Assembly: GCA_002347855.1 (NCBI GenBank)
Contig: DDYE01000017.1
Span: forward strand, 188,839-252,838
Length of the DNA: 64,000 nt
Origin: Fidelibacterota bacterium UBA2242
GTDB taxonomy: Bacteria > Fidelibacterota > UBA2242
Direction: 5' to 3'
Part shown: positions 1 to 64,000 of the stretch, in pieces
Layout: every line of letters begins with the position of its first letter
How positions within the stretch are numbered: the stretch's first letter is position 1
Position numbers and translations under genes: made by a program
The notes under the pieces: model-generated
The model's database searches: none
What the model saw: only the letters and a program-made list of their open reading frames with translations
Told to the model about the DNA's origin: nothing

Positions 1-2695
1 TGAGTTAAAGAATCGCTCTGATTATGAGTTTGCAAAACAGAAATTTGAAGAATTATGGGAAAATGCTGTTGATGTTAGCGAAAGATATATTCAGACAATA
101 AATGAAAGAACCTGGCTTAATCAAAATATTACCCCTTACGAACTTTATCTTAAATTTTTATACGAGTATTTTAAGGATGAACTCTCCAGAACTGATGAAG
201 TTTTTACAAAATATTTGCCTTCCGATTTCAAAAGGTTTGAATATCAAGAACAGGCAGTTCTGAATGCAAAGAAGATATTAGAAGAATATGGTGGAGCTTT
301 TATTTCTGATGTAGTGGGACTTGGTAAAACCTATGTTTCTACTATGCTTGCAGGACAGCTTGATGGTAGAACCCTTGTTATAGCACCGCCTGCGCTTCTT
401 AATAAAAATAATCCTGGCTCCTGGCCAAATGTTTTTTCCGATTTTCATATTCCAGCTGAGTTTGTATCAATTGGTAAACTTGATGAGGCAAAAAGGTTAG
501 TAGAGCTAAGAGAATATAGAAACATTATTATAGATGAAGCACACCGTTTCAGGACAGAAACAACTATCAGTTATGAAGACATTGCTGAAATTTGTCGCGG
601 GAAAAGAGTAATTTTGGTCTCTGCAACTCCTTATAATAACTCACCAAGAGATATCCTTGCACAGATTAAACTTTTCCAGAATGTAAGAAAAAGCACTATC
701 CCCGGCGTTTCTAATCTTGAGGAATTCTTTGGAAGACTTGTGGGAAGATTAAAAGAGGTCGACCGTCATAAAGATTATAATAAGTTCCTTGATATAACAA
801 AAAGTAATGCAAAAGAAATCCGTGATAGAGTATTGAAATATTTGATGGTTAGAAGAACAAGAACTGAAATTGAAAAATATTTTGCCGAGGATTTAAAGAA
901 AAACAAGGTTCAATTTCCGGAAGTAGAAGACCCAAAGCCATTTTATTACCAGTTAAACGATGATGAAGACAGAATCTTTATGGAAACTGTAAGGTTAATA
1001 ACTCAGAATTTCAAATATACCCGTTATATGCCATTACTTTATTTAACGAAACCCATTTCTCAACTGGAAGAGCAATCGCAAAGAAATATGGGCGGTTTTA
1101 TAAAAGTCCTCCTTGTAAAACGCCTTGAAAGTAGTTTTTATGCATTTAGAAAAAGTATAGACAGATTCATCCATTCCTATGAAATGTTTATTAAGGAATA
1201 TGAAAAAGGAAATGTATATATAAGCAAAGGATACATAAACAAAATTTTTGAGCTTTTGGAACAAGGAGATGATGAAGCAGTCCAGAAACTTATTGAAGAA
1301 GGAAAAGCAGAAAAATATGAAAGCAAAGACTTTAGACCTCATTTTGCGACGGACCTAAAAAATGACTTTGAAATTTTAAGACAGATAAAATCTATGTGGC
1401 AATCTATAAAAAGGGACCCCAAACTTGAAACCTTACTGGGAAATTTGAAAAAACACAATATCTTGAGAAATAAGAAAATAATTATCTTTACAGAGTCAAA
1501 AGAGACAGCAGAGTATTTGAATGAAAATATAAATAATGATGTAGGTAAAATTGCCCTTCTATTTCATGGCAATTCGCCAGAAGTAGTTAGAGACAGAGTT
1601 ATAGAAAATTTTGACGCAAGGGCAAAAATTAAAAAAGATGATTATAAAATACTTGTCTCAACCGAAGTTCTTTCTGAAGGTGTTAATCTTCATAGATCAA
1701 ACATAGTAATAAACTACGATATACCCTGGAATCCAACAAGGTTAATGCAAAGAGTGGGGAGAATAAACCGTATAGATACACCATTTGACAGAATTCATAC
1801 ATTTAACTTTTTCCCGACAAGACAGGCAGATTCTGAAATTGAACTTACAAACATTGCTCGTTCAAAAATAGAAGCATTTTTAACATTGCTCGGCGGGGAT
1901 AGTTCAATCCTCACTGAAGGAGAACCTGTTTCCTCTCATGAACTATTTGATAAACTACTTTCAAAGAAAACTATTGCCGAAGATGAGGAAGAAGAAAGCG
2001 AACTCAAGTATTTAAGAATTATTGAGGATGTCCGCAATAAAAATCCCGAACTTTTTGAAAGGATAAAGCATCTTCCTAAGAAGGCTCGTTCTGCAAAGAT
2101 ATTTTCTCAATCTCTAAAAGATATTGCTTCTGCTGATTCTTTAATCACTTTCTTTAGAAAGGGCAAGTTAATGAAATTCTTCCTTTCAAATAAAAGTTCT
2201 ACTGTTGAACTTGATTTCTTGGCGTCTGCAAAGATTCTTAAGAATTCATCAGATGAGAAAAGAACAAAACTACCTCTTGAGGTTTACTATGAACTCCTTG
2301 ATAAAAATAAAACAGCGTTCTTTAATGCAACTATTGAAGAAATTATAAGCACTCATAAGCGTGGTGGTTCAGATAGTCAAACCAGATTGTTAAAAATTCT
2401 AAAAGCAACACAAAAAAACAGCAAGCAACTGACTGAAGAGCAGGAAGAATACCTTAAAAAACTCATAACCCGGCTTGAAGAAGGCGCTTTACCAAAACAA
2501 ACAGTAAAGAAAACCCTCAATGCACTGAACAAACTCGCAAAAGATATACAAAATCCATTAAAAGTAATTGGAGTTTTACAAAGAGAAATCTCATTTACAT
2601 TTCTAAAAAGCCACTATGCAGAAACTTCTGCTATAACAGAAGGAAAAAGAGAGGTTATATTATCACTTTATTTAGCGGAGGAAAGCGATGAATAG
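1..2695 (+). CDS. SF2 helicase (DEAD/DEAH-box, SNF2/Res-like), 5'-partial; reading frame is open to position 2 so the N-terminus lies upstream of the window
   Basis: Walker A GLGKTY, DEAH box IIDEAHRF, motif III SATP, C-terminal helicase lobe with QRVGRINR; the annotated TTG at 215 is internal because the frame continues without stop to the window edge. Confidence 0.8.
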   Translation, partial: ELKNRSDYEFAKQKFEELWENAVDVSERYIQTINERTWLNQNITPYELYLKFLYEYFKDELSRTDEVFTKYLPSDFKRFEYQEQAVLNAKKILEEYGGAFISDVVGLGKTYVSTMLAGQLDGRTLVIAPPALLNKNNPGSWPNVFSDFHIPAEFVSIGKLDEAKRLVELREYRNIIIDEAHRFRTETTISYEDIAEICRGKRVILVSATPYNNSPRDILAQIKLFQNVRKSTIPGVSNLEEFFGRLVGRLKEVDRHKDYNKFLDITKSNAKEIRDRVLKYLMVRRTRTEIEKYFAEDLKKNKVQFPEVEDPKPFYYQLNDDEDRIFMETVRLITQNFKYTRYMPLLYLTKPISQLEEQSQRNMGGFIKVLLVKRLESSFYAFRKSIDRFIHSYEMFIKEYEKGNVYISKGYINKIFELLEQGDDEAVQKLIEEGKAEKYESKDFRPHFATDLKNDFEILRQIKSMWQSIKRDPKLETLLGNLKKHNILRNKKIIIFTESKETAEYLNENINNDVGKIALLFHGNSPEVVRDRVIENFDARAKIKKDDYKILVSTEVLSEGVNLHRSNIVINYDIPWNPTRLMQRVGRINRIDTPFDRIHTFNFFPTRQADSEIELTNIARSKIEAFLTLLGGDSSILTEGEPVSSHELFDKLLSKKTIAEDEEEESELKYLRIIEDVRNKNPELFERIKHLPKKARSAKIFSQSLKDIASADSLITFFRKGKLMKFFLSNKSSTVELDFLASAKILKNSSDEKRTKLPLEVYYELLDKNKTAFFNATIEEIISTHKRGGSDSQTRLLKILKATQKNSKQLTEEQEEYLKKLITRLEEGALPKQTVKKTLNALNKLAKDIQNPLKVIGVLQREISFTFLKSHYAETSAITEGKREVILSLYLAEESDE

Positions 2696-5600
2696 GGAGC
2701 AGGCAAAAAATATAATAACTGAAACCCTTGAAAATTCTTTTGATAAAAGTAAGTTCATCTATTTTCTCAAAAACCTCTTAAAATCTTTTGAAGAGAAATC
2801 TTCTGTCTATCAAGGTAACCATATCCCTGATGCCTTTGAACAATACATAAGTTCGTTAGAAAGGATTGGTAAATATATTTGTGATGAGAAAGAAATTGAT
2901 TTACTGATTGTCCAGCTAAAAAGAGAGACCTCCCTTGAGCGTGCAAGAACAATGCAGAGGAATTTTGTTGCCTGGTACCTTAAGGGAAGTAGAGGCGGAA
3001 AATTAAAAGATGCTGCGCTTGTTGCCTTTGTTTCACCCACGAGCGAAGATTGGCGTTTTTCCCTTGTAAAGATGGATTATCGCTTTGAAGAAACACCTTC
3101 CGGCAAAGTAAAAATTAAAGAAGAATTCACGCCAGCAAGAAGATGGTCTTTTCTTGTAGGTAAAAATGAAAAAAGCCATACCGCCCGGAACAGATTTATT
3201 CCAATACTTGAGGATGATGAAAAGCGACCTACTTTGGAAGATTTAGAACAGGCGTTTAGTGTAGAAAAAGTAACGGACGAGTTCTTTAAATCCTATAGAT
3301 ATGCTATAAATGAAGTAATAATAAAATCATTGAACAAAAAGGTAGACCACCAAATCAAACATTCATTTGCCCAGCAACTCCTTTCCAGAATTTTATTTAT
3401 CTATTTCCTTCAAAGGAAAGGATGGCTTAAATGGAAAAACTACGAACAGGATAAAAGTTATATTAAAAACCTCTGGCTAAAATATAAATCCTACAACTAT
3501 GAAAATACTTTTTATTCCCATTGGCTTAGCAGTCTATTCTTTGGTGCGTTTAATAAAAAATCTCAATTTATAAATCCTGATCTACCCGATGAGATAAGAG
3601 AATCTTTTATACAAATGCCTTTTCTTAATGGTGGGTTATTTCACAAAAACGAACTTGATGAAATAGGTTTTGATGTGCCCGATAATGTCTTTGAATGGCT
3701 GTTTGAGCCAAATGAAACTGACGAAGATTTGCACAAAGGATTCCTTGAAGTATTTAACTTCACAATTGACGAATCAAGCCCCGATGATGTAGAAGTTGCT
3801 GTTGACCCGGAAATGCTGGGAAAAGTGTATGAATCCCTGATTAACGAAGAAGAACAAGGTTTTGCTGGAATATTCTATACTCCTCTTGTGGAAATTGATT
3901 TTATGTGCAGATTATCTCTTGTGGAATATCTTTGCACCAGAACCCAAACAAGTAAACAGGATTTAATTGAACTGGTTTTTACTCTACCCGCCATTGATAG
4001 TTATCAAAACATAGAGAACCTAAGGAAAATCAAAAAAGCTTTAGATGATGTAAAAATAGTTGACCCTGCTGTTGGCTCTGCATCTTTCCTTGTAGGAATG
4101 ATGAATATTTTGGTTGAATTACACTCTGCATTAACAAAAAGAATAGAAGGTAAAGAAGAAAATCTTTTTGCACTGAAACAAAAAATAATACTTGAAAACC
4201 TTTACGGTGTTGATGTTAAAGACTGGGCAGTAATGGTTGGTGAACTTCGTCTCTGGCTTTCCCTTATTATTGAAACCGACGAAAAATTTATGGACATCTA
4301 CACTAAACCTCTTCTGCCTAATCTGACCTTTAAAATTCGTCAGGGCGATTCACTGGTTGAAGCAATAGGCGATGTATTTATTAACCTGAGAGGGAATGCT
4401 CTGAAAACAATTCCCAAATCTATTCAGCAAAAAATCTCTGAACTCATTGACAAAAAGGCTGAATTCTTCTCAGGTAAACGAAGTGCTGATTTGAAGGAAC
4501 AACACGAAATAGAAAATATGGAAGCAGGAATATTCAAAAAAATTTTACAGGTAAAAGTGGATGAGTTAAAAGGAAAGTTAACAGAGAAAAATAGATTATT
4601 AAAACAATTGAAAGGCTCAAAAAATCTTTATGGAGAAGAGGACGCAAAATCAAAACAAGAACAAGAAAAACTTTCTAAGGAAATTGAGCAACTGGAAAAT
4701 GAACTAAATAAATACCAAAAAGCAATCGATAGTATTGGTCAAAAAAGCAAAAAAGATTACTTCCTCTGGGAACTTGACTTTGCTGAAGTGTTTGCTAAAA
4801 ATGGCGGTTTTGACATTGTAATCGGTAATCCACCTTATGTGCGACAGGAACTCATTGCTCCACCACTTGAAAACGAAAAAGATTATTCTCCTGAGGAATG
4901 GCGTGAGTTAAAAAGACAGTATAAAGAAAAACTTATTCAAGCAACCCAAAATGTATGGCAAGATGTAAAAAGAATCGATAAAAAGAGCGACCTCTATGTT
5001 TACTTTTACTATCAAGGATTATCTCTACTCACCGACAACGGTATTTTCTGCTTTATTAACTCCAACAGCTGGCTGGATGTGGGTTATGGTGCAGGGTTGC
5101 AGGAATTTCTACTTAAAAATATGAAGCCAATTTATATCATAGACAACATTGCCAAACGCTCGTTTAAACAGGCAGATGTTAATACCGTAATTGTGCTTAT
5201 ACAAAAACCATCTGCAAGGACTGTAGGGGCTCAAAATTTTGAGCCCGAGCTATATAAACCAGTAAAATTTATCGCCTTCAAAAAGCCATTTGAAGAGGTA
5301 GTAGCAAACGGCTGTTTGCTTATGAAAGAGATAGAAAACACCACTAAGCCAGTGTTTAACAACCCGGTTTACAGAGTCTTTCCCAAAACCAAAAAAGAAC
5401 TCCTTGAAGAGGGAGTGGAATATCCCGACGAATCAGAATTAGAATTAAACCAAAGCCCCGAACAGCTTCCTTATGTTGGTAATAAATGGGGCGGTAAATA
5501 CCTGCGCGCGCCGGAGATTTATTTTAAGATTCTGGAAAAGGGAAAAGTAGGGGCGAAAGGCCGTTCGCCCCTACTGGTGCGATTGGGAGATATTGCTGAA

Positions 5601-6470
5601 GTGCGACGGGGATTTACCACAGGTGCGAATGAATTCTTCTATCTTAAACCAGTTGGAATGACGGTAAAGGAAGTGGTAAAGATAGCAGAAAAAAATCCAC
5701 AAGCACTCATAAGAGTAAAGAATGGTGCTGGCTGGGAGGGTGAGATTGAGGCAGAGTTTTTAAAGCCTGTGATTAAAAGCCCAAGAGAACTAAAAACCAT
5801 CATGGTAAGGATTGAAGACCTGAATTATCTCGTATTTATGTGCCACAAGAGCAAGAAAGAACTCAAAGGGACAAAGGCGCTGGAGTATATTGAGTGGGGA
5901 GAGAAGCAAAAATTCAACCAAAGACCGACTTGTAGAAGTAGGAGCTTGTGGTGGGATTTGGGGGAGTTATATTTTTTGATAATCTCGAAAAGATTTGTTG
6001 ATGAGAGTTTTTCATACTTTTATAATCAAAATAATTTTTTTGTTGGAGATACATTTTTCATTATTAATACTATAAATCCATATGATGTTTTAATAACTTT
6101 AAACTCAATTATCGGAAGTCTATTTACTGAAATTATTGGAAGAAAAAATATGGGTGAAGGTGTTCTTTTAATATATGGTCCTGAAATCTATAATATACTT
6201 ACTATTAAAAAACTTGACACTACTGATGAATTAAAACAAAAAGTCTTCTTTTCAATAATTAATAAAAATGTGTCCTCAATATTTAATGAAATATCTATAG
6301 ACAAGAATCATCCCATTCGTGAGCAGGAGCCCAATCCCTTGCCCGACCGTAAGGAGCTGGACGATATTGTTTTTGATGCTCTTGGCCTCACCGAAGAAGA
6401 ACGCAAAGAAGTTTACTGGGCAGTAGCGGAATTGGTAAAAGCAAGATTAGATAAGGCAAAGAGTGTGTGA
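2688..6470 (+). CDS. N6-adenine DNA methyltransferase, gamma class, Eco57I/PglX-like with C-terminal TaqI_C-like specificity region
   Basis: FYTP motif, SAM motif I VDPAVGSASFLVGM (about nt 4062), coiled-coil insert, motif IV GNPPYV (nt 4827-4838), C-terminal ...LGLTEEERKEVY... helix; ATGA start/stop overlap with helicase. Confidence 0.85.
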   Translation: MNREQAKNIITETLENSFDKSKFIYFLKNLLKSFEEKSSVYQGNHIPDAFEQYISSLERIGKYICDEKEIDLLIVQLKRETSLERARTMQRNFVAWYLKGSRGGKLKDAALVAFVSPTSEDWRFSLVKMDYRFEETPSGKVKIKEEFTPARRWSFLVGKNEKSHTARNRFIPILEDDEKRPTLEDLEQAFSVEKVTDEFFKSYRYAINEVIIKSLNKKVDHQIKHSFAQQLLSRILFIYFLQRKGWLKWKNYEQDKSYIKNLWLKYKSYNYENTFYSHWLSSLFFGAFNKKSQFINPDLPDEIRESFIQMPFLNGGLFHKNELDEIGFDVPDNVFEWLFEPNETDEDLHKGFLEVFNFTIDESSPDDVEVAVDPEMLGKVYESLINEEEQGFAGIFYTPLVEIDFMCRLSLVEYLCTRTQTSKQDLIELVFTLPAIDSYQNIENLRKIKKALDDVKIVDPAVGSASFLVGMMNILVELHSALTKRIEGKEENLFALKQKIILENLYGVDVKDWAVMVGELRLWLSLIIETDEKFMDIYTKPLLPNLTFKIRQGDSLVEAIGDVFINLRGNALKTIPKSIQQKISELIDKKAEFFSGKRSADLKEQHEIENMEAGIFKKILQVKVDELKGKLTEKNRLLKQLKGSKNLYGEEDAKSKQEQEKLSKEIEQLENELNKYQKAIDSIGQKSKKDYFLWELDFAEVFAKNGGFDIVIGNPPYVRQELIAPPLENEKDYSPEEWRELKRQYKEKLIQATQNVWQDVKRIDKKSDLYVYFYYQGLSLLTDNGIFCFINSNSWLDVGYGAGLQEFLLKNMKPIYIIDNIAKRSFKQADVNTVIVLIQKPSARTVGAQNFEPELYKPVKFIAFKKPFEEVVANGCLLMKEIENTTKPVFNNPVYRVFPKTKKELLEEGVEYPDESELELNQSPEQLPYVGNKWGGKYLRAPEIYFKILEKGKVGAKGRSPLLVRLGDIAEVRRGFTTGANEFFYLKPVGMTVKEVVKIAEKNPQALIRVKNGAGWEGEIEAEFLKPVIKSPRELKTIMVRIEDLNYLVFMCHKSKKELKGTKALEYIEWGEKQKFNQRPTCRSRSLWWDLGELYFLIISKRFVDESFSYFYNQNNFFVGDTFFIINTINPYDVLITLNSIIGSLFTEIIGRKNMGEGVLLIYGPEIYNILTIKKLDTTDELKQKVFFSIINKNVSSIFNEISIDKNHPIREQEPNPLPDRKELDDIVFDALGLTEEERKEVYWAVAELVKARLDKAKSV
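5547..5574. repeat. 28-bp REP-like palindrome copy 1 (GTAGGGGCGAAAGGCCGTTCGCCCCTAC, one arm mismatch), in frame inside the methyltransferase gene (encodes VGAKGRSPL)
   Basis: read directly; 14-bp arms. Confidence 0.9.
6403..6470. repeat. direct repeat copy A: last about 20 codons plus stop of the methyltransferase gene
   Basis: about 68 bp, repeated at 8755-8822 with about 4 mismatches. Confidence 0.9.
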
Positions 6471-6492
6471 AAAAAAATAAATAGGAGGTTAT

Positions 6493-8724
6493 ATGATAAC
6501 AAAAATAAAAATTGAGAACGTAGCAACTTATAAAGAAGCCTTAGAAATTGATAATATAAAGAAAGTTAACTTTTTCTACGGTAGTAATGGTAGTGGTAAA
6601 ACTATTTTATCAAAACTAATTGCTAATTCAGATTCATATAGTGATTGTAATATTGAATGGCAAAATAATACAAAACTAAAGAGAATTGTTTATAATGAAG
6701 ATTTTGTTAGGTCAGTTTTTTACCAAAACGAAAATTTTCCGGGTATTTTTACTATGGGAGAGGGAGCAAAAGATATTGAAGTGCAAATCGACCAGAAAAA
6801 TCAAGAAAGGGAAAAAATTCAAAATGAACAAACGAGTTTAAATAATACACTGAAACAAAAAAAGGTAGAATTAAATAATAAATCAGATGAATTTAAAGAA
6901 TTATGCTGGAGAAAAGTATATCAAAAATATCAAGATGATTTTACTGAAGTTTTCACAGGGTACCGTAATAACAAAAAAAATTTTGCTGAGCGTTTATTGA
7001 ATCAGTATGAATCAAATGAATCAGTATTAAGAAAAAATGAATACCTATTGGACCTATACAATCTTTTATTTAAAGAAGAATTAAAATCGATCAATCTATT
7101 AAATTTAATTTCAGATGAAGTGATTAAAGAACTACAAAAATTGGAGACAAATGAAATATTAAAAACCGAAATAATCGGAAAGAAAGATGTTGATATTGCT
7201 CGAATGATTGAAAAATTACACAACCATGATTGGGTAAGACAAGGAAAGAAATACTATGAAGAAAATTATGATGAAGAGAAAGGCTCTTATATATGTCCTT
7301 TTTGTCAGCAAGCAACAACAGAAGATTTTAAACAAAAACTTGAAGAATATTTTGATGAAACTTATGAAAAACAAGTAAAACAATTAGATGAGTTTATAGA
7401 AAAATATAACGAACTAAATAATAAATTGAATAAATACTTTGATGATTTATTAAATACTAAAGATAATAAATATTTTGATGCAAAAAAAGATGAATTAAAA
7501 AGCCAAATTGAAATCATTAAAGAGAAATTGAAAAACAATATTTTTCTGATAAATAAGAAAAGGGACAAGCCCAGCGAGGATATATCAATAGAATTTTTAA
7601 CTGATGTTATAGGTGAATTAAATAATTTGATTAATTCTATAAATGAAGAAATAAAAAAATATAATGAAATTGTAAATAATCAGCAAAATGAAAAAAACAA
7701 ACTTATTTCTGAAATATGGAAATTTTTCTGCAATGAAATTAGTATGGATATTAAAAGTTATTTGAGTGGTAAAAATAATATCGAGAAGGCGATAGACGAT
7801 ATCAAAAAACAAGTTGAAGAAAAAGAGACCAAAATAAAATGTATTACAAATGAAATATCAGAATTAGAAAAACAAATTAAAAGCATAAAACCAACAATTG
7901 ATGCAATAAATAAAGTTTTAGATAAGTTTGGTTTTAGGGGATTTAAATTAGCTCCAACTGAAGATGAAAAACACTATAAAATTATTAGAGAAGACGAGAC
8001 TTCTGCAAAAGAAACATTAAGCGAAGGAGAAAGAAACTTTATTGTATTTCTTTATTTTTATCATTTAATTCAAGGAGCATTGAATCCAGAAGAAAATATA
8101 AACGAACCTAAAGTCGTAGTTTTTGATGATCCAGTTTCAAGTCTTGATTCTGATGTATTGTTTATTGTAGCAACTTTAATTAAGGGTATTATAAAAGACA
8201 TAAGAGAGGGAAAAGGAAATATCAAACAGGTTTTTCTTTTAACACACAATGCCTATTTTCATAAAGAAGTCACATATTCATCAAGTCGGGATTATGGTCA
8301 AAATAAAAGAAATGACACAATGTATTTTATTATTAGAAAAGTAAACGGGATAAGTAAAATCGAAGAATATGAAACAAATCCCATTAAAACCACTTATCAG
8401 TTATTGTGGGATGAAATAAAAAATGGAAGAATAGACTGTGTATCTCTTCAGAATTCAATGCGGCGTGTTATAGAATTTTATTTTAATACATTGGCTGATT
8501 TAAAAGAAGAAGAGTTAATAAACAAATTTAACAATGAAACAGATAAGAAAATTTGTCGTTCATTAATTACCTGGATTAATGTTGGTTCGCATGATGCCTT
8601 TTTTGATATTGATTATTCGCCAAGTCCAGATGAAATTTCTAAATATAAAGATATATTTAAAAAGATATTTGAAGAAACTGGTCATATTTCACATTACAAT
8701 ATGATGATGGGGATTCCTGAATAA
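6493..8724 (+). CDS. AAA_13-type ABC ATPase, RloC/PrrC-like (putative anticodon nuclease)
   Basis: AGGAGG RBS at 6483-6488; Walker A GSNGSGKT (6580-6603); long coiled coil with CPFC zinc-hook-like motif (7294-7305); ABC signature LSEGE, Walker B VVVFDDP, H-loop LLTHN; C-terminal R-x3-E (RRVIE) followed 39 aa later by H (VGSHD). Confidence 0.6.
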   Translation: MITKIKIENVATYKEALEIDNIKKVNFFYGSNGSGKTILSKLIANSDSYSDCNIEWQNNTKLKRIVYNEDFVRSVFYQNENFPGIFTMGEGAKDIEVQIDQKNQEREKIQNEQTSLNNTLKQKKVELNNKSDEFKELCWRKVYQKYQDDFTEVFTGYRNNKKNFAERLLNQYESNESVLRKNEYLLDLYNLLFKEELKSINLLNLISDEVIKELQKLETNEILKTEIIGKKDVDIARMIEKLHNHDWVRQGKKYYEENYDEEKGSYICPFCQQATTEDFKQKLEEYFDETYEKQVKQLDEFIEKYNELNNKLNKYFDDLLNTKDNKYFDAKKDELKSQIEIIKEKLKNNIFLINKKRDKPSEDISIEFLTDVIGELNNLINSINEEIKKYNEIVNNQQNEKNKLISEIWKFFCNEISMDIKSYLSGKNNIEKAIDDIKKQVEEKETKIKCITNEISELEKQIKSIKPTIDAINKVLDKFGFRGFKLAPTEDEKHYKIIREDETSAKETLSEGERNFIVFLYFYHLIQGALNPEENINEPKVVVFDDPVSSLDSDVLFIVATLIKGIIKDIREGKGNIKQVFLLTHNAYFHKEVTYSSSRDYGQNKRNDTMYFIIRKVNGISKIEEYETNPIKTTYQLLWDEIKNGRIDCVSLQNSMRRVIEFYFNTLADLKEEELINKFNNETDKKICRSLITWINVGSHDAFFDIDYSPSPDEISKYKDIFKKIFEETGHISHYNMMMGIPE

Positions 8725-8754
8725 TTAAAATCATGCTTCTAAAAGTACAGGAAG

Positions 8755-8822
8755 GCAAAGAAGTTTACTGGGCAGTAGCGGAATTGGTAAAGGCAAGATT
8801 AGATAAGGCGAGGAGTGTGTAA
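8755..8822. repeat. direct repeat copy B: orphan duplicate of the methyltransferase 3' terminus, downstream of the RloC-like gene
   Basis: aligns to 6403-6470; in the methyltransferase frame encodes ...KEVYWAVAELVKARLDKARSV followed by a stop. Confidence 0.9.
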
Positions 8823-8878
8823 AGAAAAATGTTAATTCAAAAATTAAAATGAAATTTGAAATAAAATCGCAGAACAAA

Positions 8879-9487
8879 ATGAAATTCAATCCTGAAACCC
8901 ACCACCGCCGTTCTATCCGATTAAAAAATTATGATTATATCCAACCCGGTGCATATTTCATAACCATTGTAACCAATAAACGACAATGTTTGTTTGGCAA
9001 AATTGAAAATGGTGTAATGCGGTTGAATGAATTTGGGGAAATTGTTCGTGATGAATGGTTTAAATCAAATGAAATCCGGCGGGAAATTGTATTGAACGAT
9101 TATGAATTTGTTGTAATGCCCAATCATATTCACGGAATCGTATGGATTGTTGAAAACAATGACATGGGGACAAACGGTAATATCATTGTAGGGGCGAACG
9201 GCCGTTCGCCCCTACAAAAACAATCAAACAAAAACCAACCACCAACACATTCGGATTCCCCATTGATACGAATGTCCCCAAAATCAATTTCATCGTTTGT
9301 TGCCGGGTTCAAATCCGCCGTAACAAAACAAATAAACCAATTACGCCAAACGCCGGGCATTCCCGTTTGGCAACGCAATTATTACGAACATATCACCCGC
9401 AACGATGATGAATTACAACGAATTCGTGAATACATAATCAATAATCCAATAAATTGGGAACTGGACGAAAATTATGAACGAAATTGA
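8879..9487 (+). CDS. REP-associated tyrosine transposase (RAYT), IS200-like Y1 HuH family; probable start at second Met (ORF begins 8849)
   Basis: N-terminal HHRRSIRLKNYDY, HuH motif MPNHIHGIVWI, catalytic Tyr motif WQRNYYEHITRND; contains the perfect palindrome at 9188-9215. Confidence 0.8.
   Translation: MKFNPETHHRRSIRLKNYDYIQPGAYFITIVTNKRQCLFGKIENGVMRLNEFGEIVRDEWFKSNEIRREIVLNDYEFVVMPNHIHGIVWIVENNDMGTNGNIIVGANGRSPLQKQSNKNQPPTHSDSPLIRMSPKSISSFVAGFKSAVTKQINQLRQTPGIPVWQRNYYEHITRNDDELQRIREYIINNPINWELDENYERN
9188..9215. repeat. 28-bp REP-like palindrome copy 2 (GTAGGGGCGAACGGCCGTTCGCCCCTAC, perfect), in frame inside the RAYT gene between HuH and Tyr motifs (encodes VGANGRSPL)
   Basis: read directly; perfect 14+14 inverted repeat. 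Confidence 0.9.
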
Positions 9488-10377
9488 ATTGCATAAAACA
9501 TTAAACCAATTAGGCGAGGAATGGCTGAGTTCAAAAATTCAGCGGATGCGTAATCTATTGAAGATTGCCTTACCCGATGAAGCACTTTATCGCGAAATAA
9601 TGCTCTCCCTTGGCTATCCAAAAAACAAAGTTCAGTTTTTAGAATTGGCGCTCCTTTTACCCTACAAAGAAATTCAAAAACTCAAAACCCAACCACTCAT
9701 CGAGAAAGCACTGTTGTACAGGGCAGGATTTACACAAGACGCTTCTAATCTTCCGGGAGATTTTGACACCTCACTAAAACTTAACAATTCATACTGGACA
9801 TACAAATCAATTCGACCAGCGAACTTTCCAGATAAAAGAATAAAAGATTTTTCAGATTTGCTTTTTAAGACAACAGAAAAAGGAATATACAATTATTTCA
9901 AAAAGCAGATAGAGAAAAATTATACAGAGGTATATGATAAAACATCAGCAAAGAAAATAGTTGAAAAAATTATGTCGTTTAAAGGTATTGGGATTAGCAG
10001 AAAGAGAGAAATGTTTTTTAATATAATACTACCATTCTTTTTGTCGGATGAATCATTTAGTAATTATCATAGTTTTTTAATAAAACTTTTTGAAACACAC
10101 GCTTCCCTTGATGAAAACAGTAAAATTAAAAAATTTTATAAATTGGTAGGGGCGAACAGCCGTTCGCCCCTACGTCAACCAAATGAAAAAATTCAAATTT
10201 CAAATGCTAAGGAATATTTTGGTGCAATTAAATTTAGTGGTGGATAAAATCATTTCCGTAAAAAGGCAAAATAAAAACGCTGACACAAGTAACTGGGAGC
10301 GAGAGATAGACCAGGTAGTTTATAAACTTTATGGTTTGACAGAGACTGAGATAATAATAATAGAGGATTTTAAATAA
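9474..10377 (+). pseudogene. ORF of unknown function split across two frames; C-terminus resembles the terminal helix of Eco57I/PglX/TaqI_C-type modules
   Basis: frame 0 ORF 9474-10247 and frame +1 ORF 10183-10377; deleting the 28-bp palindrome at 10146-10173 joins them into one ORF (...KKFYKL/VNQMKKFKF...EREIDQVVYKLYGLTETEIIIIEDFK). Confidence 0.5.
10146..10173. repeat. 28-bp REP-like palindrome copy 3 (GTAGGGGCGAACAGCCGTTCGCCCCTAC, one arm mismatch) at the frameshift point of the 9474-10377 ORF
   Basis: read directly. Confidence 0.9.
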
Positions 10378-10644
10378 AATATATTAAGAGGAGAATCATA
10401 ACCGCCACTGACCAGCCCCAGCCCTTTCATAACCCAAAGATGATCCATTGGAAAATTCTGAAAGTATTATAGCTTTTAATATTTCTTGCTTCTATTAGCA
10501 AAAGAAAGGGCTGGGTTTAGGGAAGGGATAAGACCTTTGCGGGCAAGTTTATAGACGGTGTGTTCATCCATCTGCCCCACCCTTTCTAAAAGAATTACTT
10601 ATCCTTCTTTTCAAATGTCCTAATGATGAACCATATTGTTTAAG

Positions 10645-10872
10645 TTATCTTTCTCGTAACTGTGCACCTTCCTTTGATATGTAAGCCTCATAATAAATAA
10701 GATTCCAGTTTTTATTTTTATCTTTATGTTCCATATATCTTCGTTTTAAATCTTGTGTCCATCCAATGTAAATATTCCCATTTTTAGAATTCTTTAACAA
10801 ATACACATAATACATTTTGAAAGGGCGGGGTTCTGTAACCTGTTTAAGCGTCATTATTTCTTTTTCATTCAT
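10645..10872 (-). CDS. GIY-YIG nuclease family protein (small standalone; ORF extends to 10938, likely start at MNEKEIM)
   Basis: GIY-YIG motifs YYVYLLKN...GNIYIGWTQDLKRRYMEH. Confidence 0.65.
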   Translation of the reverse strand: MNEKEIMTLKQVTEPRPFKMYYVYLLKNSKNGNIYIGWTQDLKRRYMEHKDKNKNWNLIYYEAYISKEGAQLRER

Positions 10873-11544
10873 AAAGGCAATCCTTTTTTTAAAACATAAT
10901 CTTTTATAAAATCTGACTGTAATATACAAAAAATACAATGGTTGTCAAGAACAGTCCTGATAAAAATAAAATCCTTATAGGGTGGTGGGTGGGAATAGAT
11001 AGATAAACTTTGCCGATGCAATTGGCAGAGGGAAACTGAAACGCTTTCAGTATGGCAGGAAGTAAAGGGAGCAGTGCGAGGACGCAAATTGTGTCCAAGC
11101 CTGCGACTGTGATGCTATTTCTTTAAGTTTCTTTCTTTTGATTGGTGAATGGAATTTGGTAAAATTAGCGGAACGGTTCGTAGTGATTTTAAAAGCGGAA
11201 AGTAATAACGATTTTAGCCAGGTCAAGGTAAGGAAAATGCAGGTGCTTATATTTTAGAAAGTCTGAATATTCAAATTAACGCTGAACAGGTCGGTTGATT
11301 TATTAAAACAATTTGGAATATAAACCATCGTTCTCGATTGAGTAGATTTTGTCCGAGAGCAAGTCACTGAACCAGAATTTGGAACTTATATAGATGGCGA
11401 TTCTGGCAATCAGCGAATTCAGAGGTAAAGCGCGTCAGGTTGTTGCGGATCAGGGTCAAAGAGAAATACTTTCGCTTATTCTCAATTTTTGACGAACTTT
11501 AGGATGTACGTAAGCTTTATTAAATAATGTTAAAAGGAGATAGA

Positions 11545-12864
11545 ATGAAAAAGGTCAGAGAAATCGTTATCAGTTTTTTTATTATCAGTTTGATTGTTTT
11601 TTCACAGGCAGCCACCTGGAATGACCGACTGGACAGCCTGATGAACACGCAGGAGCAGAATAATAAGTTCATGGGTTCACTGGCAATTAGTAAAGCGGGT
11701 AAGCCTATTTATGTCAGAGCCTGCGGCTATGCCGATGTCGAACATAAGGTTGCCGCGCAAACTGAAACGAAGTACCGCATTGGTTCTGTTTCCAAGGTCT
11801 TTACGGCAGTAATGATTTTTCAATTAATTGAGGAACAAAAATTATCACTCGATACCAGGTTAGCCCAATTTTTCCCCGAAATCCCCAATGCTGACAAAAT
11901 TACCATAAGCCACCTTTTGAATCATCGCAGTGGCATCCATAATTTCACCGATAGCGTGTACACGACCTATTACACCAAACCCAAAACACAAAAGGAATTA
12001 CTTGATATTTTCAAATCCTATCCGCCCGAGTTTAATCCCGGTGAAAAAATGCAGTACAGCAACACAAACTATGTTTTGCTGGGTTATATTATCGAGAGAA
12101 TTACGAAAAAAGATTACGATAGTAACCTGCAGAAGCGCATTTGTAAAAAATTAGGTTTGAAGAATACCTACTATGGGGGTAAGATTAGAATTGCCAATCG
12201 CGAAGCCTATTCTTACACCTATGATGGAAAATATTGGGTAATTGAACCAGAGACTGATATGTCAATTCCGCATGGTGCTGGAGGCATAGTATCGACGGCG
12301 ACCGATCTGGTGGTTTTTATTAATGGCTTGTTTAATAATAAACTTGTGCAGAAATCTTCTTTAGACGAGATGTTGAAATTAGAGGACCGGTTCGGGAAGG
12401 GGCTTATTCAAATGTCCTTTTATACTCATCCCGGTTTTGGTCACACAGGCGGCATTGATGCCTTTAGTGCGTCTTTAATTTATTTTCCTGAAGATAGTCT
12501 TGCCATCGCAGTTTGCTCTAATGGCTTGAACTATCCTATGAATGACATTCTCGCAGGCGCCTTGAAAATTTATTTCAATATGCCATACCAGATACCGGTT
12601 TTCAAGACGATTGAACTGAGTATAGAGGAACTGCAAAAGTTCACCGGTGTCTATTCTCGTAGCGATTTCCCACTCAAGTTCACGATAGCTTTGAACGGGC
12701 ATCAATTGACTGCTCAAGCAACTGGTCAGCGGGCATTTCCCCTTGAACCGGTCAGCCCTAATGAATTCAAATTTGACCCAGTCGGAGTTAAAATGATTTT
12801 TGGCGCTGATGGTCAGCTGACTATCGAGCAAAGAGGCATGATCATAGTATTACAGAAAGAGTAA
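11545..12864 (+). CDS. serine hydrolase, beta-lactamase/PBP family, secreted
   Basis: AGGAG RBS before ATG at 11545; signal peptide; SxxK motif GSVSKVFT. Confidence 0.85.
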   Translation: MKKVREIVISFFIISLIVFSQAATWNDRLDSLMNTQEQNNKFMGSLAISKAGKPIYVRACGYADVEHKVAAQTETKYRIGSVSKVFTAVMIFQLIEEQKLSLDTRLAQFFPEIPNADKITISHLLNHRSGIHNFTDSVYTTYYTKPKTQKELLDIFKSYPPEFNPGEKMQYSNTNYVLLGYIIERITKKDYDSNLQKRICKKLGLKNTYYGGKIRIANREAYSYTYDGKYWVIEPETDMSIPHGAGGIVSTATDLVVFINGLFNNKLVQKSSLDEMLKLEDRFGKGLIQMSFYTHPGFGHTGGIDAFSASLIYFPEDSLAIAVCSNGLNYPMNDILAGALKIYFNMPYQIPVFKTIELSIEELQKFTGVYSRSDFPLKFTIALNGHQLTAQATGQRAFPLEPVSPNEFKFDPVGVKMIFGADGQLTIEQRGMIIVLQKE

Positions 12865-12916
12865 GACGTTTATTTTTAGCCGCGTCGCTGCCTGGATCAG
12901 CGCTTCCCAGGTTTTA

Positions 12917-13252
12917 TCAGACAGTTTCGGAGCGACACTCTTGCGTTACCCAGTTTAAATAGTCGGCGCTTCCTGTTACGACAGGGAGCGCGATGATTTC
13001 TGGCACCTCGTAGGAATGGAGCTGTTGAATTGCTGCTTCCACTTCCTGGTATTTTCCCTCTATCGTTTTTATTAACAGAAGCCATTCTGTAGGGGATTCA
13101 ATCTGTTCCTGCCAGCGATAGATGCTGGTTATCGGACCGAAAATCTGAATGCAAGCGGCGAGATGATTGTTGATTAAATGTTGGGCAATTTTCTCGGCAA
13201 TTTCCCGTTGGGCACAGGTCGTCTGAATCTGAATATAAGTTTGCATAGCCAT
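12917..13252 (-). CDS. cutA: divalent-cation tolerance protein CutA
   Basis: about 110 aa, CutA1-like conservation (...PEIIALPVVTGSADYLNWV...). Confidence 0.75.
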   Translation of the reverse strand: MAMQTYIQIQTTCAQREIAEKIAQHLINNHLAACIQIFGPITSIYRWQEQIESPTEWLLLIKTIEGKYQEVEAAIQQLHSYEVPEIIALPVVTGSADYLNWVTQECRSETV

Positions 13253-13438
13253 AATATTCTCCTATTTTTTATAAGTTATGGAACTGAACAACAAATAACC
13301 AGACTGCTGAAGCGGAATTTTCAATTTATGGTGATTAGATGCTATTCCATTAGCGACTTATAGATGGTTTACATTACGATGACAGCGATGAATCTGTTTG
13401 GACAAACGAGGGATTTGTTTTAAAATATACTGCTTTTT

Positions 13439-13526
13439 GGAGAGGTGTCCGAGAGGTTTAAGGAGCACGCTTGGAAAGCGTGTGTAGGCTAAAACCCTAC
13501 CCGGGGTTCGAATCCCCGTCTCTCCG
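13439..13526 (+). tRNA. tRNA-Ser (anticodon GGA)
   Basis: acceptor stem GGAGAGG/TCTCTCC, anticodon loop TTGGAAA, long variable arm, T-arm GGTTCGAATCC; no encoded CCA. Confidence 0.85.
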
Positions 13527-13562
13527 CATAATTCACACAATCGTTCATTTTCAAGTTAAATT

Positions 13563-14360
13563 ATGACGCAAAAAGGCAATTATTTCTGTGAAATTTTGGT
13601 TTTTCCTCTGCTTATCTTGCTTTGCAGCTGTGTAGTACCGTCCGCACTCAGGGCTGAGCAGGCGCCTATTCCCGCGCGAACATCCCAGCTGGTTATTGTC
13701 CTTACTCAATCATTTGATGATAATCAAGCGCGATTATATTGTTTTGAACGCCAGGTACCGCTAAATAACTGGCGACTGAGATTGGGACCATTTGCGGCAA
13801 TTATTGGCAAACGCGGCTTGGCTTGGGGACGCGGGTTGCATTCAAACTTACCGGATTATGCGCCAGTTAAAGTCGAAGGTGATAAAAAAAGTCCTGCGGG
13901 AGTATTTCGCTTGGGACCGGTGATAGGACGACCGGAGGAGCTGCCGGATATAAAAATGCCCTATGTTTCAATCATGACCTTAGTTGAATGTGTAGATGAT
14001 CCGCGCTCACGCTATTACAATCAATTAGTGCGACCTGATACTGTCGCCGAGCGGGATTGGAATTCTTCTGAGCGACTCTTCTTACCTGGCATCTGGTACG
14101 ATTTTGGTGTCGTTGTTCAGCATAATTCACCCCTTCCTGTAAGTGGAAGCGGGTCATGTATTTTTCTCCACAACTGGGATAGTCCGTCGGATTCGACCAC
14201 GGGTTGCACGGCGCTGGCGCCTGAGAACCTAACTCAAATTGTTAAATGGTTGGACATATTAAGGCAACCGGTGATTGTACAACTACCGCAATCAATTTAT
14301 GAGAAAGTAAAGCAGAAATGGCATTTACCTGCCATTCATGACTTTCATAGAGAGCCTTGA
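13563..14360 (+). CDS. L,D-transpeptidase (YkuD) family protein
   Basis: catalytic-type motif CIFLHNW...TTGCTAL; hydrophobic N-terminus. Confidence 0.6.
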   Translation: MTQKGNYFCEILVFPLLILLCSCVVPSALRAEQAPIPARTSQLVIVLTQSFDDNQARLYCFERQVPLNNWRLRLGPFAAIIGKRGLAWGRGLHSNLPDYAPVKVEGDKKSPAGVFRLGPVIGRPEELPDIKMPYVSIMTLVECVDDPRSRYYNQLVRPDTVAERDWNSSERLFLPGIWYDFGVVVQHNSPLPVSGSGSCIFLHNWDSPSDSTTGCTALAPENLTQIVKWLDILRQPVIVQLPQSIYEKVKQKWHLPAIHDFHREP

Positions 14361-14439
14361 TTGCTCTCACAGTAAGAACTCATCGCTGCTTATGGAAGTC
14401 CTGGGCTGCCGACATCGTCCTAGGAAATCGAATAAAATA

Positions 14440-15519
14440 TTAGAAATCACACTCTATTAAGTGGTATTTGCGATTCCCAAGACCTATTTCTTCGCCATAG
14501 CGCAGCTGCTCAGTAGCATCGTTGTTAGGATATGCTAGCTGCGCTAAAGTCTTCTGGTGAAAATTTTGGGTCAAATCCAGTACTGCCTGGTCAATAGCAA
14601 CGGGATCAATGCCAGCCAGGACACCGATGTCGGGAATCAGCGGAGTTTGTTTCCCAACCAAGCAGTCACAGTCTTTGGTCATATTTATCATGAAAGTCAT
14701 AAATCCGATTTTGCCTTTTTTCTCTTTGATTATACCGAGGGCATGTTCGGCGATCTGGCGTTGTAAATTGATAGATGTGTTGTCCCAGCGGAAACGAATC
14801 GCGTTCTGGCGGCAAAGGGTTAAGCATTCGCCACAACCGATACAGATAGTTTCATTGATAATCGCAAATTGCTGTCCGACGATAATGGCATCGGAAGGGC
14901 ACCAGTGAGCGCAAATACTACAAGCGGTACATTTATTTTTATCGATGCGTGGTTTGCTTTGGGAGTGCTGAGTCAATTTCCCTTTGCGACTCGCCATGCC
15001 CATACCGATATTCTTGATAGTAGCACCAAGTCCGGCATTAATGTGTCCAGTAGCGTGTGAGAGAACGATTATCGAATTGGCTGAAACGATTTCGGTAGCC
15101 AGAGACACGGTTTTATTTAAAGGGGCATTTATTTCAATTGCGGCCTCATTTTTACCTTTAATTCCATCCGCAATAATAACTGGTGCTCCCACCCGCTCAT
15201 AAGTAAAACCATGACTATAAGCCAATTCCAGATGCGTAACCGCATTATCGCGCACGCTTTTATAGAGCACATTGGTATCGGTTAAAAAAGGGCGCGCACC
15301 TCGCTCTCTTACACAATGGACTATGGGACTAATCAAATCCGGTGAAAGAAATGTATCGCTCTGCTTTTCACCAAAGTGGACCTTGATGGCGGTGTGGTCG
15401 TTAGTTTCGACGAGTTTATCGAGCCCGGCAGTATAAAAAAGTTTAGTCAGGCGTTCCTGACTTTGAGGAAGTGGGGCGGTCGCCTGCAATTTGAGCCAGA
15501 ATACTTTGCTTTGCATCAT
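14440..15519 (-). CDS. DUF362 domain protein with 4Fe-4S ferredoxin domain
   Basis: two CxxCxxCxxxCP motifs (CTACSICAHWCP, CIGCGECLTLC). Confidence 0.75.
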   Translation of the reverse strand: MMQSKVFWLKLQATAPLPQSQERLTKLFYTAGLDKLVETNDHTAIKVHFGEKQSDTFLSPDLISPIVHCVRERGARPFLTDTNVLYKSVRDNAVTHLELAYSHGFTYERVGAPVIIADGIKGKNEAAIEINAPLNKTVSLATEIVSANSIIVLSHATGHINAGLGATIKNIGMGMASRKGKLTQHSQSKPRIDKNKCTACSICAHWCPSDAIIVGQQFAIINETICIGCGECLTLCRQNAIRFRWDNTSINLQRQIAEHALGIIKEKKGKIGFMTFMINMTKDCDCLVGKQTPLIPDIGVLAGIDPVAIDQAVLDLTQNFHQKTLAQLAYPNNDATEQLRYGEEIGLGNRKYHLIECDF

Positions 15520-15660
15520 TTAATCTCTCCAAATAACGCGCAAATTTAAAATTAAATCGGGAGATTGTACAAAGATTGTATTTTGGTTTCCTAATTATCA
15601 GGGGATAGGGTTAAGGTTACTTGAACTTAAAGAAAAATAATTATAGTGATTATGGTATGT

Positions 15661-17529
15661 TCAATTGGAATTTACTATTTGTATTAATCGTTCAGCATCA
15701 GCCTTAATGGTCAGAACTTCGGTATTAACGGTTTTAGGCTGAATTTGCTGTATTTCAGAAAGTCGCCGCAGTGCCTCCATTTTTCTTCCGGTTTTAAGAT
15801 AAATTTCTGCCAGCCAGAGACGTGGCAGCAACAGATTGGGATACATGCACAGAGCCGCCAACAGGTTTTTTTCAGCCTTTTCAAAATCCCTTAACTGGTA
15901 ATAACACAGGCCTTCATTGATATAAATATTTTTGTCATTGAAAGTCGCTTTGGATTTTCGCAATAACGGCAGGGCTTTTTCGGGTCGATTGGTATAAGCA
16001 TAAGCCGAGCCAAGATGAAAAAGCAGTTCGCCATTGTCGGGCAATATTCTTTGAGCCTGGCAATATTTCTCAATACCTTTCTCATAATATCCGGCTTTGA
16101 AATAAGCCTGTCCCTGTCGCCAATTGATACAAGCGCTTCCTTTAAGGACAACATTGAACATGGTATAAACCAGAAATCCTATTGCTACTAATCGTAATAA
16201 GAGCGGATTGCTGAAAGAAATTGTCCCTGGCGTCGTATCCCTGGTTATTTTTATTCCAAGCGAAATCATTCCGATAAAGATAAGGAAAATGATTTGAATG
16301 GCAACGTTGCGCAGAGGATTATCAACGATGGAATGCAGGCAGACGACGGATAACGCAACGCCAAGCGCTTTGACCAGTGGAATTACCAATGAACCGTCTT
16401 CGAGATTAGATTTAAATTGCATCCAATAGCGCCACAGGATTACGAGAAAAACAAGGCAAAAGAGCGCTCCTGTCAAACCGTTTTCTGCTAATACCTGGAG
16501 ATATTCATTATCAGCCTGTTTCATATTGGCCGCATGGCTGAAAAAAGCAATATTTTGAGCGTTGTCGAAAAAATCCGCCTGGTAATTCTGATATTCCACC
16601 GGGAAACGCTGAAAACCGATCCCGCAAACCGGGTGGGATGTGAACATATTCCAAGCAATCCGCCAGACAAACCACCGGCCGGTTACCGAATCCCGATTAA
16701 GATTAATAAGCCCGTAAATAATTGCCAGTCCGATTACAACAACACCTGCGAAAGCAATCGGGGAGATCCAGCGAATCTTGAAAACCTTCTGCCAGGTCAT
16801 TTTTATTGACTTGAAATTGATGATGATGAGACTTCCCAATAATGCCAGCCAGGCGCCGCGGCTTTCAGTCAGTATAAGAACACCGGTTACAATTATTAAT
16901 CCGATGCCGGTAAGGATCTTCCACTTGACTGCTTTGGTAATTTTTAAAATGGCCAGGCCTAATGGAAATATCATGGCCAGATAACCGCCCAAAATATTGG
17001 CATGTCCGAGAGTGCCGACGACCTTCGGACCGAATGTCACAGCTCCGTGCGGATGAATAAAATCCAACCGGCAATATTGCAGGATTCCATAAAGCGCAAT
17101 CAGACCAGCGATTGAAAACAGACCGGCAGCAATGTTTGAAAAATACCGAAAATATTCCTTTTGACTCTTAAAGGAAAGACATTGTATCAGGAAGTAGAAT
17201 ATGACGGTATAAAACGGTAGCCGAAGATTTTCGTAAGGGCTGTGGAAAAATATTCTCGCAAACCATCCCGGAAGCAACAAGCCGGTTACGACGATGACAT
17301 CCAACCAATTAAGATGAATGGTCGTTTCTTTTTGAAATAATTGGATTACAAGAATCGCGGATACTGCTACCTGAAGAAACAGTTCTTTGGGATAGTAAAA
17401 ATCCCACATCATACGGTTGCATATGACCAGCGGAATCAACCAAGCGATAATTCCTAAGCCATAACCGGCCGTCCTGTTACCGGAAGTCCGGAGAAAATTT
17501 TTCACAGTCAGATCATTAGGCCGTATCAA
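15661..17529 (-). CDS. O-antigen ligase (Wzy_C)-like polytopic membrane protein with C-terminal TPR repeats
   Basis: many TM segments, ...TESRGAWLALLGS..., TPR-like C-terminus. Confidence 0.7.
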   Translation of the reverse strand: MIRPNDLTVKNFLRTSGNRTAGYGLGIIAWLIPLVICNRMMWDFYYPKELFLQVAVSAILVIQLFQKETTIHLNWLDVIVVTGLLLPGWFARIFFHSPYENLRLPFYTVIFYFLIQCLSFKSQKEYFRYFSNIAAGLFSIAGLIALYGILQYCRLDFIHPHGAVTFGPKVVGTLGHANILGGYLAMIFPLGLAILKITKAVKWKILTGIGLIIVTGVLILTESRGAWLALLGSLIIINFKSIKMTWQKVFKIRWISPIAFAGVVVIGLAIIYGLINLNRDSVTGRWFVWRIAWNMFTSHPVCGIGFQRFPVEYQNYQADFFDNAQNIAFFSHAANMKQADNEYLQVLAENGLTGALFCLVFLVILWRYWMQFKSNLEDGSLVIPLVKALGVALSVVCLHSIVDNPLRNVAIQIIFLIFIGMISLGIKITRDTTPGTISFSNPLLLRLVAIGFLVYTMFNVVLKGSACINWRQGQAYFKAGYYEKGIEKYCQAQRILPDNGELLFHLGSAYAYTNRPEKALPLLRKSKATFNDKNIYINEGLCYYQLRDFEKAEKNLLAALCMYPNLLLPRLWLAEIYLKTGRKMEALRRLSEIQQIQPKTVNTEVLTIKADAERLIQIVNSN

Positions 17530-17536
17530 ATCAAGT

Positions 17537-20245
17537 TTATTTCATCAGCAGTATTCTCTGGTTCGCTGTGTATTTTGGTGAAATCATCCGCACCAGATAA
17601 ATACCACTGACAACACTTGCCCCGGAATGATTGACGCCATTCCAGGTAATCGTGTAGTTACCCGCGGCATAACTGGTTTTAGTACTCCGCCAGATTTCAC
17701 GACCGGTCAGGTCGTATATACTGATTTGAACGTCAGATGCTTCCGGTAAAGCAAAACTGATGTTCGTTGTAGGATTAAACGGATTGGGATAGTTCGGTTT
17801 CAATTGATATTTATCCGGCAGAATGTCTGCCGTAGCAGGCGGAGCCGGTTGCTTCCCGAATGCGATTGGTTTGGCCAATTGCCAATCGACGGTTTCACCC
17901 ATTTCGAACTGCGCCATTTGGGTCAGACTGTAATCGGCATATTTGGCTTTCAACTGGTTTAAGACTGCCTGCGCCTCTTCTCTATTCCCCAGGTCAATGG
18001 CGTAGATATTGAAAAGGGTGAAGAGGGCTTTGTATTCGGCTTCTGAATCCGGATTCTCGCTGATCACGGTTTTTGACTTTTCGACAGCGGCTTTGAATCG
18101 CTTGCTGGTAATATCTTCACTAATCAATAACTCCAGCGCCATGGTGCGCAGATTCTTCGTACCGACATATTTCTGCAGATGCTCTTTTAGGTCGGTACTC
18201 TTCAATGCTCTTTTAGCAAAAACAGAACGTAGAAATGCCAGCGGGGCGTAGGGTGAATCGGGGTAATTCTGCAAGAGAATATTACAATTCTCTAATGCTT
18301 TGCGATATTGCAGGCTCTGCCAGAGTTCAGTCGTCTCCCGCCAGAGGGTTTCCACCGATTCTGCATCATCAAAAGGTAAGATGTTGATGTTTAAAGCCTC
18401 GGCCAGTAAACCGCCAAGAGTCTTCGCCAGACTGCTACCGCCGCCGGGATCACTGCTAAGGGGATAACGGTTATCAATGCTGGATGTGCCATCGGCATAA
18501 AAATCACTCGGCGGATAATCGCCCCAGAAATTCTTCTGGGCAATGATATTGGAGTAATTTTCTGCCCGGATATGGGCAAACTTATCTGTTGTAATGTCTA
18601 AATATATAGTATTATACCCGGCGTAACCATCCGAACTGAAACACGTTCCCAGGACTGATTCACTATGATCGTGGGTGTATACGGTTGCTGTTTGACCACC
18701 GATTATCCGGTTGTAACCCTGATAATCCTGAGAGCCCGGACCGATTGCCAGTGGACGGCTGTAATGGTCGGCGTCCAGCCCGTAGGTGAAACTGCCCTCG
18801 ATGGTATTGTTGTAGACGCTTGGTTCATCGGTGGCATAAACCTGAATCCCGGCTACTCTGGTCGAGCCACCGGAAGTGATCAGATTGTCGGTCATATCCG
18901 ACAATCCGGCGTAATAACCATAGATGCCACGTGTACAGGCGGTGATGGTATTTGTATTTACAACAGCGCTGTTCGAATTATTCAGATAGGCGCCGTAAGT
19001 GCAATTGCTGATCGTGTTATTGCTCAAAGTTGGAGAACCATAATAAGCATAGACGCCATAAGAACAATTGCTGATGGAGGAGTGACTGATTGACAGACTA
19101 CTGCTACTGGCATAGACGCCATAAGTAGCATTGCTGATATTGGCATACTGAATTGAGCCACTGCTGCCGGATTGATAACGGATTCCGCCCCAGGTGCCGG
19201 AGGAAGCGGTGTAAGTTGAATTATAAGAATTCAGTGTTCCGTAGACGTAGAGATATTTCCCGGATGCGAAAATCATTTGGGTATTGCTTTCGGTTTTGAG
19301 GGTTTTGCCGGAGGGGACGGTGAAATGATCAGCAAAGTTGTGCGTTCCGCGAATATGTACCGATTGCCCGCCGGAAGCGGCAGAGAATGCCGCGCTGATT
19401 GACGGATAGAGTCCATTAATAGTGGAACCGGTCTGGAGACGGATGTCGGGATTGAGGGTGGCGCCGTTTTGAATAGTGATCGTACCGTCTGTGGTTGTTA
19501 TGGTGTGGGAATTGAGATTGACGGTGGCTTTAGACTTTATTTGCAGATTACCACCAGATGGAACAGATACGTTTCCTATTATAGTATGAACCTTGCCACC
19601 TGATCCTATCCATGTTTTGGGATAATTCGAAAGTGTTCCGTAGTGAATAGTTTTGAGTTTTTTAAAATCATGTCCAAGGTTTTGTTTTAAATAATAACAA
19701 TCGTGATTTTTTTCATGTTGATATAATCCACAAGCTCCCCATTTGGAAACGTAGTCTCTACCACCTTCTATAGGACGTGGATAAGAATTTTGAATTTTTC
19801 TAACTGAGTGGTCATCATCTGTATACCATGAATGAGTTGCTTCAAATTCTGAAGCTGTTAAATATGATGGTTGTCCATCATTAGACCATGCCCCATCAGT
19901 CCAATAATAAGTTTCAACATCGTGATCTTCATGGGTTCCAATCCATACTTGTTCGTTCCCTTCAGAAACACTCCAGGCATAACCATGACAGTTATAGGTA
20001 TTGGAAGCGTTTCCAATTAGTACAGCATTTAGTTGATATGGTTCTATATAATAGTACTGTATATACCAGTGGCACCAAGCTATTTCACCATCAGACATCT
20101 CGGTTGGTGTATCAGCAGGAACAGGTCTTCCTTCAGGTGTCCTGACAATTGTATCTCCTGCAAATAAAATATTCTGAAATAGAAAAATAAATAATGTTAA
20201 GAGAAAAGCATATTCGTATATAATTTTATTAATTTTAACATACAT
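17537..20245 (-). CDS. secreted right-handed parallel beta-helix repeat protein with T9SS C-terminal sorting domain
   Basis: signal peptide; repeated NxTIxxCxYGxY beta-helix units; C-terminal KPNYPNPFNPTTNISF...IYLVRM T9SS CTD. Confidence 0.8.
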   Translation of the reverse strand: MYVKINKIIYEYAFLLTLFIFLFQNILFAGDTIVRTPEGRPVPADTPTEMSDGEIAWCHWYIQYYYIEPYQLNAVLIGNASNTYNCHGYAWSVSEGNEQVWIGTHEDHDVETYYWTDGAWSNDGQPSYLTASEFEATHSWYTDDDHSVRKIQNSYPRPIEGGRDYVSKWGACGLYQHEKNHDCYYLKQNLGHDFKKLKTIHYGTLSNYPKTWIGSGGKVHTIIGNVSVPSGGNLQIKSKATVNLNSHTITTTDGTITIQNGATLNPDIRLQTGSTINGLYPSISAAFSAASGGQSVHIRGTHNFADHFTVPSGKTLKTESNTQMIFASGKYLYVYGTLNSYNSTYTASSGTWGGIRYQSGSSGSIQYANISNATYGVYASSSSLSISHSSISNCSYGVYAYYGSPTLSNNTISNCTYGAYLNNSNSAVVNTNTITACTRGIYGYYAGLSDMTDNLITSGGSTRVAGIQVYATDEPSVYNNTIEGSFTYGLDADHYSRPLAIGPGSQDYQGYNRIIGGQTATVYTHDHSESVLGTCFSSDGYAGYNTIYLDITTDKFAHIRAENYSNIIAQKNFWGDYPPSDFYADGTSSIDNRYPLSSDPGGGSSLAKTLGGLLAEALNINILPFDDAESVETLWRETTELWQSLQYRKALENCNILLQNYPDSPYAPLAFLRSVFAKRALKSTDLKEHLQKYVGTKNLRTMALELLISEDITSKRFKAAVEKSKTVISENPDSEAEYKALFTLFNIYAIDLGNREEAQAVLNQLKAKYADYSLTQMAQFEMGETVDWQLAKPIAFGKQPAPPATADILPDKYQLKPNYPNPFNPTTNISFALPEASDVQISIYDLTGREIWRSTKTSYAAGNYTITWNGVNHSGASVVSGIYLVRMISPKYTANQRILLMK

Positions 20246-20261
20246 GACAAAACTCCTTCAA

Positions 20262-20873
20262 TTAATATGTATTTAGAAATTCTTTTGCTTTTTGAATAAC
20301 GAAATTAAGGACCTCGTTATTTTGCAATCGTCCGGTTTTTAACAAGTGCCTTACACCTGGTGATTCAGACAAATCCATTGAAATACCATTATCTTTTCCT
20401 TTGGATTCTAATAACCTTGCAATCGAAAAAGCATTATATTGTATGCCAAAGATGGAGAAAATTTCAGGATGATGAATTTTAAGTTCGTTTTTCTTTAACA
20501 ATTCATTTAAGAGTATTTTTATCTCTGATTTTTTCAGTTTATCAAGAATATTTTCATGTGAGAGTAGGACTTCAATAAAAACAAAGGAAAAAGTAAAAGC
20601 CCCTTTCTTAACAGGTTCCCAATTCACATCATATGTAGATGGATCCATACTTTGGTAAAATTCAATCAATTTCTGTCCGGCATCCTCTCTCTTTACTAGT
20701 TCACGTAATCCATTAAAATCATTATATTCGCGTTCGAAAGCAGCATGAATATCATTATAAATAAGTAGGTAACCAGGATAGCGGCTATTCAAATATTCCT
20801 GAATCAACTCCTCGGTCGGCATAATCGAGAGAGTTGCCTTAGGAATCTGTTCTGCTGCTTTTATTTCATCCAA
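20262..20873 (-). CDS. hypothetical protein; probable true start is the ATG at 20980 (AGGAGG RBS) but that requires a +1 shift in the T8 tract at 20930-20937
   Basis: ORF as given starts at TTG; upstream mini-ORF MKTKKKNSFFFLIVIFFTSL is signal-peptide-like and out of frame by one. Confidence 0.5.
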   Translation of the reverse strand: MDEIKAAEQIPKATLSIMPTEELIQEYLNSRYPGYLLIYNDIHAAFEREYNDFNGLRELVKREDAGQKLIEFYQSMDPSTYDVNWEPVKKGAFTFSFVFIEVLLSHENILDKLKKSEIKILLNELLKKNELKIHHPEIFSIFGIQYNAFSIARLLESKGKDNGISMDLSESPGVRHLLKTGRLQNNEVLNFVIQKAKEFLNTY

Positions 20874-21006
20874 TGGTTTCCCTTCTCTTTGTTCTTGTGC
20901 ATTGATCTTAAAACCACTTATAAAGACGTAAAAAAAATAACTATAAGGAAAAAGAACGAATTCTTCTTTTTTGTTTTCATAGCGACCTCCTAATTAATCT
21001 TATTAA

Positions 21007-22017
21007 TTATTTAATCTTACCATAACGAAGAATAACTCCTTCTGAATTTGCATTTACTGGTTGTACTCCCACTGCCCATCCCAAATATTTATTGATAAAA
21101 CATAAAGAAGCGATATTATTCACATTCATCTCTCCTGGAAGATACTCCCATGTTAGTCCACCATCTGTTGTTTTAATAATTGCATACTTTCCTGCTCCCG
21201 GATTAGTGGCTAACCATCCGTTTAATGGATCGACAAAAAATAATTCATTAACACCTAAAGATGGTGGCCATGATTCTGCTGATCTCTGAATCCATGTATT
21301 TCCCCCATCAGTTGTCCGAAAAAATCCAAGCCAATCGTTATCATTACCTCCAACCCACCCATGGAATTGATCCACAAACTGAATTGATGTTAAATATGAA
21401 ACGTATGGCACGTTTAACTTTCTTATTGTCCATGTTAGTCCAATGTCTGTAGTTGATAGAATTGTTCCGCCAAAACCACACACCCAAATATTTTCTTCAT
21501 CAACTATCGAAATATGTGTAAGAGTATGTACATCTTGAGGTGCTACATCTTGCCAAGTTTCTCCTCCATCCTCAGTTTTAAGCAAAATACCAATACTACC
21601 CAAATCTCCTCTACCCCCTACAACAAAACCGGTGTTTTTATCTAAAAAATTAATATCACGATAACGTCCGCCTTTTAAATCATCATTGTATCCTAGCTCC
21701 CAATTTTTTCCACCATCTATTGTTTTTAAAATGGAATACCTCCCACAAATCCAACCGTTATTCTTATCCACAAAATCGACCGCAAATAAAGTCTCATTAA
21801 CCGGGCTTATCTGATTACCCCATGTTTCGCCCCCATCTTCTGAATTAAGAATTAGACCACTATCTCCAACGACCCAGCCATTATATTCATCTACAAAATC
21901 TACATCATATAACCTTGCCGTTATCCCGCTTTTAATCTTGGTCCAGACATATATCTCATTATAATTACTTATATCTTTACCACATCCAAAGATGATTATT
22001 AAACTAATAAGACACAT
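21007..22017 (-). CDS. BNR/Asp-box repeat protein (Ycf48-like beta-propeller), probable lipoprotein; ORF extends to 22158
   Basis: repeated DGGxTW motifs (DGGETW, DGGKNW, DGGNTW, DGGLTW); lipobox-like IFGC near likely start. Confidence 0.7.
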   Translation of the reverse strand: MCLISLIIIFGCGKDISNYNEIYVWTKIKSGITARLYDVDFVDEYNGWVVGDSGLILNSEDGGETWGNQISPVNETLFAVDFVDKNNGWICGRYSILKTIDGGKNWELGYNDDLKGGRYRDINFLDKNTGFVVGGRGDLGSIGILLKTEDGGETWQDVAPQDVHTLTHISIVDEENIWVCGFGGTILSTTDIGLTWTIRKLNVPYVSYLTSIQFVDQFHGWVGGNDNDWLGFFRTTDGGNTWIQRSAESWPPSLGVNELFFVDPLNGWLATNPGAGKYAIIKTTDGGLTWEYLPGEMNVNNIASLCFINKYLGWAVGVQPVNANSEGVILRYGKIK

Positions 22018-22222
22018 CAATTTATATTTATAAGACCTGAAATGATTAAGAATAATTTGAAAATGGTTACTGATATTAAGAAAAGTATCCATTTGGTATA
22101 GTGGCTGTAGTATTGGTTCAGCGGAAACGCACTTCGCCATTTTCACACTGCCAGCCATCTTAGAAATTCCTTTTCATAACGTTGCCATTATATTCTTATT
22201 ATAAACAATACATAGTAGGAAA

Positions 22223-24916
22223 TTAAAATTCAAGAAAAATTTTCCAATTTTTCTCTGATAACGCTCTAAACGACTTGATTGTCGCTGTTCCGCCGCCAGT
22301 GATCCAGTTATAACCCTGGTAGTTCTGCCCGCCCGGACCGATTGCCAGCGGACGGCTGTAATAGTCGGCATCCATCCCGTAGGTGAAACTGCCCTCGATG
22401 GTATTGTTGTAGACGCTTGGTTCATCGGTGGCATAAACCTGAATCCCGGCTACTCTGGTCGAGTCACCGGAAGTGACCAGGTTGTCGGTCATATCCGACA
22501 ATCCGGCGTAATAACCATAGATGCCACGTGTACAGGCGGTGATGGTATTTTTATCGACAATTGCGTTGTTGGAGTTATATAGATATATGCCATAAGTGCA
22601 GTTGGAAATGGTATTATTCCGGATTGTGGGATTGCTATAATAGGCATATAATCCATAATTCGCATAAGAAATAGTTGAGTTCTCGATGATACAATTTCCA
22701 TCAATTGCCGAATAATAGAAACGGATACCCCACCAGTTACTGCTGCCGGAGCGGGTGAAAGTGGTGTTATTGCATTTAAGACCACCCACAACTCTTAATT
22801 GTATATTCGATCCAAAAGACAAATTGCTGTTATTGAATTCAAATGTAATTCCCGATGGGATAGAGTAATTTTGGCTGAAGGAGATGGTCAGATTATTTGC
22901 GTAAATTCTGTTTCCGCTGGAGGCATCTGTTAGAGCGGAAGCAAGGGATGGATATAAGCCTTTTATCGCCGTTCCATCATACAGGCGGATGTCGGGATTG
23001 AGGGTGGCGCCGGCTTCGACGATGATTGTGCCTCCAGCAGAGGTGATATTATAACCGTTTAGATTTACCGATGCACCGGAACGAATATTAAGTGTCACAC
23101 CGCTACTCACGGTAACATTTCCTATGACAATTATGGTACCGCCCCACGTAGTATTCTGTGAAATAGTACCGGATACACCGTGTGCATAGTTTAATGAAGG
23201 GTCGCCCAAAATATTATACTTTTCAAAATAATCTTTTGCTGTATATTCACTAATTGGATAATAATTGAGAAATTTGATTTTTGCCTCTACCGTCATTTCC
23301 CCAAATGAAGTTTTAATATCATCATATATTGAGGAAAATAAACATTTTTCAAGACGATCATCTGGATACCATTGAGTTGGTCTTGACGAACCCCAAAATC
23401 CAACCGCAGCTTTGTTTGATTCTCTCAACCATGTCTCCCCAAAACATTCACTTCCGTAATCAAATTTACCTGTTAGACATGCAAAACTGAAAATCAGGGG
23501 AAGTTTATAACTGTTGGTTAAATTCCGCACTTGACTCTGAGACAACGGTGGTCCATCTGCCCAAGATGTTTCCGAACCATGTCCGGAATATACCCCAAAT
23601 ATTCTACCGTTATTAAAAGCATTGATCACCTGTGTTGTAGTAGCATTGTAAGTATGACAATATAGTTTATCACTGGTATATCCTTCCGGATCAAGGTAAT
23701 TTGAAATTACATTATTATGAGTTCCTTCGGAAATAGTATAATTATCATTGCTGGCCATAAATACTGCTTTTTTAATCCAGTCAAGTGTACTCCAGTCTTG
23801 GGTCTCATAATCAATCTGTTTATTTACAATGTTGCTTAACTGGGTTGTCGTTTCAACAGAAAATCTGCCAACAAATACATCCGGGAGCCAATCACCATCC
23901 ATCAAAGAATACTTCAAGTCAGATGCTGTATTGCAATAATCTCCTGTAAAGGTGGGAATGTATGCCACATCTCCTACCAGAAGTACATTTTCAACCGGAG
24001 GATCCCAATTGTTATAGGCATTGATGATATAGTTTCTTATTCCATTTGCAGTCTGATCTGCCAAATCGGATTTTTTTACCACCGTTACATCGAATCCCAA
24101 ATTCTCTTTATGAGAGGCAAAAGATGAAATTGTATTGTAAAAATTATCATGACAGATTATTAAAAAAGTGCTCGGCAATTCAGTTGCTGTTTTCATTAAA
24201 ACTGCACTCTTTTGAGATTTATTATTGAAGGAAACGGAATTAACTATTTGATCGAATAACTCTGATTGATACCTTCTGATTTCTAACTGTGTGGAAGATG
24301 ACTTATCGGTATTAAAATACAATTTAAAAGTCACGTTAGTATAGACTTTAAGTTTAGCTTGTACTGGATTGTATTGAATCGGAAATACCGTTATTTGATA
24401 AAGGTTGTGTTTTCGCAATAAACCCAAATCTGTAATTTCGAAAATATTATCAGGATAATATTTGTCAGTTTTATAAATATCATCATCAAATTCAAAGGGT
24501 TTATACTCAGGAGTTTTGCTGACAGGATACTGCAACGGATAAATTTTTGTCATTCCTTTTTCCGCAATATTCAGTTTTTCAACAGTACTGGAAATAATCT
24601 CCACCATTGGATTTGCGTCGTAAGGAAGTTCAACTATTTTTCTGAATACCGGTAGCTGAGGTTTACCTAATTCCGTCGTACTCATACCATCCTCAAATGT
24701 CAATTTAGAGAATATACCATTTTCTGTTTCCAAACGCTCAGAGTAAAAATCATCGACATTGAACTGAATAATGATTTCACCTTCTGATTCAGACAGCACT
24801 TTGATTTCCGTTTTAGGATTGCTCACATCACTAAGCAAGATTTTCTGTTTTGATTCTTGCGCTAATACAAGGGATAATGAAATAAGAATAACAAATGAAA
24901 ATCGTTTGAGTTTCAT
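22223..24916 (-). CDS. peptidase C25 (gingipain-like) family protein with C-terminal parallel beta-helix repeats; lacks a T9SS CTD
   Basis: signal peptide; catalytic-type His (VYSGHGSE) and Cys (FSFACLTGKF); beta-helix region nearly identical to 17537-20245 paralog. Confidence 0.75.
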   Translation of the reverse strand: MKLKRFSFVILISLSLVLAQESKQKILLSDVSNPKTEIKVLSESEGEIIIQFNVDDFYSERLETENGIFSKLTFEDGMSTTELGKPQLPVFRKIVELPYDANPMVEIISSTVEKLNIAEKGMTKIYPLQYPVSKTPEYKPFEFDDDIYKTDKYYPDNIFEITDLGLLRKHNLYQITVFPIQYNPVQAKLKVYTNVTFKLYFNTDKSSSTQLEIRRYQSELFDQIVNSVSFNNKSQKSAVLMKTATELPSTFLIICHDNFYNTISSFASHKENLGFDVTVVKKSDLADQTANGIRNYIINAYNNWDPPVENVLLVGDVAYIPTFTGDYCNTASDLKYSLMDGDWLPDVFVGRFSVETTTQLSNIVNKQIDYETQDWSTLDWIKKAVFMASNDNYTISEGTHNNVISNYLDPEGYTSDKLYCHTYNATTTQVINAFNNGRIFGVYSGHGSETSWADGPPLSQSQVRNLTNSYKLPLIFSFACLTGKFDYGSECFGETWLRESNKAAVGFWGSSRPTQWYPDDRLEKCLFSSIYDDIKTSFGEMTVEAKIKFLNYYPISEYTAKDYFEKYNILGDPSLNYAHGVSGTISQNTTWGGTIIVIGNVTVSSGVTLNIRSGASVNLNGYNITSAGGTIIVEAGATLNPDIRLYDGTAIKGLYPSLASALTDASSGNRIYANNLTISFSQNYSIPSGITFEFNNSNLSFGSNIQLRVVGGLKCNNTTFTRSGSSNWWGIRFYYSAIDGNCIIENSTISYANYGLYAYYSNPTIRNNTISNCTYGIYLYNSNNAIVDKNTITACTRGIYGYYAGLSDMTDNLVTSGDSTRVAGIQVYATDEPSVYNNTIEGSFTYGMDADYYSRPLAIGPGGQNYQGYNWITGGGTATIKSFRALSEKNWKIFLEF

Positions 24917-24934
24917 TTAAACCTCCTTTGTTTG

Positions 24935-26028
24935 TTACCAATTACCATGGGGTCCACCGTATGCGCCCATATCGTTACGGCTGCCGTCATGGTCGTTATA
25001 TTGTTCTAAAGGATTACCGGCATCTATACATGGTGAATTGGGAAGTAAGTGAAAATCTTCCATAGTAAAGTCAACGAATTTCGGATTGGTATTTAAATTG
25101 CCCTCTCCAGGCCAACCATTTTCAATACATGAATAAGTAATATTGAGCTCTGTAACATAAAAGGAGTCAATTTTAACCTGGGAGTTTTCATTGCCCCAGA
25201 GAATATTATTTGTAACATTATCCTTTCCTAATGGTTCCATTCCGACATATAATCCCGCATTGGCGTTGTAGCATATTATATTATTTTCAACCAAAGGTTT
25301 AGGTTTCCCTATTGTTATTCCATTGAATGTATTTTTAATAATAATATTGTTTCTAATCACTGGTTGTAAATAGGCAAGTCCGTCAAATGCCCATGTATCT
25401 ATTCCAGTAATACAATTTCTAATAATATTATTTTGCACCAGGGCTTCAGAATTTTGCAAACAAATACCAAACCCTTCGAAATTTTGAATCAGATTATTCT
25501 GAATTATGATGCTAGAATACCAACAAGTTATACCCATGGCAAGGACCCTACTTTCAATATTATATATCAGCGATGCGTACTCAACTCTGGAAAAAGAAAT
25601 GATAGAGCTACTGTCTGCGGTTTCAGAGAAGTAAATACATCCCCAGTTGTGATCTGACGCTCTTGTAAATATTATTGGATCGGTTTTTGTCCCCTCGGCT
25701 ATGAGTTTGCCATCTACTCGTAAAAATCCAATGTCTATTGTCGAATCGATCCAGTCAAAATCGGCATCATTTATAGTTCCTATCTTGCCCGATTTAAATT
25801 TAATCGTAACACCAGGCTCAATAACAAGCATTTTACCTTGCGGCACGCGGGCAGCACCATCTATATAAAAAGGAGAATCACTCTTCTTAATTGTTCCCCA
25901 TAAATCCTGATATAGATTGTATTCAATATATAAATTGTCTTCATTGTTGATGGGATTCTCTTGACATGCGCCAAGCGTTAGCAAGATTCCCATTAATACT
26001 GTCAGTATCGTTTTCGGGATCATTATCG
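24935..26028 (-). CDS. parallel beta-helix repeat protein, probable lipoprotein (ORF extends to 26149; likely start MIPKTIL...)
   Basis: beta-helix repeats (NNIIRNCITG..., NNIICYNANAGLYV...); signal peptide with LGAC. Confidence 0.7.
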
Positions 26029-26378
26029 TTTCCTCCGATTTGTTGTATTGCCTCAAATTAAAGTTCAAAATATTCCCTTCCACTTTGTTAGACAAAATCA
26101 TCATTCTTAGCGCAATCCCTCCTTCTTCCATTTGCTCAGGAAAAGACAACTACTCGATTTTCCTCGCTTTTTTCATTGAAGACTCTATTTGCTTCTGGCA
26201 TAATATATACACTGGGGGGGTAATGTCAAGAGATTTTTTTAAATTTGGAAAGTTTCAAGACATGGTATCCAGTTGGCAAGCATAAATTGGCTTAAGATCA
26301 TCTTTTTGAGGAGTTAAAGATTTTGATAAAGAGAGTTAGGGAAGTCTATGGGATCGAAATGCGAGCTTTCTCGAGTAG

Positions 26379-26546
26379 TTTAGAATTGACGAGTTAAAAA
26401 AGATGCTACCCATTATGGAGAATGAATTTTATGTTCTTATAGATTATCAAAACCTCCGGGACTTTTTGAACAAAGCCTTTACCTATAGTGTTTATTTCAA
26501 CTACCAGCGTAAATTCCGCTACAAAAGAGGACGCACTCCTATTTAG
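26379..26546 (+). pseudogene. possible C-terminal relic of an IS3/IS481-type DDE transposase
   Basis: 55-codon ORF ending ...LRDFLNKAFTYSVYFNYQRKFRYKRGRTPI, pattern-similar to rve-domain C-terminus (LRDxL...YN..R....G..TP); weak. Confidence 0.3.
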
Positions 26547-26749
26547 ATTATGAAAGAGTATGGCTCAACGAAAATTAATCCAAATTTGCTAGGAATATTT
26601 CCACCCTTGATCTGTGATTACTAAGGGTGGATACCATGTCTTGAAATCAGACATTTTTGCCCATTTTTACTCCCACTTATTTTTTACCTTAAAGCAAGGG
26701 ATAATTGGTTTTCATCGTCGTCAAGCCAAAATTACATATTAATCATTAG

Positions 26750-26885
26750 AGCATCTGCCAGCAGACCGCCAACTATCTTGCCCAGACTACTGCCGCCGCC
26801 GGGATCACTGCTAAGGGGATAACGGTTATCAATGCTGGATGTGCCATCGGCATAAAAATCACTCGGCGGATAGTCGCCCCAGTAG
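26750..26885 (-). pseudogene. orphan fragment of a beta-helix/T9SS protein gene
   Basis: about 100 bp nearly identical to 18427-18530; encodes ...WGDYPPSDFYADGTSSIDNRYPLSSDPGGGSSL... with flanking stops. Confidence 0.7.
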
Positions 26886-27088
26886 TTTTAAAAGTCTTTC
26901 AGATAAAGGGCATTAACCTCTCCTGCCCAGGCGGGATAAGTTTTGGAATGGCACCTATGAATCGAAAATGGGTGATATATCTGATGATTATCATGATGAT
27001 TGTTCCGTAATATATTCGATGACTATTTAATATTTGGACTTCGCCTTTAAGAGTGTAAATTTTGAAGTAATGTTAAGCGGGGTGTTAT

Positions 27089-27772
27089 ATGAAAGTGAAT
27101 CTAATCTTAAAAATCATTCTCCTAAGTTTTTTCATCAACGGCATCTTGGTCCCTGTCTGGGCGCAGAAAAATTATTCGATTGTTGACCCTAAAGCGAAAT
27201 ATGGTGGGTTAATCCTAATACAAACAGACCGTGGTTCAGGATTGGGGCTATTTTTTGAATACTCTCGCCAGAATGCCGATCGTTTGATGCTGCAAGCGAA
27301 TTTTTTGATGATTAAAGGCAGCAACGACTATCCGATCTACGACCCCTACACCGGCTATATCTGGGAACGCAGTGATAAGCGAAGGCTGACCCTCTGCCCG
27401 TTGTACTTAGGTTATAAGAAAGTGCTGTTTGCCGACAAAATCGCCAATAATTTTCGACCGTTTTTTGATATTTCTTTAGGACCGGTGATTGCCTTTGACC
27501 CACCCAATATTCCTGATTTCAGTGACCGTATAAAGCGGATGCGGCTTTTCTACGCGCCGGGCTTTCAGGTCAGCGGCGGTGCCGATTTCTTCTATGGTCC
27601 TGGCACGACCATCTCACTTTATTTTGGGTATGATTTCATCAAGTTTGCGCACAAAATTGACCGACCGGAGGCGTACAACTATCCTGAAGGATATGATACC
27701 AGCAAATTATATCAAGGTCAGCAGAAGTTCAATGGTATCGTCATCAAGATTGGGTTCGGAAAACGCTATTGA
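27089..27772 (+). CDS. hypothetical secreted/outer-membrane protein
   Basis: signal peptide, aromatic-rich, C-terminal ...IGFGKRY. Confidence 0.5.
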   Translation: MKVNLILKIILLSFFINGILVPVWAQKNYSIVDPKAKYGGLILIQTDRGSGLGLFFEYSRQNADRLMLQANFLMIKGSNDYPIYDPYTGYIWERSDKRRLTLCPLYLGYKKVLFADKIANNFRPFFDISLGPVIAFDPPNIPDFSDRIKRMRLFYAPGFQVSGGADFFYGPGTTISLYFGYDFIKFAHKIDRPEAYNYPEGYDTSKLYQGQQKFNGIVIKIGFGKRY

Positions 27773-28494
27773 TGCACGCTTATCAATTTTTTGTGGCGCC
27801 TGAAAATATTACTGGCAATCAGGTTACTCTGACCGGAGAAGAATTCCATCATTGCTGTCGTGTTCTACGCTTTGGAGCAGGAGCACAATTCCAGGTTTTT
27901 GATGGCAGCGGACGCGCCTGGCGGGTACGCCTCGAAAAGGTCGCCAGACAGAGTGCTACGGGAGTAATCGAAGAGGAATTGCCGGTCAATTGTCACAACA
28001 ATCCTATAACTCTGGGCATCGGCTTGACTAAAAGTCGTGCCTTAGAAGAAATTGTGACGACCGCGACGGTATTGGGAGTTCAGACTATTGTTCCGCTGAA
28101 TACCCGGCATGCCGCTTATCAAAATTTCAAGGTAGAACGCTTTCGACGAGTAGCAATAGCGGCTTTAAAGCAGTCAGGTCGTACGGTAATGCCACAAATG
28201 TCATGTCTGCGGACACTGGCAGAATGGCTGGAAATGACCAGGAATTGCCAGCTTAAGGTGCTGGCGGAGCAGAATAGTCCCGAAAATCTTAACAATCTCA
28301 TTCGGAGTGGTAAGCGCTTTACTTCTATTGCTGCAATGGTCGGTCCCGAGGGTGGTTTTAACACCCAGGAACTTTCCCAGTTGAAGGACGCTGGATTCCG
28401 AGTAGTGAATATTTTCCCGGCACGCTTGCGTAGTGAATTAGCTGTGGCAATGTTACTATTTTATCTAAATTTACTTGTTGATATGGAGGATTAA
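27769..28494 (+). CDS. rsmE: 16S rRNA (uracil1498-N3)-methyltransferase RsmE
   Basis: RsmE-like N-terminus and GPEGGF motif. Confidence 0.8.
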   Translation: MMHAYQFFVAPENITGNQVTLTGEEFHHCCRVLRFGAGAQFQVFDGSGRAWRVRLEKVARQSATGVIEEELPVNCHNNPITLGIGLTKSRALEEIVTTATVLGVQTIVPLNTRHAAYQNFKVERFRRVAIAALKQSGRTVMPQMSCLRTLAEWLEMTRNCQLKVLAEQNSPENLNNLIRSGKRFTSIAAMVGPEGGFNTQELSQLKDAGFRVVNIFPARLRSELAVAMLLFYLNLLVDMED

Positions 28495-28495
28495 A

Positions 28496-28840
28496 GTGAG
28501 TGATTGCATTTTTTGCAAAATAGCAGCGGGCGAGTTAGGAACTAATTTCCTTTATCAATCTGACGAAATAGTAGCTTTTCAGGATATTCATCCGCGCGCT
28601 CCGGTTCACATTTTAATTATCCCCCGTCGTCATATTCCCAAAGTCAGTGCGCTTGCCGATCAGGACGCCGAGTTAGTTGGCAAATTGGTAATTGTGGCGC
28701 GTCAAATTGCCCAGGCTGAAGGACTGGATGAGCGAGGTTATCGGTTAGTGTTTAATTGCGGGCCGGATAGCGGTCAGGAAGTGCCGCATATTCATCTCCA
28801 TCTATTAGGGGGACGCCGTCTGGGCTGGCCACCCGGTTAA
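28496..28840 (+). CDS. HIT family (histidine triad) protein; probable GTG start after GGAGGA RBS (ORF begins 28475)
   Basis: CIFCKI N-terminus, HIT motif HIHLHLLGG. Confidence 0.85.
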   Translation: MSDCIFCKIAAGELGTNFLYQSDEIVAFQDIHPRAPVHILIIPRRHIPKVSALADQDAELVGKLVIVARQIAQAEGLDERGYRLVFNCGPDSGQEVPHIHLHLLGGRRLGWPPG

Positions 28841-28855
28841 AATAAAACAATTAAT

Positions 28856-31800
28856 ATGTACATTAGTAAACTTGTCCTGTATGGATTTAAATCATTTCTT
28901 AAACGGACCGAAATTGAGTTCGGGCGGGGAATTACCGCCATTGTTGGACCCAATGGGTGCGGTAAGACCAATATTATTGATGCCATACGCTGGGTAATCG
29001 GTGAACAGAAAGCCAGTATCCTGCGCTCAGATCGTATCACCGATGTGATTTTTAATGGCACAGCGACGCGGCGGCCATTAAATATGTCCGAAGTTTCGCT
29101 GGTCATTCACAATGTCAGTGGGCGCATTCCCATTGCTTACACGGATATTGAAATCACTCGCCGGCTCTATCGTAACGGTGAAAGCGAATATTTTATCAAC
29201 CGCAATCTCTGCCGCTTAAAAGACATAACCGACCTTTTCCTCGATACCGGTATGGGCGCTAATGCCTATTCAATCATCGAATTGAAAATGATTGAAGACC
29301 TCCTCAGCGAAACGCCCGAAGAACGCAAACGCCTGTTCGAAGAGGCCGCTGGCGTCAATAAGTATCGTTTGCAGCGCAAGGCGGCTCTGCGTAAACTCGA
29401 AGCAACCCGCGATGACCTCGTGCGCCTAAATGATATTATTAACGAAGTCGAAAATAGTGTTAAAAATTTGAAGCGCCACCTGCAGCGTTATGAAAAATAC
29501 CAGGAAATAACTCAGAAACTAATCGAAGCCGAAGTTCAGCTCGCCAGTCGGCGCATCTTTGATTTACGCCAAAAATATCTCCCGCTTCAAGAACAAATCA
29601 GCGCTAAACAAACGCGTTTAAATTGGGTGAATGAAAACCTGCAGCAGCTGGAAACCGAATTTCAGCAAAAAAACACTCAGTGGCATAGTCAAGAAGAAAT
29701 ACTCGAGAATAAACGCCGCGAGCTCGAAGCCGCTACAGGCTCCCTCAACCAGAGCAAAACCGAAGGACTCTTACTCAACGAACAACTCCGTCACCATCGT
29801 CAGAACCTCAGCAAACTCGAGAACAACATCGCCAGTTTGCGCTCTAATCGCGAATCATCATTAAAACGACAAGAGCAAATTGGTCAAGAAATCAACGAAC
29901 TGCAGACTCTGCTAGAGAGTAAACGGGCAACTTTTAAGCAACTTGCAGGGGAGAGTGAAAGTGTATTGCAGCAAAATCGCATCATCACCGCCGAAATTCA
30001 GCAGTTGCAGGATGAGCGTTTCAATTTGATGCGAGCGCAAGCTGAACAAACTGCCCGGCAAAATAGCCTAAAGGAAAATATCCAACATCGGCAAAATGAA
30101 CTCAAGGCGCTCAAACAGCAAATTAATAACCTGACTGAGCAACAGTCGGCGCTGAACCAAAAAGCGACTGACCAGCAGAGCAGGTTAACTGCTTTGAAGG
30201 AACAATTATCGGTAAGCAAAAAGCAGCTTGCGGATGCCGAGCAACAGCAAAATGATTTTGAAGCAAAACAAAATAAACTGCGCGAGGAAATTCGTAAGAT
30301 AGATTCAGAACTGGACCGCCTCTCCAATCGAGTTCAATTTTATAGTAGCATTATTCAATCGAAGGAAGGCTTCGGTCCAGGATTACAATATGTATTAGAC
30401 CACTTGCCTGAATTTCCCGGTATCCGCGGGGCGCTATCGGATTTAATCGCCGTTGAGCCGCGCTATTATTTAGCCGTTGAAGCCGTCCTTAAAGACATCT
30501 CCCGCCTATTAATAGCCGATGACCAATCTGCTGCTCTGACTGCCATCGCTAAATTGAGTATCCAGCAAAAAGGACGCGTGTCGATCATTCCACTCGACGC
30601 CAATTTTCAGAATAATAACCCGAAACCGCCTGACAATCAATCTCTGGAACCACTCGTAAAATTCCTGCAATGCACTCGTGAACTTGAGCATTTGAAGGAC
30701 TTCCTTTTTCAGAATGTATATTGTTGTCCGGATGAGGATTTTGATGAATTGGTCAGAAACCGCCAGTTGAAGAATATTTCTATTGTCAGTGATAAGGGAC
30801 GTTTTCGAGACGGTAGCGGCATTTTCAGCGGTGGCGGGGAAACGACTGAAGCCCAGCTGCTCATTGGTCGCAACCAGCGTCTGGCGAGTTATGAAAAGGA
30901 ATATGCCCGCGCTCGTGAGCAGCGCGCTGAACTCCAGCAAAAACTAAATCAGGTTCAGCAGGAAATTAATACTCTCGCGAAGCTACGGCAAACCACCCAA
31001 GCAGAAAATAATCGCCTGACTCAGGCTATCAATCGCCTCACCGAAGAAATCCAGACTCAGCAAACCAGTTTGCTCCAGATTAATAGTCGCTTACAGTCGC
31101 TCAACGAGCAAAAAGTTGCCATTCAGGCAATGATTGAGAGCTTCACCGAAAAACTCCAGAAAGAGTTGCCTGTCGAAGGTCAGACTTCTGAAAAAGTTGC
31201 CCACATTGACGAACTATTAGAGCAGAAAAAAGCCTTTTTACTTCAAATTAAAAACCAATTCGATGAATGGAATAACCGCTCCCAAAATGCCCGCATTGAA
31301 TTGATCAATTTAGAAAACCGCTATCGCAATCTTAGCGATAGCCGTACCGCCCTAATCAGTAACTTGCAATATACCGAAAAGCAGCTGCAGCAGACTGAAA
31401 CCGAAAAGGTTACCCTGCAGACGACCATCACGCAACTCGAACAACAGTTGTCTCAGAATGCTCAGCAGACCGAACAGTTAAGCCAGACCGTTAATCAGCT
31501 CAACACAGAATATTTTTCGTTGCAAACAGAGTTTCAAAGCACACGCCAATCCTTGGATGAACTTAACCAAAAAATAAATGTCCTACGCAATGAAAAAGAG
31601 CAGATTATCCAGGAATTAAAAACTCTGGAACTGGATAAATCCGCCTACTTAGCCACCGAACGCGAAATCAGCACCGTCTTGATGCAGAAGTATAATCGTC
31701 AGGTTACAGCTGAATTGAATGCTGATTTGCCTTCGGAAGCTGAAGCAATTCAAAGTGTAGAACGGCAGAAACACCAGCTGGAGTTGATTGGTACCGTCAA

Positions 31801-32380
31801 TATGGCGGTTAAAGAAGAACACGAGCAGGAAAAGGCGCGTCTGGATTTTTTAACTGAGCAGCGTGATGACCTGTTAGAGTCCGAAAAGGGATTGAATGAA
31901 GTCATTGGGCAGATTGATAAAATCGCGCGCGAGCAATATCTGGAGATATTTGAAAAAATAAGGACCAATTTTAAGGCAACCTTTGACATTTTCTTTGGAG
32001 GAGGTGAAGCCGATTTAAAGATGATTGGTGATCCCGACCCGCTGGAGTCAGAAATCGAAATCTGGGCATGTCCGGGAGGCAAGAAAATGCGTACCCTCAA
32101 GATGCTCTCCGCAGGCGAAAAAGCCTTAACCGCAATTGCCTTGCTTTTTGCTATTTATCAAGTCAAACCCAGTCCTTTCTGCATTTTAGACGAGGTTGAT
32201 GCCCCCTTAGATGATGAAAACACGCGGCGATTTCTCAATGTCATCAAGACATTTGCCGAAAAAACCCAGTTCATTATCGTGACTCATAATAAATCAACGA
32301 TGGCAATTGCCGACACTCTTTATGGCGTTACTATGGCAGAGAAGGGAGTGTCGCAGATTGTCTCGGTCAAACTGGAGTAG
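28856..32380 (+). CDS. smc: chromosome segregation protein SMC
   Basis: N-terminal Walker A GPNGCGKTN, long coiled coils, hinge, C-terminal LSAGEK signature and Walker B ILDEVDAPLD. Confidence 0.9.
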   Translation: MYISKLVLYGFKSFLKRTEIEFGRGITAIVGPNGCGKTNIIDAIRWVIGEQKASILRSDRITDVIFNGTATRRPLNMSEVSLVIHNVSGRIPIAYTDIEITRRLYRNGESEYFINRNLCRLKDITDLFLDTGMGANAYSIIELKMIEDLLSETPEERKRLFEEAAGVNKYRLQRKAALRKLEATRDDLVRLNDIINEVENSVKNLKRHLQRYEKYQEITQKLIEAEVQLASRRIFDLRQKYLPLQEQISAKQTRLNWVNENLQQLETEFQQKNTQWHSQEEILENKRRELEAATGSLNQSKTEGLLLNEQLRHHRQNLSKLENNIASLRSNRESSLKRQEQIGQEINELQTLLESKRATFKQLAGESESVLQQNRIITAEIQQLQDERFNLMRAQAEQTARQNSLKENIQHRQNELKALKQQINNLTEQQSALNQKATDQQSRLTALKEQLSVSKKQLADAEQQQNDFEAKQNKLREEIRKIDSELDRLSNRVQFYSSIIQSKEGFGPGLQYVLDHLPEFPGIRGALSDLIAVEPRYYLAVEAVLKDISRLLIADDQSAALTAIAKLSIQQKGRVSIIPLDANFQNNNPKPPDNQSLEPLVKFLQCTRELEHLKDFLFQNVYCCPDEDFDELVRNRQLKNISIVSDKGRFRDGSGIFSGGGETTEAQLLIGRNQRLASYEKEYARAREQRAELQQKLNQVQQEINTLAKLRQTTQAENNRLTQAINRLTEEIQTQQTSLLQINSRLQSLNEQKVAIQAMIESFTEKLQKELPVEGQTSEKVAHIDELLEQKKAFLLQIKNQFDEWNNRSQNARIELINLENRYRNLSDSRTALISNLQYTEKQLQQTETEKVTLQTTITQLEQQLSQNAQQTEQLSQTVNQLNTEYFSLQTEFQSTRQSLDELNQKINVLRNEKEQIIQELKTLELDKSAYLATEREISTVLMQKYNRQVTAELNADLPSEAEAIQSVERQKHQLELIGTVNMAVKEEHEQEKARLDFLTEQRDDLLESEKGLNEVIGQIDKIAREQYLEIFEKIRTNFKATFDIFFGGGEADLKMIGDPDPLESEIEIWACPGGKKMRTLKMLSAGEKALTAIALLFAIYQVKPSPFCILDEVDAPLDDENTRRFLNVIKTFAEKTQFIIVTHNKSTMAIADTLYGVTMAEKGVSQIVSVKLE

Positions 32381-32383
32381 TCT

Positions 32384-33754
32384 ATGTCAAAGCTCAAATT
32401 TGTACTTTTTTGCGTTGCTCTGGTGGCGCAGCTTTTCGCCGCTGAGTACGAAGTAGATTATGCCGTTTTTCGTGGCTCTGAAGGTATGGACATCGTAGAA
32501 GTGTATTTCTTAATGCCCCGCAATATGTTCAAATTTGTCCCCACTGCCCAGCAATATCAATCGCACGGTTTCATCCGTACCGCCTTGATCCAACAAGATA
32601 GCGTGGTTGATATTGTGGAATGGGATTTCATTGACCAGGTGCGGGATACATTACAGGTTACCAGTGAACAGAAAATACCGGAAATCGCTACTCTTCAGGC
32701 GAAGCCAGGAACCTATCAACTGGTCACTATTGTGGCTGACCTGACGACTCGCCAGCAAAAAAAAGTGAGTAAACAGCTGATATTGCGGGATTTTGGAACG
32801 AAAGATTTATGTCTGAGTGATATTCAAATCAGTGGTCAGGTAGATAAAACCCGTCAGCAAAATCGTTTCAGCAAATATTTTGGGTATGACATTATTCCTA
32901 ACGCCTCGACCATTTTTAACGAAAGCTACCCGGCGATTTATGTCTTTTTTGAGGTCTATAACCTCGGGTTTGATAAGACCCAGCCCGGTGAATATAAGGT
33001 AAAATACGCGGTCACGGATTTGAACGGGGAAGCATTGCAGGCACAGGATTGGCTTACCCGCCCAAAACCAGGTAAATCAGCGGTCGAAATTAATCAAGTA
33101 ATGATAACAACTTTGCCCGCCGGAGTATACGACCTGAAAGTCGAGGTCAAAGATGACGCAACTAATCAGCAAGCCAGCATGAGTAAGCGTTTTCGGCTGA
33201 CACGCGACAGGAGTCGTCAACCTGCCACTCCTCAAGTAGGACAAGACTTACGCCTCGAAGGTCTGACTGAAGCCGAGCTGGATGAAATCTTTGGTCCATT
33301 GAAATACATTGCCAAGAACATAGAAATTCAACGTTATAAGAAGTCTGATTTAGAAGGAAAACGCCAGATTATCGCGCACTTTTGGGATAGCCGCGACCGC
33401 GATCCTTCGACTTTAATAAATGAATCAAAAATAGAATTTGAAAATCGCTTAGCCTATGTCAATCAGCAGTTCACTACCCCGCGGATTAAAGGTTGGCGCA
33501 CTGATTTTGGGAGAGTCTATCTAATGTACGGACCACCGTCCGAAATCGAGCGCTATCCCAGTTCGCTGGAACGCAAGCCTTATCAAATCTGGCATTACCA
33601 TGAAGTCGAGGGCGGTGTCATTTTCGTATTTGTAGATAAGAGTGGTTTTGGACAATACGAATTGGTTCACTCCACTGCGCGGAGTGAATTGCAAGATACG
33701 GATTGGCAACGCTGGGTTGAGCCCAATGCCAGTCAGAGTAATATCCAATGGTAA
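32384..33754 (+). CDS. GWxTD domain-containing protein
   Basis: signal peptide; C-terminal GWRTDFGRVYLMYGPP motif. Confidence 0.75.
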   Translation: MSKLKFVLFCVALVAQLFAAEYEVDYAVFRGSEGMDIVEVYFLMPRNMFKFVPTAQQYQSHGFIRTALIQQDSVVDIVEWDFIDQVRDTLQVTSEQKIPEIATLQAKPGTYQLVTIVADLTTRQQKKVSKQLILRDFGTKDLCLSDIQISGQVDKTRQQNRFSKYFGYDIIPNASTIFNESYPAIYVFFEVYNLGFDKTQPGEYKVKYAVTDLNGEALQAQDWLTRPKPGKSAVEINQVMITTLPAGVYDLKVEVKDDATNQQASMSKRFRLTRDRSRQPATPQVGQDLRLEGLTEAELDEIFGPLKYIAKNIEIQRYKKSDLEGKRQIIAHFWDSRDRDPSTLINESKIEFENRLAYVNQQFTTPRIKGWRTDFGRVYLMYGPPSEIERYPSSLERKPYQIWHYHEVEGGVIFVFVDKSGFGQYELVHSTARSELQDTDWQRWVEPNASQSNIQW

Positions 33755-33768
33755 AAAGAGGAAATCGT

Positions 33769-34638
33769 ATGCGCATTGGTATTGATTTAGGTGGAACCAA
33801 GGTTAATATGGGATTGGTGAAGGACCATCAGGTGCAGGGTGCTACACGTCGCTTTCTTATCAGCGATTGTCGCGATGCTGATGACCTGGTAGCTAAAATG
33901 AAAAGCACCAGCGAGGAACTGTTAAAAGCTGCTGACCTGAGTTGGGATGATTTGGAGTTTATTGGTATTGGCAGTCCTGGTCCACTTAATTATAAGACCG
34001 GCATCGTTTTGAAAACTCCCAACCTGAAAATTGTCGTTGATTATCCCCTTGGACCACGTCTCCAAGCCGTTACTGGGATTCCGGTCTTGATAAACAATGA
34101 CGCCAATTGCTTTACGCTCGGCGAACAGAAAGCCGGCGTCGCCTGTGGACAGGAGTATGTTCTCGGCGTGACGCTCGGCACTGGTTTCGGGCTGGGATTC
34201 GTTTATCATGGACATATATTTAATGGCGCAACTGGTACGGCATTTGAATTTGCCCTAACACCCTATCGCGATGGTGTATACGAAGATTACATCTCCGGTC
34301 GAGGTTTGGCGAAAATCTATACCTCGATAACAGGAGAGAAAATTGCCCCGGAAGAAGTTACCAAACGGGCAAAGGCTGGCGAAAAAGCCGCATTAGATGC
34401 CTGGGAGGATTTTGGTGGGCATTTAGCCCAGGCTTTAATAACTCTCGTTATGGTGCTCGATCCCGATATTATTGTTATCGGTGGCTCAATGGTGGCAGGG
34501 TGGGACTTTTTCTATCCCAATCTGACCAAACAGCTCTTTAGCCATATTCACGAAGGTCCGCGTGGGCATTTACGCGTTGCACGCAGCGAACTCGGTGAAT
34601 TGGCGGCGATTATTGGAGCCGCAAGTCTGAACGAGTAA
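33769..34638 (+). CDS. ROK family sugar kinase (glucokinase-like)
   Basis: N-terminal MRIGIDLGGTK; ROK-type glycine-rich motifs. Confidence 0.8.
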   Translation: MRIGIDLGGTKVNMGLVKDHQVQGATRRFLISDCRDADDLVAKMKSTSEELLKAADLSWDDLEFIGIGSPGPLNYKTGIVLKTPNLKIVVDYPLGPRLQAVTGIPVLINNDANCFTLGEQKAGVACGQEYVLGVTLGTGFGLGFVYHGHIFNGATGTAFEFALTPYRDGVYEDYISGRGLAKIYTSITGEKIAPEEVTKRAKAGEKAALDAWEDFGGHLAQALITLVMVLDPDIIVIGGSMVAGWDFFYPNLTKQLFSHIHEGPRGHLRVARSELGELAAIIGAASLNE

Positions 34639-34660
34639 TACTGCTTCTATATTATAAAAA

Positions 34661-35335
34661 ATGATGTTGCTACACGATTTGTGGGAAGGAGTTGTCAAGC
34701 TACTCTTTCCGCCTCTCTGTCTGGTTTGCGAACGGCGACTTGAAGAGGCGGGGCAGAAAGTATGTCCCGACTGTTGGACAAGCCTGGTGCCGTTTGATGA
34801 CCAGCTTTTTGAGCAAAAACATGTGCCAGAAAATCTGACTGCCATCTATCCTGGCTTTATATTTGAAGAAAAAATTCAGACTATAATCCATGCCCTTAAA
34901 TATCGCGGCTATCGTTCCCTTGGTTTTAGCTTAGGGGAATTAGTGGGCAGCCGCGTCATAGACAAACTGCCTCAAGAAGGAATCGGACTGGTGCCTATTC
35001 CGCTGCATCTCCTGAAATTACGGGAGCGTGGTTACAATCAGGCAGCTGCCATAGCGGAAGGATTCAGTCGCAAAACGGGGATACCGCTCGTGGCGCAAGC
35101 CATTAAGCGAGTGAAAAATACAGTCACGCAAACGCAGCTCTCCGCTGCTGAGCGCCAAATAAATATGGAAGGAGCATTTGCGCCGGGCAGAATAGACCAA
35201 CTCAGAACAATTCATACGATTGTCCTGGTAGATGATGTTTTTACAACCGGGGCGACAATGAACTCAGCGGCAGAAATATTGAAGAAGGCTGGGGTAGGGA
35301 CAATCATCGGGGTGACAGTTGCAGCTCCAATTTGA
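34661..35335 (+). CDS. ComF family protein (zinc-ribbon plus phosphoribosyltransferase domain)
   Basis: CxxC...CxxC N-terminus; PRTase motif IVLVDDVFTTGAT. Confidence 0.8.
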   Translation: MMLLHDLWEGVVKLLFPPLCLVCERRLEEAGQKVCPDCWTSLVPFDDQLFEQKHVPENLTAIYPGFIFEEKIQTIIHALKYRGYRSLGFSLGELVGSRVIDKLPQEGIGLVPIPLHLLKLRERGYNQAAAIAEGFSRKTGIPLVAQAIKRVKNTVTQTQLSAAERQINMEGAFAPGRIDQLRTIHTIVLVDDVFTTGATMNSAAEILKKAGVGTIIGVTVAAPI

Positions 35336-35415
35336 ATATTTTTCCTTGGAATATAGACAGATAAAAATTAATATTTCAAGTTGTTTAACAATTGAAATAA
35401 AAGGTTAGGTGCAAT

Positions 35416-36612
35416 ATGGCAAGATTAACAATTGATGATTTGAAAGTTAAGGGTAAACGCGTTTTGATGCGCGTTGATTTTAATGTGCCCTTAGATGAGA
35501 ACCTGAACGTACGCGATGATTTTCGGATTAAAGCTGCCCTACCGACGATTCAAAAATTGCTTGATGATGGCGCACGCTTGATTTTGATGTCGCATTTGGG
35601 TCGTCCAAAAGGTAAGCCGGTACCAGAAATGAGTCTCAAGCCAGTCTACGAACGCCTCAAGAAATATCTAAGGAATAAAGTCTATTTTGCCACGGATTGC
35701 ATTGGAGTAGAGGTTAAAAACTTGGCGTATTCGTTATCGGATGGTGAGGTTTTGCTCTTGGAGAACCTGCGTTTTCATCCCGAAGAAGAGAAGAACGACC
35801 CGGAATTTGCTGCCAAATTAGCTGAATTAGGTGAGATATATGTCAATGATGCCTTTGGCACCAGTCATCGGGCACATGCTTCCACTGCGGGAGTAACCAA
35901 TTATATTCCGGTGCGAGCTGCGGGGTATCTTTTAGAAAAGGAACTGCATTATTTACAGGATACTCTGGAAAATCCGACCAAGCCGTTTACGGCTATTTTT
36001 GGCGGCGCCAAGGTCAGCGATAAAATTGATGTAATTGAACGTCTCTTAAGTAAGACCGACAACATTCTGATTGGCGGTGGAATGGCATATACCTTTTTGA
36101 AGGCGCAGGGATTGGAAATTGGCAAATCGTTAGTCGAAGAGGACAAGCTGGAGTATGCGCGTGAGACTCTGGAGAAAGCCGCGAAATTAGGCTGCAAAAT
36201 ATATCTGCCGGTTGATGTGGTAGTGACTCCCGAGATTTCCGATAGCGCTAAAGTGAATATTGTGGATGTCAAGGAAATACCGGCTGATCAAATCGGGGTA
36301 GATATTGGTCCTACGACGACTATGATTTTTGCTGATGTCATCGAAAAAAGTAAGACGGTGCTCTGGAATGGACCGGTCGGCGTGTTCGAAATCAAGCAAT
36401 TTTCCACCGGCACGGAGTCGATTGCCCGAAAGTTAGCCGAGATGACCAAACAGGGTGTCATTACTGTGGTTGGCGGAGGCGATTCCGCTTCGGCAATGAA
36501 AAAGTTCGGGCTGATGGATAAGGTTTCACATGTTTCGACTGGTGGAGGCGCCTCGCTGGAACTGTTAAGTGGTCTGGAACTTATTCCGATAACGCTTATT
36601 TCAAAGAAGTAG
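35416..36612 (+). CDS. pgk: phosphoglycerate kinase
   Basis: strong family conservation throughout. Confidence 0.95.
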
Positions 36613-36617
36613 GTCCC

Positions 36618-37394
36618 ATGCGTGAGATTATAGTCGCGGGCAACTGGAAGATGAATAAGGATGTCAGAGAGGCAGAAGCCTTTACGCGGGAACTGTTGCC
36701 AAAGATGTTGAATCTAAAGAGGACAAAGATTATATTATGCCCGCCTTTTACTGCGCTTTTTAACATTGGGAAAATTGTTGAAGGGACTGGTATTGCCCTC
36801 GGTGGGCAAAACATGTATTTTGCCGATAATGGTGCTTTTACGGGTGAAGTATCAGGACGCATGTTGCAATCAACGGGTTGTGAATACGTGATATTGGGGC
36901 ATTCGGAGCGGCGTCATATATTTGGCGAGACCGACGAAATGGTGCAGAAAAAAGTTGCTGCCGCTTTGCGCCTTGGCTTACGACCGATTGTCTGTATTGG
37001 TGAAACACTGGCTGAGAGGCAAGCTGGGAAAACCTTAAAAGTCATCGAACACCAATTGAACGGCGCCTTAGAGATGGTTGATGCGAATCAAATCGTTCAG
37101 TGTGTGCTGGCTTATGAACCAGTCTGGGCGATTGGCACGGGAGTCAATGCCACTCCCGGGCAGGCAGCCGAAGTGCACCGCCAAATCCGACAGTTACTGA
37201 CTGCAAAATACGGTTTTGAAGTGGCAAATGCCATTACCATACAATATGGCGGGAGTGTGAAACCCGACAACGCGGCTGAGCTAATTCGGGAAGCCGAAAT
37301 TGATGGTTTTTTAGTTGGTGGAGCCAGTCTGAAAAGTGATGATTTCTCTCAGATTGCTGCTATTGTCGAAAAAATAAAGAACCCTGAGGAGTAA
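36618..37394 (+). CDS. tpiA: triose-phosphate isomerase
   Basis: AGNWKMN, catalytic YEPVWAIGTG. Confidence 0.95.
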   Translation: MREIIVAGNWKMNKDVREAEAFTRELLPKMLNLKRTKIILCPPFTALFNIGKIVEGTGIALGGQNMYFADNGAFTGEVSGRMLQSTGCEYVILGHSERRHIFGETDEMVQKKVAAALRLGLRPIVCIGETLAERQAGKTLKVIEHQLNGALEMVDANQIVQCVLAYEPVWAIGTGVNATPGQAAEVHRQIRQLLTAKYGFEVANAITIQYGGSVKPDNAAELIREAEIDGFLVGGASLKSDDFSQIAAIVEKIKNPEE

Positions 37395-37395
37395 A

Positions 37396-37737
37396 ATGTA
37401 TACTTTCATGATTGTTTTACATGTTTTAGTTTCCATATTGCTGATGCTGGTAATTCTAATGCAAGCCAGTAAAGGCGGCGGACTTTCGGGAACTTTTGGC
37501 GGAACCAGTAGTACTCTTTTTGGGGGACGCGGCGCGGCGACCTTCCTGTCGAAGATGACCACCGGTTTGGCGATTGCCTTTATGGTCATTTCGATTGTAA
37601 TTGGCTTGATGTCAGCGCCACGCGGAACATCAACCAGTATTGTCAGACAAGAAGCCAATAAGCGTACCGTACCTTCTGCCGAATTGCCGGTTCCCCAGGG
37701 CGCAATGGAAAGTAACCAAGCTCAACCGGGTAATTAG
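37396..37737 (+). CDS. secG: preprotein translocase subunit SecG
   Basis: two TM helices, LMQASKGGGLSGTFGG motif. Confidence 0.85.
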   Translation: MYTFMIVLHVLVSILLMLVILMQASKGGGLSGTFGGTSSTLFGGRGAATFLSKMTTGLAIAFMVISIVIGLMSAPRGTSTSIVRQEANKRTVPSAELPVPQGAMESNQAQPGN

Positions 37738-37780
37738 GCGGAGAGTAGCAAGCGAAGATATTAGGCGATGTTATTTTATA

Positions 37781-37864
37781 GCCGAGGTGGTGGAATTGGT
37801 AGACACGCATGTTTGAGGGGCATGTGGGTGCAAGCCTGTACGGGTTCAAATCCCGTCCTCGGCA
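37781..37864 (+). tRNA. tRNA-Leu (anticodon GAG)
   Basis: acceptor GCCGAGG/CCTCGGC, anticodon loop TTGAGGG, long variable arm, T-arm GGTTCAAATCC. Confidence 0.85.
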
Positions 37865-37897
37865 CTAAAGTATTAAAAAAAATAATCGGGGGTATAA

Positions 37898-39190
37898 ATG
37901 AAATGGTTTAAACTAAGTGGGATCAGCCTTTTAATTATCGGCTTAAGTATGGGCGTTTTAGCGCAAGATCCTTTGAGTCAGGCTTATGATTTCTTCCAGC
38001 AGAAGGACTATCAGAAAGCCTATGAGATTTGCAAAGGAATTGTAGACAAAGACCCCAATTATACCGCCGCTGTTGCTCTTTTGAGCCGCATCTATTTCGC
38101 CATGGGTGATCTTGATAACGCCAAGGTTTATATTGACAAAGCGATTGAATTAGACCGCGCCAATAATGAATACCGCGAAGTACGTACTCAAATGGTCGCC
38201 TTCATTAGCAAGCTGACGGAAGCTTCTCAATTAAGTAACAACGCGGACTATGAAGGCGCAAAGAAAGTTTGGCTGGATGTAATCGCCCAGAACCCCAATT
38301 TCACCGATGCTTATTATCAATTAGCCTTGGTTTATGTCCGTCTCAATGATTTGAGCAATGCCGCTCTTTATCTGCGGAAAGCTATATCAATGAAACCCGA
38401 CGAGGAAAAATACGGGAAAGCCTTGAAGAATTTAGTCCAGCAATATCTCCGCGAGGGAGAGAATCTGCGTCAGCGTCGGAATGCCCAGGGCGCTCTTGAA
38501 AAATATCAGGAAGCACTCAAACTCGACCCTAACGAGTTCCTCGGCTATTATTTAAGCGCCGTGGTTAATTATGATGAAAAAAAGTACGAAGAAGCCTTAC
38601 AATTTATTGCCAAAGCGCTTGAAATTAATCCTCAGCACACTAAATCGTACTTGCTCAAGGGACAAATCCTTGAGAAGTTGAATCGGAACGACGAAGCCCT
38701 GGCGGCTTATGAAAATTCGGTCAAAGTTGAGCCGGACTACGAAGTCGGTTGGGATCGCATTGGGGTGCTCTACTATAATCAGAAGAATTATGCCAAAGCC
38801 CTCGAAGCCTACCAGAAGGTCATCAGTGTTAATCCCAAGAACATGCGAGCTTATGAAAAAATCGGACAGATTTACATAGATATGAATGATTATCCCAATG
38901 CCTTAACTTATTTGAAGAAGGTCACTGAGAATCCCGATGAGGCGAAAAATCCGCGTACCTGGCTGCGCTTAGCTCAGGTATTGAACAATCTGGGTGAATG
39001 CCAGCAAGCCAAAGAAGCCACAGAAACTGCGCTGAAATTAAAACCCAACGATGCTTTGACTTTGATAGAATTGGGCATTGCAGAGCGCTGTCTGGGGAAC
39101 AAGGTTGCAGCTAGACAGGCTTTTCAACTTGCCGGGCGTGATCCTCAGTACAAGCGTTACGCTGAGGAATATCTCAAGACTGTCCAATAA
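37898..39190 (+). CDS. tetratricopeptide repeat protein, secreted
   Basis: signal peptide plus multiple TPR units. Confidence 0.8.
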   Translation: MKWFKLSGISLLIIGLSMGVLAQDPLSQAYDFFQQKDYQKAYEICKGIVDKDPNYTAAVALLSRIYFAMGDLDNAKVYIDKAIELDRANNEYREVRTQMVAFISKLTEASQLSNNADYEGAKKVWLDVIAQNPNFTDAYYQLALVYVRLNDLSNAALYLRKAISMKPDEEKYGKALKNLVQQYLREGENLRQRRNAQGALEKYQEALKLDPNEFLGYYLSAVVNYDEKKYEEALQFIAKALEINPQHTKSYLLKGQILEKLNRNDEALAAYENSVKVEPDYEVGWDRIGVLYYNQKNYAKALEAYQKVISVNPKNMRAYEKIGQIYIDMNDYPNALTYLKKVTENPDEAKNPRTWLRLAQVLNNLGECQQAKEATETALKLKPNDALTLIELGIAERCLGNKVAARQAFQLAGRDPQYKRYAEEYLKTVQ

Positions 39191-39212
39191 GAAGTTTGCC
39201 TGATATAACAAA

Positions 39213-39246
39213 AGGGGCTGGCAGGAAGCATAGCCCCTTTTTTATT
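39213..39246 (+). terminator. Rho-independent terminator
   Basis: GC stem GGGGCT...AGCCCC followed by T-run TTTTTTATT. Confidence 0.6.
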
Positions 39247-39349
39247 GCTGGTTGCATAATATTTGAAATAGTGATAGCTTTAAAGGCGCGTTGAGAAATC
39301 GTGAAGGTGCTATCAAGCGGGCTATTATATAATTGAAGATCAAAATGCG

Positions 39350-40909
39350 ATGAAAGAATTTATTCTCACCAATGCTGAAGCGACTGCGGTTGACCGTTAC
39401 GCTATTGAGACAACCGGTATTCCGGGAATAGAGCTTATGGGCAAAGCAGGTCATTTTATCGCTTTGCGCGCTAAAAAAATGCTCAAAGATGTTCCCAATA
39501 GCCGTGTTGATATTTTCTGTGGAACTGGCAATAATGGTGGTGATGGTTTTGCGGCTGCTCTGGATTTATTTGACTGGGGTGCTAATACCGTTGTCTGGTT
39601 AGTAGGTGAGCAGGAGCGCATAAAAGGCGATGCCCGTCACTATTTTGACCAGTGTGTGGCTAAAAATATTCCTATACGTGCCATTACAGAACAGGCCGGT
39701 ATATCACCAGAACTGCGGCAGGTGAGTGAGACTGATTTGATTATTGATGCGCTCTTGGGTACCGGATTCCGCGGGACTATCCATGGTATATTGAGCGAGG
39801 TAATCAAATTAATCAATAATTCCCGGCAGCCCGTTATCGCTGTCGATATTCCTTCGGGAGTAGACGGTGATACGGGGCAGGTCAAGAGCGTAGCGGTACA
39901 GGCTACCGTGACGGTCACGATGGGTTTTTTAAAGCGTGGGTTGCTCTTTTATCCTGGCAAACATCTGGCGGGTGAAATTGTCGTAGTGGATTTAGATTAT
40001 CCTGCCAAGGCGTTTAATACTCTGACTCAAGAGACTTTTTTAATTAGTAAAGCAGATGTCAAGCGGGTCATACCACCGGTCATGGAGGATACCTATAAAC
40101 ATCGCCAGGGGAAGATCCTGATTTTTGCAGGTTCGGTGGGTATGACAGGCGCAGCCTGTCTCTGTGCACAGGCGGCTATGCGCACGGGCGCTGGTTTGGT
40201 AGTCGCTGCCATTCCTCGCAGTCTTTATCCTATCATTGCTGCGAAATTGACGGAGGTTCTGGCGTTGCCGGTGAGTGAAAGTGCCGAACAGACCTTTTGC
40301 CCAGAAGCCATAAGCGAAGCAACTGGCAGGATTGATTGGAGTGATATAGTAGTTTTTGGTCCAGGTGTCGGTGCGCATCCTGCTGTGATGGCGTTTGGAC
40401 AGGAATTAATCAAAATATGTCCGAAACCTCTCATCATAGATGCCGATGGTTTGCGCATATTCAAAGGTCAGTTGGATTTAATCCGGAGAATACCTGATGC
40501 GATATTAACCCCGCACCACGGCGAGTTTGCTCTCATGACTGGTTGGGCAACAGATGATATTCGGAGCAATCCCATAGATTGGGCACGCCAGTTTGTTCAG
40601 GACTATCCCTGCACCTTAGTATTAAAAGGCGCCCCGACGATAGTAGTTTCTCGTCATGGACAGGTGGCGGTGAATCCCAGTGGTAATCCAGGCTTGAGTA
40701 CTGGTGGTACCGGCGATGTCCTGACCGGTATCATTGCAACTTTCCGTGCGCAAGGTATGGGTTCTTTTGAGGCGGCTTATGCGGGTGTGGCGATTCATGG
40801 TCTGGCCGGCGATTGGGCGCGTAAAAAGTTGGGTGTTCGCTCGCTAATAGCCAGCGATTTATTCGATTATTTGCCCTTAATTTTACGGCGAATTGAGAAG
40901 GTAATATGA
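39350..40909 (+). CDS. nnr: bifunctional NAD(P)H-hydrate repair enzyme (epimerase/dehydratase)
   Basis: YjeF-N domain followed by carbohydrate-kinase-like domain (GTGDVLTG). Confidence 0.85.
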   Translation: MKEFILTNAEATAVDRYAIETTGIPGIELMGKAGHFIALRAKKMLKDVPNSRVDIFCGTGNNGGDGFAAALDLFDWGANTVVWLVGEQERIKGDARHYFDQCVAKNIPIRAITEQAGISPELRQVSETDLIIDALLGTGFRGTIHGILSEVIKLINNSRQPVIAVDIPSGVDGDTGQVKSVAVQATVTVTMGFLKRGLLFYPGKHLAGEIVVVDLDYPAKAFNTLTQETFLISKADVKRVIPPVMEDTYKHRQGKILIFAGSVGMTGAACLCAQAAMRTGAGLVVAAIPRSLYPIIAAKLTEVLALPVSESAEQTFCPEAISEATGRIDWSDIVVFGPGVGAHPAVMAFGQELIKICPKPLIIDADGLRIFKGQLDLIRRIPDAILTPHHGEFALMTGWATDDIRSNPIDWARQFVQDYPCTLVLKGAPTIVVSRHGQVAVNPSGNPGLSTGGTGDVLTGIIATFRAQGMGSFEAAYAGVAIHGLAGDWARKKLGVRSLIASDLFDYLPLILRRIEKVI

Positions 40910-41310
40910 AAAAAACTATTTATTATAAGATACCGGCAATTGTCTATGCTCTTTTGATTTTTGGATTATCTTCTATTCCTAAGAGTCGGATGCCGGAAAT
41001 GGCGTTTTGGAATTTTGACAAACTGATTCATATTGTGGAATATGCAGTTTTTGCGCTCTTCCTGATGCTGGCTTTTCGCAGTAGTAACAATGCTAAAATT
41101 ACCGCAGCTGCTCACTACTGGAGCTTAGTGAGTGGTGTGCTGTATGGCATGTCGGACGAATTTCACCAGATGTTCGTACCAGGTAGAACTGCTTCCGTCT
41201 TTGACTTAGGGGCAGATGCTTTAGGGATTTGCCTGGGCATCTGGTTATTTAATCACTTACATATTTTTGCAAAGTTCAGGGAATATGAGTTTAAGCAGAC
41301 TACGGATTGA
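40906..41310 (+). CDS. VanZ family membrane protein
   Basis: small polytopic membrane protein with VanZ-like conservation. Confidence 0.65.
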   Translation: MKKTIYYKIPAIVYALLIFGLSSIPKSRMPEMAFWNFDKLIHIVEYAVFALFLMLAFRSSNNAKITAAAHYWSLVSGVLYGMSDEFHQMFVPGRTASVFDLGADALGICLGIWLFNHLHIFAKFREYEFKQTTD

Positions 41311-42985
41311 AAATTTTGCCATTATTGAGGCGTTAGAGATTGATTTTCGTCCGGGGCTGACTATCCTTACCGGTGAGACTGGTGCCGGGAAGTCTATCAT
41401 TATCGATGCGTTGAATCTGTCATTGGGTGAGAAAGCCAATCCGAATCTAATTCGGGCGGGCGCTGAAGTTGCCTTAGTGCAGTGTGATTTTTCATTGGGA
41501 AATATTGCACCGGTGATCAATGAAATTCTCGAACGGCGTGGTATCCCATCCAAGGGTAAACAGCTGAGTTTGCGGCGTGAACTCGCCCTTACCGGACGTT
41601 CACGGGCCTGGGTGAATGATACGACCTGTCCGCTATCCACTTTGAAAGAAATTGGTAATCTCTTGGTGGATTTGCATGGTCAACACGACCATCAGTCTCT
41701 ATTGAATGAGGAAACACATATCAACTTTTTAGATGCCTATGGTGATTATGGTAATTTGATTCAGAAAGTGGCGCAAGCCTTTAGTCAGGTGGGCTTGTTG
41801 CAGGAAAAACGCGATTTGCTCCGCCAGAAATTGAATATCTTGCGGGAGAAGCGTGAACTATGGACCTTCCAGTTGCAGGAAATCCAGAAAGTTGCTCCAA
41901 AGCCTGATGAATACGAGGATTTATTAGCTGAAAAAACTATTCTCGAAAATGCCGAAAAAATCCACAACCTGGTTACCAGCATCACCGATGAACTGTTCGA
42001 GAAAGAAGATTCGCTCTATCAAAAGGTCTTGAGTGTGAATAAGAACATAGCGTCGCTCAGCCGTTATGCACCTAATTTTAATGAGGATTTGAATAAACTC
42101 AGTGAACATCAGTACTATTATCAGGAATTAGCCAAGCAGCTGGCGCGTTTTGGGAATGATGTGCAATTCAATCCGCTGCGTCTTGAAGCTGTCAATCAGC
42201 GCTTATATGCTCTGCAACAGCTTTTGAAAAAATACGGTCCGACGCTTGGCGAAGTCTTGAAAATGCAGGCAACCCTTATCGAAAATCTCAATCAAGATGA
42301 TGACCTGCAGCTCCAGATTGCACAGGTCGAACGACAATTGGCGGAAAGCATTCAATCGTATTCGCTTCTGGCGCAGCAGCTTTCAGAACAACGCCATGCC
42401 CAGGCGCGACTTTACGAGCAAGAGCTGGAAAAAGTATTGAGCCGTCTGGGAATTCGCGGGGCTACTTTCAGGGTGAAAATTGAGCGTGTGCCTGACCAGC
42501 AGGGTTGGGCAGTCATTGATGGCGTTGCTTATCGAGCCGAAAGTAGTGGACTTGACCGCGTAACTTTCGAAATCAGTACCAATCCGGGCGAACCGCTGCG
42601 ATCGCTGAGTCAGATTGTATCAGGGGGCGAAGTATCACGCATCATGCTGGCAATAAAATCAATTCTGGCGGGACGTGACCAGATTCCAGTGCTCATTTTC
42701 GATGAAATTGATAGTGGTATCTCGGGACAAATCGCTCGTATCGTCGGTGAAGAATTACGAGAACTGGCTAAAGTCCACCAGATTATTTGTATCACGCACC
42801 TGCCTCAAATTGCTGGTCTTGCCCAGGATCATTTGAGTGTCACCAAAGTTAGTTCGGATGGGCGGAGTCACACGGAATTAAAACGTCTGAATCCCGAAGA
42901 ACGGGTTAAGGCTATCGCTCAGCTTATCGGAGGTAAAACCATTACAGAAGCTGCTATGAGACAAGCAAGGGAGTTGATTGAATGA
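41285..42985 (+). CDS. recN: DNA repair protein RecN (ORF begins 41267; likely start MSLSRLRIENF)
   Basis: N-terminal Walker A GETGAGKS, coiled coil, C-terminal signature. Confidence 0.9.
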   Translation: MSLSRLRIENFAIIEALEIDFRPGLTILTGETGAGKSIIIDALNLSLGEKANPNLIRAGAEVALVQCDFSLGNIAPVINEILERRGIPSKGKQLSLRRELALTGRSRAWVNDTTCPLSTLKEIGNLLVDLHGQHDHQSLLNEETHINFLDAYGDYGNLIQKVAQAFSQVGLLQEKRDLLRQKLNILREKRELWTFQLQEIQKVAPKPDEYEDLLAEKTILENAEKIHNLVTSITDELFEKEDSLYQKVLSVNKNIASLSRYAPNFNEDLNKLSEHQYYYQELAKQLARFGNDVQFNPLRLEAVNQRLYALQQLLKKYGPTLGEVLKMQATLIENLNQDDDLQLQIAQVERQLAESIQSYSLLAQQLSEQRHAQARLYEQELEKVLSRLGIRGATFRVKIERVPDQQGWAVIDGVAYRAESSGLDRVTFEISTNPGEPLRSLSQIVSGGEVSRIMLAIKSILAGRDQIPVLIFDEIDSGISGQIARIVGEELRELAKVHQIICITHLPQIAGLAQDHLSVTKVSSDGRSHTELKRLNPEERVKAIAQLIGGKTITEAAMRQARELIE

Positions 42986-43524
42986 ATTCGCCACTCATGG
43001 AAATCATTAAAAAAAGAAGGAGTGTACGACACTTCTTGACCAAACCCGTACCACGGGAATTAATCGAGGAATGTCTGGAAGCAGCACGGTTAGCTCCTTC
43101 AGCTTGTAATGCCCAGCCGTGGCAGTTTATTGTTATTGACGATGAGGCAAAAAAGAACGCTGTCGCGCAGGTCGCTTTTAAGGGCATTTTCGCTTCCAAT
43201 AAATTTGCAGCAGAAGCACCAGTTCTCATAGCAGTCATTAATGACCAGCGCTCTTATTTAGTCAAAGCCGGTGACTTCGTGCGTAACATTAAATATAGCC
43301 TGATTGATATTGGCATCGCCTGTGAACATTTTGTTTTAAGAGCGACGGAGTTGGGGCTCGGCACCTGCTGGTTAGGCTGGTTTAATGCCAGAGGGGTGCG
43401 CAAAACCTTGCATTTGCCGCGGCGCACTAAAATAGATGTTCTGCTTTGTCTTGGTTATCCTGCTCAGGAATACCAACCCGTCACCAAGCGTCGGGCATTG
43501 GACGAAATTTGCCGCTACTTCTAA
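42982..43524 (+). CDS. nitroreductase family protein
   Basis: RRSVRHF N-terminal motif typical of the family. Confidence 0.8.
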   Translation: MNSPLMEIIKKRRSVRHFLTKPVPRELIEECLEAARLAPSACNAQPWQFIVIDDEAKKNAVAQVAFKGIFASNKFAAEAPVLIAVINDQRSYLVKAGDFVRNIKYSLIDIGIACEHFVLRATELGLGTCWLGWFNARGVRKTLHLPRRTKIDVLLCLGYPAQEYQPVTKRRALDEICRYF

Positions 43525-43935
43525 TTCTTTTTAATTTAATCGTGTCAAAATCAGCTTATCGGTGCGGTAAAAAAGTCGTGTATGATACTTTATGAAACGA
43601 ATTGTAAGCGATAGATGCCGATTTTTTTGAGGTTCCAGGTAAACTGCGAAAGAGTGGAGATTACCAGACAGCCCACGGAGCAACTTTTCCACCAATGTCA
43701 CCGCACTGTTTGCCTGTAGCTTGAAATAGGTTGTGACCTTACCATCAATGGTCATATTAGTAGAATTATAGAGTCGTAAAATCCAGTCACTCCGGGCATC
43801 GGTTCAATCAAATTCCTAAGAAAATTGCGCGCGAGTTGTTGAGCAGGCTGATTAGCTTTACCGATACTGAATTCATTGGAAATATGGTGATGGCGCTAGA
43901 TTAGTCTTTAAATTTTCTACTTAGAAGTGTCACTT

Positions 43936-45603
43936 TTATTTAAGAATTAACATTTTGCGAAATTGACGATTTCCGGTCGTTTCCAGGGCATAGAAATAAA
44001 TTCCACTCGGTAAATGGTCAGCTTTCAGGACATACCGATAATCACCCGGCGGGAATTGTTGCGCGTCAATTAGTCGAGCGACAAATTGACCGCTTATATT
44101 GTATAGACTCAAATTCACGATACTGGATTGACTAAGATGAAAATTGATAAATGTTGTAGCATTAAAGGGATTGGGATAGTTCTGCTCAAGGTAAAAACCG
44201 GCTAGCGGGCGGGTCTGGTCGGTTGGTTTGGTCCGTAATACAATCGCGACGCTATCATCGGTGACCAGTTTAATAGCGTCAGCAACAATGTAAGTGCCTT
44301 GCCGGGCAGCATTTGAGATGATAACGGCATGTGCCGGGTCGTAGGAGAAAGTATATTTCCCGATGAAATTCCATTGCGAACCCTTGACGGTTTGGTCTAC
44401 TCTGACCGTGTCAATACCTTTTGCATGACGAATGATAAAAGGAGTGTCGAGACAGCGATTAGAAGCGGCTACCCACCAGGCGTAGAGCTGGCACTCGGTG
44501 GTCTTATCGAGAGTAACATCAAAAATGGCTTGCTTGTCGCCAGTACCCTGCGTGTTTAGCATAGCTTTGGTCGTTCCCCAATAGCCGGGATTAGCGCTGG
44601 GGAACCAATCGTTTCCAATTAAAGTGCAAGCCGAATCGCCCGTATCGATTATCGTCTCAAATTTATTAGAAAGCGGTGAGCGTACGGAGTCGCGATTCAC
44701 AATTGCCAGAATGGTTGGAATTTTACGATATTCTGAGGGATGATTAATATAAGTACTGCCAATTGTCATCTGAGTCGAACCGCCACCATCGAGATTCATG
44801 GCGTCGCTGCAACCTAAATTGAGCAAAATCTGAGCAAGTTCGGTAAGACTCACGCCCTGACTGTTTGTCTGACGACCATCGGCGGTCAGCAAAATTACAT
44901 GCTTATTGGTAGTAAATCCAACCGCAGTGCGTGGATCATTGTTATCCAAACCAACTCCTGAGCCCCACATAATCTCTTCGTTGTAGGTCAGATTGATTTG
45001 CCCATTCTTTAACAAAGTAGGGGCGCCACCGATACCAACTAACAAGTTAGTCAAAGGCGTACCCTGTTCGGGAGTAGGAGTTGGTTTGGGGTTAGGGTCA
45101 TTATAGCTGTAGGGAAGTGGAGCATTAAAGCGATAAATGCTCTGAGCCGTGCTGCCAAAATGATAAATCCAGTTGAGAGATGGATTAAAATTACGATCTA
45201 AGCTGAAGAAACTGCGAATGACAGGATAGGTCAGGCTATTTCGCGTGACTGTAGCAACATTCTGGGCTTTGAGCAAGTCGGGGTAAAGGACGGCGGAATA
45301 GGAAGTGCTACCACCGAAAAAACCACCATTCACGGCGGCAAAAGCACCAAATTGAACGGTTAATGCAGGTAAAATATCTGGAGTGGTGGTAATATAGGGA
45401 CGCACGGCGATGTTCGACTGATTCAAATCCACATCGAAATAAAAAATATTGAGGGCAGGGCTGACACGAGTCCCTTGAAATAACCGAACTCCCGCCGGGA
45501 GTGAATATTGATTCGTAATTTCTGACCAGGAGATATCGCTCTGCGCTGGTAGAATTACCACTAAACAGAGAGAAAGGAAAGCGATTTTTAAATAAGCCTT
45601 CAT
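43936..45603 (-). CDS. phosphodiester glycosidase family protein with T9SS C-terminal sorting domain (ORF extends to 45702)
   Basis: NLDGGGST motif; C-terminal YLEQNYPNPFNATTFINF...IYFYAL CTD; signal peptide at the second Met. Confidence 0.7.
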   Translation of the reverse strand: MKAYLKIAFLSLCLVVILPAQSDISWSEITNQYSLPAGVRLFQGTRVSPALNIFYFDVDLNQSNIAVRPYITTTPDILPALTVQFGAFAAVNGGFFGGSTSYSAVLYPDLLKAQNVATVTRNSLTYPVIRSFFSLDRNFNPSLNWIYHFGSTAQSIYRFNAPLPYSYNDPNPKPTPTPEQGTPLTNLLVGIGGAPTLLKNGQINLTYNEEIMWGSGVGLDNNDPRTAVGFTTNKHVILLTADGRQTNSQGVSLTELAQILLNLGCSDAMNLDGGGSTQMTIGSTYINHPSEYRKIPTILAIVNRDSVRSPLSNKFETIIDTGDSACTLIGNDWFPSANPGYWGTTKAMLNTQGTGDKQAIFDVTLDKTTECQLYAWWVAASNRCLDTPFIIRHAKGIDTVRVDQTVKGSQWNFIGKYTFSYDPAHAVIISNAARQGTYIVADAIKLVTDDSVAIVLRTKPTDQTRPLAGFYLEQNYPNPFNATTFINFHLSQSSIVNLSLYNISGQFVARLIDAQQFPPGDYRYVLKADHLPSGIYFYALETTGNRQFRKMLILK

Positions 45604-45616
45604 AACCAATCTTAAA

Positions 45617-48025
45617 TTAAAAGCCACACTGATAAATCGAGAAGCTAAGTGCTGGTAGTTGGACACTGAATCCGTTTTCCAGCAGGCGAGGTGGTTCAGC
45701 ATTTAAGAGTGGTGCTATTCTCTTAATTTTAAGCCAGAGCGGAAATGGAATAAATTGAGACACAGGCACGGTACTTTTATTCAAAACGATTATAAAGCGT
45801 TCCCGAACATCGCCGCGGGTAAAAGCCCAGAGGTTTTTATCAACATACAGGGTGCGGTAATCACCGCGCCGCAGGGCGGTATGTTTTTGGCGCAGTTTGA
45901 GTAAGGCGCTGACACGTGCGAGTTGTTGCTTTTCGAGGGGCTGGAGTTGCTCGCCGAATCGCATCATGCGTCGATTATCCGGGTCGTTTGCCCCGGTCAT
46001 GCCGAATTCGTCGCCATAGTCAATAATAGGTACGCCGGGGACGGTCAGTAGATAGCCAAGGTAGAGGTACTCTTTCTGATAAGCGTTAGGATTATCCACC
46101 GATATGGGATTATCACGCCAGGCGGCGGCTGTTCCATCTGAGGAAAGGGTCAGGTCGCCATCGAAGAAAGCCATCATGCGAACCTGGTCGTGGCTATCCA
46201 TGATGTTGCCCATTAGATTGTTATAGCCATAGACCTCAAAAGATTTCCTGAGAGTAGCTTCCAGTTCGCGGAAGTCACCGCGTTCTTCGACGAAAGTGCG
46301 GCGAGCAATGAAAAATTGGATAAAATTGAATTGAGACTCGAGAAGTCCGTTATTGACATAGGATTTTATCAGTTGATGACTACCGTAGCACTCGCCAATT
46401 TGATAAATATTGAGGGGACGATGAGGATTGACCTTATTTTTAATTTTGCGGTTGAGAGTTTTCCAGAATTCATAGGGTACATGTTTGGTTGCGTCGTGGC
46501 GGAAGCCATCGAGATTAGCTTTTTTAAGCCACCAGATAGCGTTATTCGTCATAGTTTCGAGCGCCGCTCGGGAATTTTGATAATCGAAGGAAGGCAAAAA
46601 AGTATCAAACCAGGTGGTAAGACGATACTCATCCCAGCGACGAATATTGAGAGTGCCATCGGGCAATTCGACTTTTCCGTACCAATCGCGATGCTTTTGA
46701 TAGTAGGTATGCTCGATGTGGGTATGATTAGATACGAAATCGAGCAGGACCTTGATATTATGGCGATGAGCCAGTGCTACCAATTTTTTAAATTCATCGA
46801 AGCTACCGAAACGCGGCTCGGTTTCTCTAGCTGAGACTGGCCAGTAGCCGTGGTAGCCAGTAAAAAAGCGATGTGGTTCAGGCCATTCCTGATAGGCTTT
46901 ATTAGTCGTTTTGTTGACGGGTGAAATCCAGAGAGTGTTAATTCCCAGGCTGTCGAAATAGCCTGCATTGATTACCTGTTTTAATCCGGCAAAGTCGCCG
47001 CCCTGAAAATTAGCCCGCATATCGAGTTGAGAATGCTGAACCGGCTGATCGTTGTCGGGATTACCATTTTTAAAGCGATCAATCATAAGAGCATAGATAA
47101 CAGCGTCGTTCCAGATAAAGGTGCTATTGGGCAGAGGCGTACCGTTTTTCAGCCAGAGAGTAACGATATTACCGGGTTGTTTGTGGTACAATGCCACGAT
47201 GCGTAAGACCTGGATGGCACGTTTCTGACGCAGTGGTTTTAAATCAATATCGAGGGTCTGATTATGGTAATGATAGTAAGCGGGATTATATAGCTGATTA
47301 TCGCACAAGACGATAATCTCCATCTGGGTCGAGTCGCCTAACAACTCGACTGCCAGAGAGACTGTATCCGATCTTGTCATGGGATTAAAATAAACACCCG
47401 TGATTTGATTGGCATAGGGTGATTCTACTCTTTTGACGGAATTGAAGTAACCGAAGCCATTATCAACTTTTTCAGGATTCTGCGGGTCGTAAATTTCGGC
47501 TTTGTCTACTACGAATTGGTACTCGTAAATACCATCATCCAGCAGCACTTCACGGGTGAAAGTGCCATCGCCGTCTTCGTCCGCCATTGGCAAAGAGGAA
47601 CGATTCCAGTCGTTAAAATTGCCCATAAGGAAAATCGCTTGTGGCTTCTTTGGTGGTTTGTAGGAGAAAGTAACCGGAATTTTGGCTTTTACAATGACAG
47701 GCAAGATCAACTCTTGCGATTGATTGCTGAATTGAAGCAGACTCAAACCAGAAAAATTAGCATTAGGGGTCAGGATTATTTTAGCGGAGTCCGGCTGATA
47801 AACTACCTGGATGTCGGGATTGGGACGAAAAGTCGGTCTGTATTTGCGAGCAGAGAAAATTTCGTTGATAGAAAAGGAAGTACTTTTACCGGCTTCGATC
47901 TGCAGGAATTCAATTAATTCCGGTGGTTTTGTACTTTGATAGGAGCGCCAGCAAGTTTGGAATAGGAATAAAGGCAGTAAAAATGTTAGAATAAGACCTA
48001 CGAGAGAGATGTGTTTCACTGACAT
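45617..48025 (-). CDS. GH13 alpha-amylase family glycoside hydrolase, secreted
   Basis: GH13 region II DGFRHDATKH; signal peptide. Confidence 0.85.
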   Translation of the reverse strand: MSVKHISLVGLILTFLLPLFLFQTCWRSYQSTKPPELIEFLQIEAGKSTSFSINEIFSARKYRPTFRPNPDIQVVYQPDSAKIILTPNANFSGLSLLQFSNQSQELILPVIVKAKIPVTFSYKPPKKPQAIFLMGNFNDWNRSSLPMADEDGDGTFTREVLLDDGIYEYQFVVDKAEIYDPQNPEKVDNGFGYFNSVKRVESPYANQITGVYFNPMTRSDTVSLAVELLGDSTQMEIIVLCDNQLYNPAYYHYHNQTLDIDLKPLRQKRAIQVLRIVALYHKQPGNIVTLWLKNGTPLPNSTFIWNDAVIYALMIDRFKNGNPDNDQPVQHSQLDMRANFQGGDFAGLKQVINAGYFDSLGINTLWISPVNKTTNKAYQEWPEPHRFFTGYHGYWPVSARETEPRFGSFDEFKKLVALAHRHNIKVLLDFVSNHTHIEHTYYQKHRDWYGKVELPDGTLNIRRWDEYRLTTWFDTFLPSFDYQNSRAALETMTNNAIWWLKKANLDGFRHDATKHVPYEFWKTLNRKIKNKVNPHRPLNIYQIGECYGSHQLIKSYVNNGLLESQFNFIQFFIARRTFVEERGDFRELEATLRKSFEVYGYNNLMGNIMDSHDQVRMMAFFDGDLTLSSDGTAAAWRDNPISVDNPNAYQKEYLYLGYLLTVPGVPIIDYGDEFGMTGANDPDNRRMMRFGEQLQPLEKQQLARVSALLKLRQKHTALRRGDYRTLYVDKNLWAFTRGDVRERFIIVLNKSTVPVSQFIPFPLWLKIKRIAPLLNAEPPRLLENGFSVQLPALSFSIYQCGF

Positions 48026-48042
48026 TTTTTCTCCTATAAAAG

Positions 48043-50568
48043 TTAGAGACGATACATTAGCAGTGCGGAAAATGGCTTGACTTCGACACTGGTGCTGTTA
48101 ATAGGTGCAATTATATCGGTGCCGGCCCGGCTATGGTCCACAACCAGAATCCACTTCGCTTTAGGAATAGAGAATTTTTCGGGGTAGGCGTGAGGATTAA
48201 CCAGAATCAGGACTTCTCGCCAGGAGTCATTCGTTCTGCCGCGTTGGAGACGGTAAGCGATGCAATCGAGCGGGACGCGGAAGCCGAGGTCATCCAGGAA
48301 GGTTAGATTTGCGCGGATTTCGTCGGCGGTCGTCAGACGGAACATGGGATGTTCTTTGCGAATTTGAATCAAGCCTCGATAATATTGAAAAATGTCATAG
48401 TTTTCAAGTTTGAAATCCCAGCGAATTTTATTGATTTTGTCCGGTTGATTATAGCTATTGTGTGAGCCGAATTTGGTTCGTAAAAATTCCTCGCCGCCTT
48501 GCATAAAAGGAATGCCCTGCGAAGTAAAAATGAGAAAAGCCGCCAGCTTATCCATGGCTTTGAGTTCGGTATCGGTGTGCGTTTTCAATCCTTCAGTCGA
48601 AGCCACCAGTTGATCCCAGAGAGTTCTGCCATCGTGGCAGGAGACATAATTAATGACTTCGGTAGGAGCTGCGGCAAAATCGGTAATGCTTCCCATGATA
48701 CCCTTTTTGACCGCGGCGGCATTCTTGCCAGTCTGAACATAGCCGGGTTCGGTATTATACCATGGACCTTTCAAGGCATCACGAAAATTATCGTTAAACA
48801 CCGCAAAGCCTCGTTTGCGCTGGACACCTTTTACAATCGGCGTGATGGGAGTTTCGCCGGCCGTCCATGGCTCGCCGTAAAGGAAAATGTCGGGACGAAT
48901 AGCGCGCAAGGATTTCACAATAGTTTGCATTGTTTCAAGGTCAATCAGCCCCATTAAATCGAAACGAAAGCCATCAATTTTATAGGTTTCGACCCAGTAG
49001 CGGAGTGATTCCACGATGAAACGCCGCACCATCGGATTTTCGCTACGAACTTCGTTTCCGCAGCCGGAACCGTTCCAGTAGCTACCATCAATTTTCTGGC
49101 GGTAATAGAAACTGGGAATAAAGCCGTTGAAGTTATAGCATACCTCGGGATTGGTCTCAGCAGTGTGATTATAGACTACGTCCATGATTACCTTGATGCC
49201 CCGCCGATGTAATCTATCAACCAATTGTTTGACTTCCCGCACGCGCGAAGCATCGTTTTCGTTGCTGGTATACCAACCATCAGGCGAATTGAAATTGACG
49301 GTCATATAACCCCAAAAATAGCTGTTAGTGCGGTTATCGTGTTCAAAATCCTGAATAGGTAAGAGCTGTACAGTGTTTATTCCCAGCTCAACCAGATGGT
49401 CGAGGCCGGTAGCGAGGTTGGTTCCCGGTAATTTCGTACCCTCTTCTACAAAGCCGAGATATTTGCCTTTTTGTTGTACGCCAGAATTTTCACTAATGGT
49501 GAAATCACGGATATGCATTTCATAAATAATGGCATCCTGAATGGGAAAATCAGGCGGGTCAGCAACCGGCGTATTGTCTGAAAAAATCAGGGCGCGTCCG
49601 TCATGAGTTGTGACGCAACGGGCATACGGGTCAATGATTTCCTTATATGGTTTGTAGCGTGGGTCGCGGCCTACCACACTGTAAAGGTAATACTTGCCCA
49701 ATAAGTCACCATTGACCGTCAATTCCCATAAGCCGCCTTTTTGAGGCAGCATTTCGTAATTCTGCGATTGCCCGCCTTGTGGTGAATCATAGAGTTTTAG
49801 GGTAACAGCCTTAGCGGCAGGAGCATAAACCGTGAAGCGCGTTGCCTGCGGTGAATATTGTGCACCCAAAACCGCGTCGGTATAAAATTCGGGTTGGTCT
49901 AAAATTCCCCGCAGGTAAAGCGCACAACTGCCAAAATTTCTGGTTTCGATATTAGCAGGTAATTGTTCCACGGTGATAGGAGATGTTAGTTTGATTTTCG
50001 CAAGCGCAGAAATGGTGGTGGAGTCGGGATAAAGTGACGCGGTAGAAAGTTTTATGCTTTTGCCGTTGTTCAGGACTAATCGAAGGGACTCGGTTTTCAC
50101 TTCGATTGGAGTAAGTTTGCTTGAGAAGACTAAGGTAATTTCCTGAGGACTGTCCAAGAATGCACGGCGTAAGACAGGTCGAGTATCAGGTGGCGACGAA
50201 TAGAGCGTAGCGTCGCCTTCTAGGAGCCAGATTTCGTCCGGCAAATTGGGGCTCCAATAACGATTGGGGTCATCTTTTTTTCCCCAATTTTTATACTTTG
50301 GTAATAATCCCAGATTATCCAGGTGGGAGTACCGCTCCAGGTTGACTTTAAAGACCAGGCCAAAAGAGTCAAGTGAAGCGGGAAAAATTTCTGCAGTATT
50401 TGTTCCCGCCCAGGTCCATAGCGTCCAATTATCGTAACGCGAGTCATAGCGATGATAATGAATTGTCAATATTGGCATATTAACGGACACATCTCCCATC
50501 AGGCAGGTAATTGGGAAAAATAAAAGCCAGCAGGTAAATCTCTTGGCAAGCCATTGCGATATTTGCAT
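48043..50568 (-). CDS. GH13 pullulanase/debranching-type glycoside hydrolase
   Basis: VVYNHT (region I), DGFRFDLMG (region II), N-terminal CBM-like extension. Confidence 0.75.
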   Translation of the reverse strand: MQISQWLAKRFTCWLLFFPITCLMGDVSVNMPILTIHYHRYDSRYDNWTLWTWAGTNTAEIFPASLDSFGLVFKVNLERYSHLDNLGLLPKYKNWGKKDDPNRYWSPNLPDEIWLLEGDATLYSSPPDTRPVLRRAFLDSPQEITLVFSSKLTPIEVKTESLRLVLNNGKSIKLSTASLYPDSTTISALAKIKLTSPITVEQLPANIETRNFGSCALYLRGILDQPEFYTDAVLGAQYSPQATRFTVYAPAAKAVTLKLYDSPQGGQSQNYEMLPQKGGLWELTVNGDLLGKYYLYSVVGRDPRYKPYKEIIDPYARCVTTHDGRALIFSDNTPVADPPDFPIQDAIIYEMHIRDFTISENSGVQQKGKYLGFVEEGTKLPGTNLATGLDHLVELGINTVQLLPIQDFEHDNRTNSYFWGYMTVNFNSPDGWYTSNENDASRVREVKQLVDRLHRRGIKVIMDVVYNHTAETNPEVCYNFNGFIPSFYYRQKIDGSYWNGSGCGNEVRSENPMVRRFIVESLRYWVETYKIDGFRFDLMGLIDLETMQTIVKSLRAIRPDIFLYGEPWTAGETPITPIVKGVQRKRGFAVFNDNFRDALKGPWYNTEPGYVQTGKNAAAVKKGIMGSITDFAAAPTEVINYVSCHDGRTLWDQLVASTEGLKTHTDTELKAMDKLAAFLIFTSQGIPFMQGGEEFLRTKFGSHNSYNQPDKINKIRWDFKLENYDIFQYYRGLIQIRKEHPMFRLTTADEIRANLTFLDDLGFRVPLDCIAYRLQRGRTNDSWREVLILVNPHAYPEKFSIPKAKWILVVDHSRAGTDIIAPINSTSVEVKPFSALLMYRL

Positions 50569-50739
50569 CTCTTTTTAATCCTCTCAAACACACCCTAACC
50601 ACTCCCTTATATTAATATTCTTTGGGCTTAAATGTTATAAAAAAGTGCAGAATGGTCGGTCTTTTTTCAAGTGGTTGTATAAAATAGCTTGATAATGTGT
50701 TATTGATTTTATATTTTAGATCAGTATTACGGGACAAAA

Positions 50740-51579
50740 GTGGGAAAAACAAGAAAATCTCAGTTCACCAGGTGTATATACCTGAGTGCTATCTTTCTTT
50801 TGGGGACAAAGTTGTTTGCGATTGACCCTGAAACACCTCCGCGCGGCGTAAATCAGAACAATTTCGTAAAAATAGGTCCGCTCAACATGCCGGCGGTTTT
50901 CATCGAAGGTGGCGAATTTGAAATGGGTGACCATTTTGGAGGTGGCAGTAGCGACGAATTGCCGGTACACCATGTCAAATTAAGCGATTTTTATTTGAGT
51001 GCTACAGAAGTGACGATTGGGCAGTACAAGCAGTATTGTCTGAAGGTCGGGAAAGCCATGCCGGAACAGGAACCTTATGCTCGGGATGACTACCCTGTTG
51101 CCTTTGTGACCTGGTTCGAAGCCCAGGAATTCTGTAATTGGGTTGGTGGTTCTCTCCCGACGGAAGCGCAGTGGGAATATGCTGCTCGTTCGCGTGGGCT
51201 TGCTTACAAATATCCCCTCGGTAATAATATCAGCCATGATGACGCTAATTACTCCGGTGTTGCGCGGAAAGATAAGTGGAAAAAAAGCGCCCCCGTTGGG
51301 AAATTTCCACCTAATCTCATTGGACTTTTTGATTTAGCCGGTAATCTCTATGAATGGTGCTATGACTACTATAAAAGTGATTACTATGTTTACTCCCCAC
51401 AATTCAACCCAACTGGACCATCTTCGGGAATGTTCAAAGTCGTTCGTGGGGGTAGCTGGTATCACGGAGAAGAAACTCTGCGCACTACTCATCGTTACCG
51501 TTATTTAGCTGTAGCGCGTTTGAGCTTTTTAGGTTTTCGAGTCGCCTGGAATGCTGAAAAAGTCGTGCTCCCTGAATAG
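50740..51579 (+). CDS. formylglycine-generating enzyme (SUMF1/FGE) family protein
   Basis: signal peptide; FGE-sulfatase domain motifs (RGGSWYH...). Confidence 0.75.
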   Translation: MGKTRKSQFTRCIYLSAIFLLGTKLFAIDPETPPRGVNQNNFVKIGPLNMPAVFIEGGEFEMGDHFGGGSSDELPVHHVKLSDFYLSATEVTIGQYKQYCLKVGKAMPEQEPYARDDYPVAFVTWFEAQEFCNWVGGSLPTEAQWEYAARSRGLAYKYPLGNNISHDDANYSGVARKDKWKKSAPVGKFPPNLIGLFDLAGNLYEWCYDYYKSDYYVYSPQFNPTGPSSGMFKVVRGGSWYHGEETLRTTHRYRYLAVARLSFLGFRVAWNAEKVVLPE

Positions 51580-53803
51580 AATTGTCTTTCATTCTGCATC
51601 TCCCGCGATAATTGATCGTGACAATCCCAATGTAAGCCTTTTGGCATTAGCCCTTGGATTACTGGCAATGGTAACTCAATTGGGATTAGTGCGGATTACG
51701 GCTTTTACTTTTTACGGCAATGAGCTTACGATTTGTATTGCCATCGGTAATTGGTTACTATGGACGGGTATCGGAAGTCTTTGGGGGAGGCGACTGGCGC
51801 AGCATTTTCAAAAGACGATACATCTGATAATTATTGGCACAGGGTACGCCATTATTGTATTAGCGACTGTCTATGCTTTGACCCTGAGTCGCCCGATCTG
51901 GGGACTGACTCCCAGTGAGGTAGTTGGTGTTGTTCCTATTTGGCTCTGGACTCTGTTCATCTTTAGTTTTCCAGGCATTATCAATGGTCTATTTTTCCCG
52001 ACCTTAGTGCAATGGCTACAATCACGGATGACAGGATATCCGGTAAAAAATATATACATTGCAGAAGTTATGGGGTCGGCGATTGGTGGGATTTTCTTTG
52101 CCAGTCTGGTAGTACTACAAATCTCTACCTTCTTAATTATTCATCTATCAGTTACGCTGCTTGCTTTAGCAATTGGATTTTTATTGATAACAAGAAAGCG
52201 ACAGCTAATTTATATTTTTTCCCTGCTAACAGTCTGTTTTATCAGTGCCTACTGGGGAATCCCAGCCCTTGTGCAATACAAATGGAAACCAATGCCGGTT
52301 CTTAAATTTGTCGAGTCGCCCTATCAAACTTATACCATGATTGCTTATGGTGATGTCAAGAGTTTATATGGAGATAGCGAACCCATCTGGACTTATGGAG
52401 ATCGTGAACGCTCTGAAGAGTTAGTGCATTTTGGCTTACTCAATCATCCCAATCCTCGCAGTATTTTGATAATAGGTTACTTTAATTCGGACATAGCTTT
52501 CGAACTCTGCCAATATCCTTCTATTCAGCAAGTTACCTATGTTCAGATGGACAAAATTTTGCTTGAGTTAACTAAAAAAATGTTCAGGCATGACTCGCTT
52601 TGTTTGCCGGTAAAAACAATCACAGGCGATCCGATAGAATATTTGTCCGAGATAAGCACAAAATACGATATAGTTTTATTGAATGTACCACTGCCGACGA
52701 CGGCGAGCTGGAATCGTTTTTACACGCGTGAATTTTACCGTATGGTCGAGGCTCATCTTAATCCAGAAGGTCTAATGACACTTTCTCTGCCAGGGGGAGA
52801 AGAATATTTTACTGCGGAAGAAAGTGATTTTTTAAAAAGCATTGACACAACCCTCGCTACGGTTTTTAGGTGGCGAAATTGGATACCGGGGTTGACAGTG
52901 CATCTACTGGCTGGCAATCGTCCGCTCTATGGTGATCTGGATTTTATCAGTGAGCAACTTATTCAGAGAGGAATAAAGACTCATTATGTCAATGTCTATT
53001 ATTTGAAAGATCGTTTAGCGCCGAGTCGCAGGGTTTTTCTATATGAGCAATTGGCAAAAAGTCAAAAGCCTTTAATCAATAGTCGTGCTCGACCGATTGG
53101 TTACTATTTTGATACCATTCTCTGGGATCAGCGCACGGGTGGCTGGATAAAGAATATCTACCGTGGGCTGCATGGCATTGGGAGCTTATATTCACTTGGT
53201 GTGCTGGTTATCGCGCTTGGAGTGCTATCAATGTTTGCCCGAAAGAGCCGAGCCAATCTTTCGGTTTTCACAATCTTTGGTATCGGTTTTATGACAATGA
53301 GTTTAGAATCAGTGTTCCTGATTTTGTATCAGAGTTATGTAGGGAGTTTATACTTCCATCTCGTCTTTTTGACATTTGCTTACATGTCAGGCTCTATGCT
53401 GGGAGCATACCTTTTCCAGATTCAACGCCAGCGAAAAAGATTGTACTTAATTCTGGTTCTTATGTTGGGTTTGCCATTTTTAGGGCTGGTGATTCTCGGT
53501 TTTAAAATTTCACCTATTTTAGTAGCAAGTATTATCGGCTTAGCACTTTTTTCAAGTGGAATGCTGGTGGGATATAGTTTCTTATTGTTGACGGCTCAGG
53601 CAGGTGATAGGGAGGGAGAGGCGTTGGGACGAATTGCGGGTAGATGCTACGCTGCTGATATTGGCGGTGCAACGCTGGGAGTCTTTTTAGTAGCAATAAT
53701 TATAATACCCATCTATGGATTACCTGCCGCTTTGATATTGAATTTAGTTATAGGCTTAGTGCTCCTAATCGCTAACTTGTTTGCCGGTAAAATGTCTATT
53801 TAA
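51551..53803 (+). CDS. polytopic membrane protein with spermidine-synthase-like domain (fused MFS/spermidine synthase type); start uncertain
   Basis: many TM helices flanking a soluble aminopropyltransferase-like fold; 29-bp overlap with FGE gene. Confidence 0.55.
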   Translation: MLKKSCSLNRIVFHSASPAIIDRDNPNVSLLALALGLLAMVTQLGLVRITAFTFYGNELTICIAIGNWLLWTGIGSLWGRRLAQHFQKTIHLIIIGTGYAIIVLATVYALTLSRPIWGLTPSEVVGVVPIWLWTLFIFSFPGIINGLFFPTLVQWLQSRMTGYPVKNIYIAEVMGSAIGGIFFASLVVLQISTFLIIHLSVTLLALAIGFLLITRKRQLIYIFSLLTVCFISAYWGIPALVQYKWKPMPVLKFVESPYQTYTMIAYGDVKSLYGDSEPIWTYGDRERSEELVHFGLLNHPNPRSILIIGYFNSDIAFELCQYPSIQQVTYVQMDKILLELTKKMFRHDSLCLPVKTITGDPIEYLSEISTKYDIVLLNVPLPTTASWNRFYTREFYRMVEAHLNPEGLMTLSLPGGEEYFTAEESDFLKSIDTTLATVFRWRNWIPGLTVHLLAGNRPLYGDLDFISEQLIQRGIKTHYVNVYYLKDRLAPSRRVFLYEQLAKSQKPLINSRARPIGYYFDTILWDQRTGGWIKNIYRGLHGIGSLYSLGVLVIALGVLSMFARKSRANLSVFTIFGIGFMTMSLESVFLILYQSYVGSLYFHLVFLTFAYMSGSMLGAYLFQIQRQRKRLYLILVLMLGLPFLGLVILGFKISPILVASIIGLALFSSGMLVGYSFLLLTAQAGDREGEALGRIAGRCYAADIGGATLGVFLVAIIIIPIYGLPAALILNLVIGLVLLIANLFAGKMSI

Positions 53804-55292
53804 TTGTTTCGCGATTAAATACCTGGGCGCTAAAAATTTGAATTTCGGTATTTTTATCTTTCCAGGCATCGCGGGGCAAGCCTGCTTTTAAACAGGTATG
53901 CTCTAAAAAGGTGAGGCGATCCCAGCCGTTTTCGGTCGCGACCTGAGGCAAGAGCAATCCCTGGTAATAGCCCCGTTTAATTATCAAACCGTGTTTGCCC
54001 ACTTCGATTAAGTTAATATCAGTTATCCGTTCCGGGACAGTCAGGACGGAAATCTCGATGGTGATGTCCTTCAGTTCCTTGGGACTGACCGGTTCGAAAC
54101 GCGGGTCGCGGAGAGCCGCAGACTGAGCTACTTCCATGACGGTTTCATAGAGCGGATATAGAGGTAAAATATAGCCGATGCAGCCCCGCAGTTCGTGTTG
54201 TTTTTCAAGGGTGACAAAGGCGCCGCGCTTTTCTTTTAGTCTGGGTGGGATGTCCTGTAAAGTTGGTAGCGGCTGGTTAGTTACTGCGGCTTTAACGGTC
54301 TTTTCGGCTAAATCCAATAGAAACAGCTGCTCATCACGGTTCAATTCGCCTTTTGTCAGAGAGTCAGCTTCTTTTGCCGAACTTTTTTTAGCTGAAGAAC
54401 CTGGTGCAGTATAGATAGCCGCTGCTAAATAACCAACGACACCGGATTTATCGCCGTAAGGACTGTCACCGCTGTTTGCCAGTTTCAGGATTTTCAGCTG
54501 GTTAGCGCCTACGGTTTTTGTTGCAATGATAGTAGCGCAGATTGGTCCGCCACCACAGGCTTCGTAATCCTGAGCGACCAGTCCGCTATAGAAACTGCGT
54601 GCATCTAATTTGCTCAGGGCAGTCACGAGACGCTGGTCAATTTTTTGGCATTCGGTATAGGAGTGGTAATGTGAAAGATCGCTGGAAGCGACAATCAATA
54701 AGTCATACCGCTGCAGCAACTTTCCCAATTGTTTACCTAAGGCTTCGATGACAGTCCAATTCATACTGCCGATAACAATCGGCACTACTGACGTATTCGG
54801 CAAGACGGTCTGGATGAAGGGTAGTTGCACTTCCAAAGCATGTTCACCTCTTTCAAAACGGCGAAAAGTATGTCCGCTTTCTGAAAGCTTGACTAATCCG
54901 TCGGCAGTAGGCAGGGCTTGTGCCAGGTTTTGAGCGACACTGATTTTACCCAGTGGCGTCTCGTAGGTTTCGCCCGAATAGACTGCGGCATATTCGAAGT
55001 ACTCAACATGACTGGGAGCAATCACGACCACAGCCTGATATTGTTGTCCGACCAGTTCTTTATAACCATAAGCTGCCACGCCGCCACTGTAAACATAACC
55101 AGCATGAGGAGAAATTAAAGCCCGCGGCTTGACAGGCAGGGATTTTTGTCCTGCTTCGGCAAGATACTGATTAATCTGAGCAGTCAGAATTTTGCTATCT
55201 GCCGGATAAAAAGTGCCAGCTGCCGCCGGAGCCCGATTCTGGCCAGTTGCCGAGCCCCAGACTAATAAGCTTAATAACATAATTCTCACCAT
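53796..55292 (-). CDS. fusion of AmmeMemoRadiSam system protein B (Memo-like) and protein A (AMMECR1 domain), with N-terminal signal peptide (ORF extends to 55352)
   Basis: Memo motifs ISPHAGYVYSGGVAA...VVVIAPSH; AMMECR1 motif RGAFVTL...LRGCIGY; signal peptide MVRIMLLSLLVWGSATG. Confidence 0.75.
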   Translation of the reverse strand: MVRIMLLSLLVWGSATGQNRAPAAAGTFYPADSKILTAQINQYLAEAGQKSLPVKPRALISPHAGYVYSGGVAAYGYKELVGQQYQAVVVIAPSHVEYFEYAAVYSGETYETPLGKISVAQNLAQALPTADGLVKLSESGHTFRRFERGEHALEVQLPFIQTVLPNTSVVPIVIGSMNWTVIEALGKQLGKLLQRYDLLIVASSDLSHYHSYTECQKIDQRLVTALSKLDARSFYSGLVAQDYEACGGGPICATIIATKTVGANQLKILKLANSGDSPYGDKSGVVGYLAAAIYTAPGSSAKKSSAKEADSLTKGELNRDEQLFLLDLAEKTVKAAVTNQPLPTLQDIPPRLKEKRGAFVTLEKQHELRGCIGYILPLYPLYETVMEVAQSAALRDPRFEPVSPKELKDITIEISVLTVPERITDINLIEVGKHGLIIKRGYYQGLLLPQVATENGWDRLTFLEHTCLKAGLPRDAWKDKNTEIQIFSAQVFNRETIK

Positions 55293-55309
55293 CCTCTCCT
55301 GGAACATAA

Positions 55310-56437
55310 TTAGCTCCATACGCCGGGAATGGGTGTCTGGCAGAAACGACACTTGCCCCGACTTAAATTATTGGTTGTTATCATATAGCCCGAGCGTTCT
55401 ATCAATAGACGATGACAATTCGGACAATAAGTGTTTTCAGCAGGATGCCCGGGGACATTACCGATGTAAACATATTTCAATCCTGTGTCCAAGCCAATTT
55501 TATGAGCAGTTTCAAGCGTCTTGACCGGAGTTGGTGGTAGATTTTGCATGCGGTATTGCGGATGAAAACGCGTGAAATGAAGGGGGACATCAGGACCGAG
55601 ATTTTTTAAAATCCATTGACACATCTGGCGAATCATTTGCGGGTCGTCATTGTGTGTGGGAATGACGAGATTGACAATTTCCAGCCAGACCCCATTCTGT
55701 TTTACCCGGACAAGCGAATCCAGTACCGGCTGCAGCTGCCCGTCCGTTATCTCAGAGTAAAATTTCTCGGAAAAAGCTTTAAAGTCAATTTTAATTGCAT
55801 CCACCACCTGACATAAATCATTCATAGGTTGTTCGTTGATGCAACCGTTCGAAATAATCACATTGCGTAAACCCAGTTGGCGCGCCTGAACCGCCGTGTC
55901 ATAAATGTACTCAGTAAAAACAGTTGGTTCGGTGTAAGTATAGGCGATGGTTGGTGAACCTACCTGACGAGTGAGCTGGGCTAATTTTTCGGGTGAGTAG
56001 TATTCAAAAGATACATCTTCCGGTTTCGCCTGTGAGATATTCCAGTTTTGGCAAAACTTGCAGTGGATATTGCATCCGACGGTAGCCACTGAAATAGCCG
56101 TCGTGCCAGGTAAGAAGTGAAAGAGCGGCTTTTTCTCGATTGGATCGTTGTTTATGCTGCACAGGCGTCCGTAAACCAGCGTCTTGTAGGTGCCTTTCTG
56201 GTTTTCTCGAACACGGCAGTAGCCACGTTTACCCTCTGCCACTAAACAGGTTCTAGGACATAACAGACAGCGTACTTTGTTATCAGGGAGTTTGACATAG
56301 TAGCGCGCCTCGGTGATATAAGGAGTGGTCTTCGAAAGGCTTTGGGCTTTGCTGTGGGTCAATAGCGTGGGGAAAAAGAGCAGCCCGCCCAAACAGACTC
56401 CCGATTGCAGGCAAAACTCGCGGCGCGTCAAAAGCAT
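55310..56437 (-). CDS. AmmeMemoRadiSam system radical SAM enzyme with Tat-type signal peptide (ORF extends to 56467)
   Basis: radical SAM CNIHCKFC; N-terminal Cys cluster; twin-arginine motif TRREFCL plus hydrophobic region. Confidence 0.8.
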   Translation of the reverse strand: MLLTRREFCLQSGVCLGGLLFFPTLLTHSKAQSLSKTTPYITEARYYVKLPDNKVRCLLCPRTCLVAEGKRGYCRVRENQKGTYKTLVYGRLCSINNDPIEKKPLFHFLPGTTAISVATVGCNIHCKFCQNWNISQAKPEDVSFEYYSPEKLAQLTRQVGSPTIAYTYTEPTVFTEYIYDTAVQARQLGLRNVIISNGCINEQPMNDLCQVVDAIKIDFKAFSEKFYSEITDGQLQPVLDSLVRVKQNGVWLEIVNLVIPTHNDDPQMIRQMCQWILKNLGPDVPLHFTRFHPQYRMQNLPPTPVKTLETAHKIGLDTGLKYVYIGNVPGHPAENTYCPNCHRLLIERSGYMITTNNLSRGKCRFCQTPIPGVWS

Positions 56438-56438
56438 T

Positions 56439-56906
56439 TTATTTCCCATCCAATTTAGTATCAACAATTTTGGCGACTTCCCGCAGACATTCTTCTTTTC
56501 CCAGGAGATTGCGCTTGGCAGTAAGCCGCACGAAGTAATTTTTCCGATAAAAAACTACACAACCCGGTCCTTGACTCGATTCCGTGCCTACCATAGCCGG
56601 TGTAAAAGTCTGATAGCGGCGATAGAGTCCGCGCGCATTCACTTCATCACTCAAAACAAAAACCTCGAGTAGCATCTGTTTAAAATCACTACTACTAATC
56701 TCTTGAGTAATCAATTTCTTGATTTGATAACCACTATAGAGTTGAAAGCTCTCACCTAAAATTTGTTTCAACTTATCAACTTTGGTGTAGTTATGTCTGG
56801 GCAAAACAATCCACTGCGGCAATTCCTGAGGCTTCAGAAAATATTTGCCTGTCGAACAACCTGTCAGGGCAATTATTACCACGATTAACCATTGCATCTT
56901 TTTCAT
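56439..56906 (-). CDS. lipoprotein of unknown function
   Basis: signal peptide with lipobox LTGC. Confidence 0.6.
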   Translation of the reverse strand: MKKMQWLIVVIIALTGCSTGKYFLKPQELPQWIVLPRHNYTKVDKLKQILGESFQLYSGYQIKKLITQEISSSDFKQMLLEVFVLSDEVNARGLYRRYQTFTPAMVGTESSQGPGCVVFYRKNYFVRLTAKRNLLGKEECLREVAKIVDTKLDGK

Positions 56907-58447
56907 AATAGTTGTCGCTCCTCGCCTTCTCTGATTACTATGATGCCGGCTTCACCATTAAGCGGGCATTTATTTTCGCAAATACCGCAACCAATACACA
57001 AATTTTCATCAACTTGCGGATATAAGACTATGCGCTTATTGCCATTGAGAGGGTCAATATATTCCTGGGGAATGACCTTAATAGCCTTATCGGGTAACGG
57101 GCAGTGTTCTTCACATACCAGACAATTTTCGTTGACTCGATAGGGAATACAGCGCTCTTTCAGGAAAATGGCTTTGCCCATTTTGACCTTCTGCTTTTCG
57201 GGCAATGCCAGCGGCTGGATTGCCTTTGTTGGACAAATCTGTCCACAGAGATTGCAATTGTACTCGCAATATCCATAGCGAAATTTTGCCAGCGGAGTAA
57301 GCAAACCTTCCCAGCCTGTTTCTAAGAAAGCTATTTGCAAACATTTTCCGGAAGTAGCGCAAATGCGAACACATTCACCGCAACGAATACATTGCGCCAT
57401 GAATTCATTTTCAGTGATAGCACCCGGTGGCCGAATCAGGCGGTCGGAATGGTGTGAATCCGGCTGATTGATTTTGAAGAAACCTGCTCCAATCAGACCA
57501 CCGAGCGTCGCGCCTAAGAAACCACGTCTTGAGAGGTCAATCTTACTGGTCATACGCCCTGGCGATTGCCAGTCATAAGTAATCGCAGCGGGCGGACATT
57601 GCGGTGCACAACTCAGGCAAAGGATACATTCGGATTTCTCGGTGATGTAGAAATCTTCCTCAATCGCAGCCATTTTACATTTGCGCCGACAAATGCCACA
57701 TTTAGTGCACAGGTTCTGGTCAACGCGCCGTTGCAAAGGACTCAATTTGGCAATTAAGCCGAGTAGTGCTCCTAAGAGACAAAGATGACGACACCAGAAC
57801 CGTCGTGTCAGATTGCTGAGTGCGAGGATTATCACCAAAATCAATACCGGGAGAAGCAAGTTGGTAAAAACCGGACTGGCAACCGGGAAAAGATAAGCGT
57901 TGAGCCGATCCTGAAAATTCATTAAAGTTTCCGAGAATATTCCCAGCTTAATCAAAATCGCCAGACTCGTATCAACCAGGAGAAAGAGGAAAGAGAGAAC
58001 AATAACACCCGAAGAACGCCACAAGAGCGGTAGCGGATCCATTAACCAGCTGTACTGAATTCCCAACAGAGCCAGCACGACAAATAACATCAATAAGCCC
58101 GTCTTGACGCTTCGCCAGAGTGGATTTATTTTTTTTAAATGCTGAGTAAAGATTTTGTCGTTTAAATCTATCACTGTTCCAAGAGGACAAACCCAGCCGC
58201 AAAAAGCCCGTCCCACGACGAAGGGCGAAAGCAAAACAATGAGAGCCACCAGAAAGATTAAATCGAAGTGACGATTGGCGATGAGCGGCATAGTTGCACT
58301 CAAGGGATCTAACCACAAGAACAATTCGGGCGGCAACCAGGGCTTAAAAGGATATGTGGCTTGCAAAATTGTAATTATGAAGACAAGAAGGAAAACAACC
58401 TGGACAAATTGCCGAAGGACTCTAACAGTTGTTAAGTTAAAAATCAT
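56903..58447 (-). CDS. membrane-bound polyferredoxin, NapH-like N-terminal domain fused to NapG-like C-terminal domain
   Basis: FCGWVCPLG motif, TM helices, two ferredoxin Cys clusters, internal SRRGFLGATLGGL twin-arginine-like segment, then four further CxxCxxCxxxCP clusters. Confidence 0.7.
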   Translation of the reverse strand: MIFNLTTVRVLRQFVQVVFLLVFIITILQATYPFKPWLPPELFLWLDPLSATMPLIANRHFDLIFLVALIVLLSPFVVGRAFCGWVCPLGTVIDLNDKIFTQHLKKINPLWRSVKTGLLMLFVVLALLGIQYSWLMDPLPLLWRSSGVIVLSFLFLLVDTSLAILIKLGIFSETLMNFQDRLNAYLFPVASPVFTNLLLPVLILVIILALSNLTRRFWCRHLCLLGALLGLIAKLSPLQRRVDQNLCTKCGICRRKCKMAAIEEDFYITEKSECILCLSCAPQCPPAAITYDWQSPGRMTSKIDLSRRGFLGATLGGLIGAGFFKINQPDSHHSDRLIRPPGAITENEFMAQCIRCGECVRICATSGKCLQIAFLETGWEGLLTPLAKFRYGYCEYNCNLCGQICPTKAIQPLALPEKQKVKMGKAIFLKERCIPYRVNENCLVCEEHCPLPDKAIKVIPQEYIDPLNGNKRIVLYPQVDENLCIGCGICENKCPLNGEAGIIVIREGEERQLL

Positions 58448-59330
58448 AGACTACTGGCCGAAATTTGTCGGTGTTGATTTCTCCCATACCTTCGGCGTTG
58501 GCTAATTGAAGGTACGGTAAAGTCTGTGGGGCAATGCCGAAGATTTTGGCGCCCCAAGCATCCACTAAAACACGGTCTGTGCCGGCAATTAACGTATTGA
58601 GTTGGTCAACATCTTCCAGATTTCCACCGGAAGGACCATTGCGACGTAAGACACGGTAGGCGTCGAGAATAGTCAAATTGGCTACGATGACGCGATTCAA
58701 GTCCACAATATTTTCGGCAAAGGGGCGATGAATACGCCCCCGGTTACCACCGATTAAACCCATTACATTCTTAAATCCCATCGTGATTTGGGTGGTGCCG
58801 TGCTGCTTTAGGATGGGCAGATTGATGATTTTATCGACTTTGAAGACTTCCTGGTGAATGAGCCAGCTTTTAAGCTGTCGAGAATTGGGAATAGGAGTTT
58901 CGATGAATTGATTATCGCGCACAAAACGTACTTCAGCGCCGTATTTTTCCGCATATTCGGGAATTCGGCAGCTTGTATAACTGCGTCGCGCATCATTGCA
59001 AGTATTATCCAGGATTAAAACATTAGCCGCGCCAGCTTGATAACACTGGCGGACCACTTCGGCAACTAATTCCGGATTAGTGGTAGCAGCATATTCCGGC
59101 GTACGGTCCCAACTCAAATTGGGCTTGAGTAGTACCCGTTCGCCCTTGCTGACAAACCGTTTTATTCCGCCGAGGAGCTCCAGAGCTTTACCGACCATAG
59201 CCGCAGGCAAACCATTTTTGACTAATACCAGGTCAGCGGGTGGGTTTGATGGAAAAGCGCTGTGAGGCAAGCCTGTTAAGACACCGCCGGTGATGATGGC
59301 AGTAGTCTTAAGAAATTGGCGACGATTCAT
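58437..59330 (-). CDS. DUF362 domain protein with Tat signal peptide
   Basis: MNRRQFLKTTAIITGG twin-arginine signal; DUF362-like body (paralog of 14440-15519 without the ferredoxin domain). Confidence 0.7.
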   Translation of the reverse strand: MNRRQFLKTTAIITGGVLTGLPHSAFPSNPPADLVLVKNGLPAAMVGKALELLGGIKRFVSKGERVLLKPNLSWDRTPEYAATTNPELVAEVVRQCYQAGAANVLILDNTCNDARRSYTSCRIPEYAEKYGAEVRFVRDNQFIETPIPNSRQLKSWLIHQEVFKVDKIINLPILKQHGTTQITMGFKNVMGLIGGNRGRIHRPFAENIVDLNRVIVANLTILDAYRVLRRNGPSGGNLEDVDQLNTLIAGTDRVLVDAWGAKIFGIAPQTLPYLQLANAEGMGEINTDKFRPVVYDF

Positions 59331-59548
59331 AAAATCCCCTTTTTTGTAATAAAATAATAGCTGCCTGCTTAGGATTCAAGAAATTTATCTATTTTTATTT
59401 AAAAATTCGGTTAAGGGTTAGTGGCTAAAAAGATTTTTCCTTTCGAAGTTGAAACATTTATATAAAATGAACTCAAGGCGTAGCAATAAACCTTGTCAAC
59501 CTGCCGGTTATTATTTAATATTCAAATGTAAAAAAAAGGGGTTATACC

Positions 59549-59743
59549 ATGAAACGTATTTATCGGTCGAAAACTGATGCCAAACTCGCGGGAATCTGCG
59601 GTGGATTGGGTGAAATATTTGCAGTTGACTCGACTCTCATCAGACTGGCATTTGTCTTTGTAGCTATGGCGACTGGTCTTTTGCCCATGATTATCACTTA
59701 TTTTATTGGGTGGATTATCATTCCCGAAGGACCGTTAGAGTAA
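59549..59743 (+). CDS. PspC domain-containing protein
   Basis: KLAGICGGLGEIF motif and TM helix. Confidence 0.75.
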   Translation: MKRIYRSKTDAKLAGICGGLGEIFAVDSTLIRLAFVFVAMATGLLPMIITYFIGWIIIPEGPLE

Positions 59744-59779
59744 CTACCTACCAGATAGAATCATTGATAGGAACATGAA

Positions 59780-60457
59780 ATGCTGGGGATCTTGATTAAT
59801 GCGGGGACGGTTATAGTCGGTTCGTCTTTGGGTTTGCTATTACGGACGCGGTTGCCTGAGAAAATTAGCACTATTGTCTTTCAAGCCATTGGACTTTTTA
59901 CGGTTTATCTGGGAATTACGATGGCTTTTAAAACCCATCATCTGTTAATCGTGATTTTCAGCCTGGTACTGGGTGCAATTACCGGCGAATTAATCCAAAT
60001 CGAAGTAGGACTGGAAAAATGGGGGCTGCGTCTGAAAAAATATTTTGGTGCCAATCAGGAAAAATTTGCGGAAGGTCTGGTGACCGCATTTTTGCTATTT
60101 TGTATGGGATCAATGACCATATTAGGTGCTTTTGAAGAGGGATTAGGCGGCAAACCCAATTTGTTAATTGCCAAAGCCTGGTTAGATGGTTTTTCGTCAC
60201 TCGCCCTGGCAGCAGCCCTGGGCAGTGGTGTCCTGGTGGCAGTCGTGCCATTGGTTATTTATCAGGGCTTATTGACCCTGCTTGCCCGACTTTTAGGTTC
60301 GGTACTTTCTTTAACTGTAATCGACGAAATGACTGCTGTCGGTGGCATTCTTTTAATAGGATTGGGTATTAATATTCTTGAGATAAAGTCAATCAGGGTG
60401 CTGAATATGCTGCCGGCGTTGGTTTATGCATTAATTCTCGTGCTAATCATAAAGTAA
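59780..60457 (+). CDS. DUF554 family membrane protein
   Basis: N-terminal MLGILINAGTVIVGSSLG typical of the family. Confidence 0.7.
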   Translation: MLGILINAGTVIVGSSLGLLLRTRLPEKISTIVFQAIGLFTVYLGITMAFKTHHLLIVIFSLVLGAITGELIQIEVGLEKWGLRLKKYFGANQEKFAEGLVTAFLLFCMGSMTILGAFEEGLGGKPNLLIAKAWLDGFSSLALAAALGSGVLVAVVPLVIYQGLLTLLARLLGSVLSLTVIDEMTAVGGILLIGLGINILEIKSIRVLNMLPALVYALILVLIIK

Positions 60458-60532
60458 ATAACCGGTCTCAGCATTTATTATTCGCTTTGAATTTATAATC
60501 GCAAGTACGACTTAATTATTTAAATTTGTTGT

Positions 60533-62704
60533 ATGAAAATACGGCAGACGCGGTTGAGAAATTATCTAATAGTCCTTGGATTAGTAATATTTTGCGGTTT
60601 TTCCAGCGGAAATGCCGAGGGTCTTAAGCCTAAGACGGCTTTAGTACTAAGCGGTGGTGGTGCCCGCGGTTTTGCCCATATCGGTGTGCTTAAAGCATTG
60701 GAAGAGGTCGGTTTTTATCCCGATTTGATTGTCGGTACCAGCATAGGAGCAGTGGTGGGTGCCCTGTACGCTGGAGGCAATACACCTGACGAAATCGAGC
60801 GGTATGTCAGGAATACGAAATGGTCGAATGTTCTGGTTGCCAAACCCTATCGGGATATTGAGTTTGTTTCTCAAAAGATGCTGGATTTGCCGGAGTTATT
60901 TGCGTTACGCTTTGATGAAGATTTCAATATTATCTTCCCGAAAAATTTGATTACCACCCAGGCTCTGCAGGATCGCATCTTTCAGATGACTATCTATTCT
61001 GAATTCGGTGCGCGCAGTAACTATGATAGTCTGGCAATACCGCTCCGAATTGTTGCCACTGACTTAAAGACCGGTAAATCGGTCATTCTGAAGCAGGGAA
61101 ATCTTGCCCGAGCAGTAACAGCGAGTTCTGCCTTTCCTATCGTCCTCGCCCCCGTAGTTCTCGACTCAATGCTTTTAGTTGATGGTGGCTTGACCAATAA
61201 TGTGCCTTGCGATGTGGCGCGTGAATTAGGCGCTGAGTTCGTCATTGCCGTTGATGTGAGCAGTAAAATTATGTCCTTAACTACCAATTATGATGTGCTG
61301 GATGTTTTTGGGCAGGCAATGAATACTCTTGCTTATTTTTCTGATACGCGCAATCTAAATTTAGCCGATGTCTTAATACGACCAGCAATTGATCCACTCA
61401 CAGCTGCCGATTTTGATTCGGTCAGCGCTTTTGTAACGGCAGGCTATAATGCCACGCTGCCGTTTATACCAGTTATCCAGCAATATGCCTACGCCAACAT
61501 GCCGGATACTACCTTTTTAAGACGCGCGGTGAACGATTTGAATCACACGCGTATTCGCTATATCCGTTTTGCGAATAATCGCGTAACGCGTGACTATGTG
61601 CTGAGACGGGAGCTGCTTTTTAAGGAAGGAGATCTCTGGAATTTAGCTTTGGCAAAACGCAGCATGAAGAATCTGTTCAGTACCGGCTTGTTTAAAAATG
61701 TCTATATTTCACCGCAACGAGTTGGTGAGAACTTGATGGATCTAACAGTAGAAGTTGAAGAAGAAGAGCGCACCCTCTTTTCATTTGGAGCGCGTTATGA
61801 TAGTGAGCGCAAAGCGAGTGCGTTTATTTCCGGCAAATATCGTAACTTCTTGGGTGCCGGCATTGATAATCAGGTATATATAATCACCAGTGATTGGCTT
61901 AATAAGATTGAATGGGATGCCCGTACGACGCGGATTTTCACCACGACTTTGACGGGTTATACTTCTGCCTATTATCGCTATGAGATAGTTCCCCTTTACG
62001 ACAGCTTTAGCGGTAAGCGTCTCGAATATGGTGAACATAGTCGGGCTGGATTGGAGCTAAATGCTGGTGTGCAAATCAAACGGGTCGGCTTGACCGCCTT
62101 TGGAGCTCGTCTGGAGCGGGTTTCTATTCTGGAAGCCCCAGCCGCTAATATCCCAAGGCAAAAATATGATCTTGCCAGTATAAACATGCGGATTTTCGTA
62201 GATAATACCGATGATGTAGATATGCCCCGTTCGGGACGCATAAACAACCTGAAATTAGAGCATTTTTTTGTCAAAAAAAGCAAGACACAATTCGACCGTC
62301 TGACCATTGAATCCTCTAATTATGAATCTATTGACAACAAGACTACCATTTCCACTCATCTACGGTTTGGCTTTTTGAATAAAGTCTATTCTCATTATGA
62401 GCGTTTCCGACTCGGTGGTGTCAATTCTCTTCCCGGTTTCCATCAGGATGAACTCTGGGGGACACTGCTTATGAGTTTTGGCTTTGGATTTCGCTCAGCG
62501 ATTTCATCAGGTATTTATTTTCAGGCGCGGGGAATTTTCGGGAATGTCTGGCAAGGATGGGATAATTTTAATTGGAAAGAATCAAGAATTGGCGTTTCGG
62601 TTGGACTCTTAGTTCCAACGCCACTTGGTCCAGTGGCTTTAGATTATGGCTATGATCTCAAGGATCGCGACCAATTTTATTTGAGTATTGGCCACAACTT
62701 TTAA
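60533..62704 (+). CDS. patatin-like phospholipase with C-terminal POTRA and Omp85-type beta-barrel (PlpD-like, type Vd architecture)
   Basis: patatin motifs GGGARG and GTSIGA; POTRA-like segment; C-terminal barrel ending in aromatic residue. Confidence 0.75.
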   Translation: MKIRQTRLRNYLIVLGLVIFCGFSSGNAEGLKPKTALVLSGGGARGFAHIGVLKALEEVGFYPDLIVGTSIGAVVGALYAGGNTPDEIERYVRNTKWSNVLVAKPYRDIEFVSQKMLDLPELFALRFDEDFNIIFPKNLITTQALQDRIFQMTIYSEFGARSNYDSLAIPLRIVATDLKTGKSVILKQGNLARAVTASSAFPIVLAPVVLDSMLLVDGGLTNNVPCDVARELGAEFVIAVDVSSKIMSLTTNYDVLDVFGQAMNTLAYFSDTRNLNLADVLIRPAIDPLTAADFDSVSAFVTAGYNATLPFIPVIQQYAYANMPDTTFLRRAVNDLNHTRIRYIRFANNRVTRDYVLRRELLFKEGDLWNLALAKRSMKNLFSTGLFKNVYISPQRVGENLMDLTVEVEEEERTLFSFGARYDSERKASAFISGKYRNFLGAGIDNQVYIITSDWLNKIEWDARTTRIFTTTLTGYTSAYYRYEIVPLYDSFSGKRLEYGEHSRAGLELNAGVQIKRVGLTAFGARLERVSILEAPAANIPRQKYDLASINMRIFVDNTDDVDMPRSGRINNLKLEHFFVKKSKTQFDRLTIESSNYESIDNKTTISTHLRFGFLNKVYSHYERFRLGGVNSLPGFHQDELWGTLLMSFGFGFRSAISSGIYFQARGIFGNVWQGWDNFNWKESRIGVSVGLLVPTPLGPVALDYGYDLKDRDQFYLSIGHNF

Positions 62705-62716
62705 GGAACCCAGCGA

Positions 62717-63886
62717 TTATTTAAACAGGGATAAAAATACTCCGGCAGCTAGTGCTGAGCCAATTACCCCGGCGACATTTGGTCCCATGGCATGAAATAG
62801 GAGATGATTATCAGGGTCGAATTTATGAGCATAGACATGCACCACGCGGGCAGAATCCGGAACGGCTGAAACACCAGCGGCTCCGATGAGGGGATTTAAT
62901 TTATCCTTTAAAAATAGGTTCATGAGTTTGGCAAATAGCAGTCCTCCTGCTGTTGCTACGATGAAAGAAAAAAAGCCCAGGAAAAAGATGCTCAGCGCCC
63001 GCGGCGTCAAAAAGCCCACATTGACCCCATCGACGATACGCGTGGCTTGGGTGCTCGCACCAACCGTGAACGAAAGCAAAATCGTACAAGTGTCCAGAAT
63101 CGCTGTTCCAGCCGTACGTGCCAATCTATCCGTTACTCCACTCTCCTTTAATAAATTGCCCAACATTAACATCCCGACAAGTGGAACCGAACCAGGTACA
63201 ATCAATCCTGCTAAAATAGTGACTATAATGGGGAAAAGAATTTTCTCGCGGCGCGTAACCTTACGAGCTGGTTTCATCCTGATGCGCGCTTCTTCTGGTG
63301 TGATTAATAATTTCATTACTGGCGGCTGAATTAATGGCACCAGGGCAATATATGAATATCCTGCAATGGCAATCGGACCAATAAGGTGCGGTGCAAGCTG
63401 GGAACTCAGGAAAATAGAAGTCGGTCCATCAGCACCGCCGATGATACCGATTGAAGCTGCTTCAGCAGGGAGAAAGCCAAGCAGCAGTGCTCCCAAAAAA
63501 GTAACGAAAATACCCAATTGGGCTGCGGCCCCTAAAAGAAGCGATTTGGGATTAGAAATAAGCGCCGAAAAATCAGTCAGTGCCCCTATTCCAAGGAAGA
63601 TTAAGGGCGGAAATAAACCGCTGGTCACATTGTTGTAAATAATGCTGAAGACACTATTTTGAGAAGCTCCGTTAGCGACCGTATCAAAAACGCCTATTGG
63701 TAGATTGGGAATGGAAGGAATATTTCCAATAATAATGCCGAAGCCAATCGGCAACAGCAATAGTGGTTCATAATTTTTAGCGATGGCAACATAAATTGCC
63801 AGGGCGCCGACGCAAATCATCAACAAATTGCCTAATTGCAGATTAGAAAAACCGGTCATTGCGAAAATTTTGGTAAAAATGTCCAT
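62717..63886 (-). CDS. sodium ion-translocating decarboxylase subunit beta
   Basis: polytopic membrane protein with OadB/GcdB/MmdB-like conservation. Confidence 0.8.
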   Translation of the reverse strand: MDIFTKIFAMTGFSNLQLGNLLMICVGALAIYVAIAKNYEPLLLLPIGFGIIIGNIPSIPNLPIGVFDTVANGASQNSVFSIIYNNVTSGLFPPLIFLGIGALTDFSALISNPKSLLLGAAAQLGIFVTFLGALLLGFLPAEAASIGIIGGADGPTSIFLSSQLAPHLIGPIAIAGYSYIALVPLIQPPVMKLLITPEEARIRMKPARKVTRREKILFPIIVTILAGLIVPGSVPLVGMLMLGNLLKESGVTDRLARTAGTAILDTCTILLSFTVGASTQATRIVDGVNVGFLTPRALSIFFLGFFSFIVATAGGLLFAKLMNLFLKDKLNPLIGAAGVSAVPDSARVVHVYAHKFDPDNHLLFHAMGPNVAGVIGSALAAGVFLSLFK

Positions 63887-63901
63887 GTTAGTTCCCTTTA
63901 C

Positions 63902-64000
63902 CCTAAGGTAATCAGCACATCGCCTTCGTTAACCGAGTCCCCGATTTTAACTTTAATGTCCTGAACAACTCCATCGCGATTAGATTGAATTTCATTTTCC
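63902..64000 (-). CDS. biotinyl-domain protein (decarboxylase biotin carrier), 3' end only; gene continues beyond window
   Basis: reverse-strand translation ...ENEIQSNRDGVVQDIKVKIGDSVNEGDVLITLG followed by stop. Confidence 0.55.

Follow-up and report, generated by a model that had tools for sequence, protein, structure and literature searches.

Type IIG/IIL enzymes such as MmeI, Eco57I, DrdV and Cj0031 work without a partner and have an evident PD-(D/E)xK nuclease at the N-terminus. In the PLD superfamily, proteins with only one HKD motif per chain must dimerise to form the active site. SauUSI belongs to the modification-dependent (type IV) enzymes and has no partner methyltransferase, and BfiI lacks a motor. 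PrrC is a short ABC-type anticodon nuclease (ACNase) without a zinc hook that occurs invariably inside type I hsd loci. The type ISP enzymes LlaGI and LlaBIII recognise an asymmetric site, translocate along DNA in an ATP-driven manner and cleave upon collision (PMC3874165). In Hma systems, the ATPase (HmaC) is a DUF499 protein and the helicase carries a PD-(D/E)xK nuclease at its C-terminus (PMC8565338, PMC11232893, PMC12839542); their methyltransferase HmaB is given as an m5C enzyme in one report (PMC8565338) and as an N6 enzyme in another (PMC12839542). RloC proteins are recognised by ABC motifs, a CxxC zinc hook and the triad Arg-x3-Glu-x36-52-His, in which Ser often precedes the His (PMC2610378).

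Here, we analysed bases 1-8724 of a stretch of 64,000 nucleotides (the window) from Fidelibacterota bacterium UBA2242. An earlier note, made from the sequence alone, had regarded this region as a helicase-methyltransferase-ATPase defence cassette lacking a restriction endonuclease. We find that the region consists of two functional modules within a low-GC genomic island. In our assessment (probability roughly 0.75), these are a two-subunit, ATP-dependent RM system similar to types I, III and ISP, with a PLD nuclease-motor subunit, plus an RloC-type abortive-infection backup.

Organization of the locus

ORF calling and translation delineated three co-oriented genes on the forward strand:

1..2695, + strand, helicase (R subunit), reading frame open from base 2 and running off the 5' edge
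2688..6470, + strand, methyltransferase (M/S subunit), 1260 aa
6493..8724, + strand, ATPase, a predicted RloC-type anticodon nuclease, 743 aa

These boundaries are those given in the earlier note, and its assignments of the products as helicase, gamma-class methyltransferase and AAA_13 ATPase agree with Pfam in all three cases. The first two genes, for which a 4-nt ATGA overlap had been proposed, in fact share 8 nt (ATGAATAG): the methyltransferase starts with ATG at 2688, ahead of the helicase stop codon TAG (2693-2695); this overlap is consistent with translational coupling. The 22-nt gap between the methyltransferase and the ATPase gene was found as described, with GGAGG located five nt before the ATPase ATG. 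Promoter and terminator scans gave counts at the level of shuffled sequence and were uninformative. The region adjoins tRNA-Cys and tRNA-Leu, and an integrase remnant and an HTH_17 gene are present.

The helicase is fused to a PLD nuclease domain

The window carries the C-terminal 897 of the 1091 helicase codons, base 1 lying 194 codons into the gene. The full length of 1091 aa was obtained from 100%-identical public contigs, on one of which (L001) the complete gene extends from 6733 to 10008. In the full-length protein, Pfam matched PLDc_2 at aa 51-213 and RE_NgoFVII at aa 142-217, followed by ResIII, SNF2 and Helicase_C; on the part inside the window, the matches were to Helicase_C, ResIII and SNF2-rel_dom. 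Two helicase motifs in this part were invariant in the homologue alignment (A3):

317-331, + strand, motif I, GLGKT
533-544, + strand, motif II, DEAH

The PLD domain carries one HKD motif per chain, and its residues H156, K158 and G177-S-S-N180 were invariant in 20 homologues. The PADLOC 'HKD+Snf2' model PDLC01075 aligned with the helicase over profile positions 25-918 of 948 (E = 3.5e-50). The helicase is a PLD(HKD) nuclease-SNF2 fusion with intact catalytic motifs, and it supplies the nuclease that had seemed to be missing.

The PLD/HKD domain ends just upstream of base 1, and the nuclease is absent from the window because the window begins immediately past it. The caution that the helicase N-terminus was lacking was well placed. 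Taken literally, it is correct that the window contains no PD-(D/E)xK, HNH or PLD domain, but this absence is an artefact of the edge, and the note overlooked a nuclease domain that the window does contain, namely the anticodon-nuclease (RNase) module at the C-terminus of the ATPase. The broader claim that the cassette has no recognisable restriction endonuclease has to be abandoned, as the upstream sequence of the identical contigs encodes the fused PLDc_2/RE_NgoFVII HKD domain.

The methyltransferase and its N-terminal domain

Pfam matched the second gene product to Eco57I (1.2e-28) and MmeI_Mtase (1.6e-11), and precomputed Pfam annotation places M_Eco57I_C at its C-terminus. Both methyltransferase motifs are intact, and the protein is of the gamma class because motif I precedes NPPY. 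The following features were located in this gene:

2688..3242, + strand, strongly conserved N-terminal alpha/beta domain, aa 1-185
2706..2713, + strand, AAAAATAT unit in codons 7-9, an indel hot spot
4062-4079, + strand, motif I, DPAVGS, aa 459-464
4827-4838, + strand, NPPY, aa 714-717
5546..5575, no strand assigned, GC-rich perfect palindrome, REP-like, in frame inside the coding sequence

With its 1260 aa, the protein belongs to the Eco57I/MmeI family of N6-adenine methyltransferases (gamma class) and has a target-recognition region at the C-terminus. Its best PADLOC match was REase_MTase_IIG (PDLC03596, E = 2.8e-131). Residues 1-380 had no match by Pfam or by a profile search of PDB sequences, and the alignment of 70 homologues contained no conserved (D/E)xK triad in the N-terminus: position 76 is variable, and position 78 is K in 46 and Q in 15 of the 70 proteins. 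The domain at aa 1-185 may be a dock for the R subunit or a degenerate endonuclease-like domain.

In other assemblies of the same locus, the AAAAATAT unit is doubled (+8 nt, resulting in a frameshift) or in-frame variants of +9 nt occur. The frameshifted alleles (+8 nt, codon 7) adjoin an intact helicase gene, a situation that would be tolerable only if the nuclease-motor requires the methyltransferase to find its targets. This is indirect evidence that the R subunit depends on the M subunit, and the two assemblies with frameshifted alleles may share one population. The palindrome encodes VGAKGRSPLLV, a peptide that three methyltransferase homologues lack, and further copies of it are located at 9188-9215 and 10146-10173.

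Conservation of the helicase-methyltransferase pair

Among GTDB species representatives, bacterial as well as archaeal, the pair has at least 592 relatives. We fetched 80 related loci, 68 of which extend far enough downstream to judge pairing. A methyltransferase homologue, aligned from residue 1 and encoded on the same strand, was located directly downstream of the helicase gene in every one of them (68/68), and no third gene was conserved with the pair, every other gene family occurring in at most 12 of the 80 loci. The pairing of the two genes is obligate. Between unrelated phyla, the motor subunit (PLD-SNF2) is 74-89% identical. Relatives in the plasmid collection, which bear the generic annotations 'helicase-related protein' and 'N-6 DNA methylase', reach at most 36% identity; one on a Parabacteroides plasmid, with 30% identity, retains both genes of the pair.

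The pair is already catalogued computationally in PADLOC models. In the literature searched, we found no biochemistry on any member of this family, and for a characterised PLD-SNF2 plus methyltransferase system nothing beyond a mention as genomic context by Milman et al. (2023).

The third gene encodes a predicted RloC-type anticodon nuclease

The ATPase matched AAA_13 along its full length (Pfam, E = 1e-173) and the PADLOC model PDC-S06 (PDLC04890) with E = 7e-254, residues 1-741 aligning with profile positions 1-724 of 732. PADLOC PDCs are predictions by 'guilt by embedding', and PDC-S06 is an untested defence candidate. The PADLOC model of PrrC matched at aa 470-729 only (3e-12), and the search of PDB sequences returned just a Rad50-like ABC tail with E ~0.004. 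Homologues of the ATPase bear the JGI name 'wobble nucleotide-excising tRNase'. Its motifs are as follows:

6580-6603, + strand, Walker A, G30-K36-T37
7294-7305, + strand, zinc hook (CxxC), C268-P-F-C271
8017-8031, + strand, ABC signature LSEGE, aa 509-513
8119-8133, + strand, Walker B, D545-D546
8242-8250, + strand, switch His, H585
8461-8484, + strand, ACNase R657-x3-E661 in the C-terminal domain
8584-8592, + strand, ACNase S699-H700 in the C-terminal domain

All of these ABC, zinc-hook and ACNase motifs were invariant in 30 homologues, and the triad reads R657-x3-E661-x38-S699-H700. Every sequence feature that characterises RloC is present in the third gene, in line with the original label 'RloC-like', and on this basis we predict its product to be a tRNase. 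The predicted architecture is that of RloC, namely an ABC ATPase head split by a coiled-coil/zinc-hook insert and followed by a C-terminal ACNase domain; the coiled coil is suggested by the position of the insert and by weak matches to coiled-coil families at aa 375-472.

The RloC gene was acquired separately

The GC content of the RloC gene (0.259) is lower than that of the helicase gene (0.335), the methyltransferase gene (0.361) and the rest of the window (0.44). In addition, 80 nt of the methyltransferase 3' end are repeated in direct orientation on either side of the gene:

6399..6478, + strand, repeat copy 1: last 70 nt of the methyltransferase coding sequence, stop codon and 8 nt
8751..8830, + strand, repeat copy 2, 93% identical to copy 1, right behind the RloC gene

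Copy 2 is a remnant of the methyltransferase 3' end with the in-frame reading EGKEVYWAVAELVKARLDKARSV*. Among the 39 testable loci, i.e. those with a full-length methyltransferase and at least 1.5 kb of downstream sequence, an AAA_13 gene follows the pair in two and is absent in 37. The RloC gene was acquired separately from the helicase-methyltransferase pair.

Other RloC homologues are found in a type I hsd locus, behind a type I-like R + M/S pair or as solitary genes. The three closest homologues examined (54-63% identity) lie behind a methyltransferase of this kind, and in two cases the full pair is present. The same three-gene order occurs in Petrotoga mobilis SJ95 and on the metagenome contig L087, and also in the Aminicenantes locus L004 and in L018. 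It is possible that the coupling of RloC to the pair is tighter than the term "independent module" would imply.

Apart from RloC here, cassettes with short pAgo+SIR2, MNT/HepT, a Ymh-family protein, AbiJ or AlbA_2/Schlafen genes are seen in this arrangement elsewhere. Copies of the helicase 3' end flanking genes embedded between helicase and methyltransferase are essentially absent, the one case being of 29 nt (L027). Tentatively, and with more doubt than confidence, we put forward that the PLD-SNF2/methyltransferase pair forms a distinct class of ATP-dependent RM systems whose methyltransferase 3' end serves as a recombination landing pad for backup defence cassettes, that every inserted cassette terminates in a new copy of this 3' end, and that RloC is functionally coupled to the RM complex in the way that PrrC is coupled to EcoprrI.

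Discussion

We propose that a short asymmetric site is recognised by the M/S subunit, which methylates the DNA of the host. At unmethylated sites, it would recruit or license the R subunit, probably via its conserved N-terminal domain, and the R subunit, an SNF2-type dsDNA translocase, would move along the DNA with ATP. Since there is one HKD motif per chain, two R subunits would have to join their PLD domains into one active site, and since two PLD domains would be needed, the DNA would be cut where two complexes meet. Cleavage would parallel that by BfiI and SauUSI with regard to the nuclease, and that by type ISP, I and III enzymes with regard to the motor logic. The RloC gene is probably co-transcribed with the methyltransferase gene and its product, by analogy with characterised RloC and PrrC, would be kept latent. 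Upon DNA damage, or upon a phage anti-restriction factor signalling failed restriction, RloC would cut tRNA anticodon loops and thereby halt translation.

An unlikely, though arguable, alternative is that the methyltransferase is a self-sufficient type IIG/IIL enzyme composed of PD-(D/E)xK nuclease, gamma methyltransferase and TRD, like MmeI, DrdV and Cj0031, and that the PLD-helicase is accessory or independent, e.g. a type IV nuclease similar to SauUSI, or a processivity factor. The alignment of residues 1-385 with positions 1-399 of the top-scoring REase_MTase_IIG profile speaks for it, as do Milman et al., who call such coding sequences Cj0031-homologous type II RM enzymes with an adjacent PLD+SNF gene. 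Against this stand the lack of a conserved (D/E)xK triad and of any profile match to residues 1-380, and the invariable pairing with the helicase together with the 8-nt overlap favours one enzyme. We consider it distinctly improbable that all three genes form one integrated Hma-like system with the ATPase as an obligatory subunit, as the earlier note had envisaged. Their common orientation, tight spacing and the 22-nt gap with a ribosome-binding site before the third gene, as well as the recurrence of the gene order in other loci, would fit such a system, but only helicase and methyltransferase are conserved together; the ATPase is missing from 37/39 loci, lies between two copies of the methyltransferase 3' end, is 8-10 points lower in GC, has homologues in other contexts and appears to be a complete RloC with an effector domain of its own. 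The Hma designation cannot be kept either, since the hallmark DUF499 ATPase (HmaC) is absent and HmaA matches only the generic helicase core.

We attach very little probability to the view that the locus is a fragment or minimal relative of DISARM class 1 (DrmD + DrmMI) or of a DUF499-centred, type-2 BREX-related system that acts by a BREX- or DISARM-like mechanism instead of classical restriction. It draws on partial matches to the DrmD (1.7e-35), DrmMI (6.5e-22) and PglX models and on the presence of an HKD-SNF2 helicase and an N6-methyltransferase in the type-2 BR system. The matches, however, stay far below the NCBIfam cut-offs (136.9 bits versus 610 for DISARM_DrmD, 32-53 bits versus 400-900 for the PglX models), no DrmA/DrmB, PglZ/BrxC, DUF499 or DUF3780 was found within 10 kb, and the 80 related loci have no conserved third gene. 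We retain the two-subunit RM system with an added RloC as the preferred reading.

The defence context proposed for this locus was upheld, and a false lead is removed: the cassette is not a non-canonical system devoid of a nuclease, the apparent absence of a nuclease being due to the window edge. The pair is very widespread and we found no characterised member; biochemical work on it would show how the PLD nuclease acts together with the SNF2 motor and with a methyltransferase/TRD that resides on another subunit. The locus is also a clean example of a predicted abortive-infection tRNase added to an RM operon, and the repeat scars may show how defence genes become embedded.

Comparison with known systems

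Hma and the DUF499-centred BR systems (type-1 and type-2) likewise combine a helicase with a methyltransferase and often host embedded defence genes. They differ in their defining DUF499 AAA+ ATPase; the local ATPase is an unrelated ABC/AAA_13 protein of the predicted RloC type. Hma was rejected as none of the 15 PADLOC matches of the ATPase is HmaC, AAA_13 and PDC-S06 being found instead, and as the HmaA model covers the helicase core only (aa 548-798, profile 360-622 of 1176), the nuclease here being an N-terminal PLD domain. The best 25 of 49 PADLOC matches did not include HmaB. Type-2 BR shares with this locus the N-terminal HKD nuclease on a Swi2/Snf2 helicase and the N6-methyltransferase, but was rejected because of the absence of DUF499 and DUF3780 within 10 kb and of a third conserved family in the 80 loci. 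DISARM class 1 also has an SNF2 helicase, a large N6-adenine methyltransferase and, in DrmC, a PLD nuclease, whereas here the PLD domain is fused to the SNF2 protein; it was rejected since DrmA and DrmB (DUF1998) are absent from L001-L003 and the matches are generic and below threshold. BREX was rejected as PglZ and BrxC are not in the locus and the PglX scores lie below the cut-offs.

With type IIG/IIL enzymes, the locus shares a gamma-class N6A methyltransferase and a TRD in one chain, but it has no conserved catalytic triad there and a PLD-SNF2 gene immediately upstream in all 68 informative loci. Type III systems have a Res subunit with a C-terminal PD-(D/E)xK nuclease and a beta-class Mod, in contrast to the N-terminal PLD domain and the gamma-class, Eco57I-type methyltransferase found here. 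SauUSI and BfiI/NgoFVII resemble the R subunit in that an HKD/PLD domain cuts DNA, which in SauUSI is fused N-terminally to an SF2 helicase.

For the third gene, PrrC was rejected since the insert contains a CxxC motif, the surrounding locus is not of type I and the PrrC model matches only part of the protein. RloC of Geobacillus kaustophilus shares with it the ABC motifs, the CxxC zinc hook and the R-x3-E-x36-52-(S)H triad, and, like PrrC and some RloC genes, the gene is linked to a predicted ATP-dependent RM locus. It differs in length (743 versus 804 aa) and in that the linked RM genes are a PLD-SNF2/Eco57I-type pair and not of type I or III.

As in this locus, four activities come together in type ISP enzymes, where a nuclease is combined with an SF2 dsDNA translocase, a TRD and an N6-adenine methyltransferase of the gamma class, and the same logic would be expected here. 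They are, however, single polypeptides with an Mrr-type PD-QxK nuclease, whereas the present system is divided into two polypeptides with a PLD/HKD nuclease, an SNF2-like motor and a methyltransferase that carries an extra conserved N-terminal domain.

Domain architecture of the cassette and the nuclease of the helicase

ORF calling placed three genes on the + strand within positions 1-8724 of the window:

window edge to 2695, + strand: helicase (R subunit), open at the 5' edge
2688-6470, + strand: methyltransferase (M/S subunit), 1260 aa
6493-8724, + strand: RloC-type ATPase, 743 aa

Searches against Pfam and PADLOC assigned Helicase_C, ResIII and SNF2-related domains to the first gene and Eco57I and MmeI_Mtase domains to the second, and Pfam AAA_13 covered the third along its full length (E = 1e-173), confirming the three domain calls of an earlier note on this DNA. 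The motif order of the methyltransferase is that of the gamma class, with motif I (DPAVGS, aa 459-464) ahead of NPPY (aa 714-717). The earlier note had also correctly described a 22-nt gap with an RBS between the methyltransferase and ATPase genes, where GGAGG lies 5 nt ahead of the ATG, but the helicase/methyltransferase junction is an 8-nt overlap (ATGAATAG, with GGAGGAAAG just before it) and not ATGA.

An exact-protein look-up of the methyltransferase led to three public contigs with the same locus, one of which (L001) was 100% identical to the window in an alignment over the window's first 300 bases. In all three contigs, the helicase gene encodes 1087-1091 aa with an N-terminal PLDc_2 domain according to precomputed Pfam annotation. 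Rescanning of the full translation gave PLDc_2 at aa 51-213 and RE_NgoFVII at aa 142-217, followed by the SNF2 helicase, and the PADLOC model PDLC01075 'HKD+Snf2' matched the full protein over profile positions 25-918 of 948 (E = 3.5e-50). The window starts at helicase codon 195; the residues directly before it, ...NFEFNV, form the final strand of the PLD domain. The apparent lack of a nuclease is an artefact of the window edge, and the proposal that the cassette has no restriction endonuclease is refuted by the upstream sequence, the check named in that proposal, which shows a PLD nuclease domain on the helicase. Both nuclease and motor look catalytically competent, since H156, K158, G177-S-S-N180, motif I GLGKT and motif II DEAH are invariant across 20 aligned homologues of different phyla.

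Conservation of the helicase-methyltransferase pair

When one genome per GTDB species was scanned, at least 592 helicase relatives came up in bacteria and archaea. At 74-89% identity, the helicase recurs in MAGs and isolates with the labels Aminicenantes, Syntrophales, Thermodesulfovibrio, Petrotoga, Caldisericum, Desulfurella, Bacteroidota and Verrucomicrobiia, and ~50-58% identical PLD-SNF2 proteins occur in archaeal MAGs (helicase homologues P0121-P0240; fetched related loci L004-L083). This protein is conserved far more strongly than its partner methyltransferase, and its conservation across distant phyla implies frequent horizontal transfer under strong constraint.

We fetched 80 related loci and analysed them by tblastn with the three window proteins and by clustering of all ORFs. 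A methyltransferase homologue, aligned from residue 1, was found downstream of the helicase on the same strand in 68 of 68 loci reaching far enough; the 12 loci without a match all end at most ~850 nt from the helicase gene. ORF clustering detected no further protein family in more than 12 of the 80 loci. The conserved entity is the two-gene unit of helicase and methyltransferase. On a Parabacteroides distasonis plasmid, a relative with 30% identity retains the pair, annotated there solely as 'SNF2-related protein' and 'N-6 DNA methylase'. The same pairing is mentioned in passing by Milman et al. 2023 (PMC9881135): a type II RM CDS homologous to Cj0031 with a neighbouring CDS carrying PLD (cd09178) and SNF domains.

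Methyltransferase N-terminus and allelic variation

The best-conserved part of the methyltransferase is aa 1-185, with ~65% identity to the query compared to ~48% over aa 1-450; many positions in the N-terminus are invariant or nearly invariant, and AF2 models were confident (pLDDT 87 and 82.7 for these two stretches, respectively). Foldseek of the N-terminal model against the PDB gave no match (E >= 0.04), aa 1-380 matched neither Pfam models nor any entry in a PDB-sequence profile search, and the homologue alignment contained no conserved (D/E)xK triad. A second, cryptic nuclease in this region is unproven; we favour the reading that the N-terminus docks the equally conserved R subunit.

Two other assemblies of the locus, L095 and L096, carry the 8-nt unit AAAAATAT (window 2706-2713, methyltransferase codons 7-9) twice, around 3747-3762. 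The duplication frameshifts the methyltransferase at codon 7, and the helicase gene is intact. It looks like a slipped-strand ON/OFF switch, the two assemblies possibly not being independent. Two further methyltransferase alleles carry in-frame +9-nt variants (KNI and KQY).

Identification of the third gene as RloC

RloC is defined by ABC ATPase motifs, a coiled-coil insert with a CxxC zinc hook and a C-terminal Arg-x3-Glu-x36-52-His triad, in which Ser often precedes His (PMC2610378). According to published work, it is a tRNase controlled by the zinc hook and by a DNA-dependent ATPase, and DNA breaks activate it (PMC2610378, PMC3458546, PMC3874168). The third gene carries every defining feature, each invariant in 30 homologues:

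aa 30-37: Walker A, GSNGSGKT
C268-P-F-C271: zinc hook
aa 509-513: ABC signature, LSEGE
D545-D546: Walker B
H585: switch His
R657-x3-E661-x38-S699-H700: anticodon-nuclease triad

Several homologues are named 'wobble nucleotide-excising tRNase' by JGI. PADLOC models gave PDC-S06, an untested candidate defence family, at 7e-254 and PrrC at 3e-12 in the C-terminal third, and no match to HmaC. Judged by these motifs, the third gene is RloC.

Separate acquisition of RloC and repeat-bracketed cassettes

The GC content of the RloC gene is 0.259, compared to 0.335 and 0.361 for helicase and methyltransferase, respectively, and an 80-nt direct repeat of 93% identity lies on both sides of the gene:

6399-6478: copy 1, methyltransferase 3' end
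8751-8830: copy 2, just past the RloC stop, still coding for the C-terminal 23 residues of the methyltransferase

Of 39 loci in which the methyltransferase is full-length and the sequence continues for at least 1.5 kb behind it, only 2 have an AAA_13 protein after the pair. The low GC, the bracketing repeat and this rarity are evidence that the RloC gene was acquired separately from the pair. In addition, seven RloC homologues were placed on their contigs.

Genomic context of seven RloC homologues
63% identical: behind the helicase-methyltransferase pair, metagenome contig L087
54% identical: behind the helicase-methyltransferase pair, Petrotoga mobilis SJ95
63% identical: behind a pair-type methyltransferase, at the contig end
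56% identical: within a type I hsd locus
51% identical: behind a type I-like R plus M/S pair
39% identical each (two homologues): alone

Since these contexts vary, RloC is best described as a modular add-on, in agreement with the literature on 'restriction-linked ORFs', although the window's sub-clade clearly prefers pair-type RM.

Across the 80 related loci, the pair carries variable accessory genes, mostly of defence type. AlbA_2/Schlafen + HATPase_c_4 proteins occur in 12 loci, mostly between helicase and methyltransferase, and an AAA_13 protein directly behind the methyltransferase in L004 and L018; further accessory genes encode MNT/HepT, SIR2_2, a Piwi and SIR2 pair, a Ymh-family protein, AbiJ-like proteins and MORC-like GHKL ATPases. 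In several loci, a copy of the methyltransferase 3' end stands behind such genes: behind RloC in the window and in the contigs L084, L085 and L087; three times in succession in L004 (behind RloC, behind a Ymh-family gene, and behind AlbA_2 plus a 114-aa ORF); behind Piwi and SIR2 and again behind MNT/HepT in L006; and behind an AbiJ-like gene in L042. The copies in the window, L004 and L084 are 93-96% identical to the local methyltransferase end across 55-80 nt; in L085 and L087, only 23-24 nt match it, with a protein-level match of ~64-65%. Since the copies match the local end and the ends of different loci are nearly unrelated, the repeat originates locally and is not brought by the cassette. 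These repeat-bracketed cassettes behind the methyltransferase gene are the most novel leftover at the locus.

Inverted partial methyltransferase copies adjoin a serine resolvase/invertase gene in L075 (17039-18616) and L077 (12593-14143), likely a shufflon-like, TRD-shuffling arrangement with phase-variable specificity, consistent with Milman et al. Within the window, no counterpart of these inverted copies and the resolvase was found.

Genomic island and further features of the window

A low-GC island contains the cassette, with GC 0.26-0.38 over 1 to ~12000, compared to ~0.44-0.45 in the rest of the window. The island, which extends upstream of the window (L001 4970-6552), begins directly past tRNA-Cys and tRNA-Leu genes. 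Just upstream of the helicase it contains an rve_3 integrase fragment and a gene for a 48-aa HTH_17 (excisionase-like) protein, and DnaK and ClpB are located beyond the island. A 28-nt GC-rich perfect palindrome, GTAGGGGCGAAnnGCCGTTCGCCCCTAC, occurs in three copies, all within the island:

5547-5574: in frame in the methyltransferase CDS, an 11-aa insert missing from three homologues
9188-9215: inside a RAYT-like ORF (8849-9487)
10146-10173: at the end of a DUF2851 ORF

L084 has another copy, downstream of its RloC gene. The palindromes suggest REP elements that the neighbouring REP-associated tyrosine transposase has mobilised. A small ORF with a GIY-YIG domain (10645-10938, - strand; L001 17958-18185, 75 aa in public gene calls) sits at the island edge, with the DUF2851 gene on one side and a beta-lactamase-family gene on the other. 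Unrelated repeats at 18381-18983, 22281-22580 and 26736-26887 comprise a 300-nt pair (89%) and a 152-nt pair (88%), 3.6-8.4 kb apart, and a 35-nt unit is present five times at 21148-21854, in a low-GC (0.34) stretch with strongly negative GC skew at 20-22 kb. ARAGORN predicted tRNA-Ser(GGA) at 13439-13527; an Rfam scan at gathering threshold gave only the tRNA at 37781-37864.

Proposed mechanism and comparison with known systems

In PLD nucleases with one HKD motif per chain (PLD superfamily, e.g. Nuc, BfiI, SauUSI), the active site is formed by dimerisation, so that cleavage by the pair would need two R subunits to meet, which would fit translocation-collision. RloC would serve as a second line of defence behind the RM pair. 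A dependence of R on M has indirect support, because the helicase is intact beside the frameshifted methyltransferase in two assemblies and an autonomous nuclease is expected to be lethal without the methyltransferase; the same logic holds for phase-variable type III mod genes.

Hma requires a DUF499 ATPase (HmaC) and a C-terminal REase on the helicase; the locus has neither, and the suggested likeness to Hma was not borne out. Nor did the resemblance to DISARM and BREX hold, as their hallmark genes are absent at the locus and scores were far under the cut-offs. A type-2 BR system is ruled out with neither DUF499 nor DUF3780 at the locus, and type ISP and type III by architecture. PADLOC holds models for both pair proteins, and we file the locus as a member of a known, biochemically uncharacterised kind with a known RloC module. 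The predicted anatomy matches an ATP-dependent RM enzyme built from the parts of type ISP, namely nuclease, motor, gamma methyltransferase and TRD (PMC3874165), but here the parts are split into R and M/S subunits and the nuclease is PLD. In its mode of action, the pair would come closest to type ISP, I and III enzymes, its nuclease being of the SauUSI/BfiI type.

What the first reader, a model, noticed from the sequence alone, without database searches (positions are those of the whole stretch)
5547..10173. Three copies of a 28-bp REP-like palindrome, all inside reading frames, one perfect copy inside the RAYT-type transposase gene itself
GTAGGGGCGAA(A/C)(G/A)GCCGTTCGCCCCTAC occurs at 5547-5574 (in frame in the methyltransferase, encoding VGAKGRSPL), 9188-9215 (perfect palindrome, in frame in the Y1 transposase between HuH and Tyr motifs, encoding VGANGRSPL) and 10146-10173 (frameshifting the next ORF). 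A hairpin-forming element associated with a RAYT is the expected REP/RAYT relationship, but in-frame coding copies, including within the transposase gene, are unusual and suggest a mobile palindrome that inserts into coding DNA and is tolerated when the frame is kept.
Basis: seen in the sequence. Interest (0 to 1): 0.7.

Follow-up and report, generated by a model that had tools for sequence, protein, structure and literature searches.

The report
REP palindromes inside RAYT and neighbours
The three 28-bp palindromes are real: they are the hairpin repeats (REPs) that belong to the adjacent RAYT transposase-like gene, and a copy inside that gene is a published hallmark of this RAYT subclass, so this is an ordinary new example.

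Summary
**Observation.** All three are translated in one codon phase (V-G-A-x-x-R-S-P-L). The third copy does not frameshift anything.

**What it is.** They are "double-foot" GTAG…CTAC REP sequences of a TnpA_REP/RAYT. Quentin et al. 2018 (PMC6006769) describe subclass 2.4 as having such REPs and, uniquely, in-frame REPs inside the tnpA_REP gene between the HuH and Tyr motifs. Their supplementary table lists this exact 28-mer.

**Internal copy.**
- 56 of 69 metagenomic homologues carry a perfect GC-rich palindrome at that place, and most of the rest carry imperfect or AT-richer ones.
- The inner sequences differ through compensatory changes, and two codon phases are used.
- The DNA palindrome is therefore what is conserved, not the peptide.

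**The other two copies.** These are derived in-frame insertions into a type IIG methyltransferase (+21 nt) and a DUF2851-like gene (+18 nt). Orthologues lack them.

A fourth in-frame REP of a second type lies at 5223-5246.

**Not shown.** No function for the internal copy was shown, and the source genome could not be counted.

**Verdict.** A new member of a known kind, of low to moderate interest.

The parts
8879..9487 (+). RAYT / TnpA_REP-like Y1 HUH gene. Gene callers give 202 aa; an upstream ATG at 8849 would give 212 aa. HIH is at residues 93-95 and WQRNYYEH at 174-181 (212-aa numbering).
   Evidence: - Pfam Y1_Tnp 24.9 bits against a cut-off of 23.
- NCBIfam REP_Tyr_transpos 68.6 bits, below its cut-off of 80.
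- The profile of its homologues hits only 4ER8 in the PDB, E = 2e-4.
- The AF2 model's best fold match is 4ER8, E. coli TnpA_REP bound to a REP.
9188..9215 (.). REP copy 2: perfect 28-bp double-foot palindrome GTAGGGGCGAACGGCCGTTCGCCCCTAC inside the RAYT gene, encoding V114-L122.
   Evidence: - Sequence and folding.
- It lies in a 46-residue stretch without secondary structure, with pLDDT below 50 at residues 107-122.
- A palindrome sits at the homologous position in most homologues.
- The identical 28-mer is listed as a subclass 2.4 REP in Quentin 2018, Additional file 2.
5547..5574 (.). REP copy 1: one stem mismatch, in frame in the methyltransferase (VGAKGRSPL, residues 954-962). Net +21 nt relative to orthologues.
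   Evidence: It falls in a low-confidence stretch of the fragment model, between helices 184-194 and 211-219.
10146..10173 (.). REP copy 3: one stem mismatch, in frame in the DUF2851-like gene (VGANSRSPL, residues 225-233). Net +18 nt relative to orthologues, with the C-terminus preserved.
5223..5246 (+). Fourth REP-like element of a second type: GTAG followed by the 20-bp palindrome GGGCTCAAAATTTTGAGCCC. In frame in the methyltransferase (VGAQNFEP). +27 nt relative to the L208 orthologue.
   Evidence: The same element lies about 33 nt upstream of an unrelated RAYT homologue in L182.
2688..6470 (+). Host gene of copy 1 and of the fourth element: Eco57I-like / type IIG restriction-methyltransferase (1260 aa).
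   Evidence: Pfam Eco57I and MmeI_Mtase; PADLOC REase_MTase_IIG, 2.8e-131.
9474..10247 (+). Host gene of copy 3: short DUF2851-like gene whose start overlaps the RAYT stop. This is a conserved neighbour, not a gene fragment.
   Evidence: Pfam DUF2851. The same RAYT + roughly 254-aa DUF2851-like pair is found in L173, L209, L210 and L212.

Best explanation
The 28-bp palindromes are double-foot GTAG…CTAC REP sequences. These are the single-stranded-DNA hairpin substrates of the neighbouring Y1 HUH enzyme, a TnpA_REP/RAYT of the kind Quentin et al. 2018 call subclass 2.4.

**The copy inside the RAYT gene** is a standing feature of this subfamily. It lies in the variable, structurally disordered linker between the HUH strand and the helix that precedes the catalytic tyrosine. 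It is kept as a DNA palindrome, and the peptide it encodes is a passenger.

**The other copies** are lineage-specific additions: two in the methyltransferase (one of a second REP type) and one in the DUF2851-like gene.

**Inferred, not shown:**
- They arose when the RAYT, or a related one, cut and re-joined hairpin-forming single-stranded DNA during replication. Gene conversion from an existing copy is an alternative route.
- They survived because each net change is a multiple of three, avoids the one phase that reads TAG, and falls in a tolerant, variable segment of the protein.
For: **Shown: identity of the enzyme and the element.**
- The element has a GTAG foot at both ends and a 12-14 bp G+C-rich stem.
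- The adjacent gene is a Y1 HUH protein whose only solved relative by profile is E. coli TnpA_REP, which is also the best fold match (4ER8).
- The identical 28-mer is catalogued as a subclass 2.4 REP. In-frame REPs between HuH and Y are described as unique to that subclass.

**Shown: the internal palindrome is conserved as DNA.**
- Among 69 metagenomic homologues with both motifs, 56 have a perfect G+C-rich palindrome (stem of 8 or more) between HUH and WQ. It starts a median of about 10 residues after HUH. 37 of them have both feet.
- Of the other 13, five carry a palindrome with at most 3 mismatches or below the G+C filter, one has a perfect one that the G+C filter removed, about five show weaker remnants, and about two show nothing recognisable.
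- The GTAG foot is read in phase 0 (VGA…) in 23 homologues, phase 1 (xRG…APT) in 18 and phase 2 in none. Odd loop lengths shift the phase between the two arms.
- 25 distinct internal 28-mers were found by their feet alone. In them 98.7% of stem cells pair, 45 cells in 5 pairs show changes on both sides, and none shows a change on one side only. There is therefore no G-T wobble. No shuffle out of 500 reached these values.
- In four related genes the palindrome sits in the same alignment columns with inner stems GCGAAC…, GCGACC… and GCAATT….
- The palindrome uses GGG, GCG, TCG, CCC and CTA in genes of 33-38% G+C. The probability of that codon choice from the island's own usage is about 8e-6.

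**Shown: the other copies are insertions.**
- Orthologues lack them.
- Related islands without a RAYT (L213, L214) contain no G+C-rich palindrome at all.

**Shown: REP copies cluster around RAYT genes.** 32 of 56 homologue loci carry further copies of the same arm in their flanks.
Against: - No enzymatic activity was tested, so cleavage and joining by this RAYT is inferred from E. coli TnpA_REP.
- Classical REPs are extragenic and number in the hundreds per genome. Here all copies are intragenic, only 3 (+1) are seen, and none lies in the 53 kb outside the island. The genome-wide count could not be obtained.
- The RAYT has no REP immediately upstream. The nearest downstream copy is 660 bp away, so the REPtron arrangement is incomplete.
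- The net insert sizes (+21, +18, +27 nt) are not the length of the element. A simple cut-and-paste of 28 bp therefore does not explain the junctions, and no shared target motif was found.
- L215 and L173 have a RAYT at the same place, but no REP in the methyltransferase site or the DUF2851-like genes examined.
- NCBIfam REP_Tyr_transpos scores below its curated cut-off.
Confidence: 0.85

Rival explanations
1. The internal copy is not a neutral passenger but a maintained cis element of the RAYT. It would act as a master copy that keeps substrate and enzyme specificity physically linked, as an autoregulatory site, or as both. The copies in neighbouring genes would be its offspring.
For: - The palindrome is near-universal and usually perfect across homologues that share only about 40-70% protein identity, with compensatory changes.
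- REP inner-arm type co-varies with the protein segments immediately flanking it: 38 aa around HUH, rho 0.25, Mantel p = 0.001; 28 aa before WQ, rho 0.47, p = 0.0005. It does not co-vary with the N-terminal (p = 0.35) or C-terminal (p = 0.10) parts.
- The window and L173 genes align at about 78% nucleotide identity at both ends. The central roughly 280 nt, which carry a different REP type, do not align by blastn.
- In the window and in L208 the internal copy is perfect while the external copies have 1-3 mismatches.
Against: - Across 80 loci internal copies are not significantly more perfect than external ones: 42/47 against 27/34, p = 0.34.
- Decayed internal copies exist in apparently intact genes.
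- Co-variation with adjacent segments is also what plain physical linkage would give.
- Repeated re-insertion or gene conversion from genomic REPs would maintain perfection without any function.
Confidence: 0.3
2. The copies in the methyltransferase and the DUF2851-like gene spread by ectopic gene conversion or recombination between nearby palindromes, not by RAYT-catalysed transposition.
For: - The net changes (+21, +18 nt) replace resident codons rather than adding 28 bp, and there is no target duplication.
- All copies lie within 4.6 kb.
- The orthologous methyltransferase site in L208 carries a decayed palindrome whose left arm matches that island's own RAYT type (T-type, GCGACC). The window's copy matches its own type (N-type, GCGAA). 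This looks like concerted evolution.
Against: - Gene conversion needs a pre-existing homologous tract at the recipient site, and orthologues show none.
- The same REP family is dispersed over at least 120 unlinked loci in many phyla, only 3 of them next to a RAYT. This requires real mobility.
Confidence: 0.12
3. VGAxGRSPL is a conserved functional peptide motif, and the palindrome is a by-product of its codons.
For: V114, G115, A116, G118, R119, P121 and L122 are invariant or nearly invariant in the 35 closest homologues.
Against: - More distant homologues have other palindromes at the same place that encode unrelated peptides in another phase, such as GRGTARRAPT, VGAGLEPAPT and VGATRRVAPT.
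- Changes are always compensatory at the DNA level.
- The codon choice is extremely atypical for the island.
- The same 9 codons occur in two unrelated proteins, where orthologues lack them.
- The segment is predicted to be disordered.
Confidence: 0.02
4. The palindromes are transcription terminators, RNA regulatory hairpins or restriction-modification recognition sites of the defence island.
For: They form strong hairpins and sit in a restriction/defence island.
Against: - All lie inside ORFs that continue in frame, and none is followed by a T-run.
- No G-U-type pairs were seen in 300 stem cells, which argues for a constraint on both DNA strands rather than on RNA.
- Rfam gave no match in the region.
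- Related islands without a RAYT lack the palindromes.
Confidence: 0.02

Closest known systems
TnpA_REP (RAYT) subclass 2.4 with its double-foot REPs and REPs inside the tnpA_REP gene (Quentin, Siguier, Chandler, Fichant 2018, BMC Genomics 19:475, PMC6006769)
   Same: - GT[AG]G…C[TC]AC double-foot palindrome.
[quoted passage not shown]
- Short peptide repeats next to it in some homologues.
- Scattered phyletic distribution.
- The identical 28-mer GTAGGGGCGAACGGCCGTTCGCCCCTAC is in their REP table for AFZ53750.1.
   Different: - The paper describes the internal REPs as insertions and does not quantify them. Here the palindrome is at the homologous place in at least 81% of 69 homologues, with compensatory variation and two reading phases.
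- The host is an uncultured MAG, and the gene sits inside a defence island.
- Assignment to subclass 2.4 rests on these features, because the authors' HMMs were not available.
GTAG-tagged REPs, including intragenic in-frame copies (Di Nocera, De Gregorio, Rocco 2013, BMC Genomics 14:522, PMC3733652)
   Same: GTAG foot, G+C-rich palindrome, association with RAYT genes, and copies inside ORFs that encode extra residues.
   Different: That survey found most REPs intergenic and in high copy number, and saw frequent G-T pairing. Here every copy in the window is intragenic, few copies are seen, and the stems show no G-T pairs.
E. coli REP / TnpA_REP and REPIN-RAYT systems (Nunvar 2010, PMC2817692; Bertels and Rainey 2011, PMC3116915; Messing 2012, PDB 4ER8, PMC3479197)
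   Same: Y1 HUH fold, the WQ..YxEH..R motif that binds the GTAG foot, and a hairpin substrate.
   Different: - E. coli REPs are imperfect, single-footed, extragenic, organised in BIMEs/REPINs and present in hundreds of copies.
- There is no REP inside the E. coli gene.
- The HUH-to-Y spacing is about 20 residues in 4ER8 against about 50 profile positions here.
Rickettsia palindromic elements (RPE), palindromic repeats inserted in frame in protein-coding genes (cited in PMC3733652 as refs 13 and 14; otherwise my own knowledge)
   Same: Selfish palindromic DNA tolerated inside functional ORFs because the frame is kept.
   Different: To my knowledge RPEs are roughly 100-150 bp, unrelated in sequence and without a known cognate RAYT. 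This is an analogy only.
IS200/IS605 insertion sequences (TnpA_IS200, for example IS608 and ISDra2)
   Same: Same enzyme superfamily and hairpin recognition; the second-ranked fold matches.
   Different: - No subterminal left and right end hairpins bracket the gene, and there is no tnpB.
- The gene occupies the same syntenic slot (methyltransferase / RAYT / DUF2851-like) in several diverged islands, so it does not behave as a multi-copy IS.

Membership tests
REP (GTAG-type, double-foot form) | 5' GT[AG]G tetranucleotide at the foot of the hairpin, with its reverse complement C[TC]AC at the 3' end | tested here: met
   GTAG…CTAC in all three copies. The fourth element has a clear 5' GTAG only.
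REP (GTAG-type, double-foot form) | 20-40 bp G+C-rich palindrome able to form a stable single-strand hairpin | tested here: met
   28 bp, 71% G+C, -13.6 to -16.6 kcal/mol as DNA, z = -4.7 to -6.6.
REP (GTAG-type, double-foot form) | Repeated many times in the genome (classically more than 100 copies) | tested here: inconclusive
   3 copies in the 11-kb island and 0 in the other 53 kb.
REP (GTAG-type, double-foot form) | Extragenic location | tested here: not met
   All copies are inside ORFs. Intragenic copies are, however, documented for GTAG REPs and for subclass 2.4.
REP (GTAG-type, double-foot form) | Linked to a cognate RAYT gene | tested here: met
   One copy lies inside the RAYT, one 660 bp downstream and one 3.3 kb upstream. 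Islands without a RAYT have no such palindromes.
RAYT / TnpA_REP (Y1 HUH) | HUH motif and catalytic Tyr in the WQxxYxEHxxR context | tested here: met
   MPNHIHG and WQRNYYEHITR; invariant columns in alignment A1.
RAYT / TnpA_REP (Y1 HUH) | Curated family models reach their cut-offs | tested here: inconclusive
   Pfam Y1_Tnp 24.9 against a cut-off of 23 (met). NCBIfam REP_Tyr_transpos 68.6 against a cut-off of 80 (not met; the match is split into two stretches).
RAYT / TnpA_REP (Y1 HUH) | TnpA_REP fold | tested here: met
   The best Foldseek PDB hit of the AF2 model is 4ER8 (E = 1.3e-6, target-normalised TM 0.61), ahead of the IS200/IS605 TnpA structures. Only 4ER8 is found by the sequence profile.
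RAYT / TnpA_REP (Y1 HUH) | Single copy per genome, vertically stable, and not bracketed by IS ends | tested here: inconclusive
   The same syntenic slot is occupied in diverged islands. The copy number in the source genome could not be determined.
RAYT / TnpA_REP (Y1 HUH) | Binds and cleaves its REP as single-stranded DNA | not testable with these tools
   Requires biochemistry.
TnpA_REP subclass 2.4 (Quentin 2018) | REP sequence inside the gene, in frame, between HuH and Y | tested here: met
   definition.
TnpA_REP subclass 2.4 (Quentin 2018) | Cognate REP of the canonical long or double-foot type, with the sequence listed for the subclass | tested here: met
   The exact 28-mer is listed under subclass 2.4.
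TnpA_REP subclass 2.4 (Quentin 2018) | Assignment by the authors' subclass HMM or phylogeny | not testable with these tools
   The subclass profiles are not in the available libraries.
IS200/IS605 insertion sequence | tnpA bracketed by subterminal left and right hairpins, multiple identical copies, often with tnpB | tested here: not met
   No flanking end structures or tnpB in 8.7-10.4 kb. The gene start and stop abut or overlap conserved neighbours.

The most novel reading that the evidence does not exclude
The REP nested in the RAYT gene is a selected master copy. Embedding the substrate hairpin in the linker next to the protein segments that co-vary with it would turn enzyme specificity and substrate into one non-recombining cassette. 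That cassette could be swapped between RAYT genes and would seed new REP copies wherever the gene lands, including inside neighbouring defence genes.
Probability: 0.25. Interest if true: 0.6.

Novelty: new member of a known kind. Interest (0 to 1): 0.28.

Why it matters
**As it stands, little.** It adds one more example, from an uncultured MAG, of a published peculiarity of one RAYT subclass.

**Three modest points are useful to people working on REP/RAYT biology.**
- The internal REP is close to universal in the subfamily and evolves by strictly Watson-Crick compensatory changes. This argues for maintenance at the DNA level rather than occasional insertion.
- REP type co-varies only with the protein segments that flank it. 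That points to where hairpin specificity, or a recombination cassette, may lie.
- REPs can be seeded in frame into restriction and defence genes next to a RAYT. This matters for annotating odd G+C-rich peptide inserts such as VGAxGRSPL or GRGTARRAPT in metagenomic proteins.

If the internal copy proved to be functional, it would give a handle on the unresolved question of what RAYTs do and how REP-RAYT specificity is kept together.

Tried and rejected
- **Genome-wide count in the source genome: not obtained.** It returned 120 stretches from other genomes and none from the source.
- **Viral contigs.** Only 2 distant RAYT relatives were found, which was not informative.
- **"Internal copy is more perfect than dispersed copies."** Tested with foot-based detection on 80 loci: 42/47 against 27/34 perfect, Fisher p = 0.34. 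Not supported.
- **Shared flanks or a target motif at the three sites.** None found. The 51-nt extension reported by the repeat finder (63-76% identity) is A-rich sequence and probably chance.
- **Same codon phase in all four elements.** With two open phases this has p of about 0.06, so it is not significant. RAYT-internal copies elsewhere use both phases, 23:18. A 20:4 bias among copies deep inside long ORFs in other genomes rests on stop-to-stop ORFs in G+C-rich DNA, so I do not rely on it.
- **Rfam.** Nothing in the region.
- **PDB search with the single sequence.** Only E = 0.24 to 4ER8; the profile was needed.
- **Naming the organism.** The cluster look-up returned no names, so I cite only the accessions GCA_002327805.1 / DCUK01000027.1 and JGI Ga0310375_1000002.
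- **DUF2851-like ORF as a truncated gene fragment disrupted by the RAYT.** Rejected, because the same short form follows a RAYT or the methyltransferase in seven other loci.


Full report
**1. The observation**

The pattern GTAGGGGCGAAMRGCCGTTCGCCCCTAC matches at 5547-5574, 9188-9215 and 10146-10173 and nowhere else in the window. None of 100 dinucleotide-preserving shuffles gave a match. A looser search for the core at up to 3 mismatches finds only the same three sites.

- The middle copy is a perfect palindrome, 16 bp per arm with its flanks. The other two each have one central mismatch.
- As single-stranded DNA they fold into 12-14 bp hairpins of -13.6, -16.6 and -15.1 kcal/mol, with z between -4.7 and -6.6.
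- The same island with the same palindromes appears in independent assemblies from NCBI (GCA_002327805.1), JGI and ENA, so it is not an assembly artefact.
- All three copies lie in a 26-38% G+C island covering the first 11 kb. The other 53 kb, at about 45% G+C, has none.

**2. Reading frames**

- Copy 1 is in frame in a 1260-aa Eco57I-like/type IIG methyltransferase (VGAKGRSPL).
- Copy 2 is in frame in the Y1 HUH protein (VGANGRSPL, residues 114-122), between HIH at 93-95 and WQRNYYEH at 174-181.
- Copy 3 is in frame in ORF 9474-10247 (VGANSRSPL).
The ORF continues in the same frame, and its last 20 residues align with three orthologues that have no palindrome.
- The one phase never used reads TAG on either strand, so only two phases are open.

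**3.

At 5223-5246 the methyltransferase contains GTAG followed by the perfect 20-bp palindrome GGGCTCAAAATTTTGAGCCC.

- It is read in the same phase (VGAQNFEP).
- It is present in all five assemblies.
- It is absent from the closest orthologue, L208, giving +27 nt.
- It is found again just upstream of an unrelated RAYT homologue in L182.

It is a REP of a second type.

**4. What the gene is**

- The protein matches Pfam Y1_Tnp just above threshold and NCBIfam REP_Tyr_transpos below it. The match is split by the long linker.
- A profile of 35 homologues finds only E. coli TnpA_REP (4ER8) in the PDB.
- The AlphaFold model's best fold match is also 4ER8, ahead of the IS200/IS605 transposases.
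- In the model, residues 101-146 have no secondary structure. pLDDT is below 50 for residues 107-122, the stretch encoded by the palindrome.

**5. The literature already describes this**

Quentin, Siguier, Chandler and Fichant (2018, PMC6006769) divide TnpA_Y1 proteins into subclasses. They state the following about subclass 2.4:

[quoted passage not shown] Their supplementary REP table lists GTAGGGGCGAACGGCCGTTCGCCCCTAC, the exact perfect copy of this window, under subclass 2.4. It also lists the T-type variant found here in close homologues. Their Figure S6 shows short peptide repeats in these proteins. Di Nocera et al. (2013, PMC3733652) had already described GTAG-tagged REPs inside ORFs, encoding extra residues. 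The core of the finding is therefore known.

**6. What the homologues add**

The closest 35 protein homologues (50-70% identity, many phyla) keep VGA[T/N/H]GR[S/A]PL at the same place. The changes H with A, and T/N with S, are what a DNA palindrome would require.

I retrieved DNA for 80 metagenomic homologues.

- Of the 69 in which both motifs are recognisable, 56 have a perfect G+C-rich palindrome (stem of 8 or more) between HUH and WQ. The modal stem is 14 bp and the modal loop is 0. It starts a median of about 10 residues after HUH. 37 carry both feet.
- Of the remaining 13, six carry a recognisable palindrome that my filters excluded (below the G+C threshold or with 1-3 mismatches), about five show weaker remnants, and about two show nothing recognisable.
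- The inner stem differs widely (GCGAAC…, GCGACC…, GCGCAC…, GCACGGCGCGCC…, GCAGGTTTG…, GCGGTTCGCG…).
- The foot is read as a GTA codon in 23 genes and one base out of phase in 18, giving unrelated peptides such as GRGTARRAPT. Odd loops change the phase between the arms (VGATRRVAPT).
- 25 distinct internal 28-mers were detected by their feet alone. In them 98.7% of stem cells are Watson-Crick pairs, 45 cells in five pairs carry changes on both sides, and none carries a one-sided (G-T) change. No shuffle of 500 reached these values, and sliding the partners by 1-3 columns dropped pairing to 36-52%.
- In four related genes whose flanks align at about 78% nucleotide identity, the palindrome occupies the same columns with three different inner stems.
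- The codons used (GGG, GCG, TCG, CCC, CTA) are rare in the island. The joint probability is about 8e-6.

So the conserved object is the DNA palindrome and the peptide is a passenger.

**7. The copies outside the RAYT gene are insertions**

*Methyltransferase.*
- 38 of the 40 closest homologues read ILEKGK-GK-LVRL where the window reads ILEKGK-VGAKGRSPL-LVRL, a net +21 nt.
- The one other exception is P0125/L208, at 84% nucleotide identity. It has a decayed palindrome of the T type at the same site, shifted by one codon. Directly downstream it has a RAYT whose perfect internal palindrome is also of the T type.
- Whether that is one old insertion kept in step with the local RAYT by gene conversion, or two insertions at a preferred site, cannot be decided here.
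- In the fragment model the insert falls in a low-confidence stretch between helices 184-194 and 211-219.

*DUF2851-like gene.*
- Three orthologues (75-78% identity) have six residues where the window has twelve, a net +18 nt, and the same C-terminus.

*Related islands.*
- Those without a RAYT (L213, L214) have no G+C-rich palindrome at all.
- Islands with a RAYT do not always have the insertions (L173, L215).

*Junctions.*
- None of the net changes equals the element length, and I found no common target motif. The insertion chemistry therefore cannot be read from the junctions.

**8. Distribution of the palindrome elsewhere**

The hits came from these groups:

- Chloroflexota
- Cyanobacteria
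- Bacteroidales
- Desulfobacterota
- Planctomycetota
- Nitrospirota
- Gammaproteobacteria
- others

The loops are mostly self-complementary: TAATTA 17, AAATTT 16, CGGCCG 15. Only three of these loci have a RAYT at the palindrome, so in other genomes this stem family behaves as a dispersed REP. Among the RAYT homologue loci, 32 of 56 carry further copies of the same arm in their flanks, 55 extra sites in 289 kb. This is the REPtron-like arrangement described in the literature.

**9. How it most likely works**

*Shown.* A TnpA_REP-type enzyme gene and its cognate hairpin element occur together. The element inside the gene is maintained as a DNA palindrome. The elements in the neighbouring genes are derived and frame-preserving.

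*Inferred from E. coli TnpA_REP and IS200/IS605 biochemistry (papers cited).* The enzyme recognises the GTAG foot and the hairpin on single-stranded DNA and cuts and re-joins it. This allows copies to arise at new sites, probably during replication.

*Inferred.* Selection then keeps only copies that avoid the TAG phase, change length by a multiple of three and land in tolerant loops. In an island with almost no intergenic DNA, that leaves intragenic survivors.

**10. An exploratory extra**

- REP inner-arm type correlates with the protein segments that flank the linker: around HUH, rho 0.25, Mantel p = 0.001; the 28 residues before WQ, rho 0.47, p = 0.0005. It does not correlate with the N-terminal (p = 0.35) or C-terminal (p = 0.10) parts.
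- The window and L173 genes share both ends at about 78% nucleotide identity but not the central roughly 280 nt, which carry different REP types.
- This fits either specificity determinants next to the REP or simple linkage in a recombining gene.
- A direct test of the idea that the internal copy is kept more perfect than external copies was negative: 42/47 against 27/34, p = 0.34.
- I therefore rate a selected function for the internal copy as possible but unproven.

**11. Context**

The island encodes the following:

- an HKD/PLD + SNF2 helicase, cut by the window start
- the type IIG enzyme
- an AAA_13 / PDC-S06 candidate defence ATPase
- the RAYT
- the DUF2851-like protein

The order helicase / methyltransferase / [RAYT] / DUF2851-like recurs in diverged islands.

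**12. Verdict**

The feature is real and correctly located, and it was correctly linked to the RAYT. It is an instance of a published property of TnpA_REP subclass 2.4 rather than something unusual, so it counts as a new member of a known kind.

- Interest is low to moderate. It is raised slightly by the near-universality and strict compensatory evolution of the internal REP, and by the in-frame seeding of defence genes.
- The genome-wide copy number in the source organism remains unknown.

Noticed in passing
window 5223-5246: A second REP type, GTAG + GGGCTCAAAATTTTGAGCCC, sits in frame in the methyltransferase (VGAQNFEP). It is absent from the L208 orthologue (+27 nt), and the same element lies just upstream of another RAYT homologue in L182. 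No matching RAYT is present in the window.
   Followed up: partly
window 6399-6478 and 8751-8830 (bracketing 6493-8724): The 26% G+C AAA_13 / PADLOC PDC-S06 gene is bracketed by an 80-bp direct repeat (93% identity) of the methyltransferase 3' end, including a duplicated C-terminal coding stub (…KEVYWAVAELVKARLDKA[K/R]SV). Related islands L208 and L173 have the methyltransferase directly followed by the RAYT. The ATPase gene therefore looks like a later cassette insertion with duplication of the junction.
   Followed up: partly
window 8879-10247; L173, L209, L210, L212: The RAYT is followed, with overlapping stop and start, by a short (about 254 aa) DUF2851-like gene in five diverged loci. The same short DUF2851-like gene follows the methyltransferase in islands without a RAYT (L213, L214). 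It seems to be a component of the helicase/methyltransferase system, with the RAYT lodged between the two genes. It has no PADLOC match.
   Followed up: partly
window 8879-9487 versus L173 4980-5510: The two RAYT genes align at about 78% nucleotide identity at the 5' 140 nt and from about 9324 onward. The central roughly 280 nt do not align by blastn and carry different REP types (GCGAACGGCCGTTCGC against GCAATTCATGAATTGC). This suggests exchange of a central cassette.
   Followed up: partly
L208 410-433 and 1614-1643: An orthologous methyltransferase (84% nucleotide identity) has a decayed palindrome at the same site as window copy 1, shifted by one codon. Its left arm matches the T-type palindrome of its own downstream RAYT. 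This means either concerted evolution of the copies or a preferred insertion site.
   Followed up: partly
alignment A1 (for example P0021, P0065, P0072, P0100): Many homologues have runs of short tandem peptide repeats (GVGAD/GVGAH, TDATAGA…) just upstream of the internal palindrome. These are repeated partial copies of the 5' arm and match Figure S6 of Quentin 2018. They hint at local slippage or repeated cutting and re-joining.
   Followed up: no
window 10183-10377: A short ORF downstream of copy 3 ends in …EREIDQVVYKLYGLTETEIIIIEDFK. From my own knowledge this resembles the C-terminus of type II/IIG methyltransferases, so it may be a remnant of another restriction-modification gene. A GIY-YIG ORF lies on the minus strand at 10645-10938.
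   Followed up: no
window 37781-37864: This tRNA gene is the only Rfam match at gathering score in the window.
   Followed up: no

What the first reader, a model, noticed from the sequence alone, without database searches (positions are those of the whole stretch)
6403..8822. 68-bp direct repeat: the methyltransferase 3' terminus (last ~20 codons plus stop) is duplicated immediately downstream of the RloC-like gene
Positions 6403-6470 and 8755-8822 are about 94% identical. The RloC-like gene with its own RBS sits exactly between the copies and is visibly more AT-rich than the methyltransferase. This looks like a footprint of cassette insertion or replacement by recombination at the conserved methyltransferase C-terminus, marking the RloC-like gene as a separately acquired module in a variable slot.
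Basis: seen in the sequence. Interest (0 to 1): 0.6.

Follow-up and report, generated by a model that had tools for sequence, protein, structure and literature searches.

The report
Duplicated methylase tail marks inserted gene
An 80-base copy of the end of a DNA-methylase gene sits just after a neighbouring anti-phage-type gene; it is the scar left when that gene was spliced into a restriction-like operon, an already described kind of event that recurs in this gene family.

Summary
The repeat is real: window 6399-6478 and 8751-8830 match at 74 of 80 bases, and chance would give about 1e-24 such pairs. Copy 1 is the working end of a 1260-aa Eco57I-type methyltransferase (last 23 codons, the stop, and 8 nt). 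Copy 2 is a dead fragment 27 nt after the stop of an AAA_13 / PADLOC PDC-S06, RloC-like gene.

The closest relative (L137) has helicase, methyltransferase, Y1 and DUF2851 with one tail and no AAA_13. That makes it an empty-site comparator. At 5 of the 6 sites where the copies differ, L137 agrees with copy 1.

In other relatives the gap between methyltransferase and DUF2851 is empty or holds at least eight other cargo types. Ten of 78 relatives carry extra tail copies. Three lineages of close AAA_13 homologues are flanked by duplicates of an unrelated methyltransferase tail.

The closest known phenomenon is 'insertion with long target duplication' of restriction-modification genes (Nobusato 2000; Furuta 2010). 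The closest known analogues for the cargo are prrC and rloC embedded in restriction loci.

The exact recombination route is unresolved. The candidates are a homology-anchored import and a de novo target duplication. I rate this a new member of a known kind, of moderate interest.

The parts
1..2695 (+). PLD-SNF2 helicase gene, 5' end cut by the window edge. The full gene encodes 1091 aa with an N-terminal PLDc_2 domain in the source genome.
   Evidence: Pfam Helicase_C/ResIII/SNF2. PADLOC DrmD-like and HKD+Snf2. Full-length gene calls in L081-L083.
2688..6470 (+). Eco57I / Type IIG-like N6-adenine methyltransferase, 1260 aa. This is the gene whose tail is duplicated.
   Evidence: Pfam Eco57I 1.2e-28 and MmeI_Mtase. 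PADLOC REase_MTase_IIG 437 bits.
6399..6478 (+). Repeat copy 1: the functional methyltransferase terminus (last 23 codons, TGA, and 8 nt).
   Evidence: It agrees with the outgroup L137 at 5 of the 6 sites where the two copies differ.
6479..8750 (+). Inserted segment: AGGAGG RBS (6480-6485), the AAA_13 ORF (6493-8724), and 26 nt of 3' flank.
   Evidence: Bounded by the ends of repeat homology. Absent from L137.
6493..8724 (+). AAA_13 / PDC-S06, RloC-like ABC ATPase with a putative C-terminal anticodon-nuclease domain, 743 aa.
   Evidence: Pfam AAA_13 1e-173. PADLOC PDC-S06 843 bits and PrrC 3e-12. Motifs found: GSNGSGKT at 30, CPFC at 268, LSEGE at 509, VVVFDDP at 541, LTHN at 583, R657-x3-E661, H700.
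8751..8830 (+). Repeat copy 2: a 5'-truncated relic of the methyltransferase terminus. It lies in a 29-codon mini-ORF (8733-8822) with no Shine-Dalgarno sequence.
   Evidence: The sequence after its stop is collinear with the L137 methyltransferase-Y1 intergenic region.
8879..9487 (+). RAYT-like Y1 (HUH) gene, 202 aa (alternative start at 8849). It is ancestral to the AAA_13 insertion because L137 shares it.
   Evidence: Pfam Y1_Tnp. NCBIfam REP_Tyr_transpos 68.8 bits, below the cutoff of 80. Homologous to the L137 178-aa protein.
9474..10247 (+). DUF2851-like gene, the conserved last gene of the helicase / methyltransferase / slot / DUF2851 scaffold.
   Evidence: Pfam DUF2851 2.8e-11. Homologues lie downstream of the methyltransferase in 14 relatives.
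5547..5574 (.). 28-nt REP-like palindrome, in frame inside the methyltransferase (VGAKGRSPLL), at the left edge of the segment that has no nt homology to L137.
9188..9215 (.). The same palindrome inside the Y1 CDS (VGANGRSPLQ).
10146..10173 (.). The same palindrome inside the DUF2851 CDS. It is an insertion relative to L137.
10400..11199 (.). Right arm of about 0.55-kb inverted repeats that bracket the whole island (10400-10574 and 10831-11199, interrupted by a 256-nt insert). The left arm lies 0.7-1.2 kb upstream of the window start.
   Evidence: L081 arms 2265-2815 vs 13908-14707, 89-96% complementary.

Best explanation
The repeat is an insertion scar. The ancestral operon was PLD-SNF2 helicase, Eco57I-type methyltransferase, RAYT-like Y1 and DUF2851, as still seen in L137. 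A promoter-less one-gene cassette (RBS plus the AAA_13/RloC-like ORF) was placed 8 nt after the methyltransferase stop codon. The last 71 nt of the methyltransferase plus those 8 nt ended up on both sides of the cassette.

Copy 1 keeps the methyltransferase intact. Copy 2 is a non-functional relic that still abuts the old methyltransferase-Y1 intergenic sequence, and it carries five of the six differences between the copies.

Most likely route (inferred): recombination anchored on the conserved terminal block of this methyltransferase family. Under this route, DNA from a closely related locus that already carried AAA_13 behind its methyltransferase supplied its own tail plus the cassette. The join on the far side fell inside the resident tail. 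This could have been homology-facilitated illegitimate recombination or Campbell-type integration of a circle carrying tail plus cargo.

Consequences (inferred): AAA_13 is co-transcribed with the restriction-like genes and acts as a second-line, PrrC/RloC-style effector. The two repeats, with a 37-nt identical run, allow precise loss of the cassette by homologous deletion. Repeated gain and loss of this kind would make the gap between methyltransferase and DUF2851 a variable slot.

The stated confidence of 0.6 applies to scar plus route taken together. I put the insertion-scar reading alone at about 0.9 and the homology-anchored route at about 0.45.
For: Shown:
- The repeat is real, far above chance, and present in independent assemblies.
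- Empty-site comparator L137. Window 1-5547, 6314-6470 and 8906-10142 align collinearly to L137 at 73-85% nt identity. L137 has one tail, no AAA_13, and Y1 24 nt after the methyltransferase stop.
- Three-way alignment. Both window copies share about 9 differences from L137, so they are each other's closest relatives. At 5 of the 6 sites where they differ, L137 matches copy 1. DNA after copy 2 continues like the L137 methyltransferase-Y1 spacer, whereas DNA after copy 1 diverges at +8 into the AAA_13 RBS.
- Variable slot. None of 80 methyltransferase relatives has AAA_13. The methyltransferase-DUF2851 gap ranges from 88 nt to 6.4 kb and holds at least 8 cargo types.
- Recurrence. Ten of 78 relatives carry extra direct tail copies of 55-190 nt, always downstream and always reaching the stop codon.
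- Close AAA_13 homologues in L091-93, L094/L142 and L143 are flanked by duplicates of an unrelated, TaqI_C-type methyltransferase tail.
- Tail versus relic divergence is strongly biased towards synonymous changes in L002, L034, L037 and L068 (pN/pS 0.03-0.14, P of 0.025 or less even against a ratio of 0.5). In those loci the relic therefore came from another functional allele.
- The tail is an island of nucleotide-level similarity. In a blastn of the window methyltransferase gene, 41 of 80 relatives gave a nucleotide hit over the tail. Only 2 of 80 did over the 300 nt just upstream.
- Allelic replacement of the methyltransferase 3' part plus downstream genes at one chromosomal site within a species is seen directly in L137 versus L091/L092.
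- AAA_13 has GC3 of 18.5% against 26-32% for its neighbours.
- Literature: insertion with long target duplication, with repeats that often span a stop codon (PMC2853133).
Against: - No donor locus was found, meaning a methyltransferase with the KEVYWAVAELV-type tail followed by AAA_13.
- For the window pair alone there are only 4 coding differences (2 synonymous, 2 not). That is equally compatible with a de novo duplication followed by drift in copy 2.
- Cargo boundaries are tight (RBS to 7-44 nt after the stop) even where the tails are unrelated. This is more easily explained by a mechanism that duplicates the target anew each time.
- No empty site or excision product exists within the source species: all 16-18 contigs are at least 99.86% identical.
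- L137 is a different species, so the comparison is syntenic and not allelic.
- Expression and function of AAA_13 were not tested.
Confidence: 0.6

Rival explanations
1. [quoted passage not shown] It then re-copied about 80 bp of the target, so both copies were identical at birth, and copy 2 has since drifted.
For: Five of the 6 differences are derived in copy 2, and both copies share about 9 states against L137. The cassette is trimmed to RBS plus ORF. The same AAA_13 clade is flanked by duplicates of unrelated tails, which requires at least two independent duplication-generating events. The phenomenon is documented for restriction-modification genes, with 46-423-bp repeats that span stop codons (PMC2853133).
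Against: Several other loci of this family have relics that diverged under coding constraint (pN/pS 0.03-0.14), which a purely in-situ duplication plus drift does not give. No molecular mechanism for such duplications has been demonstrated. The window pair has too few differences to decide.
Confidence: 0.3
2. Relic of a replaced allele. An incoming methyltransferase 3' part plus AAA_13 replaced most of the resident methyltransferase 3' region by substitution. Copy 2 is what remains of the old gene, so no cassette as such was inserted.
For: Substitution of the methyltransferase 3' part plus downstream genes within one species is seen directly (L137 vs L091/92). The window methyltransferase is a compositional mosaic: GC 0.35, 0.42, 0.22 and 0.48 along the gene. 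Its 5547-6314 segment is unrelated to L137. Synonymous-biased relics occur in other loci.
Against: The window methyltransferase body groups with DUF2851-associated methyltransferases, not with those next to AAA_13 homologues. The two tails are nearly identical, and L137 sides with copy 1 where they differ.
Confidence: 0.15
3. A dedicated cassette-exchange system. The methyltransferase tail is an attachment site, and the adjacent RAYT-like Y1 (HUH) enzyme, or another recombinase acting in trans, inserts and excises cassettes in an integron-like fashion.
For: Y1 homologues lie directly after a tail copy and are co-oriented in 7 of about 85 loci. In L050 and L056 they are themselves flanked by tail copies. 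L037 has six tail copies interleaved with REP palindromes next to Y1.
Against: The left boundaries of the duplications vary from 55 to 190 nt. Tails of unrelated sequence are duplicated too. The tail has no conserved secondary structure and its third codon positions vary freely. No hairpin lies at the window junctions. Most loci with duplicated tails have no Y1 nearby. Y1/IS200-type enzymes are not known to make target duplications (my own knowledge).
Confidence: 0.06
4. Copy 2 is kept because it has a function, either as a 29-aa peptide or as the promoter or translation signal for Y1-DUF2851.
For: An in-frame ATG at 8733 gives a 29-codon ORF that some gene callers report. Stop-to-stop (TGA to TAA) and K-to-R changes keep the reading frame open.
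Against: There is no Shine-Dalgarno sequence before the 8733 ATG. Promoter-like and terminator-like sites are not enriched (25 found against 22.3 expected), and none is at copy 2. In L092, L094 and L142 the relic is followed by unrelated or divergently oriented genes. The L001 relic has internal stops.
Confidence: 0.04

Closest known systems
Insertion with long target duplication of restriction-modification genes (Nobusato et al. 2000, Gene 259:99; Furuta et al. 2010, PMC2853133)
   Same: Direct repeats of tens to hundreds of bp flank a short insert that carries no transposase or integrase. A related genome has one repeat copy and no insert. The repeat spans the stop codon of the target gene, so that gene stays intact. 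The insert has lower GC than its surroundings.
   Different: The cargo here is not a restriction-modification pair. It is a single accessory gene inserted inside a restriction-like operon. The same target, the methyltransferase terminus, is hit repeatedly across distant lineages. In several relatives the second copy derives from a different allele and is not a fresh duplication.
prrC in type Ic hsd loci and the rlo genes (including rloC) in Campylobacter type I loci (PMC2610378; Miller et al. 2005 as cited there)
   Same: An ABC-ATPase / anticodon-nuclease-type gene is nested among the genes of a DNA restriction system and is presumably co-regulated with it. The window protein has the RloC hallmarks: Walker A, a CxxC in a long helical insert, Walker B, and R-x3-E...H.
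   Different: The host system is a PLD-SNF2 helicase plus a Type IIG-like methyltransferase plus DUF2851, not type I. RloC itself is reported to be only rarely linked to restriction-modification loci (PMC2610378). Activity was not tested here.
Allelic, cassette-like variation and target-recognition-domain swapping in restriction loci (Sibley & Raleigh 2004; Furuta 2010, 2011, as cited in PMC2853133)
   Same: Conserved blocks flank variable segments and act as recombination anchors. Alternative gene sets occupy one chromosomal locus (L137 vs L091/92).
   Different: Here the exchange leaves behind short, 5'-truncated relics of the previous methyltransferase terminus.
Homology-facilitated illegitimate recombination in naturally transformable bacteria (de Vries & Wackernagel 2002; Prudhomme et al. 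2002; recalled from my own knowledge)
   Same: One homologous anchor plus one illegitimate join can trap foreign DNA next to a conserved sequence.
   Different: This is usually described with deletion of recipient DNA, not retention of a duplicated anchor. It was not demonstrated for this organism.

Membership tests
Insertion with long target duplication (criteria of Furuta 2010) | Direct repeats longer than 30 bp flank the insert | tested here: met
   80 nt, 74/80 identical.
Insertion with long target duplication (criteria of Furuta 2010) | A related genome has one copy of the repeat and no insert (empty site) | tested here: met
   L137 has a single tail with Y1 24 nt after the stop and is collinear on both sides. 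It is a different species (73-85% nt identity). No empty site was found within the source species.
Insertion with long target duplication (criteria of Furuta 2010) | Insert shorter than 20 kb with no mobility gene inside | tested here: met
   The insert is 2272 nt and contains one ORF, AAA_13. A Y1 gene lies outside the repeats and predates the insertion.
Insertion with long target duplication (criteria of Furuta 2010) | Insert contains both restriction and modification gene homologues | tested here: not met
   The cargo is an AAA_13/PDC-S06 gene only. The resemblance is therefore in mode of insertion, not in cargo.
RloC (wobble-nucleotide-excising anticodon nuclease) | ABC ATPase motifs (Walker A, signature, Walker B/D-loop, switch His) | tested here: met
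   GSNGSGKT at 30, LSEGE at 509, VVVFDDPVSSLD at 541, LTHN at 583. Motif list from PMC2610378.
RloC (wobble-nucleotide-excising anticodon nuclease) | Coiled-coil insert with a CxxC zinc hook inside the ATPase domain | tested here: inconclusive
   CPFC at 268-271 lies between Walker A and the signature motif in a K/E/N-rich region. Coiled-coil propensity and structure were not computed.
RloC (wobble-nucleotide-excising anticodon nuclease) | C-terminal ACNase triad Arg-x3-Glu ... His | tested here: met
   R657-x3-E661 and H700, a spacing of 38 against 40 in G. kaustophilus RloC R692/E696/H737. The PADLOC PrrC model matches residues 470-729 at 3e-12.
RloC (wobble-nucleotide-excising anticodon nuclease) | tRNA anticodon-loop cleavage activity | not testable with these tools
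   This needs biochemistry.
PADLOC PDC-S06 (candidate defence gene) | Full-length match to the family HMM | tested here: met
   PDLC04890, 842.8 bits, residues 1-741 on profile positions 1-724 of 732. The family is only a candidate, with no functional study found.
Transposon or insertion-sequence insertion | Short target duplication of fixed length, terminal inverted repeats, transposase in the insert | tested here: not met
   The duplication is 80 nt here and 55-190 nt in relatives. The insert ends have no inverted repeats and the insert contains no transposase.
Site-specific integration (integrase/att, integron attC) | Recombinase gene nearby and fixed crossover boundaries in a conserved core | tested here: not met
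   No integrase lies in or next to the insert. Boundaries vary between loci, and unrelated tails are also duplicated. The tail has no conserved structure.
DISARM / BREX (for the host system) | Scores above the curated NCBIfam cutoffs for DrmD or PglX | tested here: not met
   DrmD 137.6 bits against a cutoff of 610. PglX models 32-53 bits against cutoffs of 400-900.
REP-associated tyrosine transposase (RAYT), for the neighbouring Y1 gene | Match to the RAYT model and flanking REP palindromes | tested here: inconclusive
   NCBIfam REP_Tyr_transpos 68.8 bits, below the cutoff of 80. The palindrome occurs three times, inside the Y1, methyltransferase and DUF2851 coding sequences and not immediately flanking Y1.

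The most novel reading that the evidence does not exclude
The conserved 3' terminus of this widespread methyltransferase family could be a genuine cassette-docking site. Under this reading, accessory defence genes are gained, stacked (six tails in L037) and lost at it by a dedicated process. That process might involve the RAYT-like HUH enzyme found directly after tail copies in seven loci. It would amount to an integron-like gene-capture platform built into a restriction-like operon in both bacteria and archaea.
Probability: 0.08. Interest if true: 0.75.

Novelty: new member of a known kind. Interest (0 to 1): 0.4.

Why it matters
The finding gives a clean, dated example of how accessory anti-phage genes are nested inside restriction-type operons without breaking them. 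The example has an empty site, a filled site and a decaying relic.

It also shows that one short conserved block, the methyltransferase C-terminus, is the recurrent junction for this in a helicase / methyltransferase / DUF2851 family spread across many bacterial and archaeal phyla. Relic tails can therefore serve as markers for finding cargo genes of likely defence function, and for ordering gain and replacement events.

It also places an RloC-like gene, a type reported to be only rarely linked to restriction loci, in tight linkage with a non-type-I restriction-like system.

Tried and rejected
- **Population-level empty site.** Look-ups by exact AAA_13 and DUF2851 proteins returned 16-18 contigs, all with the same arrangement at 99.86% identity or more. 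No polymorphism was found.
- **Donor locus.** None of 80 GTDB relatives of the methyltransferase has AAA_13. The closest AAA_13 homologues sit behind methyltransferases with other tail types.
- **Flanking duplication as a general property of AAA_13 genes.** It is absent around 24 complete, more distant homologues at 28-51% identity.
- **Regulatory role for copy 2.** The promoter and terminator scan was at background level.
- **Structured nucleic-acid element in the tail.** RNAalifold on 26 tails gave -1.4 kcal/mol and codon-periodic conservation only.
- **A single donor block from the methyltransferase 3' part through AAA_13, judged from composition.** This was rejected as evidence because the tail itself is GC-rich in every lineage. 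That breaks the low-GC tract.
- **dN/dS for the window pair.** There are too few differences (4) to be informative.
- **Literature on DUF2851 and PDC-S06.** Nothing functional was found.
- **One failed call.** A translation in the wrong frame was repeated correctly.

Full report
**Observation.** The repeat is present as described and is slightly longer than reported. The repeat finder gives 6399-6478 and 8751-8830, 80 nt, 93% identical, the longest direct repeat in the region. Mismatches lie at 6402, 6440, 6458, 6460, 6469 and 6472, and the longest identical run is 37 nt. Such a match is expected about 2e-24 times by chance in the window. No third copy exists in the 64 kb. The same structure, with the same six mismatches, occurs in independently assembled contigs from NCBI, JGI and ENA, so it is not an assembly artefact.

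**Anatomy.** The genes in order are as follows.
- A PLD-SNF2 helicase, cut by the window edge and 1091 aa in the source genome.
- An Eco57I / Type IIG-like methyltransferase, 2688-6470.
- An AAA_13 gene, 6493-8724, with AGGAGG 7 nt before its ATG.
- Repeat copy 2.
- A RAYT-like Y1 gene, 8879-9487.
- A DUF2851-like gene, 9474-10247.

Copy 1 is the last 23 codons, the stop codon and 8 nt of the methyltransferase. Copy 2 starts 27 nt after the AAA_13 stop. It is in frame with a 29-codon mini-ORF that has no Shine-Dalgarno sequence and has an in-frame stop 8 codons upstream of its ATG.

The AAA_13 protein matches PADLOC PDC-S06 over its full length (843 bits) and the PrrC model in its C-terminal part. 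It carries the motifs that define RloC in PMC2610378: Walker A, CPFC at 268, the ABC signature, Walker B, a switch His, and R657-x3-E661...H700.

GC is 25.9% (GC3 18.5%) for AAA_13. It is 34-36% for the helicase and methyltransferase, and about 44% for the genome outside the island.

**Empty-site comparator.** Among the metagenomic homologues of the methyltransferase, P0125 lies on contig L137. At the nucleotide level the window aligns collinearly to L137 as follows.

| Window | L137 | Identity | Content |
|---|---|---|---|
| 1-2097 | 5272-7368 | 83% | helicase |
| 2147-5547 | 7460-10827 | 76% | helicase end and methyltransferase |
| 6314-6470 | 11351-11507 | 85% | methyltransferase tail |
| 8751-8820 | 11436-11505 | 81% | the same L137 tail again (copy 2) |
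| 8906-10142 | 11552-12728 | 73% | Y1 and DUF2851 |

L137 has one tail, no AAA_13, and its Y1 homologue starts 24 nt after the methyltransferase stop.

The three-way alignment adds three points.
- The two window copies share about nine differences from L137, so they are each other's closest relatives.
- At five of the six sites where the copies differ, L137 agrees with copy 1.
- The sequence after copy 2 continues like the L137 methyltransferase-Y1 spacer, whereas the sequence after copy 1 diverges at +8 into the AAA_13 ribosome-binding site.

The ancestral state was therefore helicase, methyltransferase, Y1, DUF2851. AAA_13 was added later, and copy 2 is the displaced and decaying copy.

**Variable slot.** A scan of GTDB species representatives returned 80 loci with relatives of the methyltransferase (41-70% identity) from many bacterial and archaeal phyla. 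None has AAA_13. In the closer relatives a DUF2851-like gene follows the methyltransferase at distances from 88 nt to 6.4 kb. The gap is empty in L004. Elsewhere it holds DUF3800, ImmA/IrrE plus DUF4411, SLFN_AlbA_2/HATPase_c_4, AAA_15 plus a helicase, DUF5131, an AIG2-like gene, or Y1.

**Recurrence of the scar.** Ten of 78 loci have extra copies of the methyltransferase tail. These are L001, L002, L034, L037, L038, L050, L056, L057 and L068, plus the window itself, which was included in the scan as a control; L037 has six full copies. The copies are always direct, downstream and 5'-truncated, and they always reach the stop codon. They are 55-190 nt long and 71-93% identical. Cargo between the copies differs from locus to locus.

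The closest AAA_13 homologues (60-65% identity) also mostly sit directly behind helicase plus Eco57I-type methyltransferase pairs. In three lineages (L091-93, L094/L142, L143) they are flanked by duplicates of that methyltransferase's own tail, which is of an unrelated TaqI_C type. More distant AAA_13 genes show no flanking duplication.

**Origin of the second copies.**
- In L002, L034, L037 and L068 the divergence between tail and relic is dominated by synonymous changes. pN/pS is 0.03-0.14, significantly below even the 0.5 expected if one copy drifts neutrally. These relics were therefore already diverged, functional termini of other alleles when they were joined.
- Within one species, L137 and L091/L092 carry alternative alleles at the same chromosomal site, with flanks 99% identical. 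One allele is the methyltransferase 3' part plus Y1 and DUF2851. The other is a different methyltransferase 3' part plus AAA_13 and a relic tail. The left break is about 600 nt into the methyltransferase.
- The tail is an island of nucleotide similarity: 41 of 80 relatives gave a blastn hit there, against 2 of 80 in the 300 nt just upstream. It has higher GC3 than the rest of the gene in every lineage. It has no conserved secondary structure, and its third codon positions vary.

These points favour recombination anchored on the conserved tail, but they do not prove it for the window. The window pair has only four coding differences. The tight trimming of cargo in loci with unrelated tails argues for a process that duplicates the target anew each time.

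**Comparison with known systems.** The closest description is 'insertion with long target duplication' (Nobusato 2000; Furuta 2010, PMC2853133). That work reports direct repeats of 46-423 bp flanking restriction-modification genes, an empty site in a related genome, no mobility genes, and repeats that often span a stop codon so that the target gene survives. The window meets those features except that the cargo is not a restriction-modification pair.

The biological analogy is prrC in type Ic loci and the rlo genes of Campylobacter type I loci (PMC2610378).

The host system is not DISARM or BREX by the curated cutoffs. Transposon-type and integrase-type insertion fail their defining features.

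**Verdict.** The finding is an ordinary type of genome scar in a well-documented class. What this analysis adds is that the same junction is reused many times in a widespread, uncharacterised helicase / methyltransferase / DUF2851 family, and that an RloC-like gene is one of its cargoes. The recombination mechanism and any role of the neighbouring Y1 enzyme remain open.

Noticed in passing
window 5547-5574, 9188-9215, 10146-10173: A 28-nt perfect palindrome (GTAGGGGCGAACGGCCGTTCGCCCCTAC) occurs three times and nowhere else in the 64 kb. Each copy is in frame inside a coding sequence (methyltransferase, Y1, DUF2851), encoding VGAxGRSPL. The DUF2851 copy is an insertion relative to L137. The methyltransferase copy sits exactly where nt homology to L137 stops.
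   Followed up: partly
window 8879-9487; L137 11531-12067; L005 7690-8163; L037 13973-14554; L050 4388-5008; L056 11644-12264; L062 11472-12179: RAYT-like Y1 genes lie directly after a methyltransferase tail copy, co-oriented, in seven loci of this family. Where the protein was read (window, L137, L037, L050, L056, L062), a genome-specific palindrome sits inside the coding sequence just after the HUH motif; in L037, L056 and L062 further copies flank the gene. In L050 and L056 the Y1 gene is itself bracketed by tail copies.
   Followed up: partly
window 10400-10574 and 10831-11199 (partner arm about 0.7-1.2 kb upstream of window position 1; L081 2265-2815): The whole five-gene island is bracketed by inverted repeats of about 0.55 kb (89-96% complementary). 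The right arm is interrupted by a 256-nt segment carrying a small GIY-YIG ORF. The left arm overlaps a 48-aa HTH_17 gene. L137 has no such repeats.
   Followed up: partly
L037 11378-13887: Six full-length copies of the methyltransferase tail form two similar triplets, interleaved with GGGCACGGCATGCCGTGCCC palindromes and small ORFs. The array ends at a Y1 gene. The copies differ mainly at synonymous sites.
   Followed up: partly
L137 8600-13091 vs L091 4736-end / L092 1-4150: The same species and the same chromosomal site (TrmO to recA flanks 99% identical) carry two alternative alleles. One is the methyltransferase 3' part plus Y1 and DUF2851. The other is a TaqI_C-type methyltransferase 3' part plus AAA_13 and a relic tail.
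   Followed up: yes
window 5202-6470: The methyltransferase is a compositional mosaic: GC 0.42 at 5202-6000, 0.22 at about 6003-6310, and 0.48 in the last 160 nt. The 5575-6313 part, presumably the target-recognition region, has no similarity to L137, although 5448-5928 is conserved at nt level in 38-65 other relatives.
   Followed up: partly
window 1-10400 vs 11500-64000; also 20001-28000: The island has 33% GC against about 44% for the rest of the window. A second lower-GC stretch (37-38%) lies at 20-28 kb and was not examined.
   Followed up: no
L144 8394-9756: One close AAA_13 homologue (60% identity) has no methyltransferase upstream. It is followed by Kiwa genes (KwaA, KwaB) and IS fragments, so it lies in a different defence-island context.
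   Followed up: no
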